NCBI GenBank assembly: GCA_028023455.1
Contig: JAQFVV010000009.1
Location: forward strand, 1,426,001-1,490,000
Direction: 5' to 3'
Source: Epiperipatus broadwayi
Taxonomy: Eukaryota > Animalia > Onychophora
DNA length: 64,000 nt
Shown: piece after piece, positions 1 through 64,000 of the stretch
Position numbering within the stretch: the first letter of the stretch is position 1
Layout: every line of letters begins with the position of its first letter
Translations under genes and position numbers: made by a program
The notes under the pieces: generated by a model
Seen by the model: only the letters and a program-made list of their open reading frames with translations
The model's database searches: none
Told to the model about the DNA's origin: nothing

Positions 1-157
1 CTTAATTTTAACAATCCTTAGATCACTATCTGCATTATAATAAAATTGTCTTTTGTATTTGCTGTCTTCCACTGAATGCTCTTTTACTAACTTGTGGTTC
101 TGTTATTATTTTCCTAAAAGTATGCTGCTAATACACTCAACTTCTACAAAATACATC

Positions 158-590
158 ATTGGCAGGAAGGTCCCCTATGCACTTTTGGTATTTGGATAAA
201 TTGTAACAATGCTAAATTCTCTTATAATACCCTCTATAACATGAATTACAGCCTATTAAATGAATTCATCGAACTATCAAATGATTGATTGTGAACTTTT
301 ACAATATGCATATTTTAAGTACTATTTCATATTTGCTGTTTTTTGTGTTGCAAATTTCTTCTAAATAGTGAAATATTTAATTGGCAGAAAGGTATTCTAA
401 ACATTTTTGGTATTTGGATAAGTTGTATTGATAGTAAATTCTCTTGTGATACACTCTATAACATAAATTACAACTTATTAAATGAATTTATCAAACTTTA
501 TTTTTGCTATGTTAGATGATCAATTGTGAACTTTTGTAATGTATATATTTAAGTATTGTTCCGTACTTGTTGAATTTTATGCTGCAGATT
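158..590. repeat. Two diverged tandem copies of a ~220 bp unit
   Basis: attggcaggaagg...ttttggtatttggataa...ctctataacat...attgtgaactttt recurs at ~158 and ~380 with many substitutions. Confidence 0.7.
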
Positions 591-677
591 TGGTTAAAAT
601 TAATATGTATTGAAGTAAAATTGTTACAATTATATTAATATACTTTAACACAATTTTGGGTTTTTGTGATAAATATT

Positions 678-3600
678 TGCCATGTTCTGAGGGTCCCTAA
701 GACCAGTCAGATAGTGCTAAAAAAAACAAATAATATACTTATACATATATTATATGTAACAATATTTATTAATAAGATTAATAATGATGTAAGATCACAG
801 GGGTAAACATCCAGATTACAAAACTACAATTTATTCTCGAGTGGAAATACCTTATTTCCAAGCGTAAATAGATATGGTTTTATGCTTAGTAATCTTTAGC
901 ACTTGTACTACTATCAGAAAATGTATTTATAATTCTTTTAATGTATAACTAGCTTTAGCAGTTAAAAGTCTTTAATAGACAATAACTATTTCCATATTAA
1001 ATAACCTTTTACAGTTCCTTATTTACACATTTTCTTATGCAAACAATTTATACTATAACTTCAGCATCATAACTGTTATTAATTCCTCAAATGCAGTTTG
1101 ATAAATTTTTACTTATTCACACTTTCTTCAGAAAACCTTTTATTCGAGTATGGATGCTTCTTCTTCCAGCTTAACATTTTTGACAACTCAAGCATTCTGA
1201 ATCTTGTCACTATGGAGGAGTTATCCCCCACATTTTTGTTCAATTTATGTACAAATGTTGTTTAATTTAAATTTACTATTATAGTCTCTCTTTTTTGAAT
1301 TTCTATAGTAATTATAGAGAATATTTATGAGTGAATATAGTCAGTACTTATATATAACATAAATGCTTTTTAATTATACACACAAACATTCCACTCCATC
1401 TCCTACTCTAGAAATAAGAATTACTGTCAGACATAATCTTTAAACTTGACAGGTGGTCTGCATATTCATGGAGTTTTAGGAGTAACTATCTTGGCTTTGC
1501 CTATCTGAGTAGTTATAACTTTTTGCTCTTCCTGCATTATCTTTTTATTTTCCTTCAATTGTTTTTGATCTAGATCTTTATCTGTATTGCTCAATAAAAT
1601 ATCTTTTATGCTACTTTTCCCTCTAACATTGTATGGTAAAGTATTCCTATAACAACAGGGAAAATGATTAATATGTCTCCTCATTTCCTTTTTGTTTTGT
1701 AATTTTCTGTTCTTAATTGCATTAAATATGCTTTATTATATTGGGTATCTATTTATGTTTTAGTAGATCATGCATCCACATATTTCCCAATTATGATTTC
1801 TATCTCTTTTTCTAGTATTTGGTTAGTTTGGTCAAATGAATGCGGCAAAAGTGACACATTAATAAATCTGCTGGAGTCTTTTTTGTGGCTGAACTAGGTG
1901 ACTAATGCTAATTAAACATAGCATTCACCAAAGTTTGCAGTACATTTTTATTTTCATTTCTTCAACATGTTTTTTAAACATTGGACATCTTTTTCCTCAG
2001 TTTTGTTACTCTCAAAATGATAATGTGGATTAAGGGCATGTTTAATCTTTTTATCCTGAAAGTAATGTTTAAATTACATAAAGGCTGTGCCATTATCAAT
2101 CATTTTACTGTTATATAGTTTATATTTGGTTTCTTATAAATCTATTTTTCCACAATTTGTCATCCATCTTTTTCATATTTATAGCTCTGCACTCTTTGAA
2201 ATGATAGACAGCTGCTAAATGTCCTTCTGATTCACAATTTTTACATATTTTATCTTTATATTTGCAGTTATTGCTCAAATGTCTGGATTTACTGCAACAA
2301 TAGTATATTTGCTCTTTTTTCACTCTGCTGGAGGGACAGAATTTTTTTCTTATTTTCTGATTAGTAAATGAAATTTTTTGTAACTATTGAAACAATACAT
2401 ACTCGGACTTTATGTTTAGCATAGCCTCTTGTGTAATGCATGTGTCCATAGCCCATTTATAATTTAAGTCTCCTTTTCTAAAATTCTCATCCACCATGCC
2501 ATATAAAATTTGTTCTAATAATGAATCATTTATTTCAGGACCAAATTTGCAGTCTTTAACTAACTTCCTTAAAGCTACATTATAATCAACATATTTTTTA
2601 TGCATTAATAGCTTCCTATTTCGCAGTCTCAGTTGTGTTACCCATTTCGATATTCCTGGAGTAAATTTTCTTTATTATTTTGATAACTTCTTTATATGAA
2701 AGTTCTTCCTATCATTTGGGATCTGTTAATTTAGTCACATGCTGGATGTTATTTTGGCCTGAAAATAGAGATGTGTTGATATCCTGAAATGCTCAGTTTC
2801 TACTTCATTAATGAACATGTAATATTCTACATGTTCTATGTAATTTTTTCATTAGTCTACATTATTTATATCAAATTTTTGCGATCATAGTATTTAATCC
2901 CACTACTTTCTGTTTAATTCTTCTGCCCAGATTATTTTGTATCATCATCTGCTATTTTTTCTTTTTACCAAGTCTACCAACTGTCGACCTATGCCATTCT
3001 GCTATGTCATGAGACTATCTAAGTCCGGTCAGGTAGTAATAAAAAAAAACATTTATACTTAGTCATATATTATATATAATGATATTTATTAACAAGAATA
3101 ACAAATATGTAAGACCATAAGAGTAAACATCCAGATTATATAACTATAATTCATTCTCAAGTGGGAAGTACTTATTTCCAGGAGTAAATCAAATTTGCAT
3201 ATGTGATTTTAAACTTTGCAATTTTTAGCACTTATATTAGTATCAGGAAAAATATTTATAATCCTTTTAATATATAACTAGATTTAGCAGCTAAAAGTCT
3301 TTAATGGATAATAACTATTTCCATATTAAATAATCTTTTACAGTTCCTCATTTATACATTTTCTTAATGCAAACAATTTATACTTTTAATTTATACTATT
3401 AATTCCTCATGTGCAATTTGGTATTTCTATTTTATTTACATTTCTTCAGAAAACCTTTTATCCAATTATGGGTGCTTCTTCTTCCAGTTTAATATTTTTG
3501 ATGACTCAGGCACTCTCAATCTTGTCACTACTCAGGAGTTATCACCCCACATCTTTGTACAATTTGTACTAATATCCTGATTTACATATAAATGTTGTTT

Positions 3601-3737
3601 GATTTAAATTTCTTATTGTAGCTTACTTTTTTTAGATTTTCTAGAGTGAGTACAGAGAATATTTATGAGTGAAAATAATTTATACCTATATCCAAAATAA
3701 ATGCTTTTTAATTATACCTATTATATATGCACAACCA
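678..3737 (-). mobile_element. Old, internally deleted Gypsy LTR retrotransposon (gag plus pol tail only)
   Basis: Diverged direct repeats ~678-1388 and ~3000-3737. Minus-strand Gag (LRKLVKDCKFG...LLEQILYGMVDE, 2384-2605) and two Zn knuckles (CYCCSKSRHLSNNC, CKNCESEGHL, 2120-2323). Integrase-tail remnants (KTPADLL, MRRHINHF, RPPVKFKDY). PBS-like tggcataggtcgacag after the 5' LTR; purine tract gagtaggagatggagtggaa before the 3' LTR. No TSD seen. Confidence 0.8.
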
Positions 3738-5155
3738 TTCTAAGAATTTATTTACAAATGAAATATTATTCTTTTTTAAAAGATTAAAACAATGGGAACC
3801 AATATTAAAAATTAAGTTATATAAAGGTTTTACTTAAAGAAACTATAAAAGAATTAAATTTTAACCTTCAATAAATTAGGAAAGCAAAAAATTACAATAA
3901 ATCAATAACTTCTACAAATAAAAGTAATAAAATATACTTACAAATTCATTTTCAATGCTTACAAATTCTATAATGTCTAATTCCAAAGAGATGGCCTTAA
4001 AATACAAGGTTGAATGTAGAATTTTTTTTTTTTTTTAAATTGGTAAACATGTTATATAATTTTTATAAATGTATTTCTGTAATTATGATTAATGAATATT
4101 CAAATTAATAAATTAGTGCAGTAGAAAAAGATACAAAGAACATATTAGAAAACTATTTATTTATGCTTCATATTTTAATAAAGCACTAAGTATTATCTAT
4201 TAGTTTGCTTTCTAAAAGTGGTTGTTTTAGGAAGATGATAAAGTTGAATATGTTTGACTTAATAAATTTTTGTTTAAAAATCTTCTTTTTCTTAAAGTGT
4301 TGACAATTGAAAGTGCAAAAAAAAAAAAAAAGTTTTTTCATCTGAAACTCAAACATTTTAATGTATTGAATAATGAATGATCTTGTTGTCTAAAAACAAT
4401 TTATTACAATTTTAAATTATTCAAAAGCATTCGATAATTTATCAGTGTAGCCATAAAATCATCATTCATCAAAATGATTTCAAGTTAATTCTTTACATAG
4501 TAAAATGAAGATTGTTTAAAAAATAATTTTATTCATTAATGTATATGTTTAATTTTTATTTTTTACAAAGTGTGAATTAAATTTTTAAATAAAATACAGG
4601 ATTTTATTTATCAATTTATTTAACCTTTTATTTATTTTGTTTTGATTTTATTTTAACTTTAATATGAATTCCCATTTCTTACATTCAATTGTAATATATA
4701 TTGTGATGAAGAGAGATTATTTTAGTGCATGTATATGATGTTGAAATTATCCACCAGAAAAAAATTATGGAACTAAGATATAACTCATTAAACATAATAG
4801 AACAGCAAAAAGAATATGTTAATAGTTAGATAAATCAGAATACAGATTTGTTTCATAACTGTCATTACCTTTTATGCAATGTAAGCAGAATAAACAGCAT
4901 GGTCAGAAGTTATACGAATCTCTGATGTTAATCTAGTGAGATCCTATAATTTTTATTATAATGTGTTTAAAGTGAAAGTTTATATGCATCATAGAATAAG
5001 ATGCTATTCAAATAATTCTTTTTTAAATTTATTTGATTTTATATATTATGAACAATAAAAATTATTGGAAAACTCATATAAAATGAATAATAAAAAACAC
5101 CAGCATTCATCTATATATATATATTAATTCTAATATTTTCACGGATAAATGATGA

Positions 5156-5930
5156 TTTCATATTATTACTATTTTCGGAATATTCCGTGTGGTAAAATAG
5201 CTAAATAGCTGACATTTCGGTACAATAACAAGTACATTTTTCAAAGCATTCTCTTTCTCAAATCATATGAGTGCATGTGAGATTTAAAATCGTTTTTATC
5301 TTTTTGTTTCTCCTCATACTTAAATTCTATTGGTTGAGAAGTTTTTAATTTTATTTTGTCCTCCAATAGCTGCTTCCAAATGTTGTTAATCTTCTTTAAT
5401 TCACCCTTTTGTTTAATGCTAAGAGAAACTATAGAGATTTTTAAAAGGCCCAAGAGCATAAATGAAAGGTGTGAATTAAAGAAGATTAACAACATTTGGA
5501 AGAAGCTATTGGAGGACAAAATAAAATTTAAAACTTCTCAACCAATAGAATTTAGGTATGAGGAGAAACAAAAAGATAAAAACAATTTTAAATCTCACAC
5601 GCACTCACATGATTTGAGAGGTCATATCGCTAAGAGAAACTATAGAGATTTTTAAAAGGCCCAAGAGCATAAACCAAAGGTGTGAATTAAAGAAGATTAA
5701 CAAAATTTAGAAGAAGCTATTGGAGAACAAAATAAAATTTAAAACTTCTCAACCAATAGAATTTAAGTATGAGGAGAAACAAAAAGATAAAAACGATTTT
5801 AAATCTCACACGCACTCATATGATTTGAGAAAGAGAACCTTTGAAAAAGGTACTTGTTATTGTATCGAAACATCAGCTACTTAGCTATTTTACCACACGG
5901 AATATCCTGAAAATAATAATAATATGAAAT
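5156..5930. mobile_element. Penelope-like element 3' end (pLTR) in inverted plus tandem arrangement
   Basis: 5156-5415 is the reverse complement of ~5660-5930, and ~5418-5620 is tandemly repeated at ~5629-5830. The + strand encodes LRETIEIFKRPKSINERCELKKINNIWKKLL, resembling the C-terminus of PLE GIY-YIG ORFs. Hammerhead-like motif at ~5838-5876 and in the inverted arm. Confidence 0.75.
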
Positions 5931-6417
5931 AATATATATATAATGACTGGAATGATTATGGTAGCATGTACATTTTTGTAATGACTGTTTGCAGATTGGT
6001 TTGCAATTCAGAAAAGCAATAATACATTTTATAAACTTATATTCACATATGTTGATATGTCAGTAGGCTAAATTAAGTAATAAAATTTTAGAAGTGATTG
6101 CTTTTTAAACTTCTGGCACTCTGTACAAAAGATAGATGTAAAAAAAAGTTTATACTTGGTAGAGAATAGGTAAATCAGCCTTATGCCTATGTAGTTGCCA
6201 GATAAATACTAATAGTTGTCACTTTCTTAAACAAAGTACTTCTATTTCTGTCACCATGTAACTCTATTACTATCTATATTCTTCAATATTGAAAGTACAT
6301 TATCATCCTTTAAAGTCATCACAAAAACTAAGTCTGCCTACACTAATCTTCAGTTCTTCATCTGGATCATGGCAGAGATATCTTAGAAAATCTTCTGAAG
6401 AAATTTGCTCAAATGAA

Positions 6418-7980
6418 TCAGATCTGATAATCTAAAGATGAAGATTAAACAGACAAGTACTGCATATTATTAATCCAGAAAGAAGCAAAGAATTATAGTA
6501 TTAAAAGGGGCAGAATATTTGTGTGTAAAAACAATAATAATGAGATATGTTAAGAATAAAATCATTCATGTTGTTTTTCAGCTAAAGAGTTTCTTTTTGT
6601 GTCAGATTTGTTTAAAATATTTCGAGCAATAGTGATTTCAAAAGAATGCTAATCAGTGATTTTTTTTTTAATAAATTATTTTTTTATTGATGAATTATAT
6701 ACAAATATTAACATATATACAATAGAATAAAAGTTACATATGCAAAAATATGATAAAAGTACAATATATAATGAAACAAACTAAACAATAAGTTAATCAA
6801 CTTCGATTAAATTTGATCCAAATTTGTATAGCATTTTATACTAGTATGCATAATTTATTTATACATCTAACTGGAGGGGATTTGAACACAGATTTTCAAG
6901 ATTCTTTCAGTCATCTACTCTATCTTATACAACCAATACACATGACCACATATATGTGAAAAAGATAAATGATCTCCAATAGACATATTTTGTGCTGAAC
7001 CAAGACTCATCACTTGGTCCAGATAATCTCCCACACATATAATCAGAGCTCGGTTTATATTAAGATAGCAAATCATCAAACTTTAATGGATAGTCTTCAA
7101 TCTTCTCTACTCTCCGGCTCTTCGGTCATCCATATCACTGAAAATCTGATGATTGATAGGATGGCTGAAGAATTGGATAGTAGAGAAAATTGAAGCTATC
7201 CATTAAAGTTTGAAGATTTGTTATCTTAATATAAACCGAGCACTGATTATATATACGTGTGGTAAATGATGATCCGGACCAATTAATGAGCGCTGATTCA
7301 GCGTGAAATACATGCATTGGAGATCATTTTTCTTTTTCACATCTATGTGGTCATGTTTATCAGTTGTATAAGATAGAGTGGAGACTGAAGGCAGCTTGAA
7401 AGTCTGTATTGAAATCTCTTTAATTACATCTAGCTTCAGTATATATACTATACTTGTACTTAAATATTATACATCTAAAAATTTTTCAAAGGTTAAGCTT
7501 AAGAATTATTTCTGCAATATTATTTATTACCATATACTTAATAGTCCAATTGCTTACATCTGCTGATGAAATATATATCAAAATTCACACTCAAATATTG
7601 CACAACCATGATAACTGAACTGATTTCTTCACAATGCATTTAGGATATTATTCATATATTGATAAGCCCAGTTATTTATTTTCAAGAATGAATGTTTACA
7701 ACAAATGTAAAATGTGAGAATGCACTACTGAGATAGATTGTAGATCTGTAATCTAAAGATGAAGATTAAGCAGTCAAGTATATTATTAATTCAGGCAGCA
7801 GAGAATTCTATTATTAAAAGAGGCAGAATGTTTGTCAAAGCAATAACAATGAAATATTTAATATAAAAAGTTATTCATATTAGTTTTCAACTACAGAATT
7901 TTTTTTTTGTATCAGATTTGTTTAAAGTATTTTGAGCAGTTTTTATTTACAGTGATTTCAAAGAATGCTAGTTTGTGAAT
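6418..7980. repeat. Dispersed direct repeat pair (~240 bp) at 6418-6660 and 7741-7980
   Basis: Shared agatctg...aatctaaagatgaagattaa...tattaaaag(g/a)ggcagaat...tcagatttgtttaaa...agtgatttcaa...gaatgcta; moderately diverged. Confidence 0.7.
6875..7420. mobile_element. Hammerhead repeat family A, head-to-head inverted pair
   Basis: 6875-7135 is the reverse complement of ~7155-7420. Both arms are homologous to the units at 59272-61020 and each holds a decayed hammerhead (+ strand copy at 7278-7321). Confidence 0.8.
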
Positions 7981-8447
7981 TTATATTTCAGATCTTATAC
8001 ATTATTAGCAACAATCCATCCTATATAACTCTAATATCAAAATAATATCCAAATTATTTTTTGACTTTTAGCTAATGGCAATGAAGATTGCTCAATTGCT
8101 TATATTTAAACAACAGTTACTATATTTTTATATATTATTCCAGGTAATAATTTTGAAAATTATAATGCCAGGGGTACCTGTATTGTATAGCTATATAGGT
8201 TTGATACTGGGTTAATGATATAAATTATATTAAAACTGTGGCTATTTTTAAATTTTTTGTAAAATAATGCTTATATCTTAATGTCAGCATTTAATCTATT
8301 CTAGAGTTAATTTTGCAGGAGTGAGTAATATTAATAATATTAGATAACAGTGCCATAAAACATCTTCAAATTAAGGTTTGGCTTTTATCAATGAGAAGCA
8401 TTTGATTGCAAATATGTCAGAAGATCTTCATTGATTTTTTATGCTTA

Positions 8448-11142
8448 TGTAATATATGCAGTTTAAATTAAACATACATACGAAAGTATCTTTATTTTAA
8501 AATATTATTTTATTGTTAAATCTTTAAATTTTGCTACTGATATTCTAATCATAGACATTAGCTTGAAATGCAATCAATTGTAACAAACTAATTAAACAGA
8601 TAACGAAGGAATTTAATTAGCAAAACCCAATCTAATTAAATCCCACCTTAATTTATAAGTTACTCCAGAAAACAAAGAAAACATATAAAAGGGAGGCCAT
8701 TTTTGAAAAGATCAACAGAGTGAGTACAGAGCGTTTTAAGTGAATTAGAGCAGAGCATTAGTTGCAAAGAATAGCATGAGAATTGCGTATTACCCTCATG
8801 GGGAAAGAAGAGAAATTAGATGTAGAAACTATACGTTCAGAATTATCGTGCGAGTATTCGTTATCGTGTGTTCATAGTGTATTTTTCTAATACAGCTCGG
8901 TGGGAATCCGAACTTTGTATAAACTGTAAATCAGTTAGTATCGATCTGTTTTGAGAATTAAACCAACTAGTTCGCAAATTAACTTTTGTGTGCAGTAATT
9001 GAAAAGTCAATATACTGCAATCTGGCGCAGTCAAACCTAAAAACCACAGTGAATAACCAGCTATTAATAAGAAAATGTCAGTTTTCGGACAAAACTCTAT
9101 TGGAGAGTTCGACGTGGAAAACGCGGCCGATTGGCCACTATACCTGTCACAAATCGAAAATTTCTTCATATTAAATGGAATTGTAGACAACAAGCGGAAA
9201 GTAGCCGCCCTCTTATGTTTCTCGGGGAAAAAAATGATTGAAATTGCCAATAAATTATACCAAAATCCCATAGATGAGAATGTACCATTCAAGGAATTAT
9301 CCCAACGGCTAAATGAATTTTTTAGCCCTTGCCCATCCCGGCTATATAGCATGCCTACAATTAAGAAATAGAAAACAACTAAATAGTGAAACAATCAACA
9401 GTATAATTTAGCTCTCAAGGAGCTAGCGAAAGATTGTGTGTACGGTGATTTCGTAGAAGAAATATTATTAGATCAACTGTTATGGGGAATGTTTGACGAC
9501 AGGCTCAGACAACAGCTGTTAACAGAGGCAGACCTAACCTATGAAAGTGCTATAAAGAAAGGAATAACGTTTGAGCTAATTCTAGAACAGGCACAGGCCT
9601 TCAGATCAAAAGAGAAAAGTTATGAGCAAGTTTTCAAAACAGATAAAGCAGAAATACTTTCGTTTCAATGGGAACCCCAGAGAAATTACAGTTTTAAATG
9701 CTACTGCTAAGGGAAAACAGGCCACATAGCTAAAGACTGCAAATGGAAACAAGAAACGTGTTTCAATTGCCGAACTAAGGGCCACCTGGCATGCGCATGC
9801 AGGCAATCGCCAGAAAGGGATGGTCGACAAAGGAAATATAGTCCAGACACAAATGGTAGAGTGTATAGTATTAAATATATATCTACCAAGGGGGAAAGAG
9901 ATAGGACCATTTCGCAAACACAAACAGAGATCATTAAATTACAAAATCAATTTGAAGATGATCGGAAAGACTCTGAACAGAAGCAGTGTAAAGAGCAAGA
10001 TTCTATGAAAGAGCAACTCCAGATTCACATACAGATGATAGATATGTTGGTCGCAGAAAAAACAAAGCTGCAGTCATCCCTAGCACAAAGTCAGCAGGTC
10101 ATAAAACAGAAATCAGATGAACTTGAAGAATTTCAAGTAAGATTGAAGGCTTCTAGACAATGAGTAATAGAACTTGAACAACAAAACTCAGAACTTAGTG
10201 AAAAATTGCAAAGTAAACGCGCAATGTCAGAATTATCCGAACAGGTAGAGAGTTGGCAGCTGTATGAAATGGAACCACAAGAAAAAATGGCCGAAAGTGA
10301 AAAGGAAGAAGACACTTCTGAAGATTTTTTAGAAGAGTGGCAATCTTTAACCAGTGAGCTGCCAGATACAAAAACTGTAGAGCAAGGAAAAAATCAGACT
10401 CTCTTCAAGTGGGAGAAAAAAGCACTCAGGGCGGCAAGGAAAAAGAATTTGCACAAATTTCAAGGTTACATCAGTTAATCATAAAAATAAAGTTTTCTCC
10501 AGTTTGGAAAAAGAAAAAATAAAGCACCGAGGAGTCGCATCATGGGGTTTTCTGGAGTAAGAGGAGGTATTGTAATATATGCAATTTAAATTAAACGTAC
10601 ATACGAAAGTATCTTTATTCTAAAATATTATTTTATTGTTAAATCTTTAAATTTTGCTACTGATATTCTAATCATAGATGTTAGCTTGAAATGCAATCAA
10701 TTGTAACAAACTAATTAAACAGATAATGAAGGAATTTAATTAGAAAAACCCAGTCTAATTAAATCCCACCTTAATTTATAAGTTACTCCAGAAAACAAAG
10801 AAAACATATAAAAGGGAGGCCATTTTTGAAAAGATCAACAGAGTGAGTACAGAGCGTTTTAAGTGAATTAGAGCAGAGCATTAGTTGCAAAGAATAGTGT
10901 GAGAATTGCGTATTACCCTCGTGGGGAAAGAAGAGAAGTTAGACGTAGAAACTATACGTTCAGAATTATCGTGCGAGTATTCGTTATCATGTGTTCATAA
11001 TGTATTTTTCTAACACAGCTCGGCGGGAATCCGAACTTTGTATAAACTGTAAATCAGTTAGTATCGATCTGTTTTGAGAATTAAACCAACTAGTTCGCAA
11101 ATTAACTTTTGTGTGCAGTAATTGAAAAGTCAATATACTGCA
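8448..11142 (+). mobile_element. Young non-autonomous Gypsy LTR element carrying a captured host-gene fragment
   Basis: 572-bp TG...CA LTRs at 8448-9019 and 10571-11142 with about 17 substitutions by eye (~97% identity). Perfect 5-bp TSD GCTTA (8443-8447, 11143-11147). PBS-like tggcgcagtc at 9023 (tRNA-Ser type). PPT ggagtaagaggagg at 10554-10567. Confidence 0.95.
9075..10478 (+). pseudogene. Disrupted chimeric ORF: Gypsy Gag fused in frame to a golgin A2 (GM130)-like coiled-coil fragment
   Basis: Gag N-terminus, capsid-like region and two CCHC knuckles (9075-~9800), then EQLQIHIQMIDMLVAEKTKLQSSLAQSQQVIKQKSDELEEFQVRLKASRQ*VIELE, matching the conserved GM130 block recalled as [56 protein letters not shown]. 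ORFs at 9075, 9438, 9861 and 10206 share one frame. Breaks: compensating indels near 9348 and 9398, stops at 9708 and 10161. Confidence 0.85.
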
Positions 11143-11667
11143 GCTTACATAGATTGTTCTAGAGTAAGGTGATATAGAATGTATTCCAGTTGTTAATGCA
11201 ACTGTTGAATAAAGCTTAGAAGACACATGTAATGCCATTTTGAAATAGTTATTGTTTAATCATCTAGTAATATTTTTTTATTTATTCAAACTATATTACA
11301 TAATTCTTATTGTATTGATGTAGTTTAATGTTTTATGATCTGTTTCTTAAGTTTTTATTGTATTGCCTGGTTTTAGACTTTTTAAAATTATATCATTCTT
11401 TTTTTATATATATGTTTTCTTTGAATTGATTATACTAATATGTTTTTTGAATTATATGATCATAATGTTTATGAATGAAGTTTATATACTACTGGTATTA
11501 AATTTAATAACTATTATGTTAAACATTGTAATGTCATTATTATTGTAAAAAAAATTATTAACATATATATGTACCGTATAAATTATTCTAAAATAAAATT
11601 AAAAATTCTATTTTTTTATATTTATAAAATAAATATATTACAAATGTCTTCTTTTTTTTTTTTTTAG

Positions 11668-11736
11668 ACAGAAATGAAAAATACGGGTAGTCAAATTGTT
11701 AGTTATTTACAGGAAATTCCTTTTATTGTATATGCA
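11668..11736 (+). CDS. NIPAL2: NIPA-like magnesium transporter (NIPAL2/3-like), coding exon
   Basis: Long T tract plus AG acceptor, GTAAGT donor. TEMKNTGSQIVSYLQEIPFIVYA, phase 0/0, in frame with the next exon. Confidence 0.8.
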
Positions 11737-11939
11737 GTAAGTATATTATCTTAATAATTTTAAAAATATGTTAATGTAAAGAATTTAATGAATAAAGCAA
11801 TTTTATGTAAGTAATATTAGTCAATATTAAATGTGTGTAAGATATCTATTCAGTTCTTATGAAAAATAGTTTTATTTGAGAGTTATTGTATTAATGAATA
11901 CATTTTTTTTAATACAGTATTCTTTCTTTTTTTTTGCAG

Positions 11940-12036
11940 TGTATAGAATTGTTTCTATTAGGATTGTTGCTGTTTATACGCAGAAATTATCAAGTTAACA
12001 GCATATTAATTATTATTCTAATTACAAACATATTTA
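11940..12036 (+). CDS. NIPAL2: NIPA-like magnesium transporter (NIPAL2/3-like), coding exon
   Basis: tttttgcag acceptor, GTAAGT donor. CIELFLLGLLLFIRRNYQVNSILIIILITNIF, phase 0/1. Confidence 0.85.
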
Positions 12037-12699
12037 GTAAGTATCTTTGATCAAATTAATTTTGTTTATATTCTAATTATATTAATATTTTAAAATATTG
12101 GCTTTTACACTCAAAATGAGATACTTTCAATCTGAAATACATATATTATTAAAATAATTTTTAAGTGCTGTGCATGGGTAAGTGCAGATTCTTGAATTCA
12201 TGGATCACTGCTCCAGTTTTGTCATTTTAGGGTGTTCAAACTTTTTATAAACACCAGGCAATAAACTATTCTTGTTTTTTTTTTTTTTCATTACAGTCTT
12301 GTCAGCAATAATTAATCCATTTCCTGTTACTCTACTTATGAATTCTTTATGTAAATATGACTAATCAATTATACAAGAAGATAAGGTCTAATCAGCATCA
12401 CACTAGTCTGTAATTATTGCTTATCTTCATTTTAATTTCATCAGATATACATTAAAACTTAAACACAAAAAAAGCTATGAAATTATAAAATTGCATCAAT
12501 TTTTGCCTGAAATATATTTGGGACTGTTGTTATGCCAAATGGCAATCTATTGCACTTAAATAGCTCAAAAGGTGTGGTGAACATTAAAAATTTTGACAGT
12601 TTTCTGTGACATTGGGATCTGGTGAAAGGCTGAATTTAGATCAAGTTTTTCAAAATAAACTTGTTCGCAGTTACTCTATAGTCACTGCATATATGTATG

Positions 12700-14130
12700 T
12701 TTCCATTGTATTTTGTAACTATGACTATAGATGTAGCCCATTCAGCTATTTCTACAGGTGTCAATACGCTTTTATTGATCAATGACTGAATTTTTCCCTC
12801 TACCTTTGTTCTTTAAGTGAATGCTATCTTTCATGGTTTGCAAATTAAGGGACGTGCATTGTCAATTAGCTCAACCTCTATTGGGCTTCTAGCTATCATA
12901 CCTAACTCATCGGTAAATAGGTCTGGGTTTTTTTTTCTCTCTCTCTTTAGAGAGGAAATTTTTTTTATTACACTAACTTGAATTCCAATTGCTTTAAATC
13001 AGTTCCTGCCTATTATAGGGCTGAATCTCCTTTGTACTATGTATAGCGGCAATCTAATTATTTTATAGCAGTATCTAACTGATGTCTGTACTTACCCCGG
13101 TAAGGTTAATACATTGCCGCTTACATCACATGCTTTTACATTAGTTTTTTTCAAGTTTTAATCTAAACATTCGCTGCTGATAATGCTCTCCAGTTCATCT
13201 CTGATATTATAGATATCCCGAGCCACTATCTATTTCCATTTTCATAATTACTCCGCAAACTTTCAATACAATCATGAATTGTTGTTGCTCCTCCATACCC
13301 CTATTTTTAACAGTAAATTTATTATTGGGTTTACCTTCCCTAATCTTTTGGCTCCGCATTTTCTCTTTGCTACACACGCATGCAATGTGTCCCTTAAAAC
13401 CACCTTTAAAACATTTCTTTCCACTTGCACTCTTTTACTTTATGGTCATTTTTTCTACAGCAATAACATGCCCTTTTCATTCCCTTTTCAAATTTGGGTT
13501 TGCCACTTTCAGTTTTATTTTTAAAAGCTTGAGCTTGCTCACTTATTAGCTCATAAGCTATGCCTTTTTGATTAGCACTGTGGTATTTTAAATCAGTATC
13601 AATTAATAATTGTTCTCACAATCTATCATTGTGCATATCCCAGAGTAATTTATCAAGGAATATCTCTTCTATGCAATCCCCATACCAGCAATCCTTAGTT
13701 AGTTCTCTAAGAGCCGAATTATAATCTTTTATTGATTCCCCTTTAAACTGATTACTATTCCTCAGTTTTAAATTAGCTATATGACGGATGGCCAAGGACT
13801 AAAATATTCTGTTAGTTTTTTAGCTAGCTCATCATATTCTATACTATTAGTGGCAGGGGGATCATAAAACTTATTAACAATCTCTATAACTTTTTCCCCA
13901 GAAAAACACGAAAGTGCTGCAATTTTTTTTTATTGTGTTGAATAAGTAAAAAAGTTTTCTATCTGTGTTGCTTACAATGGCTATTCTACAGCATTCCCCT
14001 GCATCAAACATGCCTATGGCTGTTTGTCCAAATGATAACAATTAAATTGTTTACTATTATTATCCTTTCCTAAGCTAATTATTTCTCTAGCTATGTTCGA
14101 AATAACAACTGTGACAGGTTTTGCTATGTC
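12700..14130 (-). mobile_element. Decayed Gypsy gag-protease-RT relic (intronic, antisense)
   Basis: Minus-strand LRNSNQFKGESIKDYNSALRELTKDCWYGDCIEEIFLDKLLW (homologous to the Gag of the 8448 element), CYCCRKNDH knuckle, protease MEIDSGSGISII and RT start PIEVELIDNARP. Many stops; boundaries approximate. Confidence 0.8.
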
Positions 14131-14249
14131 TTAATTTTAACCTTTTCTTGAATAAGATTAGCAATATGATTTTAAATTTTCCCTTCTCAGTAAAGTAAAT
14201 AACCCTATTGCAGATCAATTTTCTAAACTAATTTTAATACAGAGCAATA

Positions 14250-16220
14250 TAATTCTAGTAAATACAATTTATTTAAACCACTTCGAACACTTTTTAGCAA
14301 AACCCTTTATTAATACATGTTCAGCAGTCTTCTTCAGAGCTATGATATAATGAACAAAATAAAATACATAACTAAATAAATAATCCTATAAAAACCTAAA
14401 AACAACATAAAATATATTTAAAAACCTAATAAAACTGAAATAAATAATCAAACCCAAATAAAATAATCCGGTTAATATAAAATAAAATATACAATATATT
14501 CAAGAATATACAGGGCTGCAATGTATTGTTCAAGGAAAGAAGACTATATTAAACAAAAAGATTTAATAATCAATGAGTTAAAAAAGAGTGGTTTTCTATA
14601 CATATAATTAAAAGAAGTATTGGAAAAATAGAATAAGATAAATAAAAATGAAAAGAGTGAAGGAAGAATGAAAGATGAAAATAGATATATAGGAATAAAA
14701 ACAAATAATATTATAGTGAATAAGTTTAATAAAATTATAAAGAAGATTAATAAAAATGCAAAATAATAATTACTATAAAAATAGTTAATAAAAAAGAAAA
14801 AACCTATTAAATTTGGTAAATAATAAATGCATAAGTTATAATAAAGATAATAAAGAAATAATGAAGTATATGTGATAAAATGTAAACAATGTCTAGATAG
14901 TGGGATTGATAACAAATATGTAAAAGAAACGAAAACTTCTATAAAAACAAGATTAAAACAACATATGTCAGATAATAAATCACTGATATATATACATATG
15001 AAGGAAACAGGACACAAAGTTCAATAAAAATGAGGTTACATACAGAAAATATTAAAGGAAGATAAAAGAAGTGATACTAATAAGAAAGATAAAACCAAAA
15101 TTTAATAGGGATTCTGGGATTAGGATGAGATTGGTATAGATATAGTTATTAAATAAGATATATAAAGAGAAATATATTAAGAGAAAATTGTTTATAAATG
15201 AATTAAGGGTTGTAAAAAAATGGTTAAGTTAAATAGAAGTATAAACATGAGTGCAGTTATAGATATTACATATTAGAAAAAAGCTTAGCATAATATTTGC
15301 ATATAAAGCAATATAATATAAATTAATAAGAGAATTATATAGCTATAATGAAAGTTAAAGTATATAAAATAAATATATATATATATAAATAAAGAGTTGT
15401 AGGGAATATATATATATTTAATTTATATAATATGTAATAGAGGGAGCAGGGGTATAAGATAATTTTTTGATAAAAAAACGTTTTTTTAAGAGATTAAAGT
15501 AAATTGGATAATTTCAAAGATTATAATGTTTATAGGTATTAGATATTAAAAAATAATGATAAATATAAAATATTATTTTTAACAGAAGAATGAGTAAGGG
15601 AATAATAGATATTATATGATTTAAAAGTTAAAAGAATATTAATAAATGAATTACTGTTGAACTGACAGTTATATGAACAAAAATTAAGTATTTTTTTTAT
15701 TGAGGTGGAGTTAATAACCATAAAGTTTAAGTTTATAAGGAATAGAAGTAATTAGGAGATTATTAAAAATAATAAAAATGAATATATTTGGATTAATAGT
15801 TGTTCTTGAATGTATATGTATACAATTAGGAATATGCATGCATACTTTATATTTATTTTCTATTTATATTGTATATTTTATTTTATATTAACTGGATTAT
15901 TTTATTTGGGTTTGATTATTTATTTCAGTTTTATTAGGTTTTTTATATATTTTATGTTGTTTTTAGTTTTTTATTGTTTACATTTTTATGGTATTATTTA
16001 TATTGTTATGTATTTCATTTTATTTTATTTTGTCATTATATCATAGCTCTGAAGAAGACTGCAGGACAGTTACAACATAGATATATGTATATATATATAC
16101 AAATAAAGGGTTTTGCTAAAAATTGTTCAAAGTGGTTTAGATAAATTGTATTTATATAACATATTACAACATAATAAAGAAAAGAGTGATTTTGGTAATA
16201 TTTCCGAATAATTCTAGTAA
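14250..16220 (+). mobile_element. Penelope-like element relic with inverted pLTRs
   Basis: GIY-YIG remnant at ~14860-15140 (VYVIKCKQC...YVKETKTSIKTRLKQH...RKIKEVILIRKIKPKFNRDSG). ~14250-14500 is inverted at ~15850-16160. Decayed hammerhead ctgaagaagactgcaggacagtt at 16049-16071. Confidence 0.75.
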
Positions 16221-18479
16221 TATAGATACACATATAGTTATACGCTAAACATAGATTACAATATGAATACATATAAATTCAATTCCACTCGAGGCAGTTC
16301 CTTTGACACTTTCTGGTAAATATTAGCCCTCTGCTTAATCATATACTTAATTAAAGTCATTATTTACCTAATTTTCTGACAAATGTCTTTATTTCTGTGG
16401 GTCCTTGAGTCGCATATAAATTATAATAAGATTGGAGTGATCTATTTGGTCCCTAGTCAGCTTGAGTACCTTTAGGAGCAGAGATCCTGGATCTGGAAAC
16501 AAATCCCCATTCTATTCTTCCACTGTTTCACATCATTGTGCAACCTAGTTGTACGAACACACATGTGAGGGAGAAAAAAGACCTTGCTTTTCTTTTTCTC
16601 CTGCTTAAATAGGTTTTTTTTCTTTTTTGTTTTTTTTGTTTTTCTATTTGTTTTATCTTTATTCATATGGAAGGTTTTTTTATTAGCTATTAAAGTTTTT
16701 TTAAAACATTATATCCTTCTAGAATTCAATTATTATTTAGTCATTGCCAATTGAATTCCTATGTTCTATCTCATTATTATTTTAATTTATTTCTGCTTTA
16801 TTATGTAATTAGTTTTACACAATAGTTTTAGTAGTAGTAAATGTTAGTATTAATTTAACATACATTTTAATGTTAATCAATAGATATTCCAAAAGATAAG
16901 AAACTTCAGATATAGATTTGATTTTTTGATAGTCTTTCCAGAACAGGTAAGAGCAACTACGTTTTTGTTGAATATTGTCAAAGTGATTATTAAGCAAACT
17001 GTAAAGATTCCATCACAACTTATCAGTGGCAAAAGATTGAGGCATTGGCAATAGAGAGAAAAATAAGAAATTTATCATCGAAAGACAAATTTAAAAGACA
17101 TAGCTTTTTAAATCTTGTCAGAGATTAAATTCCCTTCATCAAAATTTTATGATTACATTTAACTACAAATTAAAAATTTCAAAGATGTTATCTAACTTTT
17201 AATTTTCTGCTGTTTGTTGCTGTTTTTATTATTATAGCTTTCAATGCAAAAGAATATTCTGCAATAACTGGTAACATATTGTATAAATTTTATATTTTGA
17301 AATGCTATTCCTCAAGGAAAGTAGCATTTCAAATTACTGAAAATCATTGACACATTTCTGAATAACTAATTCTTTCTGTTTATTTGTTGTAGAGAGATCT
17401 AACATAGAATTTTATTAATTAATCATTAATTTGATTTCAATTGTATAATACAAATAATCATCTCCCTATGTACATAATCCACTATTTTTCTTTTTTTTCT
17501 GATAATAATAATACTGCAACCTTATTTTTTTTTTGTATATTATTCTATTTGACTTAATGTCATGCATGTTTTGTGCTAAATCTTTTTTTTCTGTTTATAA
17601 TATGCTTTCTGACATCTTTATACTTAACGATAAAATTCTTGAATTTTTCCATTAAAACTTTAGAAAAAAAAAAGTCAATATAACCTTTGTTTTTCAAATT
17701 GTCAAATTTTCACATTAGTTCCAAATTGTAAATTCAATTAATAAACCCTTGCTTTTAATACAGTTTTTGTATTTGTATATATATTAAATTCAATTGAACA
17801 TAACTCCAACACTTTTCTAATGCTGAATATGTTAAGTGCTTTGTATTTTATTTTATTGAAATATTTTCAACTATATCTATCAGTCATCATCACATTACAA
17901 ATACAGAATTATATGTTTATTTATATAGAATATATGGATATAAATAATACACAATCAGCAGCCACATTTAAACAAATACAATCATTCTAACTCCAGAAGA
18001 AAAAAATAAATCTACAACAGATATGGAAATAAATAAACATTAGAACTACTATATACATGATGAAATTAAATATGTAGATAATAGATAGATGAGTGGATTG
18101 AATGCTTGCTCAGGCTACCGATGGTCTCCATAGGTCAGGTAGATAATGGAAGAGCCTTTTAGATGTAAAGGCCAATTGTGAATAACAAATAAACAGTACC
18201 TGGCCAAGAGCTCATGCTGCATTGTAGGATATGCTATTGATTCATCAAAAGTGTTAGATACTGTTTCCAATGTAAAGAGTTTTTTTTATCTCCTCTTTTT
18301 CTTCTTCAATCATTTAAGTTATTGCTAGACCTAGTAGTCATGATTCTCTCATACCATCGAACATTTCTTTATAATACCTGTGACAATGAGATTGTGTGTT
18401 TGTGTAAAACCTTTATCTATCTATCTATATATATATATAGCATTTCTGACTTTAATTCCTTTTCTAATATTGTTTTTTA

Positions 18480-19850
18480 ACTCAAGTCCTCAAAAAATCA
18501 TAAAGCAATGATGAGGACAAGGTTAGTAGGCTGAATGTTTTTATTTGTATTCATGGAGCAGTAATCACTAATGAATAATAAATCTGTTTGGAAATGGAAT
18601 TCAATGAGATTGATGTAGCTGCTCTTAATGAAACTCATCTTTTAAAGGAAAGAATAATAGAACATGAGATCAGTCAATAAAAGGAAAATGCATAGTTTTC
18701 AATTTGCTGGAAAGCTTAATTTAGTATCTTCTATTGTTGAAATTTTTCATTGTATCATTGAAAGATTAATGGTGTAAAAAAATTAACTTGTGCAATGGTA
18801 CTAGTGCTCATTTTATTAGTGCCTATGGTCTAGCCTTAGATTCAGAGAAGAAAAGCTTCTATTCCTTTTTGAATAGCATTATTTCAGCAATACCATTAAG
18901 AGATCAATTTTCTTTTTGCTGACGATTTTAATGCATCTATTAATACAAATAAATATACTTTGATCAAAAGTTATTGGAAATAATGGTATTGTTGCTGTAA
19001 ATTAAAATGGTTGTTATTGAATTTATGCACTTCACATGGTTGGCTATCCCAAATATTTTGTTGAGGAAGAAAAACTGGTATAGAAATGTACAGATGCATC
19101 CACACTGAAAACAATGGCATTTAATAGTCAGAACATAAGAAAAGTTTATATTACATGAGCATTTACAACTGAAAATTGTTGGACATTTCATAGATTAGTT
19201 CACTTTAAGATTAAAATAATAATTACATTAAAAAATAAATATTATTTCAATCACCCTTCATAAGAAAATTTATGTTTGTTCTTTGGAAGACTACGTAATA
19301 AATTTCAACAACACTAAAATTATTAATTTGAATCTTCAAGTCTGTCATGTTAGTGAAGCTTGGAATTCTCTTAAGGAGTGTGTTACAGATGACTGGTTTG
19401 ATTTTATTATTAGTGATTTGATTAAAAGAAAGCATGTGACATTTTTCTGCTTGACATAGTAATAGATTAAATTTGGTATGTTATAATAAATATAAAGAGC
19501 CAAAGGCAGAAGTTCAATGATGGACAAGAAAGCTTATAAATAATAGATTAAATTTGATGTAATAAATATAAAGATCTGAAAGCAGAAGTTCAGTGACTGA
19601 TAAGATGGCTTTAAAATGATTGGTGGATAAAAACTGTTAAGAAGATAAAGATATTTGCTGATCATGGTTGTTCCAAGATTTTTTTTGATACATTGAAAGC
19701 AATATATGGCCTGAGAAATTGTATCACAATGATATTTTGAATGGGTGGTATGAGTATTTGATCATCTTTTGAATATTGATACAAGAATTGAATAATAACT
19801 TTTCTTGATATATCCATTTTACCTACTCATTTAAAATTGGACAAAAATAT
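18480..19850 (+). mobile_element. Heavily decayed RTE (BovB-like) LINE fragment
   Basis: Fragmentary endonuclease and linker motifs: VAALNET, DDFNAS, MHPH*KQWHLI, FAD...FFDTLKAIYG. Multiple frameshifts. Confidence 0.65.
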
Positions 19851-20049
19851 CTAGCTTAATATGTCTATGAAAAATATTATATAGGCTACGAAATATGCCC
19901 TCTGCAGACCTCCGGATAAAAGCACATACAACTTACATTAGTGAAATAAACTATATAGATGTTGAAGTTCAAAATAGTTAATAATAAAATTATAACAGAA
20001 TAGACTAAAATGAATATGATCTATAACTTGATAATTAACTGGTTAAAAA

Positions 20050-21420
20050 ATAGATGGTCAATGAAACGACTAAATCATGTTACACCAGCAATATGGAATG
20101 CTCAAAAAAGTTTGTCGATATGTCAAGAATGCATATTAATGACAGATCGAGTAATGATTTCACCTGAAGGAAGGAAATGTGTTTACAGTTATTACACCAA
20201 GGTTACCCTGGGATAATAAGAATGAAGGAATTAGAACATAGGTGATCAATGATATGACCAAATCATGTAGCACCAGCAATATGGAATGCTCGAAAAAGTT
20301 TGTTAATGTACCATAGACCGAGTAATGATCCCACCCAAGGTAAGGAAAGGTATTTTACTGTTATTAAACCAAGGACACCCCAGGATAATAAGAATGAAGG
20401 AATTAACAGAGTGTTAAAAAATATCAAAATGCCAAGAAACAATGAGTTTGCTGGCTAAAAAAATTTCAATCTTGGCCTGGGGCTATGAGAAGATGAGAAA
20501 GAGTTTAATTAGTCCATGCTGGGCCATTCCATGGACATCATTTTTTTTAATAGCTGTAGTTGCATATTGAAAATGAAGAGAATATCACTTAGTAAAGGAT
20601 ACCAGTACAGAGAGTTTAGTAAAAATCTCAAACTTTTTTCTACACATGTATCCTGACTCAATTGTAATAGACAATGACATGGAATTCAGTTCAAAGAAAT
20701 TAAAGGACTTCCTTACTCAGAAGTGGGATACAGCATCTACTTACTCCACCATGTTACCCTCAATCAAATGGTATTGCAAAAAAAGCAGTTCAACAGTTGA
20801 AAAGCATTCTAAATAAAAGGTAGAATGCTGATACTCATGAAGCACTAAAATTCTGTTAGAAGAAAAACAGTCATGGAATTAACTAATGAAACATTATATA
20901 ATGATGCATTTATCTGTTTAAATGCTGGATAAAGTCAAAAGGAGAAACAAAATTAGAAAACTTCAAGTTTAATTTAAAACAGACACCTTGGATAAAGGAT
21001 ACATTTAAGAAAAAGTGGTTACTGAGAGAAGCAAAATAGTGTCTGCACAATATGGCATATAAATCATATTACAAAACATCAAATTGAAATGCTAGAAGAT
21101 ACAACTATTACTCTGAGAGTGGATAAGGATGTTAAGACTGATGCTTCTACAAATATGGATATGGAGGTAGAAGAAAAATTTTCAAAAAAAGAAATTAAAA
21201 GATAAAGCTCTAGCCTAGGTCTACAGGAACTAACTACTTCTTCAAAGAGTGAAGTAACTATTGAAGAGGAGAGACCCACACCACCATCGAGAAGAACTAT
21301 TCTATAATTAAAAAAAACAATAAAGTTGCAAGATTTTATTTGCGATTAGAAGTCTATATATTTTTAGAGTGAAGTGGTGGGGGTGTTGTTGTATGTTGAT
21401 TAGTTATGCATTTATTAATA
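20050..21420 (+). mobile_element. Decayed Gypsy integrase region with PPT and LTR start
   Basis: DRVMISPEGRK...LLHQGYPGIIRMKEL present twice in tandem, HAGPFHGHH, PDSIVIDN, CYPQSNGIAKKAVQQLKS. Purine tract at ~21365-21385 followed by tgttgt. Confidence 0.8.
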
Positions 21421-22072
21421 AAGTTATATATATATTGTAATGGAATGGGTCTTGACCTTGCATAGCAGTAGACTTGGTAGGCCATCAGAATGGGTGAGGA
21501 AGTGTATCTAGGATTCTTAAATTTATAGACTCATATCCACACCGATCTCACTCCTGGAAATGACATATTAGCACACTAACATACATCAAAAATCTGCATG
21601 ACTCATCTCTTTTCTCCATCCTTAATTTGCATTTATCCCAGGATTTGAGCTTAGGGAGAATACACATAATATTCTACTTCAGGGAATATTCATATTACTA
21701 CCTTTATTGTGTGAGCATGTGATAAAAGAAAAATACAAACTACAGTCTTTAATTTGAAATCATATGTTTAACAAATTTATTCATAATTATTACAATTTAT
21801 ACAATTAGAGATTATAATAAAAGAGTTGTTTTTTATTCTATCATGTCAGCTACATGATGGCGCTATTTCTAGGTCAATTCCTAGAAATATACCGTTTCAG
21901 TGGCCTACACCCAACCTAAGAGGCTTCTTTCTATGATAAAACACAGAAAGAGTCCCGCGCTGGTTAGCCACTCTGGCTTTTTTCTATGCTAAAAGCCCAG
22001 ACAAATGCCTTATTGGCTACTGTAGTTGGTTGTGTTATTAACTTTCGCGAGAATTCGTCTGTGACAAGTTAC

Positions 22073-23100
22073 TTTTATATATATATGCACAAACAAAAAC
22101 AACCCAGTGTCTGATTATTAATTATTATCCAAAAAAAAAAAAAAGAAATGAGTCGGGTATTATTTTTACATTTACTATTTAAATAAGATTAGTTTTTATA
22201 TCTACACACGAACAAAAACAATCCAGTTTCTGATTAATTACTGTCAAAAAAAAGAAAAGCAAATTAGTCTGGTTTGAACTTTTTAAATGTAGTATTTGAA
22301 TTACGGTAGTTTTTATATATACACAGTAACAAAAAGAACCCACTTTCTGATTAATTACTGTCCAAAAAAACACAAATTAGTCGGTATCATTTTTCAATTG
22401 AGTATTTCAATGACGGTCTTTTTTATATATATACACTAACAAAAAGAACCCACTTTCTGATTAATTACTGTCCAAAAAAAATGCAAATTAGTTGGGTATC
22501 ATTTGAAAATTTAGTGTGAATTTTTAAATGTTGTGGGTAAATTGAATAATGTAGAATTGCGTATTATTTTCTATTAAAAAAAAACCGTAACTTTATATAT
22601 ACACACAAAGAAAATAAAACTCACTTTTTGATTAATTACTGTCAATACCAAAAAAAAAAAGTTATTCGGGTATCATTTTTAAATTTAGTATTTAAATAAT
22701 ATTACTTTTGATATCTACACACTAACAAAAACCATCCACTTTCTGATTCATTACTGTCCAAAAAAATGCAAAATACTCGAGTATCATTTTTAAATGTAGT
22801 ATTTAAAGAACGGTACTTTTTATATATGCACACTAACAAAAAGAACCCACTTTCTGATTAATTACTGTCAAAAAAAAAAAGCAAATTACTCTAGTATCAT
22901 TTTTAAATTTAGTGTGAATATAGAAATTTTGTGAAAATTCAAAAATGTGTAATTGCGTATTATTTTCTATTTAAAAAATACCGTAACTTTTTATAGATAC
23001 ACACAAACAAAAACAACCCACTTTATGATTAATTATTGTCCAAAAACCGTAAATTATTCGGGTATCATTTTTAAATTTAATGTGAATTTCTAAATTTTGT
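22073..23100. repeat. Tandem array of 8 units (~110-120 bp; units 4 and 7 ~170 bp)
   Basis: Recurrent core acacactaacaaaaagaacccactttctgattaattactgtcc(a)n...gggtatcatttttaaa at ~22073, 22192, 22309, 22418, 22591, 22706, 22817 and 22988. Confidence 0.9.
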
Positions 23101-25849
23101 TTTTTAAATAGTAATATTATTTACTATTAGTTCCTCTAATTTCCTATTACAAAACTAAAGCCGATATTTATATAAAATCATAAGCCCAGGCCGGAATCGT
23201 AATATGTATGTGTTTTTGATTAGCATCAATATCAATACTAACAAAAAAAAAAATTCAAATTTGTTATTATTTATATATACACTTGCTTGCTAATTTAGTC
23301 TTTCATAAAATCTTCAATATGTTTATTAATTGGTTCATATTTGTCTCTGTGTTATATGTTCTTGTATATATTTTAAATTTTTTAAAAAGTTATGACCAAA
23401 TGGAATGGATTAGGATTGATTCTTTCTCTATGAGTAGATTTTTCTTGAAATCTTGATACTATTTTAGATTTGTGAAAATAAACAGTATAATAGTCTCTGT
23501 TTCACTTAATCCATAATTAGGTTTGAAGAAAATAACCTGGCAGATTTTGATGCTACAATGGTATTCACAATTGCATGTTCAATGCCATTGATTTTTTTGG
23601 TGCTATATTGTCTAGTATATTACCACATTTTTGAAATAGAACCTATATGAAACACTAAACATCACATGATCACCATCTTTTTAAGAACTTTTATAATTGA
23701 CTGAAAGTCTTGTTTTTTGTTTTTTTTTAAAAAAAAAAATACTGTTTTCTTAAAAAAAAAAAAAAAAAGGTAGAAAATAACTGATATTTCAATATTTTTG
23801 TATACATACCTTTTTTAGAACCTAAATAAATTTAGAAAGTTCTCACTGTAAATTGTAGGAATATTATTTGTTTAGTTCTTTGTTTGTTTGTTTGTTTCAT
23901 CTTCAAAAGTCATTGGATGAAGGCCATAAAAACCAATAATTGATAAAAATAAATGAAAATAATTTTTAAAGATCATACTAAAAGAAAATGATAAAAATCT
24001 CAAAGTTTATTTAAGCTTAGCTCAGAAGAAGATATGTATATACAATAAAGTAGTTATTTTCTGAATTTTTCATGTTTATAATTAGCTATGTAAATCAGTT
24101 GTACATTTGTGTTCAAAACATATAATGGAAAAATGGGTACAGCTAGAACTTTTTTTTTTTCAATAAGATTTGTGTATGAAGAAGTATTAAACAAAATAGT
24201 TTTGGACCATTTACATACACATACACTCACAGACTTACTGATGTAAATTACTTCTTAAAAATATATGTAAATGTTAATTATTATTTTTTTTTTTACAATG
24301 AATTTTTTTCATTTAAGCACATGTTGGCTAATTGAAGAATAGCATAAACAAAATAAAAAAATTATATAGATGAACAGCAGTTTGTGTCATATTTTGTAAA
24401 AAAAAAAAATATTGCTTTAGTAACTGTTTGTTGTATAAGTTATAAAACTATGTTTTGTAACTCCAGAAAAAATAGAAAAGATAATAAACTTAAATATAGA
24501 AACATATTGTAAGTTTAAAAGCAATAAAAAAAGATTGTTGAGTGATAAAGGAAACTTAAATATAGATAGATATTGTAAGTTTAAAAGCAATGACAAAAGA
24601 TTGCTGAAAGATAAAATGAAATGTGAATTATTAATGCCGGAAAGGTTTAATGGATTTAAATATAGAAAGTATTGTTATTGTTTAGATTCGAACATTAAAC
24701 TATTAAAACTAAGCAAACAAAAAAATAAATATTTGAACAACTAATTGCAGAGGAAAGGAATGTGCACGTACGTAATTAAACACCTGATGATAATCGGTGA
24801 AAGAACATATTAGCCGGATGGATATTGCTATTACCCTATTGTAATAATTAGTCTAATGGATATTGCTGTTATGCTATTGTAATAATTAATAATAATAATA
24901 ACAGATATTAAGCTGTGAAAAAAGTATAAATAGTGTAGGCTGAAAAGAGCAAGAATCTTTTCAGCTTTTCCTTACTCTTCATGTAATGGTGCTGTTGTTG
25001 TTTCATGGGATGTCATGAGAAAAAAACCCAGAGAAAAGCTGTGGGAAAAGTGTACCAACTTTTCTGCCATTAGGGACATCTTCCCGGAGTCCGAGACTCT
25101 GCAGTTTCAAACAACCAGATAGGAAACTTAAACAGACTGCACTGGTCTTATTTTATTTGTGTACGCCTGATAAGGCTTCATTAGGATTGTGAAGCAAGGA
25201 CTGTGAGCATAAAGCTTTTAATTATTCACTAAGATCTGCCATTAGTAGAGTGGAGGTGTTAGCTTAATATTTTGGGAATTATTGAAATAGAACTTAAAAT
25301 TAAAAACTAAATTGATTATGTTCGGAAATGTTGAATTAGGACTGAGATATAAGTGTACAGACTTATTTGTTAATATGTTTGGTCAATGTTTCCTATAAAT
25401 CACTGTAATCCAAACATAAGGGGGGGGGGGGCAAAAGAATAAAGTGGGATATAGGCTGCAAATCTGGAACCGGGACTGAAGCTGATTTGGTCAACAATGT
25501 GTATATAATGTGTTATGTATACAATTTGTAAATAAATATCTGTTAATCTTTATTTAATGATGTTTTTCTTTAGTCAATAAGTTTTGTTAATTATTGGCAT
25601 TCAGCATTGTAGTTGAATACACAACAATTTGCGTTTTTTTACTGTTATTATAATTTAAAATTTATATAGTGGTGTATGTGTGTAGCTGTGTACAGACACT
25701 TTTTTTAAGTGATGGCAGTGGTTCCATGAAGCAGTTTATAGCTGGTTTCATATATCAAGCATCAAGATATAATTTAAATATAATGATTGAGATTTTAATT
25801 TGAATCAAAAGCAAAACAAGATATTTATCTTTTTGCTTCCTTTATTTAT

Positions 25850-26180
25850 TGTATGTTGATGATAATGCAACTCTTTTCAATTAGTTGTTCTAAGGATGGT
25901 TCAACAATTAATGCTCAATAATGAAAGGAAAATCTTCAATCTTTGATTTGAAAGGTTATCAATTTAGAAATGTGAATCAGTTTAAATATCTTGGTAGCTT
26001 TATGGATATAAAAGTAGATTTAGATGACGATACACAACACAATCTCCATTTATTATATGGAAAGAAGTCCTGAATATGTTATTAATATAATATATGACCC
26101 TGGTAAAAAAATTAATTTAAAGATGTTTTGTAATATTTTAAGCATGATCATAACCCTTCATTATATTTTCCGGTTTCTGG
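25850..26180 (+). mobile_element. Decayed non-LTR reverse transcriptase fragment
   Basis: YVDDNA-like motif followed by NVNQFKYLGSFMD; frameshifted. Confidence 0.55.
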
Positions 26181-26741
26181 ATATGTTGATCTTGAATCTG
26201 TAATTGTAGAAATATATTTTTATTGGATTAGGCATATAAATAAATAAAGATTAACAGATATCCTACAAAATATTTTATAGATAACATAAGCATGATTTTC
26301 ACAGGAGAGATAGACTTTATTTTTATTGATTTCAAAAACTCTTTAAAGATGTGCAATATTGATTCATGGATTGAATTGTATATTCATACTAGAACTTATC
26401 TTAAATTTTTACTCTTTTTTTATGGCATTAGAATGATCATGTTATTTATAAGCAATACTGCTAATGATAATGATGGTGAAGCTTTGCTATCATATCAGTG
26501 CATGATATTCATTATTTAGAGTAATGCTTTAAATAATTTAATTTATGATTAAGCAATAATTGAATGATTAGTTTCTCACATGAGATACTCAAGGATTGAT
26601 CCAGAAATCCATTGTGCCATACATTTTAAATCACCTGATGTAAGATATGGCTATACTTAAACATAATAATTTAATAACACTTTACATTAATTTTTATGTT
26701 TTTATCAATATTTTATTTTATTTTATTTTAATTTTTCAAAG

Positions 26742-26877
26742 CATCATTTACAATCATCTCTGCAAAAGCTGTTTCTAGTATGATTCAACTTACATTTGAA
26801 GGGCTCAACCAATTCAATGAACCAGTTTTATACATTATGATTCTAGTCATGATTGTCACAATTATCTTACAGATTAA
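26742..26877 (+). CDS. NIPAL2: NIPA-like magnesium transporter (NIPAL2/3-like), coding exon
   Basis: ttttcaaag acceptor, GTAAGT donor. (T)SFTIISAKAVSSMIQLTFEGLNQFNEPVLYIMILVMIVTIILQI, phase 1/2; matches the NIPAL SLTVISVKAV motif. Confidence 0.92.
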
Positions 26878-27894
26878 GTAAGTATGCTGTTTAATATGTA
26901 TAATTTTTTATCATATTGTTTTGTCAATTTTAAATAAAATATTTTTTTTTAATAATATCCATCTTAATAAAAATTATTTAACATAATTTTAAATATATAG
27001 ATTTAAAAACAAATGCTATAATAATAATAAGCAGAGTAAATAAAATTATTAATAAAAATGAATACCATACAAACACTTAATAAAAAAAAAATAATATGAT
27101 AAACATATTATTGAATTATTAAAAAAAAATTGTACATAAGGACTATGTATGGTTGATTAATAATTTATATATTTTTAAGGAGTTCGTGTATATAGATTAG
27201 TGTATATGAAAAAGTGCTGCAACATGTATAAATTTTAATGTTATGGAAATAAAGGGTAGTGAGGACTAGTGAACATGATTATCAGATTATCATCAAAATA
27301 AATGTAAATAATAAACATAATCACCAGGAACTATGAATAGTCATCTGTTATGACTGGATTTAAAAGAGGCAGACTATAATACCTTAGTTAATCATTATCA
27401 AGTCAATGCCAAACTTGTGGCATAATATTATAAAAGAGCTATTATTGCTGCATGTATAAACATAAGAACTATAAACTAAGGATATATCTAAAAATGGTGG
27501 GATTATTGCTTCAATGCTGATTATCATCATTGATTTGGGCCACCTGGTGCCATGTACTGGCATCCCTATAAAGTGAGCAAATTTTAAAGTTACCTTAATG
27601 CCATATAAATAATTCTGAGAATTATATAGATGTTCTCTCAAATACATACTTCACATGATGTTAGTCCAGACCTAGCATTGGGATTGCAAGAATTCTGATG
27701 TCTGTGAACAGAAGAAAATAAATACACAATACTTAATCCACTTTAATATTAATTAACTAGAATTTCTAGTAAAAATAAAAATGAAATTAAATATCTGAAA
27801 AGTATTTCAGTAATATAAACAGATTATCAATTCTGATTTTTGACTTATTAGCAAACTATTCCATCTTTCTTTTTGCCATTTATGTAAACTTTAG

Positions 27895-28640
27895 AAAGCA
27901 ATAATAATTGTCAGATGGCAGTGCTTAATAAATCCCTATCTGGTGCTTTCCTATCCAAAATTCCCAGACTAGTTTCAGTTTCAATCTTATGGCTTTCATT
28001 ACTGAGGAGCTTTGGATCTTAGAACAATGCAGCTGGATCTTAGGATTTAATGCACCTTTTTTTCAGCTTCTATCATTTACATCAGCCCAAAATGAAAAAC
28101 ATATAAATGTTTTTAATCTTAGACAACTGCTTATATAGTCATATAGATTTGAATCCAGCTCAGTTTCTATATATTATGATATCTTTAGTGTTTTAATAAC
28201 CAACATAACTCCTATCTCTTTGTCAGGATTTGATATAAATCAGTAAAATGTCACATGACCTATTGCATGTCTTTAGCTTATATATTGCTGTTTTATTAGC
28301 AAACTACTCCTGGCCATGGAATAGTAAAGACATTATAATATATAGAAACTGGATTCATATTTATATGACTATACAAGCAAGTCGGCTTAGTTTGAAAACA
28401 TTTATATGTTATTCTGCTTGGACTAATAGCTTGATAATATAACATAGAAGTAAATGATATGAGCTGGAAGGAAGATGCTAAGATCTATTTACACTTTTCC
28501 AAGATCCAAAGTTTCTCACTAATGAAAGCCTTAAGTTTGAAACTTGTCTGGGGATTTTAGATAGAAAAGTACAGTATAGGAATTTATTAAGCACCATCAT
28601 CTGGCAACTATCATTGTTTTATAAAGCTTGCATTAAATGA
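27895..28640. mobile_element. Older inverted pair of hammerhead repeat family B
   Basis: Diverged homologue of the 46032-47321 units. ~27895-28250 is inverted at ~28330-28640. Hammerhead tctca-ctaatga-aagc-cttaa-gttt-gaaa-cttg-tc-tgggg at 28514-28553. Confidence 0.75.
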
Positions 28641-31038
28641 CAAAAAGAAAGATGAAATAGTTTGCTACTAAAATAGCAATATATAAACTGGAAACATGAT
28701 AGATCATATGATGTTTTATTGATTTTTGACTTACAGATATTAAATAACTATTTCCATAGATTGACCAGCAAAACTATATATGTAATATTTTTTAAATTTG
28801 GTTTACAGAGATAGACAAATTTTAACTGGTATTAAATAAATACATGTCTGCTAATACAAAATATTACAATCATTTATTATTTTCATTAATTATATGGACC
28901 AATATTATTCTACTTTAACAGCATTTAAATAATTAAATGTTAAAGATATATATATAATATAAACAAGAACACGTGCTTGTTCTAATTTAAAACTAAAAGA
29001 ATTGAAGTTTTGATTGTAATTGTTTTTACTTTAATATTAATAACAGCTATTTATAAATAAGTATGGCCATTCTAACTCCAAGAGAAAAAAAAACAACAAA
29101 GAAATAAGAGGAAAGAAAGAGTTAAACTGCTTTAAAAATCAGTTTGTAATGTCTATATAAATCAATCTGTAAACCAATTTTTTCAGCATATTTTCTGAAA
29201 TATTTAAAGCTCTCTAATGTATTCTATTCTTGCCATATATTCCCAATGGAAACAATTTACATTACATTTCTTTAAAATGTCTGTGGAATAATTCTTATAA
29301 CAGGGTCTGTCTCTCCTAATAAAACCATGCTCAAGTTCATAAAACTACTCTTTTAAGAAATCTTGTATAATTCATTTAATTACATGTCCAATTCAGTGAT
29401 GGTATGAGTTTGCCTTACAAACCAAATTATTATTATTATTATTAAATTATAAAAGTAGTGTTTGGGATAAAGAAATATTACTTAATTTTTTTGAAAGTTC
29501 ATTTTGAAGTTTTTACTTTTTATCTTTTGTTTTCTCCACTTGCAAATTTTAAAACTTTTCTCAAATTCATTTCTACCTATTAATTAATTTCTTGGCTAGC
29601 TGCTTTAATTTTATTCAAAAGTTATTTATCTCCAGTTATAAAAAAAAATATCTTTTTTTAAAAAAAATCAAATTAAAGTGAAATAACTTGAATGGAATAG
29701 ATTGTTTTTTTTTCCATTCATTCTTTAACATTATATTCAATTAAGATGCACAATATATATATTGTAACCTTTTGATTGGTTATCCATGATAGGAATATAA
29801 TATAATATGTATATTATAACTCCAAAATTTTAAATTTTAAATTGAGATAATAGTAATGCTATAAATTTCGATTTAACATGAATAAATGACTTAGTGTATA
29901 AAGGGTAAAGATAGAATTCTGTAGAGATTTAATAACCATCTTTATTTATAATCATTTATATTATAATCCACTATATAATTTTAATACAATAGCTGTCAAT
30001 CTAAATAAACATTGTTACTTATAAATTTGGCTTTAATTTATTTTTATTGCGATGCTTCTTTAAAAGCTAAATATATAGAATTATAGTAAATAAAAGAAGG
30101 AACACTTAGAAATTACAAGATAATAATTTATTTTAAAATTATCGTAATAGTATTATATTTTTTAATAAAATTTATTATTAAACTTTATATTTAAATTCAA
30201 TTAATAATATCATATATTAAAAATATAATTATACTTAATGCTTTAGTTTTAAATAAATGATTTAAATTAGTTTCATTTGTAAAATATTTATTGATTTTGC
30301 TTATTTTAAATAGAAACAGAAAAATATTTATTTAAAAGTTGTAATAGTTGATTTGGGATATTGACCAATGAGATTTAAATAAGTAGTTTTCTGATGTCAC
30401 TTTATCCCAGGGTTTTTAAAAGAAAGAGAGTAATAGACGATCAAGGTACAGATTCATGAAAAAAAATAAAGCAGGCAGGGACCTGTTTTAATTTCATTTC
30501 TCGGTAAAAAATTATAAAGGTTTTAAAAATATTTCAAATTTTAAATGGTAAAATAATATTTAAAAAGCTGTCTAAGGATATAAAATATATTATATTAATC
30601 ATTAATGTCCTTGGAGTGAGTGCAAACCAATGTTTTTATTATGACTTAATTGCAGTCCTGATCGTCTACTTATAACTAAAATGATATCTGAAAGAAGTCT
30701 AAAAGAAAAGTTAAAGTTATTATTCTTATTTGGGATAATTATGAGAAAGAAGAGACAACTACATTTCCTTAAAGAAAAATATATCTGCATAAGGAAATAT
30801 TCGTTTATTTATGTTAAATTAAATAATTTTATTAGTCATATAATAAAAATGAGAAACAAGTCTAAAATCCCTAGAAATAAATTTTTAAAATTGGTAAAAG
30901 TATTTTCTCAGACTTTAAAATAATGTCTTAGTTTTGAGAGTGATAAGTCTAATGAAAATTAATATTCTATTTGAATTGAATAATTAACGTATAATAAAGA
31001 GCTTGAAAAATTTTGAAGTAGAAAATGTTTAGCATATA

Positions 31039-32097
31039 CACCTGGGTCTCGTTTTACGCGATAGATAGGTTCCTCAGAAAACACATGCAAACGAAATCGC
31101 GCAAAATGGACATAACTTACATTGAAAAAGGGGGGGTGCAGTCTGTGGTTTTTCAAAATTCGTGTAAAAGCAAAGCACCAACGTAAAATTACTTTAAAAT
31201 TTGCGCAAAAAAAAAATAAGGAAATAAAATATGACTAATAAAAAATTTCAAATTTGAAAAAAATTGATACAAGACAAACTTTTGTTAACTATAATATTTA
31301 ATTTTATTCAAAATAATATATTTTTATGCATAATTTACAGTACAGTAATTTACATTTTTTTATACACGATTTAATTATTATAGCTTTTTGCCGGAAAAAA
31401 CGTTCGTTTGCAAACAACTAGCGCCAACTTCACACTCATGTTGTGTCGATGGTTTTCTGATGACAACGTAATTAGTAATTAATCTTTGAGATGATGATTT
31501 TATTAATTGTTTATGAAACTAACAACTAAAAATTAAATTCTTATTTTTGTCTTTAATTTTCAATTCTGTTTAAAAATCAAATTTCACATCACATTATTTC
31601 AAGTCGCCGTAAGTAATTTTTAAATTATTAATTACAATTCAGAATCAGATTTAATTTTTAATTGTCAAATTTAATTGTGCCCACTGCTATTACTGACCTT
31701 TTAAAAATAAACTTGTGGACACTAAATGATTAATAATTGATTACGTTCTTTTTTAAAAAGCAAAAACAGAATGTGATTTAAAATGCAAAATTAACACGCC
31801 CAATGTTTGAACAAATTTACATTATAATCTTGTAAAATTTAATGTGGGTATACATAAAATGTGAAAATCATGATTTCAATTTCATTATTGCATAAAATCT
31901 TACTATTATAAAGCACTGAAAATATTGAAATTACTAAGTTGAAAGTCGAATTTCAATAATGTGCTATTACTTTCAATATACGCGAAATTTATTATTTAAA
32001 GTAATAGCGCAATATCGGAGTTCGACTTCCGGTGAAACACGAATCGCGTAACTTCAAAATCGTGTTAAATAAGTCCGCATAAAAAGAGACCTAGGTG
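31039..32097. mobile_element. Non-autonomous pogo/Tigger-like (Tc1/mariner) DNA transposon
   Basis: TIRs cacctgggtctcgttttacgcg / cgcataaaaagagacctaggtg, TA on both sides, repeated internal tcgcgcaaaa/tcgcgtaa motifs, no transposase ORF. Confidence 0.85.
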
Positions 32098-35000
32098 TAT
32101 TTAATAATGAATAAAAAAGAGGACAGATAAAAGATGAAGTAATATTTCTCATGTTTTAATAGAAGATGAAACCTTATTATATTATTATAAGAAAGGAACA
32201 GTGAAAAGGGAAAGGATAACTTAAAAAATGTGCTTAATTTCTAATAGTAGATGACAGTCATGAAGATGAAACACTATAATACAGAAAGTTAAATGAATTT
32301 ATTCATATGTACTTAAATTTTACGAGATTAATAAGAAAAGGAAAGTGAAGAAATAAGTCGAAGTAAACTTATTGATGAACTAATTAAACATATTTTAAAG
32401 TTTTGTAACTTGCGAAAAATAATGTGAAGAGGTATTGAGAAGATTTGTTAAACTCTTTCATTAATGTATTTTTAAAGAGTATAATTATGCACATGTAACT
32501 TTAAACTAGTCAAGAAGGAAGGATGCATCTAATTCAGAACTTTTGTCCAGTTAGTGTTGTGTTTATTTGTCAAGTATTTTGTTTAAATATACATGGGTTT
32601 CTAACAGAAAGAAGATAGAAGCACCCAGACTCGCGAGGAATGGTAAACATCTATTGGGTTACCATGGTCGTGTTAAACTAGGAATTGAATATTTTAATTT
32701 AAAAAAAGAAAAAAGGATTTTAATTTTAAATTTATTATTTTTATTTTTGTTTGATTTGAAATGTAAATGCTAGGTATTAACTATTTTATTATTCATTATT
32801 GTTAAAAAGAAAAAAAGAATGAAGATTATGCTTAAAGATATGAAGAGAGTATACATGAGTTATAGCATGAAAGTGTGTGTGGGGTATAATATTTTAACTA
32901 TATTTTAGCTGGTTATATATTTTTAAAAATTGACTGTGGTAAAATGTGTTGTAGAGGTATTTCAAATTGATTATCATAAAGTATATTTGACTAAGGGGAA
33001 TGAATTAGTGGGATAATAAAAATTTATAGGATTCTATGAAAATAACAATAAATATATTATAAAATATAATATTATCTACGAAAGTAAAAAAAGAGTGAAT
33101 GTTAATGTAAAAAATAATAATAATAATAATGTTCTCATTTGTTATATATAATGGTGATGATAAAGGTAGACTGTTTGTTTTGTAACATGATCTCAAATGT
33201 GGATTGAAAAATATTTAATGGGAAGATTGGATTATATTATTGGTCCAGATGTAGTATAAAAGAATAGATGCTGAAGACATAGTAGGGAAAGATGAATCGA
33301 AATTCCAGGATAGGGTATAAAATATCATCCTGAAGAACTAATTGAATAGTTGAATGGGGTTAATCTTTGCAGTACCCATATAGTTTTTTAGAAAGAGATG
33401 GGAGGATTTTTTACAAAGACATGACTGTAGTATATACCATAAATGCTTGCTATATAAGCCAGGGTAAAATTGGAGTAAGACCATTAGGAAATTGATTACC
33501 TGTCAAAATATGACACCTCATAAATAAAGGAAACCTCCATCTCTCTATTATGATATAGTATTTTTGATAAAATCAGTTTCTTATCTATGAAGTTTCTAGA
33601 TAAGTAAGAATATAGTAGGCATCGAAAGTTGACTAAATATTTTAAGAATTTTATAATTTTTCATCCTAAGTTTTGACAGATTAACTTAAAAGTAGTAAGA
33701 CTATATACAGAACAAATACTTTATATTTGAATAAAATCTGAATAAATTATTATATGAATAATGATACCTGAGTTCAAAGACAAACCTAAAATATAAGTGA
33801 GAGATATAGAATTAATGTATAAAATGAATAGGATTATATGTAGAAGAGTCCTTAAATTCACTATTCATTGTGAATACATTATAATTTTTTTTTTTTGTAG
33901 TATTACCACAGTAGCAATAATTTTTATTGATAAGATTCTAGTGCAATATTTTTGTATAAATTTTGAATATGAAGTATAATTTAAATATTATAATTTTATT
34001 AAAAATATCTGGAGTTACAAAAAGATGACTAAGAAGATAACCACAAGATAACTCATGAATTGTAAAACTGTATAATAATAGTATGAAAGCATACATAATG
34101 GTAAGAAGAATGAATTTATTATTTTAAAGAACTAGATAATGAATATGGGGTGACGATTAAAATATATAGAATAATTATTATGTCTATCTGTGATGAATGT
34201 AAATAATTTTATTGTAAATTTATAAACAGTTAAATGATTATTTTGTTACTGAATTATTTAACATAAGGTGTATAGCTGTTTGTTGTTCATTATTATTATT
34301 GTAAATAAATGAATATTTTAATTTTGTATTAGTAATTTCATTGCATTTGAGAGTCATTTCCATCACAAGGTCATATCAATAAAGCAAATTATCCACATAG
34401 AATTATACATAGCATGTATTGATTACATGCTTTATCTGAAGAGTTATATTTAAGAATTTATAATTGACACATTAATTATCAATTGCTTTTAAATTTAACT
34501 ATATTAAAAGGAGTTTGTAGTACTTCATATGAATCTTGAAGATTTATTTGAAAAGTACTATTAAGTATTACAAAATGAAGAGCTTATAATAAAAATTAAT
34601 AGTATGTTTTAAGAGTCACATTCTGATTTTGTAATCTAATTTTGAAATGTATTTTATATCATAAATTTAGAAGTATTATATTATTTCAGAGTACAAGTTA
34701 CTGACCAAATATATTTTAAGGTTTGTAATTCTGAAGGATCGAATTACAATGTGTGAATGCTAAATAATTAAAAAATGTATTTAATTGAGTTAGATTTTAT
34801 AGATAATAACTGTGTAATAAACCTTTTGATTATAATAAAAATTAGTATTTTATAGTGATTGTTATTAGTATAATTATGAAAATAAATCTTAGGAAAATAA
34901 ATTATTTAAGTGAAGGTAATGAATAGATAATGATCGGTGTTTTTTATGTCTTATTATTATAGTTGGATTAATTTTTAAATAGGAGGTTAATCAAGGGTCG

Positions 35001-38000
35001 AAATAATAAGAGTGATTTTATTTAAATAGTTGGATTCCAATAAAATCCCTCTTGCAATTCAATTATTTAATTATCAATCTAATTATTATATTATATTTTA
35101 GAATAGAATAATTATGATCCCTGAGATAGCCATAGAATAGCATTAATTCTTTTAATTTAATGTATTTTTTGTTTTAATGTTATTATTTGGAGATTCTTAA
35201 ATTATAGAAGAATTGTTATAACATTATTTAACTAAAATATTATGTTAATCATTGTTTGTTGTAGGAATTTTCCTAATGATTATAATATGATAGTAGTAGG
35301 AGAATTTTTACAATAGCAATGCCATTGTGGAGTGTATTTTATATACTTGTCAATGTTGAAACCTCTATGTTGTAATCATCCCTAAAGTCTATCTTATATT
35401 TTGATATTCACAAGTTTCAAGCCCCATAGAGAATCTTGTACTTTATTGTTGTTATACTTGATTATTTATTATTGAGATAGTATCATAGACAGTAAAGAAG
35501 ATATGGTAGAGGTGTTGAAGAACCAGAAGGGAAGGTTACAATATACATATTTCCAGTAGTTGATTTTTTTTTTCTGTGCTTTTATACATTTGTGAAATAT
35601 ATATCATAATATCGATACAATGGACAATAATTTGTTTAGTCTGTTTTTATATGCATATGCTAAGATACATATGATTAGGCTGGTATCTCATAAATTGCTG
35701 GTATGACATATCTTGGTTATCAGATGAACAAAATAAATGATGGTAGTCTTCATTTCAGTTACAATGGAATATATAATCAGAGGATTAAGCAAATATTTTT
35801 ACTTCTTAATTAATAAAGAACAAGATTATACTAAATTACAATTGTTGTGTTTTTTTTTTTAAATTTACATTTGTCAAAACCAAGAAGCTTAATTTTAAAA
35901 ATTCTTTCTTAATTCTAAAGTAAAAATACATTAAAATTAACTCTATAATTGTATGTATATATTTTTTAAATTAAACATTTATTTCGTACAGAAAATTTTC
36001 TGTTGTATTAAAAATTTTAGATTTTTTTCAAAATGAGAAATAAAATATATTGTTTGCATTAAATATAGATTTTTTTTAATATAGTTTTTATTATTTCAAA
36101 AATACCAAGAAATTCAGACTTTATTTTAAATAATTATTCAGATAATTTTTTTCTGACTTCATTTTTATTTTTATTTTTAAGATTTAAATATGTACACATG
36201 CCTTATGTTGTGTCCTATGAAAACAATTCATCTCTATACATAGTAAATGATAATTATAAATAATAGTTTTTTTTAAAAAAATTGTTAGTTTGTAATTTGA
36301 AATATTTTTGAGAGATATTCAGAATATAGAATATTATAAATTAATTTAAATTTAAAAGATATAAAAAATAAAAACATTCCAAATAAAATAACATGTTAAA
36401 GAAGTGAATGTTTTTAATAATAATAAGATAAATTTTAATATGTATAGGTATATAAATATTCATAGTGTTTATAGATATGTGGATATATATTGCTTTATAT
36501 GATGCACATCCATATAAATGTTTTCAGTTTTTTAATTTATTGAAATTATATATACGTGTATAATATGTACTATATATTAAAAATATTTATAAATAATAAG
36601 TAACCATATGTATATAGTTTTTATGTAGTATATATAAAATAAAGTTATTTTATGTTTATGTAAAAAAAAATAATAACTAGGCAGTTGAAACTTTTATAGA
36701 AGAATTCAATAAAGTATGATGAAAAGGGTGTTGGAAGAAATATTGTTATTTTAAATCTTTAATTTGAGCTGAAGACAGGGATTAGTTATTTTTGGAATTA
36801 TTCATAGCTGAGTGTGAAACATATTTCTGCATATACATTATTTTGCAATAAAAAGGAGAAATACGTGTTCACAAAATTAACTGAACCATATATATAAGAT
36901 TTTGATTATGAAGGACACATTCAGACATTATTGTATTAATATAGTATTATTGTACAATATAAAATTTAATTAATTTATGGCCTATTTATTAAATGTATAA
37001 ATTCAGTGATGATAGAGTAATATTGAAAATGATCAAGTTAAAATTATTTGAAAAAAATAAAATTCTTTACTCTTGTAAAGTTAGAAGTAAGAAATAGTTT
37101 TGTATAGTGTTTTGTTTGAATTGTTGCTTTATTTGAAGGAGAGATTTGAACAATACAATAAATAGAGAAGTTTGCAGAGTCTAAAGATGTGAATTTAGTG
37201 GGAAATAGTCATATGATAAAAGATTCTGTATTCTTGTGTTATTTACAGTGATGTTGATTAATTAATGATTACCAGATAATAGAGCATTTAAATCCCCATC
37301 CCCATGTTATTTGTTTTATCTATATTATGTAAAATAAACAATTATGTGATTTATTTTTATTATTAAAGATAGTTTATGAAAGAATTTTAAAAGAACTGGA
37401 TTGGATATAAATTCAGAAAAATTATGATGCACATATTGGAAAGGTTAAAAAGTGGAAGGGTGATCTTTTGACAAATTGAGCAAATAAGATATTTGCTTGG
37501 GAAAAAAGATTCAGATCAGAATGAAGACTCGCTTTTTGAAACATGATTGGTAATGATGATTATTTTTCCATTTATATTTTATAAGTTTAAAAATGTATAT
37601 TTATTTAAAATTCTTGTTAGATAATTGATTTATATACTATATTTATGAGTTTAATTGTTGTCCACACATTAACTCTCATTTGCATATTTTATTTTCTGCC
37701 AATTTTAGTCTATTTAATCTTTAACTGTAAGAAGATATTTTTCTAGCAGGATTAAATTAATTTAGTCTATTTAAATTTTTGAAATATTATCATACACTGT
37801 TTATTATTAGGATATAATACTTGGGATATTATCTTTATTTTGGTAATGATCATTATTCTTTTTATGATGTAGTTCTAACACCAGAATTTATTAAATCTAT
37901 GATATAATTTTTAACTGGAATGAAAACTTCTTCTACCAACAGTAGATTATTTTTGATCGTAGTACTCTTTTACTCAGACATTTAAACCTGTCTTTGAATG

Positions 38001-39256
38001 ATAATTTCATATACGTAATTATATGTGAGAAAGTTTTTATTTTTCTAATGATCGGCAAATCTTTAAATTATATTAATTCATAAATCATTAATTGTCTACT
38101 TATTTGCATAAATAAATTATTTATATAGACATTTCTCTTGTATTAGTATCTGGCATTATTTAGTTAGTGATATATTAAACTTAAAGTGTGTTCCTCAAGT
38201 CCATTATCATAAGGTTATAAATTAGAGATAACACAGCTTCATATGTGTAGAAAATATTCAAAACAATAATAATTTTAATGATTTTTTTTTTTTTAATATT
38301 GCTTTAACAAGAGGCTTTGCACTGAAAATGTTTTAAGATTATAGTTAATGTTATTTTCATGCATAAACTAATGTTAATATTGCCTTTAATTTATTATATT
38401 TCAGTGATGGAAATTATCATAGGGTTTATGTATATTTTTATTTTACCAATGTTGATGTACTTTGATAAAGAAAAATAAATCCAAATAACTATTCGTGAGA
38501 AATCAATATCCAAGAGAAGTGTTATAAAACAAGGGCCTCTTAACAGCAGCAAATCAGTCTACACATGTGATCTGAATTCAAAATGTTGAAATTTTTTTTA
38601 ACTTTGGTAGCGAGATTTTTTTTCTTCAGATCATTGACCTTTTTGCCTATCTAAAGAATATCAAATATTATTTAGTAAGTAGGCATCTAGATATTCTTAA
38701 TTAGAGGATAAAATAAATATGATAAAACATTCAACCCTGCAATTGGAAAACCTAGTAACAACTTTTATTTCAATGTTCCAGGGATTAGTGGAAAGACTTT
38801 TGTCATTCAGAGGGCTATTTATAGATTGGTTTTGTCTATTCAAACTGTGATCCAATAATATGGAAATCATACACAAAGTTATTGCAGTATTGAAGGAATC
38901 AGGATACTTATATTATAAACCATGCAGTAAATAAAAATTTTTGTTCTATCATTTTTATTTTTTTATGTGTAATAAACTAATATTATAAACTATTCAAATC
39001 ATACTTGTGGATTATTTTTTATTTTAGATTTAAAAATGTAATACTTTTTTTTATTAAATTTAATTTATAGTTTGTTTTTTATATAGTGTATAAAATATAA
39101 TTGTATATTTTGTGATTTTTTTTCTTACACTTTAGAAATACATTTTTAAGAATTTATTTTAAAATAAAAGAATGTTTAAAATATTATACATAGTTCTTTA
39201 AAACATAGTTCATTCATTCTTATTTACTTTTTTTTTATTTATTTATTTTTTTTCAG

Positions 39257-39345
39257 TTTCCTTAACAAAGCAATGAAAATGTATGAATCAACAGTAGTAG
39301 TACCCACAAATTTTGTGTTTTTTACAATTTCAGCAATACTTTCAG
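39257..39345 (+). CDS. NIPAL2: NIPA-like magnesium transporter (NIPAL2/3-like), coding exon
   Basis: ttttttcag acceptor, GTATGA donor. (N)FLNKAMKMYESTVVVPTNFVFFTISAILS(G), phase 2/1; hallmark NIPA motif. Confidence 0.95.
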
Positions 39346-40523
39346 GTATGATTGAAGAATGTCTTTTTTATATAAATGCAATTTACCTACTATACTTAGA
39401 ACACTTTTTAACATATAAACTTTTTATTGTATTTTACATATACATTTATATATATATATGACGATGATTATAATGATGATACATTTATATACCACAAATT
39501 TGTACATATGTATTAGTAGAAAATTCATACGAAGTGATTTAATAGTTGTATATATACAAAGTAATGGAGAATAACAGATTGCAGACCTAAAGATCCCAGA
39601 ATCAAAACTCGATTTATCATTTCTAGTGCTTGAATGTTACACAATTGACTATTCACTTATTTTAAAGAGCCATTACATTAAATTCTCCATAATCTAATAA
39701 ATTTTTCTACTTATCACAATTAGCCCAGAAACGTTTTGTGTTGTGAGTTTTTATATGCTTTCATCATGGAAATTTTATTACTAGCCATTTTCATAATTTT
39801 TCTACTTAATCACAATTAACTCAGAATCTTTTGCATGATGAGTTTTTATATGATTTCATCATAAAATTGTCTTATCAGATTTTTGCCATTAAGCATACTA
39901 TTTGTGTACATTTTCCATAATTTCAGTACGATTTCAAAATTTTTAATATTTTTTTCAGTCAGAAAATTAATATTCTTATTATTAGTCATTCAAAACCACT
40001 TGACTATATGCATATGTGTATGTATATTTGTTTATATATGACAGTGGCTAATCTGGAGAGAAAATACCATATGAAATTTTTTCCCATTTTCTAATCAAAT
40101 TTAAGATCTTTCTTTTTTTTTCAATTAGATAGCCTATAACTTATCCAGCTGATTTTTCAGTTTTGATTGGTAAACAAGTATATAGCAATTGTTAATTATC
40201 AGATAAAACTGCTCAAACTTAAACCTGCTAAGAAATAATGTTTTTATCTTCAATGTTCCTTTATGAGAGATTTTTGTTCTACAGTAAGCTGTTTGAAATC
40301 TGATTTATTTTTAATAGCCCTCCCCTCTTTCATTTAATTTTTTAAAATAAATTTAAAGTAAATCAGTTTTTATTATAACATCTTTCTATTTTCTAAATGT
40401 ATAAAATAAGTTCTAATGGAAAAATAAATAGTGATAGAATTTTCTATATACAAAGATAAAATTTATATTTACCAGCTGTATATGTATCTATAATAATTTA
40501 ATGAAAACAGACATTAACTAGAG

Positions 40524-43500
40524 CGAGTTTCTAGGAGTCAATAGTTTTCAATAAAAAAATTTGGGGATGGATGATTGCAAAAATAGACTCCCTTACTACT
40601 ACTATTTGTTTGTTACTTCAAAATATCTATGATTCCAATAGGTACCTAATTAAGAAGTAAAGTAATTAAAAAAAAAACACTTTTTTGATAAAAACACATT
40701 ACATACCAAACCTGCAAAAGAAAAGGTAAAATATGTCATTAAAATAGTTACACATAAGAATGCATGAAAATACATTTAACACAAACATGTCTTTTGCATT
40801 GTCTTATTGAACGTATTAAAGCAAGTGCAGACATGAAAAACCATTGCATGTCTATATTTGCTTGCAATGGGACGAGGACGATATTAGCAAAATCTATCCA
40901 TCTTGTATGGTTGTGCTTTTATAAAACACTATAAATTGGTTCGTTTGATGTGACCTGTACTTACTTGTGATTTGACCTTTGAATATAATTATTTAATGAG
41001 GATCAGTATCATGAAAAAGAAAATCAGAGGACATAGTTTGTTTATTTCGGTTTGAACAAAAATTTTCTGTTTCAAGTAAGTATATACTTTATTGTTTTGT
41101 TGTTTTTTTTTATCACAGGGGCTGTTGTAATTGTTTGTTAATAAAAGTTTTTATTTCTTACAATAATAATATGTCTGAACCAAAAAGAAATGCAGACAGT
41201 ACAGCTTGGACTATTTGAACTAGGATTTGTCCCATCATTATAAACAAACATTTACCAATGTGACTCATATGCAAAAAAGTCTTTAGCAATAATGCTATGA
41301 AACTATTAAAACTAGCAGATCACTTGAATAGCATTCACCCTGACAAAAAAAAAAATTTGTCATACTTTCTGAAGAGAACTACAATAGGTAATATGTTTGT
41401 TTCATCATCGAAGCAAAATGATGATGGATTAAGGGAATCATATAACATATCCTTACTCATCGCAAAGTCTGCCGCACACCATAAGGGATAAACTGAATCT
41501 ACTGGCTGTTGTGGAGGTATTGAACACTACTCCCCAAACCTGCATAAAATTGTTATAAAAAGGATTCCTTTGAGCAATAACACAGTTCAAACACATATCG
41601 ATAATATCAGTCACGAATGTGGAAAGAGTCAACTTTATTCAGTAATGAAGCTTTGTTGCTGGCATATGGTCATTTTATTCAAGATCAGGAAGTGCATGAA
41701 GAGCTGCCTTTTGCTAGAACTTTAGAAACTGACACCAGAGGCGAATCGATTTTTAATTTAATGGAGTTATTTTTCATGGAAAAAGCAATTCCATTGACAA
41801 ATATAATATCTGTTGGTACAGATGGAGCATCAACTATGGTTTATTGTTATCACAGTTTCATAAATTACCTGAAACAACATGTACTTGAAGTGCTTGCACT
41901 GCGTAATCCATTGTCAAGATTTAGTAACCAAAAACTTTAGCGACAAATTGCATCAATCGCTTCAGTTTGTTATAATAGCACAGCAGACTTTGCTCGATTA
42001 TGCGAGGAAAGCAATGAAAATTTTTATCTATTGGTTCTTCATACCGAAGTTTGTTGGCTTTTCAAAGATTTATGTTTAGCATGATTTTTTGCACTTTTTC
42101 AATCTGTTTTAGAATTTTTGAAAGATGAGAATTTCTGGTTGAAAGAAAATTTACTTAAGAGTAAAACAGATATTACTTATTTAACTGACTTATTTGGTAA
42201 ATTTAATGATGTTAATTTACAGCAAGGTGTCTATTTGAATTTTATCAAAGCAAAATCGGGCATATTAATTTTTGTTGTCAGATTAATGTTTTTTAAGCAA
42301 AATATTGGAAGATTTGATTCTTGATCTTCCCCATTTTCCCAATTTATTTAAGATAGGCACAATCCAAGAAGAAAATAACTTAATGTACATCAACCACTTG
42401 GAGACTCTTCCCTTAGATTTCAAAACTAGGTTTGAATACATTCTATCATTGGAAATGTCAAACTGGATAATAAACCCATACACTACTAATGCAGAACCAA
42501 ATATAATTTTGCAAGATGAACTGATACTCATCATCATGAATGAAAATTTCAACATACAATTCAAACAGGGTTTTCAAAAGTTTTGGCTGCAAAAAGATAT
42601 TGCACTTCTGTACCTGACTCTATAGTATTTCCATCATCATATCTGTAATGAACAATTTTTATTTCACCCTTACTTTGTAATTACTAATACGCTAAAACTA
42701 ATTGCGTTACGGTGACATTTTTAAGTTTATTAATTAGTAGACTTTTTTATTTTTTTATCTATTCTATCTTTTAGACTTAGTGCTTTCAGAGCCCTTGCAG
42801 CTCCATATTCATAGTCCTTTTCATATTGTTAACTATATGCAAATGCATGCAAATTGCTTATATCATCCATTTTTTCGAAATCGCGAAGCACGTGTCCTTT
42901 CTATTTATTGCTCTGGCATTGCTGGTGATGAAACATGCTTTTATGACCTTCTTCTTGACATCATTTCTTTCTGTGCATATGATGTCGGCTTTAGAGGGCT
43001 CAAATTTGTGGTTGTGTTCCTGCTGATGGTCAGCAAATACTGAGCTGCCTTCTTTTTTGGTTATTGCTCTTGTGTATACATATTTATGCTGAGCCAGTCT
43101 ATTGCCCACTGTGGCCCGAGTTTCCCCATAATAAACTGAATCACAATCTGTCTGCAGGCACACAATTCTATAAACTATATGGGGGGTTTCTTCTATATTT
43201 TTTTGTCTTTAGTAGAGAGACTTCATTGTAGTTTTAAATCTGCTTTAGAACAGACATCGATTGCATATCATTGAATGTGGAGATTCAAAACCGGACATAG
43301 ATAAATTGTTGACAGATCACCAGGAGTACCCATCTTATTAAATTCAGTTTTCCAAGCTAATTTATTTGGTATTCTTATTTTTATAATTCTGATTAAAATC
43401 TTTCATTGTTGTAATTTTGTTGATGTTTAATTCTTTTTGAATATGTTGATTTTTTTTCACTTGATTTTTATGTTTAATAAGATTTGTATTTATTTTGAAT

Positions 43501-43812
43501 TTACATATTTATTTCATAAATGTCAAAAATTAAAAAAAACTGCTCATATTTTTTTTTGTTTAATTTTTATTAGTGCGGGTTTCGATATTAAATGTTACAC
43601 AAGATGATGCCATATTCCATAGTCCTTTTATCTTTTTCAATCTTTAATTACAAGTGATTAAAATGAAAAATTTGATATCTAATGAAATATTTAATATCGA
43701 ATACTGTACAAATGTATTAATTTGAATAGGTAAAGTAAATGGCTAAGGGGTTGACAGTTTTAAAAGTTTTTGTTAAAGAGGTCTGCGGCCAAAAAAGGTT
43801 TGGGAACTCTTG
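40524..43812 (+). mobile_element. Decayed hAT (Buster/Charlie, ZBED5/ZBED8-like) DNA transposon
   Basis: Frameshifted transposase ~41172-42645 (MSEPK..., KLADHLNSIHPDK, EELPFARTLETDTRGESIF, IISVGTDGASTM, FWLQKDI, FPSSYL). Right end ggtttgggaactcttg. 8-bp TSD aactagag (40516-40523) / aattagag (43813-43820). Left TIR is degenerate. Confidence 0.85.
42650..43560 (-). mobile_element. Penelope-like element fragment (RT C-terminus plus GIY-YIG) inserted in the hAT transposase
   Basis: ORF 42858-43163: CDSVYYGETRATVGNRLAQHKY...FADHQQEHNHKF...AINRKD. Interrupts the hAT C-terminal region just after FPSSYL; boundaries approximate. Confidence 0.85.
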
Positions 43813-46031
43813 AATTAGAGTAATAAAAACAAGTTTATTTACTTGCTAATAATGTAAAGAATAATAAAATAAAATGATTAAAACCCACTTTAACTTCTTT
43901 AAGCAATTTCAATACTTAACCACATCATAAACTATTCATATGCACAAATATTATATACAAGTCCAATTATCTGTGTGTATCTAATGATTAAAACCCACTT
44001 TAGCTTCTTTAAGCAATTTCAATACTTAACCACATCATAAACTATTCATATGCACAAATATTATATACAAGTCCAATTATCTGTGTGTATCTATTTACTT
44101 TGGTTATAATATACAGACATTCATTTCACTGTCTTCTACAATGATTAGCGCACACATTGTATTTTCTGCTTACAAGGTTGCACAATTGCTGCTCATATAA
44201 TTATATAAATGCTGTTCTGCTGCTGCTAGAAAGTATCCAATTATATTTATGCAGTTCAGAATATGTAGTAGAGCTCATTTAAATATATTAACCTTGCTCA
44301 ATATCAAATCCTTATTTTCAGCTTTATGCTAATTTTCTAGGGTTCTTTTATACCGATAATAATTTTAATGTACTGTCTGTATATATAATACAAGATTTTA
44401 TTAAACTTTATTTACGATAAATATATATATAACACAGAGAATAGTCTATTCCTCCCCCATTCTGGAAAATACTCTTCCTGGGTACAAAAAAATAATCTTG
44501 CAATCTTAATTAATGGTTGTTGTCAAATTCTGGTGGGAGGTAAATCTTCTTCCTCTTGATTATCCATTAGATCTAATGGATCTGGTTATTTCCTCTAGAT
44601 CAGTTTGATTAGCTATGGGCATTCCTTTGTTTTGTAATTCTGAAGAGATGACAGCATGCTTCTTTTTTTTTATTTGAAGTTCACAGTTCATTGGGTAACA
44701 ATTTGAATGTTATCTGCATCTATTATTTCATTCTGCCAAAATCGTAAATAATTAAATGATTGATGTGTGTCTGCAGAATTTTTCCATTATTCAGTTTAAC
44801 TACTCAAATAGAGAGAAGTTCCACAACAGCAGGAAACCATTTTTTTTTAAAAATATCACAACTCCACACTAGATTGTCTATTTTAAAGTTTTCAACATCA
44901 AAATTATTATTCACAATACCTTTTTTATCTGGTACCTTCATTAAGTATGTGCTACACTTACAGTTGCTGTTTTTATTATTGACACAATACAGTCATCATC
45001 TGCATCATTAATCTTATTAACAGATTTTTTTTTTGCTTTTTAATCTGCCTCACCACGATTTAAAGTCCAGACTTAACTGCATTTCACTATTTTTGTCTTT
45101 GTTTATGCAAAAACGAGCTAAATGTTCTTTAATTTTTCAAACATTACATTTCTCCATTTTAAATTTACAAAATTTCTTAACATGGCCTTTTACACTACAT
45201 CAATAACAGATCAAACTTTCCTTTGTTATTTTCCAACTTGTAGCTACAGCTTGTACTTTATTTACAGTAATCAAATTATTCTGCATTTCGACTGAAATCT
45301 GAATTTCTGATGTTTTTCTTTTTTAAAAACATTACTTCCTATGCCACACATTTTTCAAGGGCTATTTTATAATTCAGATTTGGCTCACTCAGCAAAGTTT
45401 TCCTCACAGATCGGCATTGTTTCATGAGTGCATGAAATGCTATATTATAATCTATATACTGCTCATGAGGTAATTTGCCTTATTCTAAAACACAGATGAG
45501 ATACCCATTTCAAAATTTCTCTTCTAACTCTTCATAATGGGATGTTCTCAGGAGTTTTCAGGTCACACAATTGTTTTGCAATTTGTAAAATGTCTTTACC
45601 AGCAAATAACAAAAACATAACTATTTTAAGTCTATCTTCTTTAATTTTATTTATTAGCATATAACACTCAATGTGCTCAACATAAACTTTCCATGATGAT
45701 GTGTTGTACAATATCATAAATACTACTGTTCAGCATTGCCATTATTTATCAACAATAACTTAAACAGGTTCTTATTTCATGAACTAATGACTAAACCATT
45801 CCTTAGTTGACTTACTTCTTCTACTGTCTACTTGTGCCATTCTGCTATATACAGGGATAAAATTTATGTTTACCAGTTGTATTTGCATTTACAATAATTT
45901 AATGAAAACAAACACTAACTAGCGTAATAAAAACAAGTTTATTTACTTGTTAATAATAAAATAAAATGAGTAATAGCACTTTAGCTTCTTTAAGTAATTC
46001 TAATAATTAGCCACATGATAAACTGTTCATA

Positions 46032-47321
46032 AAACATCACATGACCACCACTTCTTATGCTTGTGTATAACTGTTGTTAAAACAGGCAAAACTCACTATA
46101 CGTATTGCCACACACAGCAAGCTAGAGTAATCAATGGATGCCAGAAGGCTTGTGCATAAAACCCCATCTAGTGCCTACTCATCCAATATCCCCAGACTAG
46201 TTTCTGGCTTGTGGCCTTCATCAGTGAGGAGCCTTGGATCTGAGAGCACTGCACCTAGATCTTAGGATCTAATGCAACCCTCCAGCCACCACCTTTTATC
46301 TCCACTTACCTACAAAACTATGAATCTTAAACTGAAATCACCTTAATGTTTTCAATCCAAGCCTATTAGCTTATATAGTCATATGGGTCTGAACTCAGTT
46401 CAGTACCCATACATTTTGGTGTCGTTGGTTCTTTAATAACCATAGCCACCATTATCCTATTAGGAAGGATTGGTTTTAAGCCAATAAACATCACATGACC
46501 ACCACTTCTTATGCTTGTGTATAACTGTTCTTAAAACAAGCAAAACTCACTATACATATTGCCAGACACAGCAAGCTAGAGTAATCAATGGATGCCAGAA
46601 GGCTTGTGCATAAAATCCCCATCTAGTGCCTACTCATCCAATATCCCCAGACTAGTTTCTGGCTTGTGGTCTTTGTCAGTGAGGAGCCTTGGATCTGTGA
46701 GCACTGCACCTAGATCTTAGGATCTAATGCAACCCTCCAGCAGCCATCTTTTATCTCCACTTAACTACAAAACTATGAGTCTTAAACTGAAAACACCTTA
46801 ATGTTTTCAATCCAAGCTCATTGGCTTATATAGTTTGTGGCAATACGTATAATGAGTTTTGCCTAGTTTAACAACAGTTATACACAAGCATAAGAAGTAG
46901 TTGTCATGTGATGTTTATTGGCTTAAAACCAATCCTGTCTAATAGGATAGTGGTGACTATGGTTATTAAAGAACCAAAGAGAGCAAAATGTATGGGTACT
47001 GAACTGAGTTCAGACCCATATGACTATAAGCTAATGGGTTTGGATTGAAAACATTAAGGTGTTTTCAGTTTAAGTCTCACCATTTTGTAGTTAAGTGAAG
47101 ATAAAGGGTTGCTGTTGGAGGGTTGCATTAGATCCTAAGATCTAGGTGCAGTGCTCTCAGATCCAAGACTCCTCACTGACGAAGGCCACAAGCCATAAAC
47201 TAGTCTGGGGATATTAGATGAGTAGGCACTAGGTGGGGATTTTATGCACAAGCCTTCTGGCATCCATTGATTACTCTAGCTTGCTGTGTGTGGTAATACG
47301 TATAGTGAGTTTTGCCGGTTT
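46032..47321. mobile_element. Hammerhead repeat family B insertion: ~1.8 tandem 454-bp units plus ~1.1 inverted unit
   Basis: Unit restarts at 46032 and 46486; inversion at ~46836. 14-bp TSD ataaactgttcata at 46018-46031 and 47322-47335. The sister LTR has a single ataaactattcata (empty site). Confidence 0.92.
46190..46229 (-). ncRNA. Minimal type I hammerhead ribozyme (family B)
   Basis: CCUCA-CUGAUGA-AGGC-CACAA-GCCA-GAAA-CUAG-UC-UGGGG. All core bases present, stem I CCUCA/UGGGG, palindromic ACUAGU stem III, GUC site, A.A mismatch at the base of stem II. Variant copies at ~46645-46684 (-) and 47171-47210 (+). Confidence 0.8.
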
Positions 47322-47986
47322 ATAAACTGTTCATACGCATAAATATTATATACATCCAATTATCTGTGTGTATCCAAACATACAGACTTTCTAATCTTAT
47401 TTCTAGTATCTGTCTTTAATCATTTCACTGACTTCTACAATGATTAGTGTGCACCTTGTATTTTCTGCTTATAAGGTTGCACAATTGCTGCTCATATGAT
47501 TGCATAAATGCTGTTCTGCTGCTGCTAGAATAATATCCAGTTATATTTATGCAGTTCAGAATATATAGCAGTGTTCATTTACATACACTGACCTTGCTCA
47601 ATATCAAATCCAGATTTTCAGCTTTATGCTAATTTTCTAGAGTACATTTATATTGATATTAATTTTAATATACTGTCTCTACATATAATACAAGATTTTA
47701 TTAAACTTTATTTACAATAAATATACATATGATGTACAGAACAGTTGAGAATGAAATCTATATTAATTCAAAATTTCTCCCAGAATATTAGTAATTTCCA
47801 TAATGACAACTTCCATATCTGTAATTTCAGTTATCTTCAATTCAAAAAAATATTTTTAAGTGCATGTTATAATATGGTTCACTGCAATCTGAAAATTTCA
47901 ATACCTACATCAAATCTCGAAACTAAATGTCATAAGATTTAGTGTGATTTCTTAAATTGAAAATAATAAAACTAGTGCAGAATCCG

Positions 47987-48516
47987 CAGTGTTCTTCAAC
48001 CCTTGGTCCGCGGCCCGGTACCGGGCCACGGAACTTTTCTGCAGGTCTGCGTGCTAGACAGGCAGTAAAAAGTTTGTAATAATAAATAATAAGAGTTTAA
48101 ACTTTTAATTAATATAGCCAATTTTTAGTTATTTTTTCATCTCATTTTTACCCAATTGAAAAAAAAAAGAAAACAGAATGAAAAACAAAATCTAATCAAT
48201 CATTCATAAATTAATTTGTTTTTCTAATTATCACACATGTTTGTGGGGGGGGGGGGTAGAATTAAATTTTTTATTACTTTTCTAAAAAAATTTAAAAAAA
48301 AGTTTTTTATTATATAAACTCCATATATATATAAAACTTTATCTTATATATTTAACATTGTTGTTTTGATCAGTTATAACAATTATGCTTATCTTTAAGA
48401 AAATTTATCTATAGACTTCTGCCAGTCTGCGAAATCTTATCCTTATTTTTGCTGGTCTGCGGAACCTTATCCTTATTTTTACCGGTCCGCAGGTGTGAAA
48501 AGGTTGAAGACCATTA
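47987..48516. mobile_element. hAT (Charlie/MER-like) MITE
   Basis: Ends cagtgttcttcaacc / ggttgaagaccatta, subterminal ggtccgcg/ccggt motifs, ~30-bp internal tandem repeat. TSD not seen. Confidence 0.75.
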
Positions 48517-49861
48517 ATGAATATGTGTATATACGATTAAAATAATTTTTTTAAAAAGTTTTTAAAAAAATGTATTCAATGGTTTTGTTTAAAATATTTT
48601 TAGGTCCAGGATTATTGTAGTAATTTGTCATATATTGAATACGATATTTTTATATATATATGATCTTTCTCACATGTAATGAAATGTGCTGGAATATTTT
48701 ATTGTAGTACAGAATGCATGTGTTATTTATTTATTTGGATTTTATTTCCAAAATTATTATTTCTGTAGGTATAAAGGGTTTAATTCATTAAAGTGCTAGA
48801 ATTTAAAGTGATAGATTTTATTTCACATACAGCTAAAGTAGTACTGAGAATATTGAAAAGATGTATTTATGATATATTTGATGATAGATATTGTCCCAAC
48901 ACACATCTAATTTTCTTACAGAAAATAATGTTGATTGCAAGTATTTTTTCTATAGATTAAAGTTATATCCTTTACAAATTTGTAGCTAAATTATTTAGCT
49001 TTTATTACCACTACCAGAATGAAATAGTTTCAAATTAGTTAGTAACACTCAAAGCTAATTAACCAAGTATTTATTTTTAAGTCTGCAATTTTCAACAGTA
49101 TGAATTTGTAAATTGAAGAATAACTGGATCTTCCAATCAATGCATTATTTACTTATAAATGACTTTTCTCCAAATAAAATTCATTCAGATTAACTTGTTT
49201 ATTATTATCATACTCCCATTGGATATGAATCATTCACCATGATTTTTACATTGAGATTATTAAGTAAAATGTCTGCTTCTTTTTTGTTTATCTTTTTCAG
49301 TAAAGTTGTGTTTTAAGTAAAACAAGTTTATGTTATTTAAATTTATTTATTTTTCTCTGAACTTATATAATTGTAGGCATTTTTATTATTATAACTGAAA
49401 ATTGTAGTAACACAAAAATTTAAAATAACCTTTATTTTTGAACTTAAAAGAAAGTGAGTACTAGGATATTAACTTTAAAGCTTTCTTGAATATAATAATG
49501 TAAGCATATATTTACTTGGGTTGGTTCTGGAGTTTAAGATCCATGGATTGTGATTCCAACTTTGTCACTCCCAAGGTTCAAATTTTTTATGAACTACAAG
49601 CAAAAACCATTTAATTATTTTTTAATAGAATATTTCTTAAACTTTTTTTTTTTTTTTGCATATAATTTTTGCTTTAGATTAGATTTATAAATATTTATTT
49701 CAGTTTTATTAATTTTGTATTTAGATGTAATAAAGTTTTTATTTTTTAATGAGTAAATACTTTTTTTAAATATATATATAATATGAACATCAAAATAATC
49801 AATGGATAACGATAAATTAGTATGCTATAAATATAAACTTTGTATTTTTTTTTTATATTAG

Positions 49862-49925
49862 GAATTATTTTTTATAAAGAATTTGAAGATTTGGATAGCA
49901 TAAGTACAATAATGTTTTTGACAGG
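49862..49925 (+). CDS. NIPAL2: NIPA-like magnesium transporter (NIPAL2/3-like), coding exon
   Basis: Long T tract plus TAG acceptor, GTAAGA donor. (G)IIFYKEFEDLDSISTIMFLT(G), phase 1/2; GIIFYxEF motif. Confidence 0.92.
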
Positions 49926-51198
49926 GTAAGATTATTTAAATTTCCAAAACTATATATGTATATATTCTTTTATAGTTATGTGTAAATAATAATTTATAAT
50001 TGATATTATCTTTTAATCATATGATAAACAACAATTCAAAACTTAAGTATTTCAGACGTTTTGTTTTGTAGAATGGAATTATAGGTAAGTTATTTCTTAA
50101 AGAAAAAAAGAAAATGGGATACAATTTTGGCTATAATTATGATCTATGTGGAGATGGAAAGCAAAATATTGAACATTTATTTTCAATGAGTAACATGTTG
50201 AAAATGTTCAAGAAAAATTGTATGAGGAATGAGAAAAACATAAAAAATAAAAATGACAAGAATGAAAGAGGTAGAAATGTTTTTTTTTTTTTAGGTCTTT
50301 GTGATATGACTGGAGAATATAAGTACAGAGTGTTGAAATTAATGAAAAGCTTTTAAAATAGAATAGAAGAAAAAGAAATGTGTCAGTGATAAAAGATTTG
50401 GTGGTTGTAGAATGGAAGAGAGTATTAGAAGAGTAGAAGCAAATAGTTTTGTTTTTTTTAAATAATATAAACATTTTCAAAAAGTAGGAAGTTTTACTTG
50501 ACTAATAGAATTTTTCACTATGTCTTATGTAGGGGAATTTCTGACTGTTTAAGAGAATCATTTTATATTACATATAGTAGTATTGAAAAAAAAAAAACAT
50601 GGATCATACTAGAAACAAAAAATTTATCAATAATTGACTAGAAAGTTATCAACTTACAAATTGATTAATTCACATTACAAAATCCTTTTAGTAGTGAATT
50701 AATCTGTGTAATAAATGAAATGGTCAAGAATATAAAAGTATTTTATATGCTCTTTATCCATTTAATAAATAAACACATTTCTACATAAACTTTATATTCA
50801 TACAACATAAATCTCAAATATTACAGATATTTTCTATGATAACTTTAAATGATTACAATACAAACTTAATTTTGACACATTTATTTAATCATATAACATA
50901 AAATTATGCACATTTTATTATTTACATTAATAAACATATATGCACATTTTTAACCCATTTCAGTCCGCTTAACACTTGTATTGTTTTTGATGCTTCACAT
51001 TCATATTATTATTTATACAAGCAGAAAGAAACCTTTTTCTTTTAAATGAAGTCATGAATAATATAAATTCATTGTAAAATAATCTTTTAGGATTTTTAAT
51101 CTATAAACAGGATTTTTCATATTTTCAGCACACTCTTTAAAAGAATTTCATGCCTCGATGACAACCAGCTGAAAATCCATTCTGGCAGCTTTAGAGTC

Positions 51199-51306
51199 TG
51201 TCATCTAATGAGCTTGCCAATAGCTCTTAACAAGCTTTTCAGAAATATTTTTCAGGGATATTTTGAAAAGCTTGTTAAGAGGTTTTGGCAAGCTCATTAG
51301 ATAACA
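51199..51306. other. Isolated near-perfect hairpin (~45-bp arms, ~10-nt loop)
   Basis: tctaatgagcttgccaatagctcttaacaagcttttcagaaatat pairs with atattttgaaaagcttgttaagaggttttggcaagctcattaga with 2 mismatches and 1 bulge. Confidence 0.8.
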
Positions 51307-52810
51307 TTTGTAATACAAGCTTGTTAAATTAGATCATGTGATATATGACTTGATTTCTTTGCAGTTAGAGTCTGCTGAATGTTTAATGTTTAATTTACAA
51401 CAGTTAAAGACTGAACTTCAAATTTATTAATAATATGTCTGGATCTATTTTTGAATGCACTTATTTAACCTTAGGCCATTAATAATCTATTCTTTGACAA
51501 CAGTAAACATCTAAAAATGTTCAAGTAATATTAATTACTTATATGTTAATTACCTTCTAACTATAATTCAGTTTATAAAACAAAATATGAATGTTACTCT
51601 TTTCTTTTATAGCAATGTTTCTGTCTAAAAACAGGTTTGTGATAAATTCTTCGTGTATTATGCAAAAATCCAATAACAACATGCTATTTGAGATCACAGA
51701 TGCAAATACCATTATTTTCTATAACTTTGGGTCATAATATGCTGCTTCTACCTATATACATTATTAAATAAAGTTTCCAAGAAAAAAAAAGTGCCTTTTA
51801 TTGATATTGATGCAATGCACTATACAGCAAGAAATACTTTTTTTTTTTTAATTTATTATTGTATGGAGGTAGGGTTACACAAAGTAGTTTTAATATAATC
51901 AGTTTTTTATGGTATATTTTTAAAAAAATTTAAAATAGAAAGTATCATATTAGACTTCATGATGAATTAAACATTATGTAGTATTCTTTTATTCAATGAA
52001 TTATCTTTCAAAAAAAAATTATAGCCATCTGTCTGTTCAACTAAGCTTATTTCTTCTACAAGTCAATTTTCACCAAGAGTAGCTAAATCATTTTTAAATC
52101 TTGACCGTTTTTAAATCTATAATCACTCTCTTTAGATATTGAAAAGGCACATTTATTGTACTTATTTTTAGGAAAAAAAATTGAAATATTTACTAGCACT
52201 CTTTTTTCCATCAGTTTCTTTTTTAAAAGTACTTTTTATTTGAATCAAAAATTATCATAATCTGTTGACCAATATTTCATCTATTATATATGGCCATTAT
52301 GAAGATTCTTCTAAAAAATACATGAAATAAAAATCTTATACATTTTTATGTATAACATCATATAAAATTTAACTATTCATATATATATATTGAACCGATA
52401 ATTTCAATCGGCTCATGTTATATTCTCTGTGTGTATGTAAATATACGTATGTACACATATATATTATGGGTATAAAATAAGAAATAAATGCTGTGTGTAT
52501 AGGAAATTGTTTTTTTTTTTGGTATTATTTATTAGTTTTTTATAGTAAGTTTTTTTTTGGTATTATTTATTAGATTTTTTTATTGGGAATTTAAAAACAA
52601 AAAAAAAAAGCAAAATGATAGATTAGTTATTTTTTAATTGGATTGAGAGATTACATCGAAAGTGATATAAAAAAAAATTAAGTTTTTGGAAACAATTTCG
52701 TAATTAATTACTTAATTTTCTAATCCGAAGGAAGGGGAGAGAAAAAAAAGAATTGTAATTAATTCCATTGTCGTGACTTCTAGTTAGCGAGGTGTTCATC
52801 ATCATCATTA

Positions 52811-55799
52811 TCAACCATTATCAATCCACTGCAGGATGAAGGTCTCTCCAAGTTTAATCCATCTTCTCTGATCTTTAGCTTCTCTTCTCCACATCACCCC
52901 TACACATTTTCTTATTTCATCCATCCATCTTACATGTGGTCTCCTTCTGGGTCTTTTACAATCTCTTGGAATCCAGTTTAAAATTTCAATTGTCCATCTA
53001 TTATCATCTCTTCTAGCAATATGTCCAGCCCAACTCCACTTCAATCTTTTAATTTTTTCAATGAGGTCAGTAACACCTGTTTGTTCTCTTACCCATACAT
53101 TGCGTTTTCGATCTCTTCTTGTTACTCCCAACATACATCTCTCCATACTTCTTTGAGTGGTCTGAAGTCTCTGTATTGATCTTCTATTAAGTGTCCAAGT
53201 CTCAGATCCATAAGTAAGAACTGGTAAAACACATTTGTTAAAAACCTTTCTTTTCAAACACATAGGCATATTTCCTTTTAATATCAAGTTATTTCTACCA
53301 AAAGCACTCCAACCAAGTTTAATTCTATGATTAATTTCCTCTATTATGTTTCCATCTGTATTAATAATCTGACCAAGGTATTTGTAACTCTTAACTTCTT
53401 CTAATTCATCATAATCAATCTTTATTTTCATATTTTGAGCAAATCGATTAAACATTACTTTAGTCTTTTTAACATTTATCTTTAGTCCTACTTTCCTACT
53501 TTCATCTGATAACTCCTGCAACATTTCCTGCAGCTCGGAAGCATTATTTGCAAAAACAACTACATCATCTGCGAAATCTAAATGACTTAAATAATCTCCA
53601 TTTACTTTCACTCCTTTAGTTTCCCATTTTAATCCACAAAATACTTCTTGCAGCACTGCTGTAAAAAGTTTTGGAGATATGGAGTCACCTTGTCTTACAC
53701 CTTTCTCAATGTTGACTTTCCCAGTATCATTATGTAATCTAATTGTTGCTGTTGCATTTTTATAAATATTCTTTAAAATATGACAATATCCTGGATCTAT
53801 ACCTTGATGATCCAATGCTTTAATCACTGAAGAAATGTTTATAGAATCAAATGCCTTTTCATAATCTACAAATCCAAAACATAATGACAACTCATATTCA
53901 TTTGTCCTTTCTATAACTTCTCTCAATACTTGAATATGATCTACTGTACTAAAACCACTTTTAAATCCAGCTTGTTCTCTTGGTTGGTGAAAATCCAAGG
54001 TTCTCTGTAGACGAGTTGTAATTATCTTGGTAAAAATTTTATATAAAACTGATAAAAGGCTGATAGGTCTGTAATTTCTAATATCTTCTTTATCACCTTT
54101 TTTAAATATTAATATTATTACTGCATTCTTCCAATCATCCGGTACATCTTTATCATTTAGACATTTGGTATATAACTTTGCTAATATTTTTTTCTGTTTC
54201 TTCACCTGCTTCTTTTAATATATCAATTATAATTCCATCATTACCTGGAGCCTTTCCTTTTTTCATACATTTAATTGCATTTCTCACTTCTTCATTTAAA
54301 ATTCTGGGCAATTCGGAAGATGTAATAGATATAGGAGGTACTTGTTCTTTATTACTATATAATTCTTGATAAAAATCTTCTACCAATTTCATAATGTCAT
54401 CTCTCTTTTTAGTAATAATTCCATCTTTTTTCCTTATTGCAGATATAAATTTCCTACCAATACCAAAATGTTGTTTTACATTCTTAAGACTTTTATTTTC
54501 TTCTACAGCTTTTCTTGCTAGTTCACAGTTATACTTTCTTATATCATTTTCAACTCTTTTCAGCACCATTTTACAAAATTCGAGATATTCAATTCTTTTT
54601 AATGCATCATTCTTGCATATCTTCATATTCCTTCTTTTATTCATAAGTTCTCTAGTCTCAGTAGAAATTTTATTAGTCAATTGCTGCTTTTTTCTACCAG
54701 CTATCTTTGTTGCAGTTTTTAAAAGTGTATCAGTTATTTTCATATTAATTTCATTCAAATCTGAATCATGTTCAAAATCTACTAATACTTGAAACCGATT
54801 TGTAAGTTCTAATTTAAATTCATTAGAATGTTTCTGAAGATTAGGAATATCAACTGTAAATATAGTTTTTCTTAATAATTTTTGTCTCTCTAGTTTTACA
54901 TTAACATGTATCTTACCCCTTACTAATCGATGATCACTTCCTGTGTTAAATTTATTAAGAACATTACAATCTTGAAATATGTATTTCCTGTTTGTCAAAA
55001 TATAATCCGATTCTGCTGTACCTTCATTTGGATGCTTCCATGTCCATTTCATTCTAACATTTTTCTCAAAAAAAGAATTCATAATATAAAGTTTTTCCTT
55101 CTCTGCAAACTCCACAAGTCTATGTCCTCTCTCATTTCTATTACCATAACCAAAATTACCTACAACACTTTCATCTTTCATTTGTTTACCAATTCTAGCA
55201 TTAAAATCTCCCATAACAATTTTAAAATGTTGTTTACTCTGATCAAAAGCCTTTTGTACATCCATATAAAAATCTTCTACTACTTCATCACTGTGAGAAC
55301 TTGTTGGGGCATAAACCTGAATTATCTGCATTTGATATCTGCTATTAAGTTGTATAACTAATCTTGCCACTCTGTCTGATACACCATCAATCTCCACAAT
55401 ATTGTTCTTCCACTTTTTATTTATAATGAATCCTACTCCACTTGTATTTCCAATATTTGTGCCTTTATAATAGAGCATATGTCCACTTTTTAAATCAATT
55501 GTCTCTTCACCTTTTCTTCTAACTTCACAAAGTCCAATAATATCCCATTTAATATAAGAGAGTTCTTCTTCTAATTCTTGCAATCTTCCTTCACTTGAAA
55601 GTGATCTGCAGTTGTAAGTACCTAAATAAAAAGTCGTCATCAAATGGCAGCCTGGGTCCGCCTCCAGGATATTCTTAGCACCCTCCGCCTTCGGCCACCA
55701 ACCGCTGCCTTGGTTGGTGACTTTACAGCCTCCTGGGATTAAGGGCCATGCTTTATTTTTGTCTGTCATAATTGTATAATTGGGAAAAATCTTTATCAT
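52811..55799 (-). CDS. RTE APE endonuclease-reverse transcriptase polyprotein (~995 aa), split by one +1 frameshift
   Basis: APE motifs TYNCRSL, IIGLCEVR, QVYAPT, GDFNARIG, SDHRLV. RT motifs YRPISLL, FVDYEKAFDS, GVRQGDSISP, FADDVV, YKYLG. Removing one T from the T7 run at 54187-54193 joins the two ORFs (GEETEKILAKLY). Confidence 0.92.
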
Positions 55800-55924
55800 T
55801 TACACAAACATTCATTCTGCCTTATCAGGCACTGAGAAGAAAGACCATGGTGTTTCTTGATCTTAAACTCAGAGGTAAAAAGCCAATAAACTCACCACGC
55901 TGGCTAATGCGTGTTGGTGAGCAG

Positions 55925-56091
55925 CCCATCCATGTTCGTATACTATATGAATAAACATATAGTAATAACAGCTGCAACGACAAGAACGTATGGAGTGGAC
56001 ATTAGGAATTTGCCCTGCTCGGTTCCTTTAAGGCCTCCAAAAGGAATCAAAGGGTCCCCTTTCAGTTAATAGCAAACTCCTTTCTGCAGCC
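55925..56091 (-). ncRNA. HDV-like self-cleaving ribozyme in the RTE 5' UTR
   Basis: P1 GGCUGCA (56091-56085) / UGCAGCU (55976-55970) with a G.U first pair; P2 CCA-C-UCCAU / AUGGAUGG; P3 ACG/CGU; L3 UUCUUGU; P4 UACUAUAUG/CAUAUAGUA; J4/2 C-GAA-C with putative catalytic C at 55938; long hairpin in J1/2. G1 abuts the TSD. Confidence 0.8.
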
Positions 56092-59000
56092 AGCGAGGTG
56101 TTAAAAACAAATAAATTAAAGGAATGCAATCACTGCCCGGGAACGTGATCAAAAAAAGAACAATGAAAAAAGGACTATAAATAGAGAGGAAAACCTATTG
56201 TGCGTTTAATTATTAGTTTTCTTTTAATAAAAAAAGAATTATTATATAAGAAAATGGAAATAAAAATGATTGAAGGCTAAACAAAATAGAATCCGTCCCC
56301 AGCCGGGGCACTGACCTATTCCTAGATCTTCATCGAACTGTGAAACCACCTCAAGGTACATCAAACCACATAGGAGAAAGCGGAGCTAGCCATGGAACAA
56401 AACTAGTTGCTGAAAATCAATTCCCAAGAGATACGAATAAACGCTTATGGATGTATACTGATTGATCAGGGTAATGGAAACTTTAAACATATCTTTCTAG
56501 GATTGCATTTAATCATTAATGAATATAAGTTACGACAATAGAAGGGGATTTTTTTTATATATTAATAATGCTTATATCTACATTAATTAATTTGCTTATT
56601 TAAAATACGTAAATTATTTATGGTTTAATTTTTTTTTATGAATGGTTTAACTAAATTTTGACGAAATTTTCAGGACTATTGGGCGAGGTTAAAAAATAAT
56701 AATAATCTCATAAATGAATCCAAGAGAATGTTATTAGAATAGAATTTAAAATGATTTAGAAAGCAAAATGAAAAGTATTAAGGCTTGAAAAAATATTGAA
56801 AGTGAGGGTAGGGGTTTTGTGTTATAACTTACTCCTAATAGTAAGTCGCTTAGTCCCAATACCGGTCCAGATTTGGATCGGGTTGGACACTTATTTAAGT
56901 AAAAGCGTATGTTCCTTCGAGAACGAAATATATATTGCTCTTCACCTTTGTTTTACCGTTTTTTTTTTTTAAAAAAAGAACGATTACGTTAGTTATGTCA
57001 AGAGTAGAGAAAAGAGGAAAGTAGGGGGGGTTATTAGTGATTTGTTTTGTTAATGGGCTTGAATAAAAGAAAAATAAACTATAATAAAGTGTATTATTAA
57101 TTAAAGGTTATGAAAGTGTATTTTCTTTTTTTTTTAGCATTTGAAATAATAAAACCTATTATTGTATTGAATCCGTCCATATTAAAATGGGATTGTGAAA
57201 GGGAGTTTAGCTGGATCTGTCATACGTATACAAATTATCAAACATGAATGTAAGATTTTTCTAATTTCGTGGTTCTAGGTTCTTTTCCTAGTGGCGCCCT
57301 CGTATGATATCGATTCCAGATTTAAATAAAAATTTTAATTTTCAGCGTACGATCATTCAGATATAAAAAGTAGTGGCAATATATATATATTGTAATGGGA
57401 ACTACCCTATCTATCACTACTGAGTTTACACACTGTAACTCAACTAGCAAATAGTGCAGAGTGAAATAATTAATTTCACTAATTATTATTATTAGAAATG
57501 AGATTAAACTGATATCTATCAGTCATATTTTCTAATCCCCTTATTTGGATTACCATCTCTATGAGGATCAGCCAAGCTTAGCCAAAATAGAGCATTTTAT
57601 AAAACCAAAAGACTTTTAAGTGCCACTTTTCTAGAAAGATGGCCTACAAGAATCTTATTGAAAGACACACCCAACATTCCCTTGTAGATTATCCCATATG
57701 CTACCTCTCTTATTCTTCTTTTCAAGATGAATAGCCTATGTTATAATAAATATATGTATAATTCATTAACTATGAAGTGAGGTGAGTGAAATATTCAACA
57801 CCAGTTCTTGGTAAAATACAACAAAATTTATTTTCTTACTCTTAATTAAAAATATTAAAAGAAACAGACAAAAAAATAATAATTATAGTAAAAATATCAC
57901 ACAAGAAGAAAAAAAAAATTATAATACATTAATGCGTAATAAGAAAATATTTCTCCCTTATAATTCATTATTGCACAATAAGAGCACACACCCTTTCTTC
58001 AATTAGTTTTTTACTGTATGCACTCTTATTACAACTTTGTAGGGATATAATACACACATATAAAATAATAAACATCAAAAACAATAAGATATGTAATACC
58101 CATGCTGATCTGTGATAATACACCAGAGGGGGGGGACGGCGACATATATTTCAATTCATGTTTTCTACACATTAACAAATAAATACAAAAAAATTATATA
58201 CATCTTTATCTAACTCTATATGCATGCATACATTCATATACATCTAACTTAATTTAAACAAAATGTTAATTTTTGAAATTGATATATTTCAAAAAAGCAA
58301 CAACAATAATAATAAATTTAAATGCTTTTTCCTTATTCATACAAATGTTGGGGGAGGGGATTGTACACTTCATTTCTGCTCTAAATATTTCAGATACTCA
58401 TTCATATCAGACTTTGCATAATGCTGCCTTCTATGGTGGCTTTTTCCCTCTTGTTCTCAGCTAAAATGAAATTTATCTGACATGCTCTCACTTACAAAGT
58501 TCTATTGAAATATGTGATAATGAACAAAAGAAACAGATGATTTCTTGCTAGGCAGGGTTCAGCATAACAATACATTTCACATGGTGATGATTTTTAAATT
58601 AGATCTGGTGCATTTGGTGAATTTCTACTCCATTTTATTTGGTTTACTAAACTCTTCTGGCTGCATTAACATCTTTTGTTAGTCTATCAAAAATGGATTC
58701 CAAGATTTATCCTATCTTGGGGGGAGCTCTTCACTATAGTATCATCAACTGCTCATTAACTGATGACTGACTTTCTCTGCTGGCTGACTGCTAACTGCTC
58801 TCTGACTTCCCACTTCTCACCAAAGAACAAAAATGTAATCTTTGATCTAAATTAATTTATTTTTCTAATATGCCTGTAGATGAGTCTTTAATCATTAGAA
58901 GAAGAAAAATCAAGAATTTTTTTATAAAATACTTTACCAATTAAATTTTGATAACATATCTTGGTACATCTAAAAAAATAATAATAATTAAAACAAAATT

Positions 59001-59277
59001 ATATCAAAGAAACAAATCCTTTAATTACCCACAAAAAGGAATTATAAGAATTTAGATACGTCTCATTAGACTCCAATATAATTAAACACTTAAAATTGTT
59101 TCTACAAAATATTTGTACCCAAGGACAATTGATGCCATTTTTTTAGTATATTTTGTTTTCTTTATCTACAAATTTGATTAAAAGAATTAACATACATTTA
59201 ATTTTTTTTTTCTTATCTTAGACACACAAAAAAAATGTAAAACAAATTTTAAAAAAAATTATTAACAAAAATTAATC

Positions 59278-59321
59278 ACCAATATACATATTTTGTGCTA
59301 AACCAGCACTCATCAGTTGGT
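59278..59321 (-). ncRNA. Minimal type I hammerhead motif (family A), G12 to A variant
   Basis: ACCAA-CUGAUGA-GUGCU-GGUUU-AGCAC-AAAA-UAUGUA-UA-UUGGU. Perfect stems I and II, near-palindromic stem III. Confidence 0.7.
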
Positions 59322-60868
59322 CCAGAATATCATCTCACACATATATATATAATCAGTGCTCAGTTTATATTAAAGATAGCAAATCTTCATACCTTTAATT
59401 GACAGGCTTCAATCCTCTAAAACATCCAACTTTTCAGCCATCCATATCATTGAAAATCTGATGATGAAAACAAATCCCATGTTGATGCTAATATTATTGC
59501 CATGCCCATGTTGACCAGAAGTCACTCTGACCCCTCATGTATAGGACCATATCCATTTAAACACATATAAGAGGGATGAACAGGATACAAGCTTGATATG
59601 TAAATATTTGAAAACCAGGCACTCTTCACAAACCTGGGAGTTTAATTGTAAGTATAGGGGATTTGAACACAGATTTTCAAGCACTCTTCAACTATCCACA
59701 CTATCTCATACAACTGATACACATGACCACATACATGTAGAAAAGATAAATAATCACTAATATACATATTTTGTGGTAAACCATACTCATCAGTTGATCC
59801 AGATTATCAACTCACATATATATATATAATCAGTGCTCAGTTTATATTAAGATAGCAAATCTTCATACTTTAATTGACAGGCTTCAATCCACTCCAACTT
59901 TTCAGCCATCCATATCTTTGAAAATCTGATGATGAGAACTCTCAAATCCCATGCTGATGCTAATATTATTGCCATGCCCATGTTGACCAGATGTCACTCT
60001 GACCCCTCATGTATAGGACCATATCCATTTAAACACATATAAGAGGGATGAACAGGATACAAGCTTGATATGTAAATATTTGAAAACCAGGCACTCTTCA
60101 CAAACCTGGGAGTTTAATTGTAAGTATAGGGGATTTGAACACAGATTTTCAAGCACTCTTCAACTATCCACACTATCTCATACAACTGATACACATGACC
60201 ACATACATGTAGAAAAGATAAATAATCACTAATATACATATTTTGTGGTAAACCATACTCATCAGTTGATCCAGATTATCAACTCACACATATATATATA
60301 TAATCAGTGCTCAGTTTATATTAAGATAGCAAATCTTCATACTTTAATTGACAGGCTTCAATCCACTCCAACTTTTCAGCCATCCATATCTTTGAAAATC
60401 TGATGATGAGAACTCTCAAATCCCATGCTGATGCTAATATTATTGCCATGCCCATGTTGACCTGAAGTCACTCTGACCCCTCATGTATAGAACTGTATCA
60501 ATTTAAATACATATAAGAGGAATGGACATGATACAAGCTTACAATTAAACTCCCAGGTTTGTGAAGAGTGCCTGGTTTTCAAATATTTACATATCAAGCT
60601 TGTATCCTGTTCATTCCTCTTATATGTATTTAAATGGATACAGTCCTATACATGAGGGGTCAGAGTGACTTCAGGTAAACATGGGCATGGCAATAATATT
60701 GGCATCAGCATGGGGTTTGAGTTTTCATCATCATATTTTCAAAGATATGGATGGCTGAAAAGTTGGAGGTTGGAGTGGATTGAAGCTTGTTAATTAAAGT
60801 ATGAAGATTTGCTATCTTAATTTAAACTGAGTACTGATTATATATATGTGTGAGAGATGATAAACTTG

Positions 60869-60912
60869 ATCAACTGATGAGTGCTGGTTTAGCACAAAAT
60901 ACGTGTATTGGT
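60869..60912 (+). ncRNA. Minimal type I hammerhead motif (family A), G12 to A variant
   Basis: AUCAA-CUGAUGA-GUGCU-GGUUU-AGCAC-AAAA-UACGUG-UA-UUGGU. Confidence 0.7.
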
Positions 60913-63473
60913 GATTATTTATCTTTTCTACATGTATGTGGTCATGTGTAACAGTTGTATGAGATAGTGTGGATAGTTGAAGGGTACTTGAAAATCTGTG
61001 TTCAAATTTCCTATACTTACCTTATTGTTAAAGGAGATTGCCTTAACTACAGATTGAGATTGTTGATAGCTTAAAGGTTGCTTGTTAATCATCTACATTT
61101 ATAAACCTAATAGGCTTTATTGTCTTTTGGAAGTTATAAATGACTATTTATTAGTCTATTTTCAGAATCTGGAAGTTATAATTGACTATTTATTAGTCAG
61201 TATTCAGAACAGGTTATATTTTCCTGATTAATGAGGTTTGTTTAAACTTCTTTGGATTATTAATTTCACATTCCTTGGTCTAGTTGCAATCTTTAGTGTC
61301 TATAAATATAAGATAAAAGTGGTACTAACTTTATTGTTAAAGAAGGTTACCTTGGCTACAGGTTGAGAAAGTTGATAGCTTAAGAGTTGATTATTATGTT
61401 TTATATATATATATATATATTGCCCACAAATGTCCCTTTTGGTTTTTAAATTATATTTATACTCTTACATTTTATAAGTCAGCTAACACTTGAATGCAGT
61501 GCTAGCTGACCAAAACTTATGATGGGGATTTGATCCTCATCAGTTATCATCACAATATACACACACATCTTTCAATACATAATCTTACTACATTTTTAAA
61601 AAGAATACATTAAAATTATAACTTCAAAAATTAAAATTATAAAAAGTTATCATGAAATTTAAAAAAAAATAATAAAAAATTTTAAAATTAGTCTTTGTTT
61701 ATGATGGGTTTTTTAGTTGTAATTTTAATATATATATATTTAGTAAGAATGTGTAATGAAAAATAAATATATATATATATATGAGTAATTAATGAATATA
61801 AAATGCTATGTATCTGAAATATTTATGGTATTTATTTTATATCTATATATTTAATTAGAATATCCTTATTTATAGCCAATGTAATATTAAGAATAAGTTT
61901 TTAAAAGAAGAAATTGGTGACTGTGAAGTTAATAATAAACAATCTACAAGTAGAATGATTTAGTCAGATTTGTGAAATTATTTTTGATACTTTTTCTATT
62001 TTTTTAACATTTCTTGGGGAAAGGGGGATTCTTAAATACAAATGCTTAAATATATCATTATTTGTCAAATGAAAACCAATCCTATTCATTAGATTGTACT
62101 ATCCTATGAAAAATTACAATTAGGAATTTCTATTGTGGAAAAGCTATTTTCATCAATGTTATAGCAATATTAAGTGATTTTGATAGTTTACATATCAGCA
62201 TACAAAATAAAAACTTGAAGCCAGAATTATAGTAAAATTAAAAGTAAACTTTGGATATAGCATCTATAAAATTACGCCATTTCATCATCCACTGATAAAA
62301 TCACATTATATTACAGTCATGTATTAATTCATATAATTGTACATTAAAACTTATTTGACCAAGTTAAATTATTCTCAGACCTTAAGTTTTCATCTAGTGA
62401 TAATTAGATGTCAATTTATTTATCAATGAATTGGTTGTGAAAAAGTTGCATGAGGGGGTTGGGGGATCCTAATCCAACTTGTGACCTGCAAAAAAATTTA
62501 ACAGTATGGTTCATTAGCCATATGTTATACAATTCTTAGAATTGCTCTGCATGTAATTAAAGAACGATTTAAAAAAAGAATTAATGAAAGAGCACTAAAA
62601 AGAATTAGAAACACAGTTTATATTGGAAACACTAAATAATCTTTAATCAACAGATGCTTTTAGTCTATTACTGCTTATTGATTATTCACAGTTAATTCTT
62701 CTATCAGAAGATCATACCATTAACTGCAAACTTAATTAATAATAATGAATTAAAAATTTTCAGAAGCTATCCTGAAATCATTATAAAATTTTAACTATAA
62801 TAAATTGCCTAGTGATTTCAAACTTTGGCTGTTTTTGAAAATCTCTGAACAAAAGTCTTATGTTATACAAATATGGACAAAGGATCATATTCATCTTTGT
62901 CAAACTTCTAAGAAATCATAATGCTAAAAGAAAACTAAAACTTTTAATATCTCACTGAAAGAAGAAGAAAAAATCTTGAAATATAATTTGATAGTTTATT
63001 GAAATATACCTATATATTCTTGAATATCTTTTTGAGAGTAGATGAGTAATTGTCTGAGCCAAAAAATGAGATATCTCTCCCATATTGTACTGTCTCTGAT
63101 TTAACTTTACAGACTTATTACAAATGAGATAATATCCACGAATACTTGTAATTACACAGGGTTGTATCTCTATAAAAGAAAATCTAGATAATCATTTATT
63201 AACTTACTTTGGATGACCAATATCTAAGAAAAGTTTCAACTTAAATGGGAATTCAACTTTCTGATAAATTCCTGATTCTGCTTTGGATTTAATGTTACAG
63301 GCTAATGCATTAATTAATATGATGAGACCATTGTTAAAAATATACATAATAATTATATCAGTAAAGTACTAAAATGTTAACTCACACATTAGTCAAGTCA
63401 GGACTCTGAACTATACAGATAGATTCTTCATGAATAATTAAATAATTTTATCATTACCAATAGCAAATTAATA

Positions 63474-63540
63474 TCAGTGATCTAGTCCTGCTCGTGCCTT
63501 TTTAGTTTTGTGAACCCCCTTTATTTTATGTTCAAATTTC
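63474..63540 (-). CDS. Possible terminal coding exon of an unidentified convergent gene
   Basis: Strong T-tract plus AG acceptor, then KFEHKIKGVHKTKKARAGLDH*. No family recognised and no compatible upstream exon established. Confidence 0.3.
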
Positions 63541-64000
63541 CTTAATAAAAAAAAAAAAAAGTAAAAGAATTTATTGTTTTGTGCATATGTTAACTTTAAT
63601 AAACTTATTGTACAAACACCCATGTTTATGCATATTACTATTTTAAAAATATAAGTTTTGTCTGCATATAGCAACCTGAAAATATATATACATGATTTTT
63701 AAATTATAATTAAGTATTATTCAGATAATGCATTCTATAATTCAGTTTGCTTTTTTTTTAAAAAAAATACAACTGATTATATAAAATAAAAATTATAAGT
63801 TGTTTCCTGAGTGATCTTAAAAATTATTTTTTACAATAAATTTTGTTATGTAAATATGTGATGATATATCCTTTTAATATTTTTATTTCCTTTTTTTTTG
63901 CATGAAAAGGGAATTGGGGTGGAAAGGGGAGGAAGTTTCATCTCAAAAAAAAAAAATAATAATTTTTTTTTAATATGAGATTGCTAGTACATATATTTTA

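Follow-up and report, generated by a model that had tools for sequence, protein, structure and literature searches.

A decayed LTR retrotransposon carrying a golgin A2/GM130 coiled-coil fragment in frame with Gag

We analyzed a window of 64,000 nucleotides, i.e., the whole stretch of Epiperipatus broadwayi DNA considered here, in which positions 8448-11142 are occupied by a complete LTR retrotransposon of ~2.7 kb. It combines direct LTRs with TG..CA ends, a short duplication of the target, a primer-binding site (PBS), a polypurine tract (PPT) and a gag with CCHC motifs. The features of this element, together with a related element that served as a comparator, are the following (positions are those of the window).

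8443-8447, plus strand: left target-site duplication, GCTTA (the same 5-mer stands immediately outside each LTR)
8448-9019, plus strand: 5' LTR, 572 nt, TG...CA ends
9023-9032, plus strand: PBS-like site, TGGCGCAGTC, starting with TGG, 3 nt past the 5' LTR
9075-9848, plus strand: gag, from tblastx to the gag of the related element, Pfam zf-CCHC and reading of the frame
9699-9740 and 9759-9800, plus strand: two CCHC knuckles (CX2CX4HX4C motifs), the first carrying a stop
9849-9920, plus strand: linker of 24 codons that includes the gag-to-GM130 junction; origin uncertain
9921-10178, plus strand: GM130/GOLGA2-derived segment A, corresponding to spider residues 188-273, with a stop at 10161-10163; from phmmer, a GM130 profile and exon maps
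10179-10217, plus strand: GM130-derived segment B, QQNSELSEKLQSK, following a 42-codon deletion and ending at a conserved exon end
10218-10478, plus strand: putative in-frame coding tail, 86 codons and TAA, from the stop-free stretch and GC content
10486-10491 and 10506-10524, plus strand: AATAAA and an A-rich tract, 15 nt apart, between the stop and the PPT
10554-10567, plus strand: PPT, GGAGTAAGAGGAGG, a purine run 3 nt ahead of the 3' LTR
10571-11142, plus strand: 3' LTR, 572 nt, TG...CA ends
11143-11147, plus strand: right target-site duplication, GCTTA
12490-14040, minus strand: related degraded element (comparator), with gag, a protease motif and the start of a reverse transcriptase (RT)

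The two LTRs are 97.0% identical (17 mismatches and zero gaps over 572 nt). The PBS presumably matches the 3' end of tRNA-Ser, and Rfam and tRNA scans were empty. The surrounding genome is AT-rich. Only 1.55 kb separate the LTRs, and the Pfam search of this interior found no protease, RT, RNase H or integrase, the sole match being zf-CCHC (E 5e-4, 20.4 bits versus a cutoff of 20.8). Because of the short interior and the lack of a Pfam pol match, the element is classed as non-autonomous. These results agree with the original prediction for this locus, which described a complete LTR-PBS-PPT-duplication structure with ~97% identical LTRs, and neither protease nor RT after the two zinc knuckles of Gag.

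A single phase extends from the ATG at 9075 to the TAA at 10476 (~465 codons), spanning gag, the GM130 block and the tail. It is broken by a stretch of ~25 codons in another frame at about 9325-9400, i.e., two compensating frameshifts, and by in-frame stops at 9708-9710 (within the first zinc knuckle) and at 10161-10163 (within the GM130 block), which is the same damage, two compensating indels and two stops, that had been proposed for a frame at 9075-10478. The stop-free stretch 9711-10160 (150 codons) contains the second knuckle and the GM130 block together, and thus the in-frame fusion is seen directly. The linker (9849-9920) has no similarity to the neighboring element or to GM130. AlphaFold models one long helix over 9888-10157, with pLDDT above 90. 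The reading path is broken and this copy is dead. About one stop is expected from the 1.5% divergence since insertion, compared to two observed, so that the two stops and two frameshifts are about what decay after insertion predicts. Since the damage is no greater than that, the frame was probably open at insertion.

The related element on the minus strand (about 14040 to 12490) has a gag with ~55% amino-acid identity to that of the chimera, and the tblastx similarity extends up to window position 9848. Past gag it carries a D-S-G protease motif, as the original prediction had it, and RT motifs, in the place where the chimera has a coiled coil; the GM130-like block is absent from this neighbor, the one related element. 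Its RT motifs, on which the Ty3/gypsy-like assignment rests, are weak (RVT_1, E 0.022; Ty3 RT 4ol8, E 0.93). Another element in the same window (872-3366) has kept its LTRs, PBS/PPT and gag, and its zinc knuckles lead straight into integrase-like sequence. The window also contains a near-intact LINE with endonuclease and RT ORFs; the best match of its RT is 59% identical, and the matches are spread across insects and metagenomes.

Judged from sequence similarity far above chance, the stretch 9921-10217, read in the gag frame, is a fragment of golgin A2/GM130. A phmmer search against 1.84 billion proteins gave 160 matches at E<=1e-3, with the best at E 6e-16 and 60% identity, and the top matches ranged from E 6e-16 to 1e-10 with 45-60% identity over about 80 residues. 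The named top matches are GM130 proteins of scorpion, horseshoe crab, spider, tick, millipede, mollusc and vertebrates; those from Centruroides, Tachypleus, Argiope, Nymphon, Ixodes, Pteropus and others bear the label "golgin subfamily A member 2". Among 20 matches that were looked up, nearly all of the named ones are golgin A2 or golgin A conserved domain proteins. In a Pfam scan of ten top matches, GOLGA2L5 was found in all ten and GM130_C in three, and all ten are of GM130 type, while no gag or CCHC protein occurs among the 150 listed matches. A profile built from 47 full-length GM130 proteins gave 103 bits (E 1.5e-31) on the fragment. Segment B includes a 10-mer that is identical in two GM130 proteins, and 24 of 29 nt match the transcript L001.

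The conserved rod block of GM130 is present; however, 5 of the 24 columns with at least 85% conservation are altered in the fragment, compared to a maximum of 4 in any of 33 real GM130 proteins. The nearest known GM130 has 60-66% amino-acid identity and 69% nucleotide identity to the fragment; it should be noted that the comparators come from other phyla, and that a nucleotide identity of about 69% means saturation at synonymous sites. The idea that the capture is much older than the insertion was weakened, the identity of the fragment to the consensus being 0.53, within the range of real GM130 proteins (0.40-0.72).

The captured part is an internal rod fragment, not a golgin, and is devoid of the ends through which GM130 is known to bind. 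No piece of the frame matched GOLGA2L5 (PF15070) or the GM130_C binding motif (PF19046), which in the full-length matches lie downstream of the captured part; the Pfam GM130 models cover only these more C-terminal parts of the protein and not this block. The coiled-coil pieces were also compared by sequence to Pfam and PDB, with no useful result. The N-terminal region of GM130 (..ELE.RNQELA..) is absent upstream of the block, where the zinc knuckles and the linker stand instead. Because GOLGA2L5, GM130_C and, by position, the N-terminal region are missing, Golgi targeting or tethering is not expected.

Three exon boundaries of GM130 fall in this part of the protein (before KAK.., inside KQKA|G and after ..KLNKK), and they are common to spider (L002), scorpion (L005) and mollusc (L004). 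The fragment crosses the middle one without an intron, the codon 10116-10118 being the position of the conserved phase-1 intron. Because it is contiguous across an intron position common to these three genes, the fragment is likely to derive from spliced RNA; the absence of the intron was judged against the gene structures of spider, scorpion and mollusc, not against the GM130 of the host. The fragment also has an internal deletion of 42 codons: QQNSELSEKL stands at offset 13 from RLKASRQ, compared to offset 55, which is fixed in ten near-matches (at most 2 mismatches) that carry the RLKASRQ anchor. This deletion covers the positions of two further spider introns. An exon skip was ruled out as its origin, since both ends are inside exons. 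Detectable homology begins (9921) and stops (10217) no more than about 5 codons away from a conserved exon start and a conserved exon end, respectively, and the captured piece corresponds to four consecutive GM130 exons minus 42 codons.

With corrections, these data support the original interpretation. It had proposed an intronless, mRNA-derived golgin fragment, which the phmmer search it had called for and the uninterrupted reading across the conserved intron position bear out, and the internal deletion that it suspected from the jump between VIELE and QQNSELSEKL is real. The GM130 assignment stands for 9921-10217, where it can be demonstrated, and not for the last 86 codons; as to the proposed Golgi-tether coiled coil, a rod segment lacking GOLGA2L5 and GM130_C is not expected to have tether activity.

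The tail (10218-10475) looks coding. Its GC content is 0.40, and the stretch of 104 codons in which it lies (10164-10475) is open in about 4e-4 of shuffles. Nothing similar to the tail was found in Pfam, PDB or the protein database. Nor does it resemble GM130: when a GM130 origin was tested by profile search, by tblastn in every frame and by collinear Smith-Waterman alignment, the tail did no better than shuffles. The AATAAA and the A-rich tract that follow may be left over from the 3' end of an mRNA, or may be a purine tract that belongs to the element.

A second copy of the chimera was found neither in the 64-kb window nor in the databases searched, and these collections probably do not contain the host genome. 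Protein-database searches with the junction-spanning piece of 150 residues and with the tail gave no match, for which length limits and the absence of the host account. When the junction piece and a gag piece were used to scan viral contigs and, twice, metagenome contigs, no relative turned up.

Taken together, the locus is very probably a dead, non-autonomous, Ty3/gypsy-like copy that was made by LTR-mediated retroposition with a spliced GM130 mRNA. Under this model, element RNA would have been combined with spliced mRNA of the host GM130 (golgin A2), and everything past the second zinc knuckle of Gag (protease, RT, RNase H and integrase) would have been replaced by the internal coiled-coil piece of GM130, followed by the 86-codon coding tail, all in the Gag frame. 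With its LTRs, PBS and PPT retained, the chimeric cDNA could have been integrated by an integrase supplied in trans, leaving the 5-bp duplication, and the ~465-codon frame of Gag and the coiled coil, probably open at that time, would have decayed since. The recombination may have occurred by RT template switching and/or by read-through transcription and splicing, the latter for exon-precise edges. With one copy, the chimeric cDNA as first formed, integrated just once, would leave the same picture as trans-mobilization following the capture. The points that we counted against this explanation are the intron argument drawn from other species, the level of identity (60-66% and 69%), the unexplained tail and the single copy.

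Several alternatives, and variants of the capture itself, have to be weighed against these data. Splicing is a possible, though doubtful, source of the edges of the captured piece: an element located upstream of GM130, or inside the gene, would have given a read-through transcript in which a cryptic donor past gag was joined to a GM130 exon acceptor, and on the 3' side a GM130 donor would have been spliced onward, or else GM130 would have an alternative last exon, the tail, that brings its own stop, AATAAA and poly(A). The proximity of both homology edges to conserved exon ends, a joint coincidence with a chance of about 1 in 20 by a rough estimate, is consistent with this, and so is the tail, which is open in the GM130 frame and ends in TAA, with the AATAAA and the A-rich tract 15 nt on. 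Read-through and splicing, followed by RT recombination, is also the accepted route of oncogene capture by retroviruses, with read-through and splicing as its classical first step (PMC4276931; for the first step, also Swain and Coffin 1992, cited in PMC5131818). However, the exon boundaries come from other species, and GM130 itself becomes less conserved at both edges, so that an end could look exon-precise without being so. In addition, the A-rich tract may belong to the element, and the 42-codon deletion ignores exon borders. That A-rich tract, the AATAAA and the near-intact LINE in the window would fit a nested insertion at the DNA level, in which a LINE-made processed pseudogene of GM130 entered an ordinary LTR element and pol was then deleted. 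We consider this very unlikely: we looked for direct repeats of at least 6 nt around the insert and found none, no pol remnant is present on either side, the GM130 part is internal and is not the known 3' end of GM130, the gag fusion and the tail are both in frame, and an additional deletion of several kb is needed. A coiled coil native to the gag lineage, or a chance or convergent resemblance to GM130, is effectively refuted. Coiled coils do yield spurious matches and the block has no Pfam match; nevertheless, the Pfam GM130 models miss this part of the protein, the E-values of 6e-16 to 1e-10 were obtained among 1.84 billion proteins with only GM130-type proteins in the top ten scanned, gag and CCHC proteins are missing from the 150 listed matches, a second GM130 motif follows collinearly downstream, and the related element is devoid of the block.

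A different question is what became of the chimera after it arose. It is improbable that it founded a family expressing a Gag-golgin fusion, which either aided a non-autonomous spread or was used by the host. The single phase from gag through GM130 to the tail, the rarity among shuffles of an open stretch such as the 104 codons containing the tail, damage within the prediction for post-insertion decay (and thus a frame probably open at insertion) and the known secondary retroposition of such chimeras (PMC5131818) are in line with a family, and the 5 of 24 changed conserved columns hint at evolution outside the constraint on GM130 itself. Conversely, there is one copy in 64 kb and none in the collections, which seem to be without the host genome; Golgi targeting is not expected with GOLGA2L5, GM130_C and the N-terminal region missing; this copy is dead; and each in-frame junction has a chance of 1 in 3. 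Slightly less probable still is that selection kept the frame of Gag, GM130 and the tail in a non-autonomous lineage or a host gene, with a dimerizing coiled coil that alters Gag assembly.

Capture by LTR-mediated retroposition, the preferred explanation, has known parallels. In acutely transforming, replication-defective retroviruses, Gag-onc fusions carry host mRNA-derived sequence that replaces pol/env in frame with Gag, and these viruses are dependent on a helper. LTR-mediated retrocopies have been found in Drosophila, mosquito, zebrafish, chicken and mammals (Tan et al. 2016, Genome Res, PMC5131818); they are partial, replace a part of the internal ORF in the sense of the element, are co-transcribed from the LTR, are sometimes in frame and can be re-mobilized as non-autonomous elements. 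The present element resembles them in that a partial, intron-less copy of a host mRNA replaces the internal ORF and both LTRs are kept. However, the copies described there are recent and differ from their parent genes by no more than a few percent, and both the parent and the microsimilarity at the junctions have been identified, whereas here the identity to the nearest known GM130 is 60-66% and it is specifically Gag, past its zinc knuckles, that is fused. The named golgin matches by themselves point to a chelicerate-like or other non-insect invertebrate as the probable host. The maize element Bs1 (Elrouby and Bureau 2001, 2010), as outlined in PMC5131818 and PMC7264820, is a pol-less LTR retrotransposon with transduced fragments of host genes, a chimeric ORF, a low copy number and shared switch points. 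Both are LTR retrotransposons without pol that carry host gene sequence in a chimeric ORF; according to those accounts, the plant element involves three host genes and demonstrated expression, compared to one identified host gene and a tail here. Compared to the Gag-onc viruses, this is an endogenous invertebrate retrotransposon and not an infectious vertebrate retrovirus, and the captured piece is a structural coiled coil without a known growth function. Internally deleted non-autonomous LTR elements (e.g., 872-3366) similarly keep the LTRs, PBS/PPT and gag and miss the enzymatic core; they are simple deletions, whereas here foreign host coding sequence fills the gap. We regard the element as a new instance of LTR-mediated retroposition comparable to Gag-onc capture, by a mechanism already described in animals (PMC5131818).

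The value of this single decayed copy lies in its being a documented case, from which a search of the whole genome can start. In this well-delimited invertebrate case, an LTR retrotransposon has transduced coding sequence of its host and joined it in frame to Gag, and it is the retrotransposon counterpart of the Gag-onc viruses and of maize Bs1. If the frame was indeed kept by selection, the chimera could co-assemble with helper particles and parasitize them, or poison them, like Gag-derived restriction factors, and the exon-precise edges would mean that host exons entered by splicing and not by RT template jumps. Such edges, if true in the host genome, would bear on whether the splicing of read-through transcripts plays a part in capture by retrotransposons, as it does in that by retroviruses. 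Chimeras of this type are one way in which exons are shuffled and new Gag-fusion proteins arise.

The observation of the element was confirmed, and the capture of a GM130 (golgin A2, GOLGA2) fragment by an LTR retrotransposon is supported. The element, delimited by reading 8200-11400, occupies positions 8448-11142 of the plus strand, 2695 bp in total with an interior of just 1551 bp, and the LTR-PBS-PPT-TSD structure with ~97% identical LTRs that had been described for it is present:

8448-9019, plus strand: 5' LTR, 572 nt, starting with TG and ending with CA (repeat finding and global alignment)
10571-11142, plus strand: 3' LTR, 572 nt, starting with TG and ending with CA (repeat finding and global alignment)
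8443-8447 and 11143-11147: target-site duplication GCTTA, the pentamer directly flanking both LTRs
9023-9032, plus strand: PBS-like TGGCGCAGTC, 3 bases 3' of the 5' LTR
10554-10567, plus strand: purine tract GGAGTAAGAGGAGG, 3 bases 5' of the 3' LTR

The PBS-like sequence probably resembles the tRNA-Ser PBS found in 17.6/297 elements. Global alignment of the two LTRs yielded 17 mismatches and no gaps, i.e., 97.0% identity. Transitions account for 16 of the 17 differences, and 10 are CpG-linked (6 where one copy has a CpG, and 4 in the two CA/TG doublets 8556-8557 and 8775-8776). This points to methylation-driven CpG decay, in which case the LTR divergence would overestimate the age of the element.

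The only Pfam match in the interior is zf-CCHC, in agreement with the original observation that neither protease nor reverse transcriptase (RT) follows the Gag zinc knuckles. A related element nearby (minus strand) served as the comparator. Its gag, at ~14040-13324, has roughly 55% amino-acid identity to that of the chimera, and the similarity stops at 9848 (tblastx of the element versus the window). Past that point, the frame of the neighbour runs on into MEIDSGSGY near 13230, a retropepsin-type D-S-G motif, in line with the protease that had been claimed at this position of the relative, and then into RT-like motifs (LDLNSAFHQIP and PFGITTVPNIFQ) down to about 12490. This RT matches the databases weakly, owing to the shattered state of the copy: a piece of 49 residues matches Pfam RVT_1 with E 0.022, and the Ty3 RT 4ol8 matches at a collinear position with E 0.93. 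Judged from this alignment, the chimera is without the protease motif and RT that follow gag in the related element. The neighbour as a whole (12490-14040), a degraded relative of the chimera's parent, comprises gag, the protease motif and the start of RT, carries many frameshifts and breaks off near 12490; no pair of LTRs was detected around it. The gag frame changes after FSP at the same place in both elements.

What the chimera has instead is a GM130 block, the motif of which had been correctly recognized. When 1.84 billion representative proteins were searched by phmmer with the translation of 9861-10160, 160 matches reached E ≤ 1e-3 (best 6e-16, 60% identity), mostly proteins of 800-1000 residues aligned at about residues 140-270. 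Top matches in Centruroides, Tachypleus, Argiope, Nymphon, Lingula, Ixodes and Pteropus are named golgin subfamily A member 2, and related entries come from Haemaphysalis, the millipede Chamberlinius, Elysia, a frog and a fish. Pfam GOLGA2L5 was found in 10/10 top matches scanned and GM130_C also in 3/10, both downstream of the aligned part; the block itself has no Pfam match because the GM130 models of Pfam begin further downstream. Gag-like sequence and CCHC motifs are absent from all 150 phmmer matches listed. A profile built from 47 full-length matches scored 103 bits (E 1.5e-31) against the piece, with window residues 16-100 corresponding to profile positions 216-300, and tblastn of the 47 proteins against the whole window recovered this locus alone (match starts about 9600-10200).

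The fragment carries an internal deletion, as suspected from the jump between VIELE and QQNSELSEKL. In GM130 proteins, QQNSELSEKL and its close variants begin exactly 55 residues downstream of the first residue of RLKASRQ in 10/10 anchored near-matches (at most 2 mismatches; 7 other near-matches lack the RLKASRQ anchor, and their offset is not measurable). The window has this 10-mer, in a form shared with two GM130s, 13 residues after the start of the RLKASRQ equivalent; therefore, by this alignment, 42 codons are absent between 10178 and 10179. At the nucleotide level, 24/29 bases of the second motif match the closest GM130 transcript (L001). The flanks, ELE/QQ in the window versus LER and EEL(K/Q)QQ in GM130s, suggest that the deletion arose by slippage on a short repeat.

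Mapping GM130 proteins onto the genes of the spider Argiope bruennichi (L002), the scorpion Centruroides sculpturatus (L005) and the mollusc Elysia chlorotica (L004), we found three common exon boundaries: directly before KA(K/R) (spider residues 187/188), in phase 1 within the codon after KQKA (spider G254), and after KLNKK (spider 328/329). These rod-region intron positions, one of them phase-1, are thus conserved between chelicerates and mollusc. Two additional spider boundaries (290/291 and 306/307) fall in the region of the 42-codon deletion, and Elysia has an extra intron within the QLQVHIQ motif, between QLQ and VHIQ. Single-exon gene fragments from other genomes (P0007, P0010 = L003 and P0015) end at the same KQKAG border, followed by intron sequence. 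With chelicerate and mollusc genes as proxy for the host's own, the three introns are likely to be present in host GM130 as well. The window reads KQKSDELEEF uninterrupted across the middle boundary (codon 10116-10118). Because it crosses a conserved intron position without an intron, the fragment most likely derives from spliced RNA, as judged by the spider, scorpion and mollusc genes; the claim of an intronless, mRNA-derived fragment is supported to this extent.

The conserved exon start corresponds to codon 9921-9923, counting back 31 residues from QLQ.H, and clear GM130 similarity starts 5 codons later. Upstream of the exon start, strongly conserved GM130 residues are absent from the window, and zinc knuckles and a linker are found there instead. 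On the 3' side, the similarity runs out at SEKLQSK (10217), opposite the exon end KLNKK. Each edge is therefore at most about 5 codons from a conserved exon border; the probability that both are so by chance is, as a rough estimate, ~1 in 20. This proximity raises the possibility that one or both junctions arose when a read-through transcript was spliced, which is how the capture of oncogenes by retroviruses classically begins (PMC4276931; also Swain and Coffin, cited by PMC5131818). The alternative is that the junctions were made by template switches guided by microsimilarity.

A single phase extends from ATG 9075 through TAA 10476. Along the path set by homology to the neighbour's gag, this frame has four breaks, the same two compensating frameshifts and two stops as originally counted:

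about 9325-9400, plus strand: out-of-frame stretch of ~25 codons between the two compensating frameshifts
9708-9710, plus strand: stop within the first CCHC knuckle (9699-9740)
10161-10163, plus strand: second stop on the homology-defined path

The remaining nominal-phase stops (9369, 9384-9389) fall within the shifted stretch. At 1.5% divergence per copy (half the LTR difference), about one stop is expected from decay versus two observed, and so the frame was plausibly open when this copy inserted.

The in-frame tail (10218-10475) looks coding, since only about 4e-4 of shuffles leave open the stop-free stretch containing it (10164-10475, 104 codons), the two other frames have 6 and 8 stops, and the GC content of the tail (0.40) is close to that of gag (0.395; flanks, 0.21-0.28). 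Single-sequence AlphaFold predicted helices with moderate confidence. The tail is no closer to the collinear part of GM130 than shuffled versions are, with a profile score of -1.2 (shuffles: mean -1.3, maximum 5.4) and 27/100 shuffles reaching the observed mean Smith-Waterman score. Pfam and PDB gave no matches, nor did a 5.8-billion-cluster database within the length limits of that search. The tail may come from any of three sources: host GM130, as an alternative terminal exon that includes the 3' end of the gene; a second host mRNA, again as its 3' end; or the 3' part of the element's own pol. AATAAA (10486-10491) follows the TAA, and an A-rich tract (10506-10524) begins 15 nt later, between the stop and the PPT; together, they may be the relic 3' end of a captured mRNA.

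For the region 9711-10160, AlphaFold predicted one unbroken helix (~9888-10157, pLDDT above 90). GM130 binds p115 through its N-terminus and GRASP65 through its C-terminus. The captured piece comes from within the rod and has neither the N-terminal region nor the GOLGA2L5 and GM130_C domains; because both binding ends are absent, it would not be expected to tether or target anything to the Golgi, and the proposed Golgi-tether role is unlikely. The segment would be, at most, a dimerising coiled coil attached to Gag. Its identity to the GM130 consensus (0.53) is within the natural range. At 24 columns ≥85% conserved in 33 GM130s, 5 are altered, including one invariant and one 97% conserved, versus a maximum of 4 and a median of 0 among the 33 real proteins; this is only a hint that the fragment evolved free of GM130's constraints.

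No second copy of the chimera was found in the 64-kb window (tblastx) or in the protein libraries and contig collections. The window's own ORFs are likewise absent from those libraries; this absence of copies says little about the proposed functional family because the host genome is evidently outside the collections searched. The window contains other repeats:

872-3366, minus strand: short LTR-bounded element with 166-nt terminal repeats (87% identity); gag with two CCHC knuckles, then directly integrase-core-like sequence (NGTAF..HYHFESN), a plain internal-deletion derivative
44234-47745, minus strand: short element whose 212-nt terminal repeats (87% identity) are separated by 3.3 kb, with degraded gag-like sequence (45100-45705) and an internal 222-nt duplication (46158-46834)
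52811-55799, minus strand: non-LTR retrotransposon, nearly intact; its two long ORFs overlap and are of 548 residues (AP-endonuclease domain) and 464 residues (RT; nearest database relatives 59% identical, insects and metagenomes)
59273-60540: tandem array, period 472 bp, 2.7 copies, 95% matches
22074-23079: tandem array, period about 110 bp
5418-5830: tandem array, period 211 bp
43873-44093: tandem array, period 110 bp
7202-7382 and 60793-60973: dispersed repeat, 181 nt

The LTR-mediated retrocopies described in Drosophila, mosquito, zebrafish, chicken and mammals have exactly the architecture of the present chimera: an incomplete retrocopy takes the place of part of an LTR element's internal ORF, and both LTRs are retained (Tan et al. 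2016; PMC5131818). Microsimilarity at switch points and frequent in-frame ORFs were reported there, as were co-transcription from the LTR and secondary retroposition as non-autonomous elements (PMC5131818). Maize Bs1 is the plant classic of host-gene transduction by an LTR element (PMC7264820), and replication-defective Gag-onc retroviruses are the viral analogue. This type of capture is already known, and the present chimera adds another case, its own features being a fusion point immediately behind the Gag knuckles, GM130 as the donor, edges at exon borders and a coding-looking tail.
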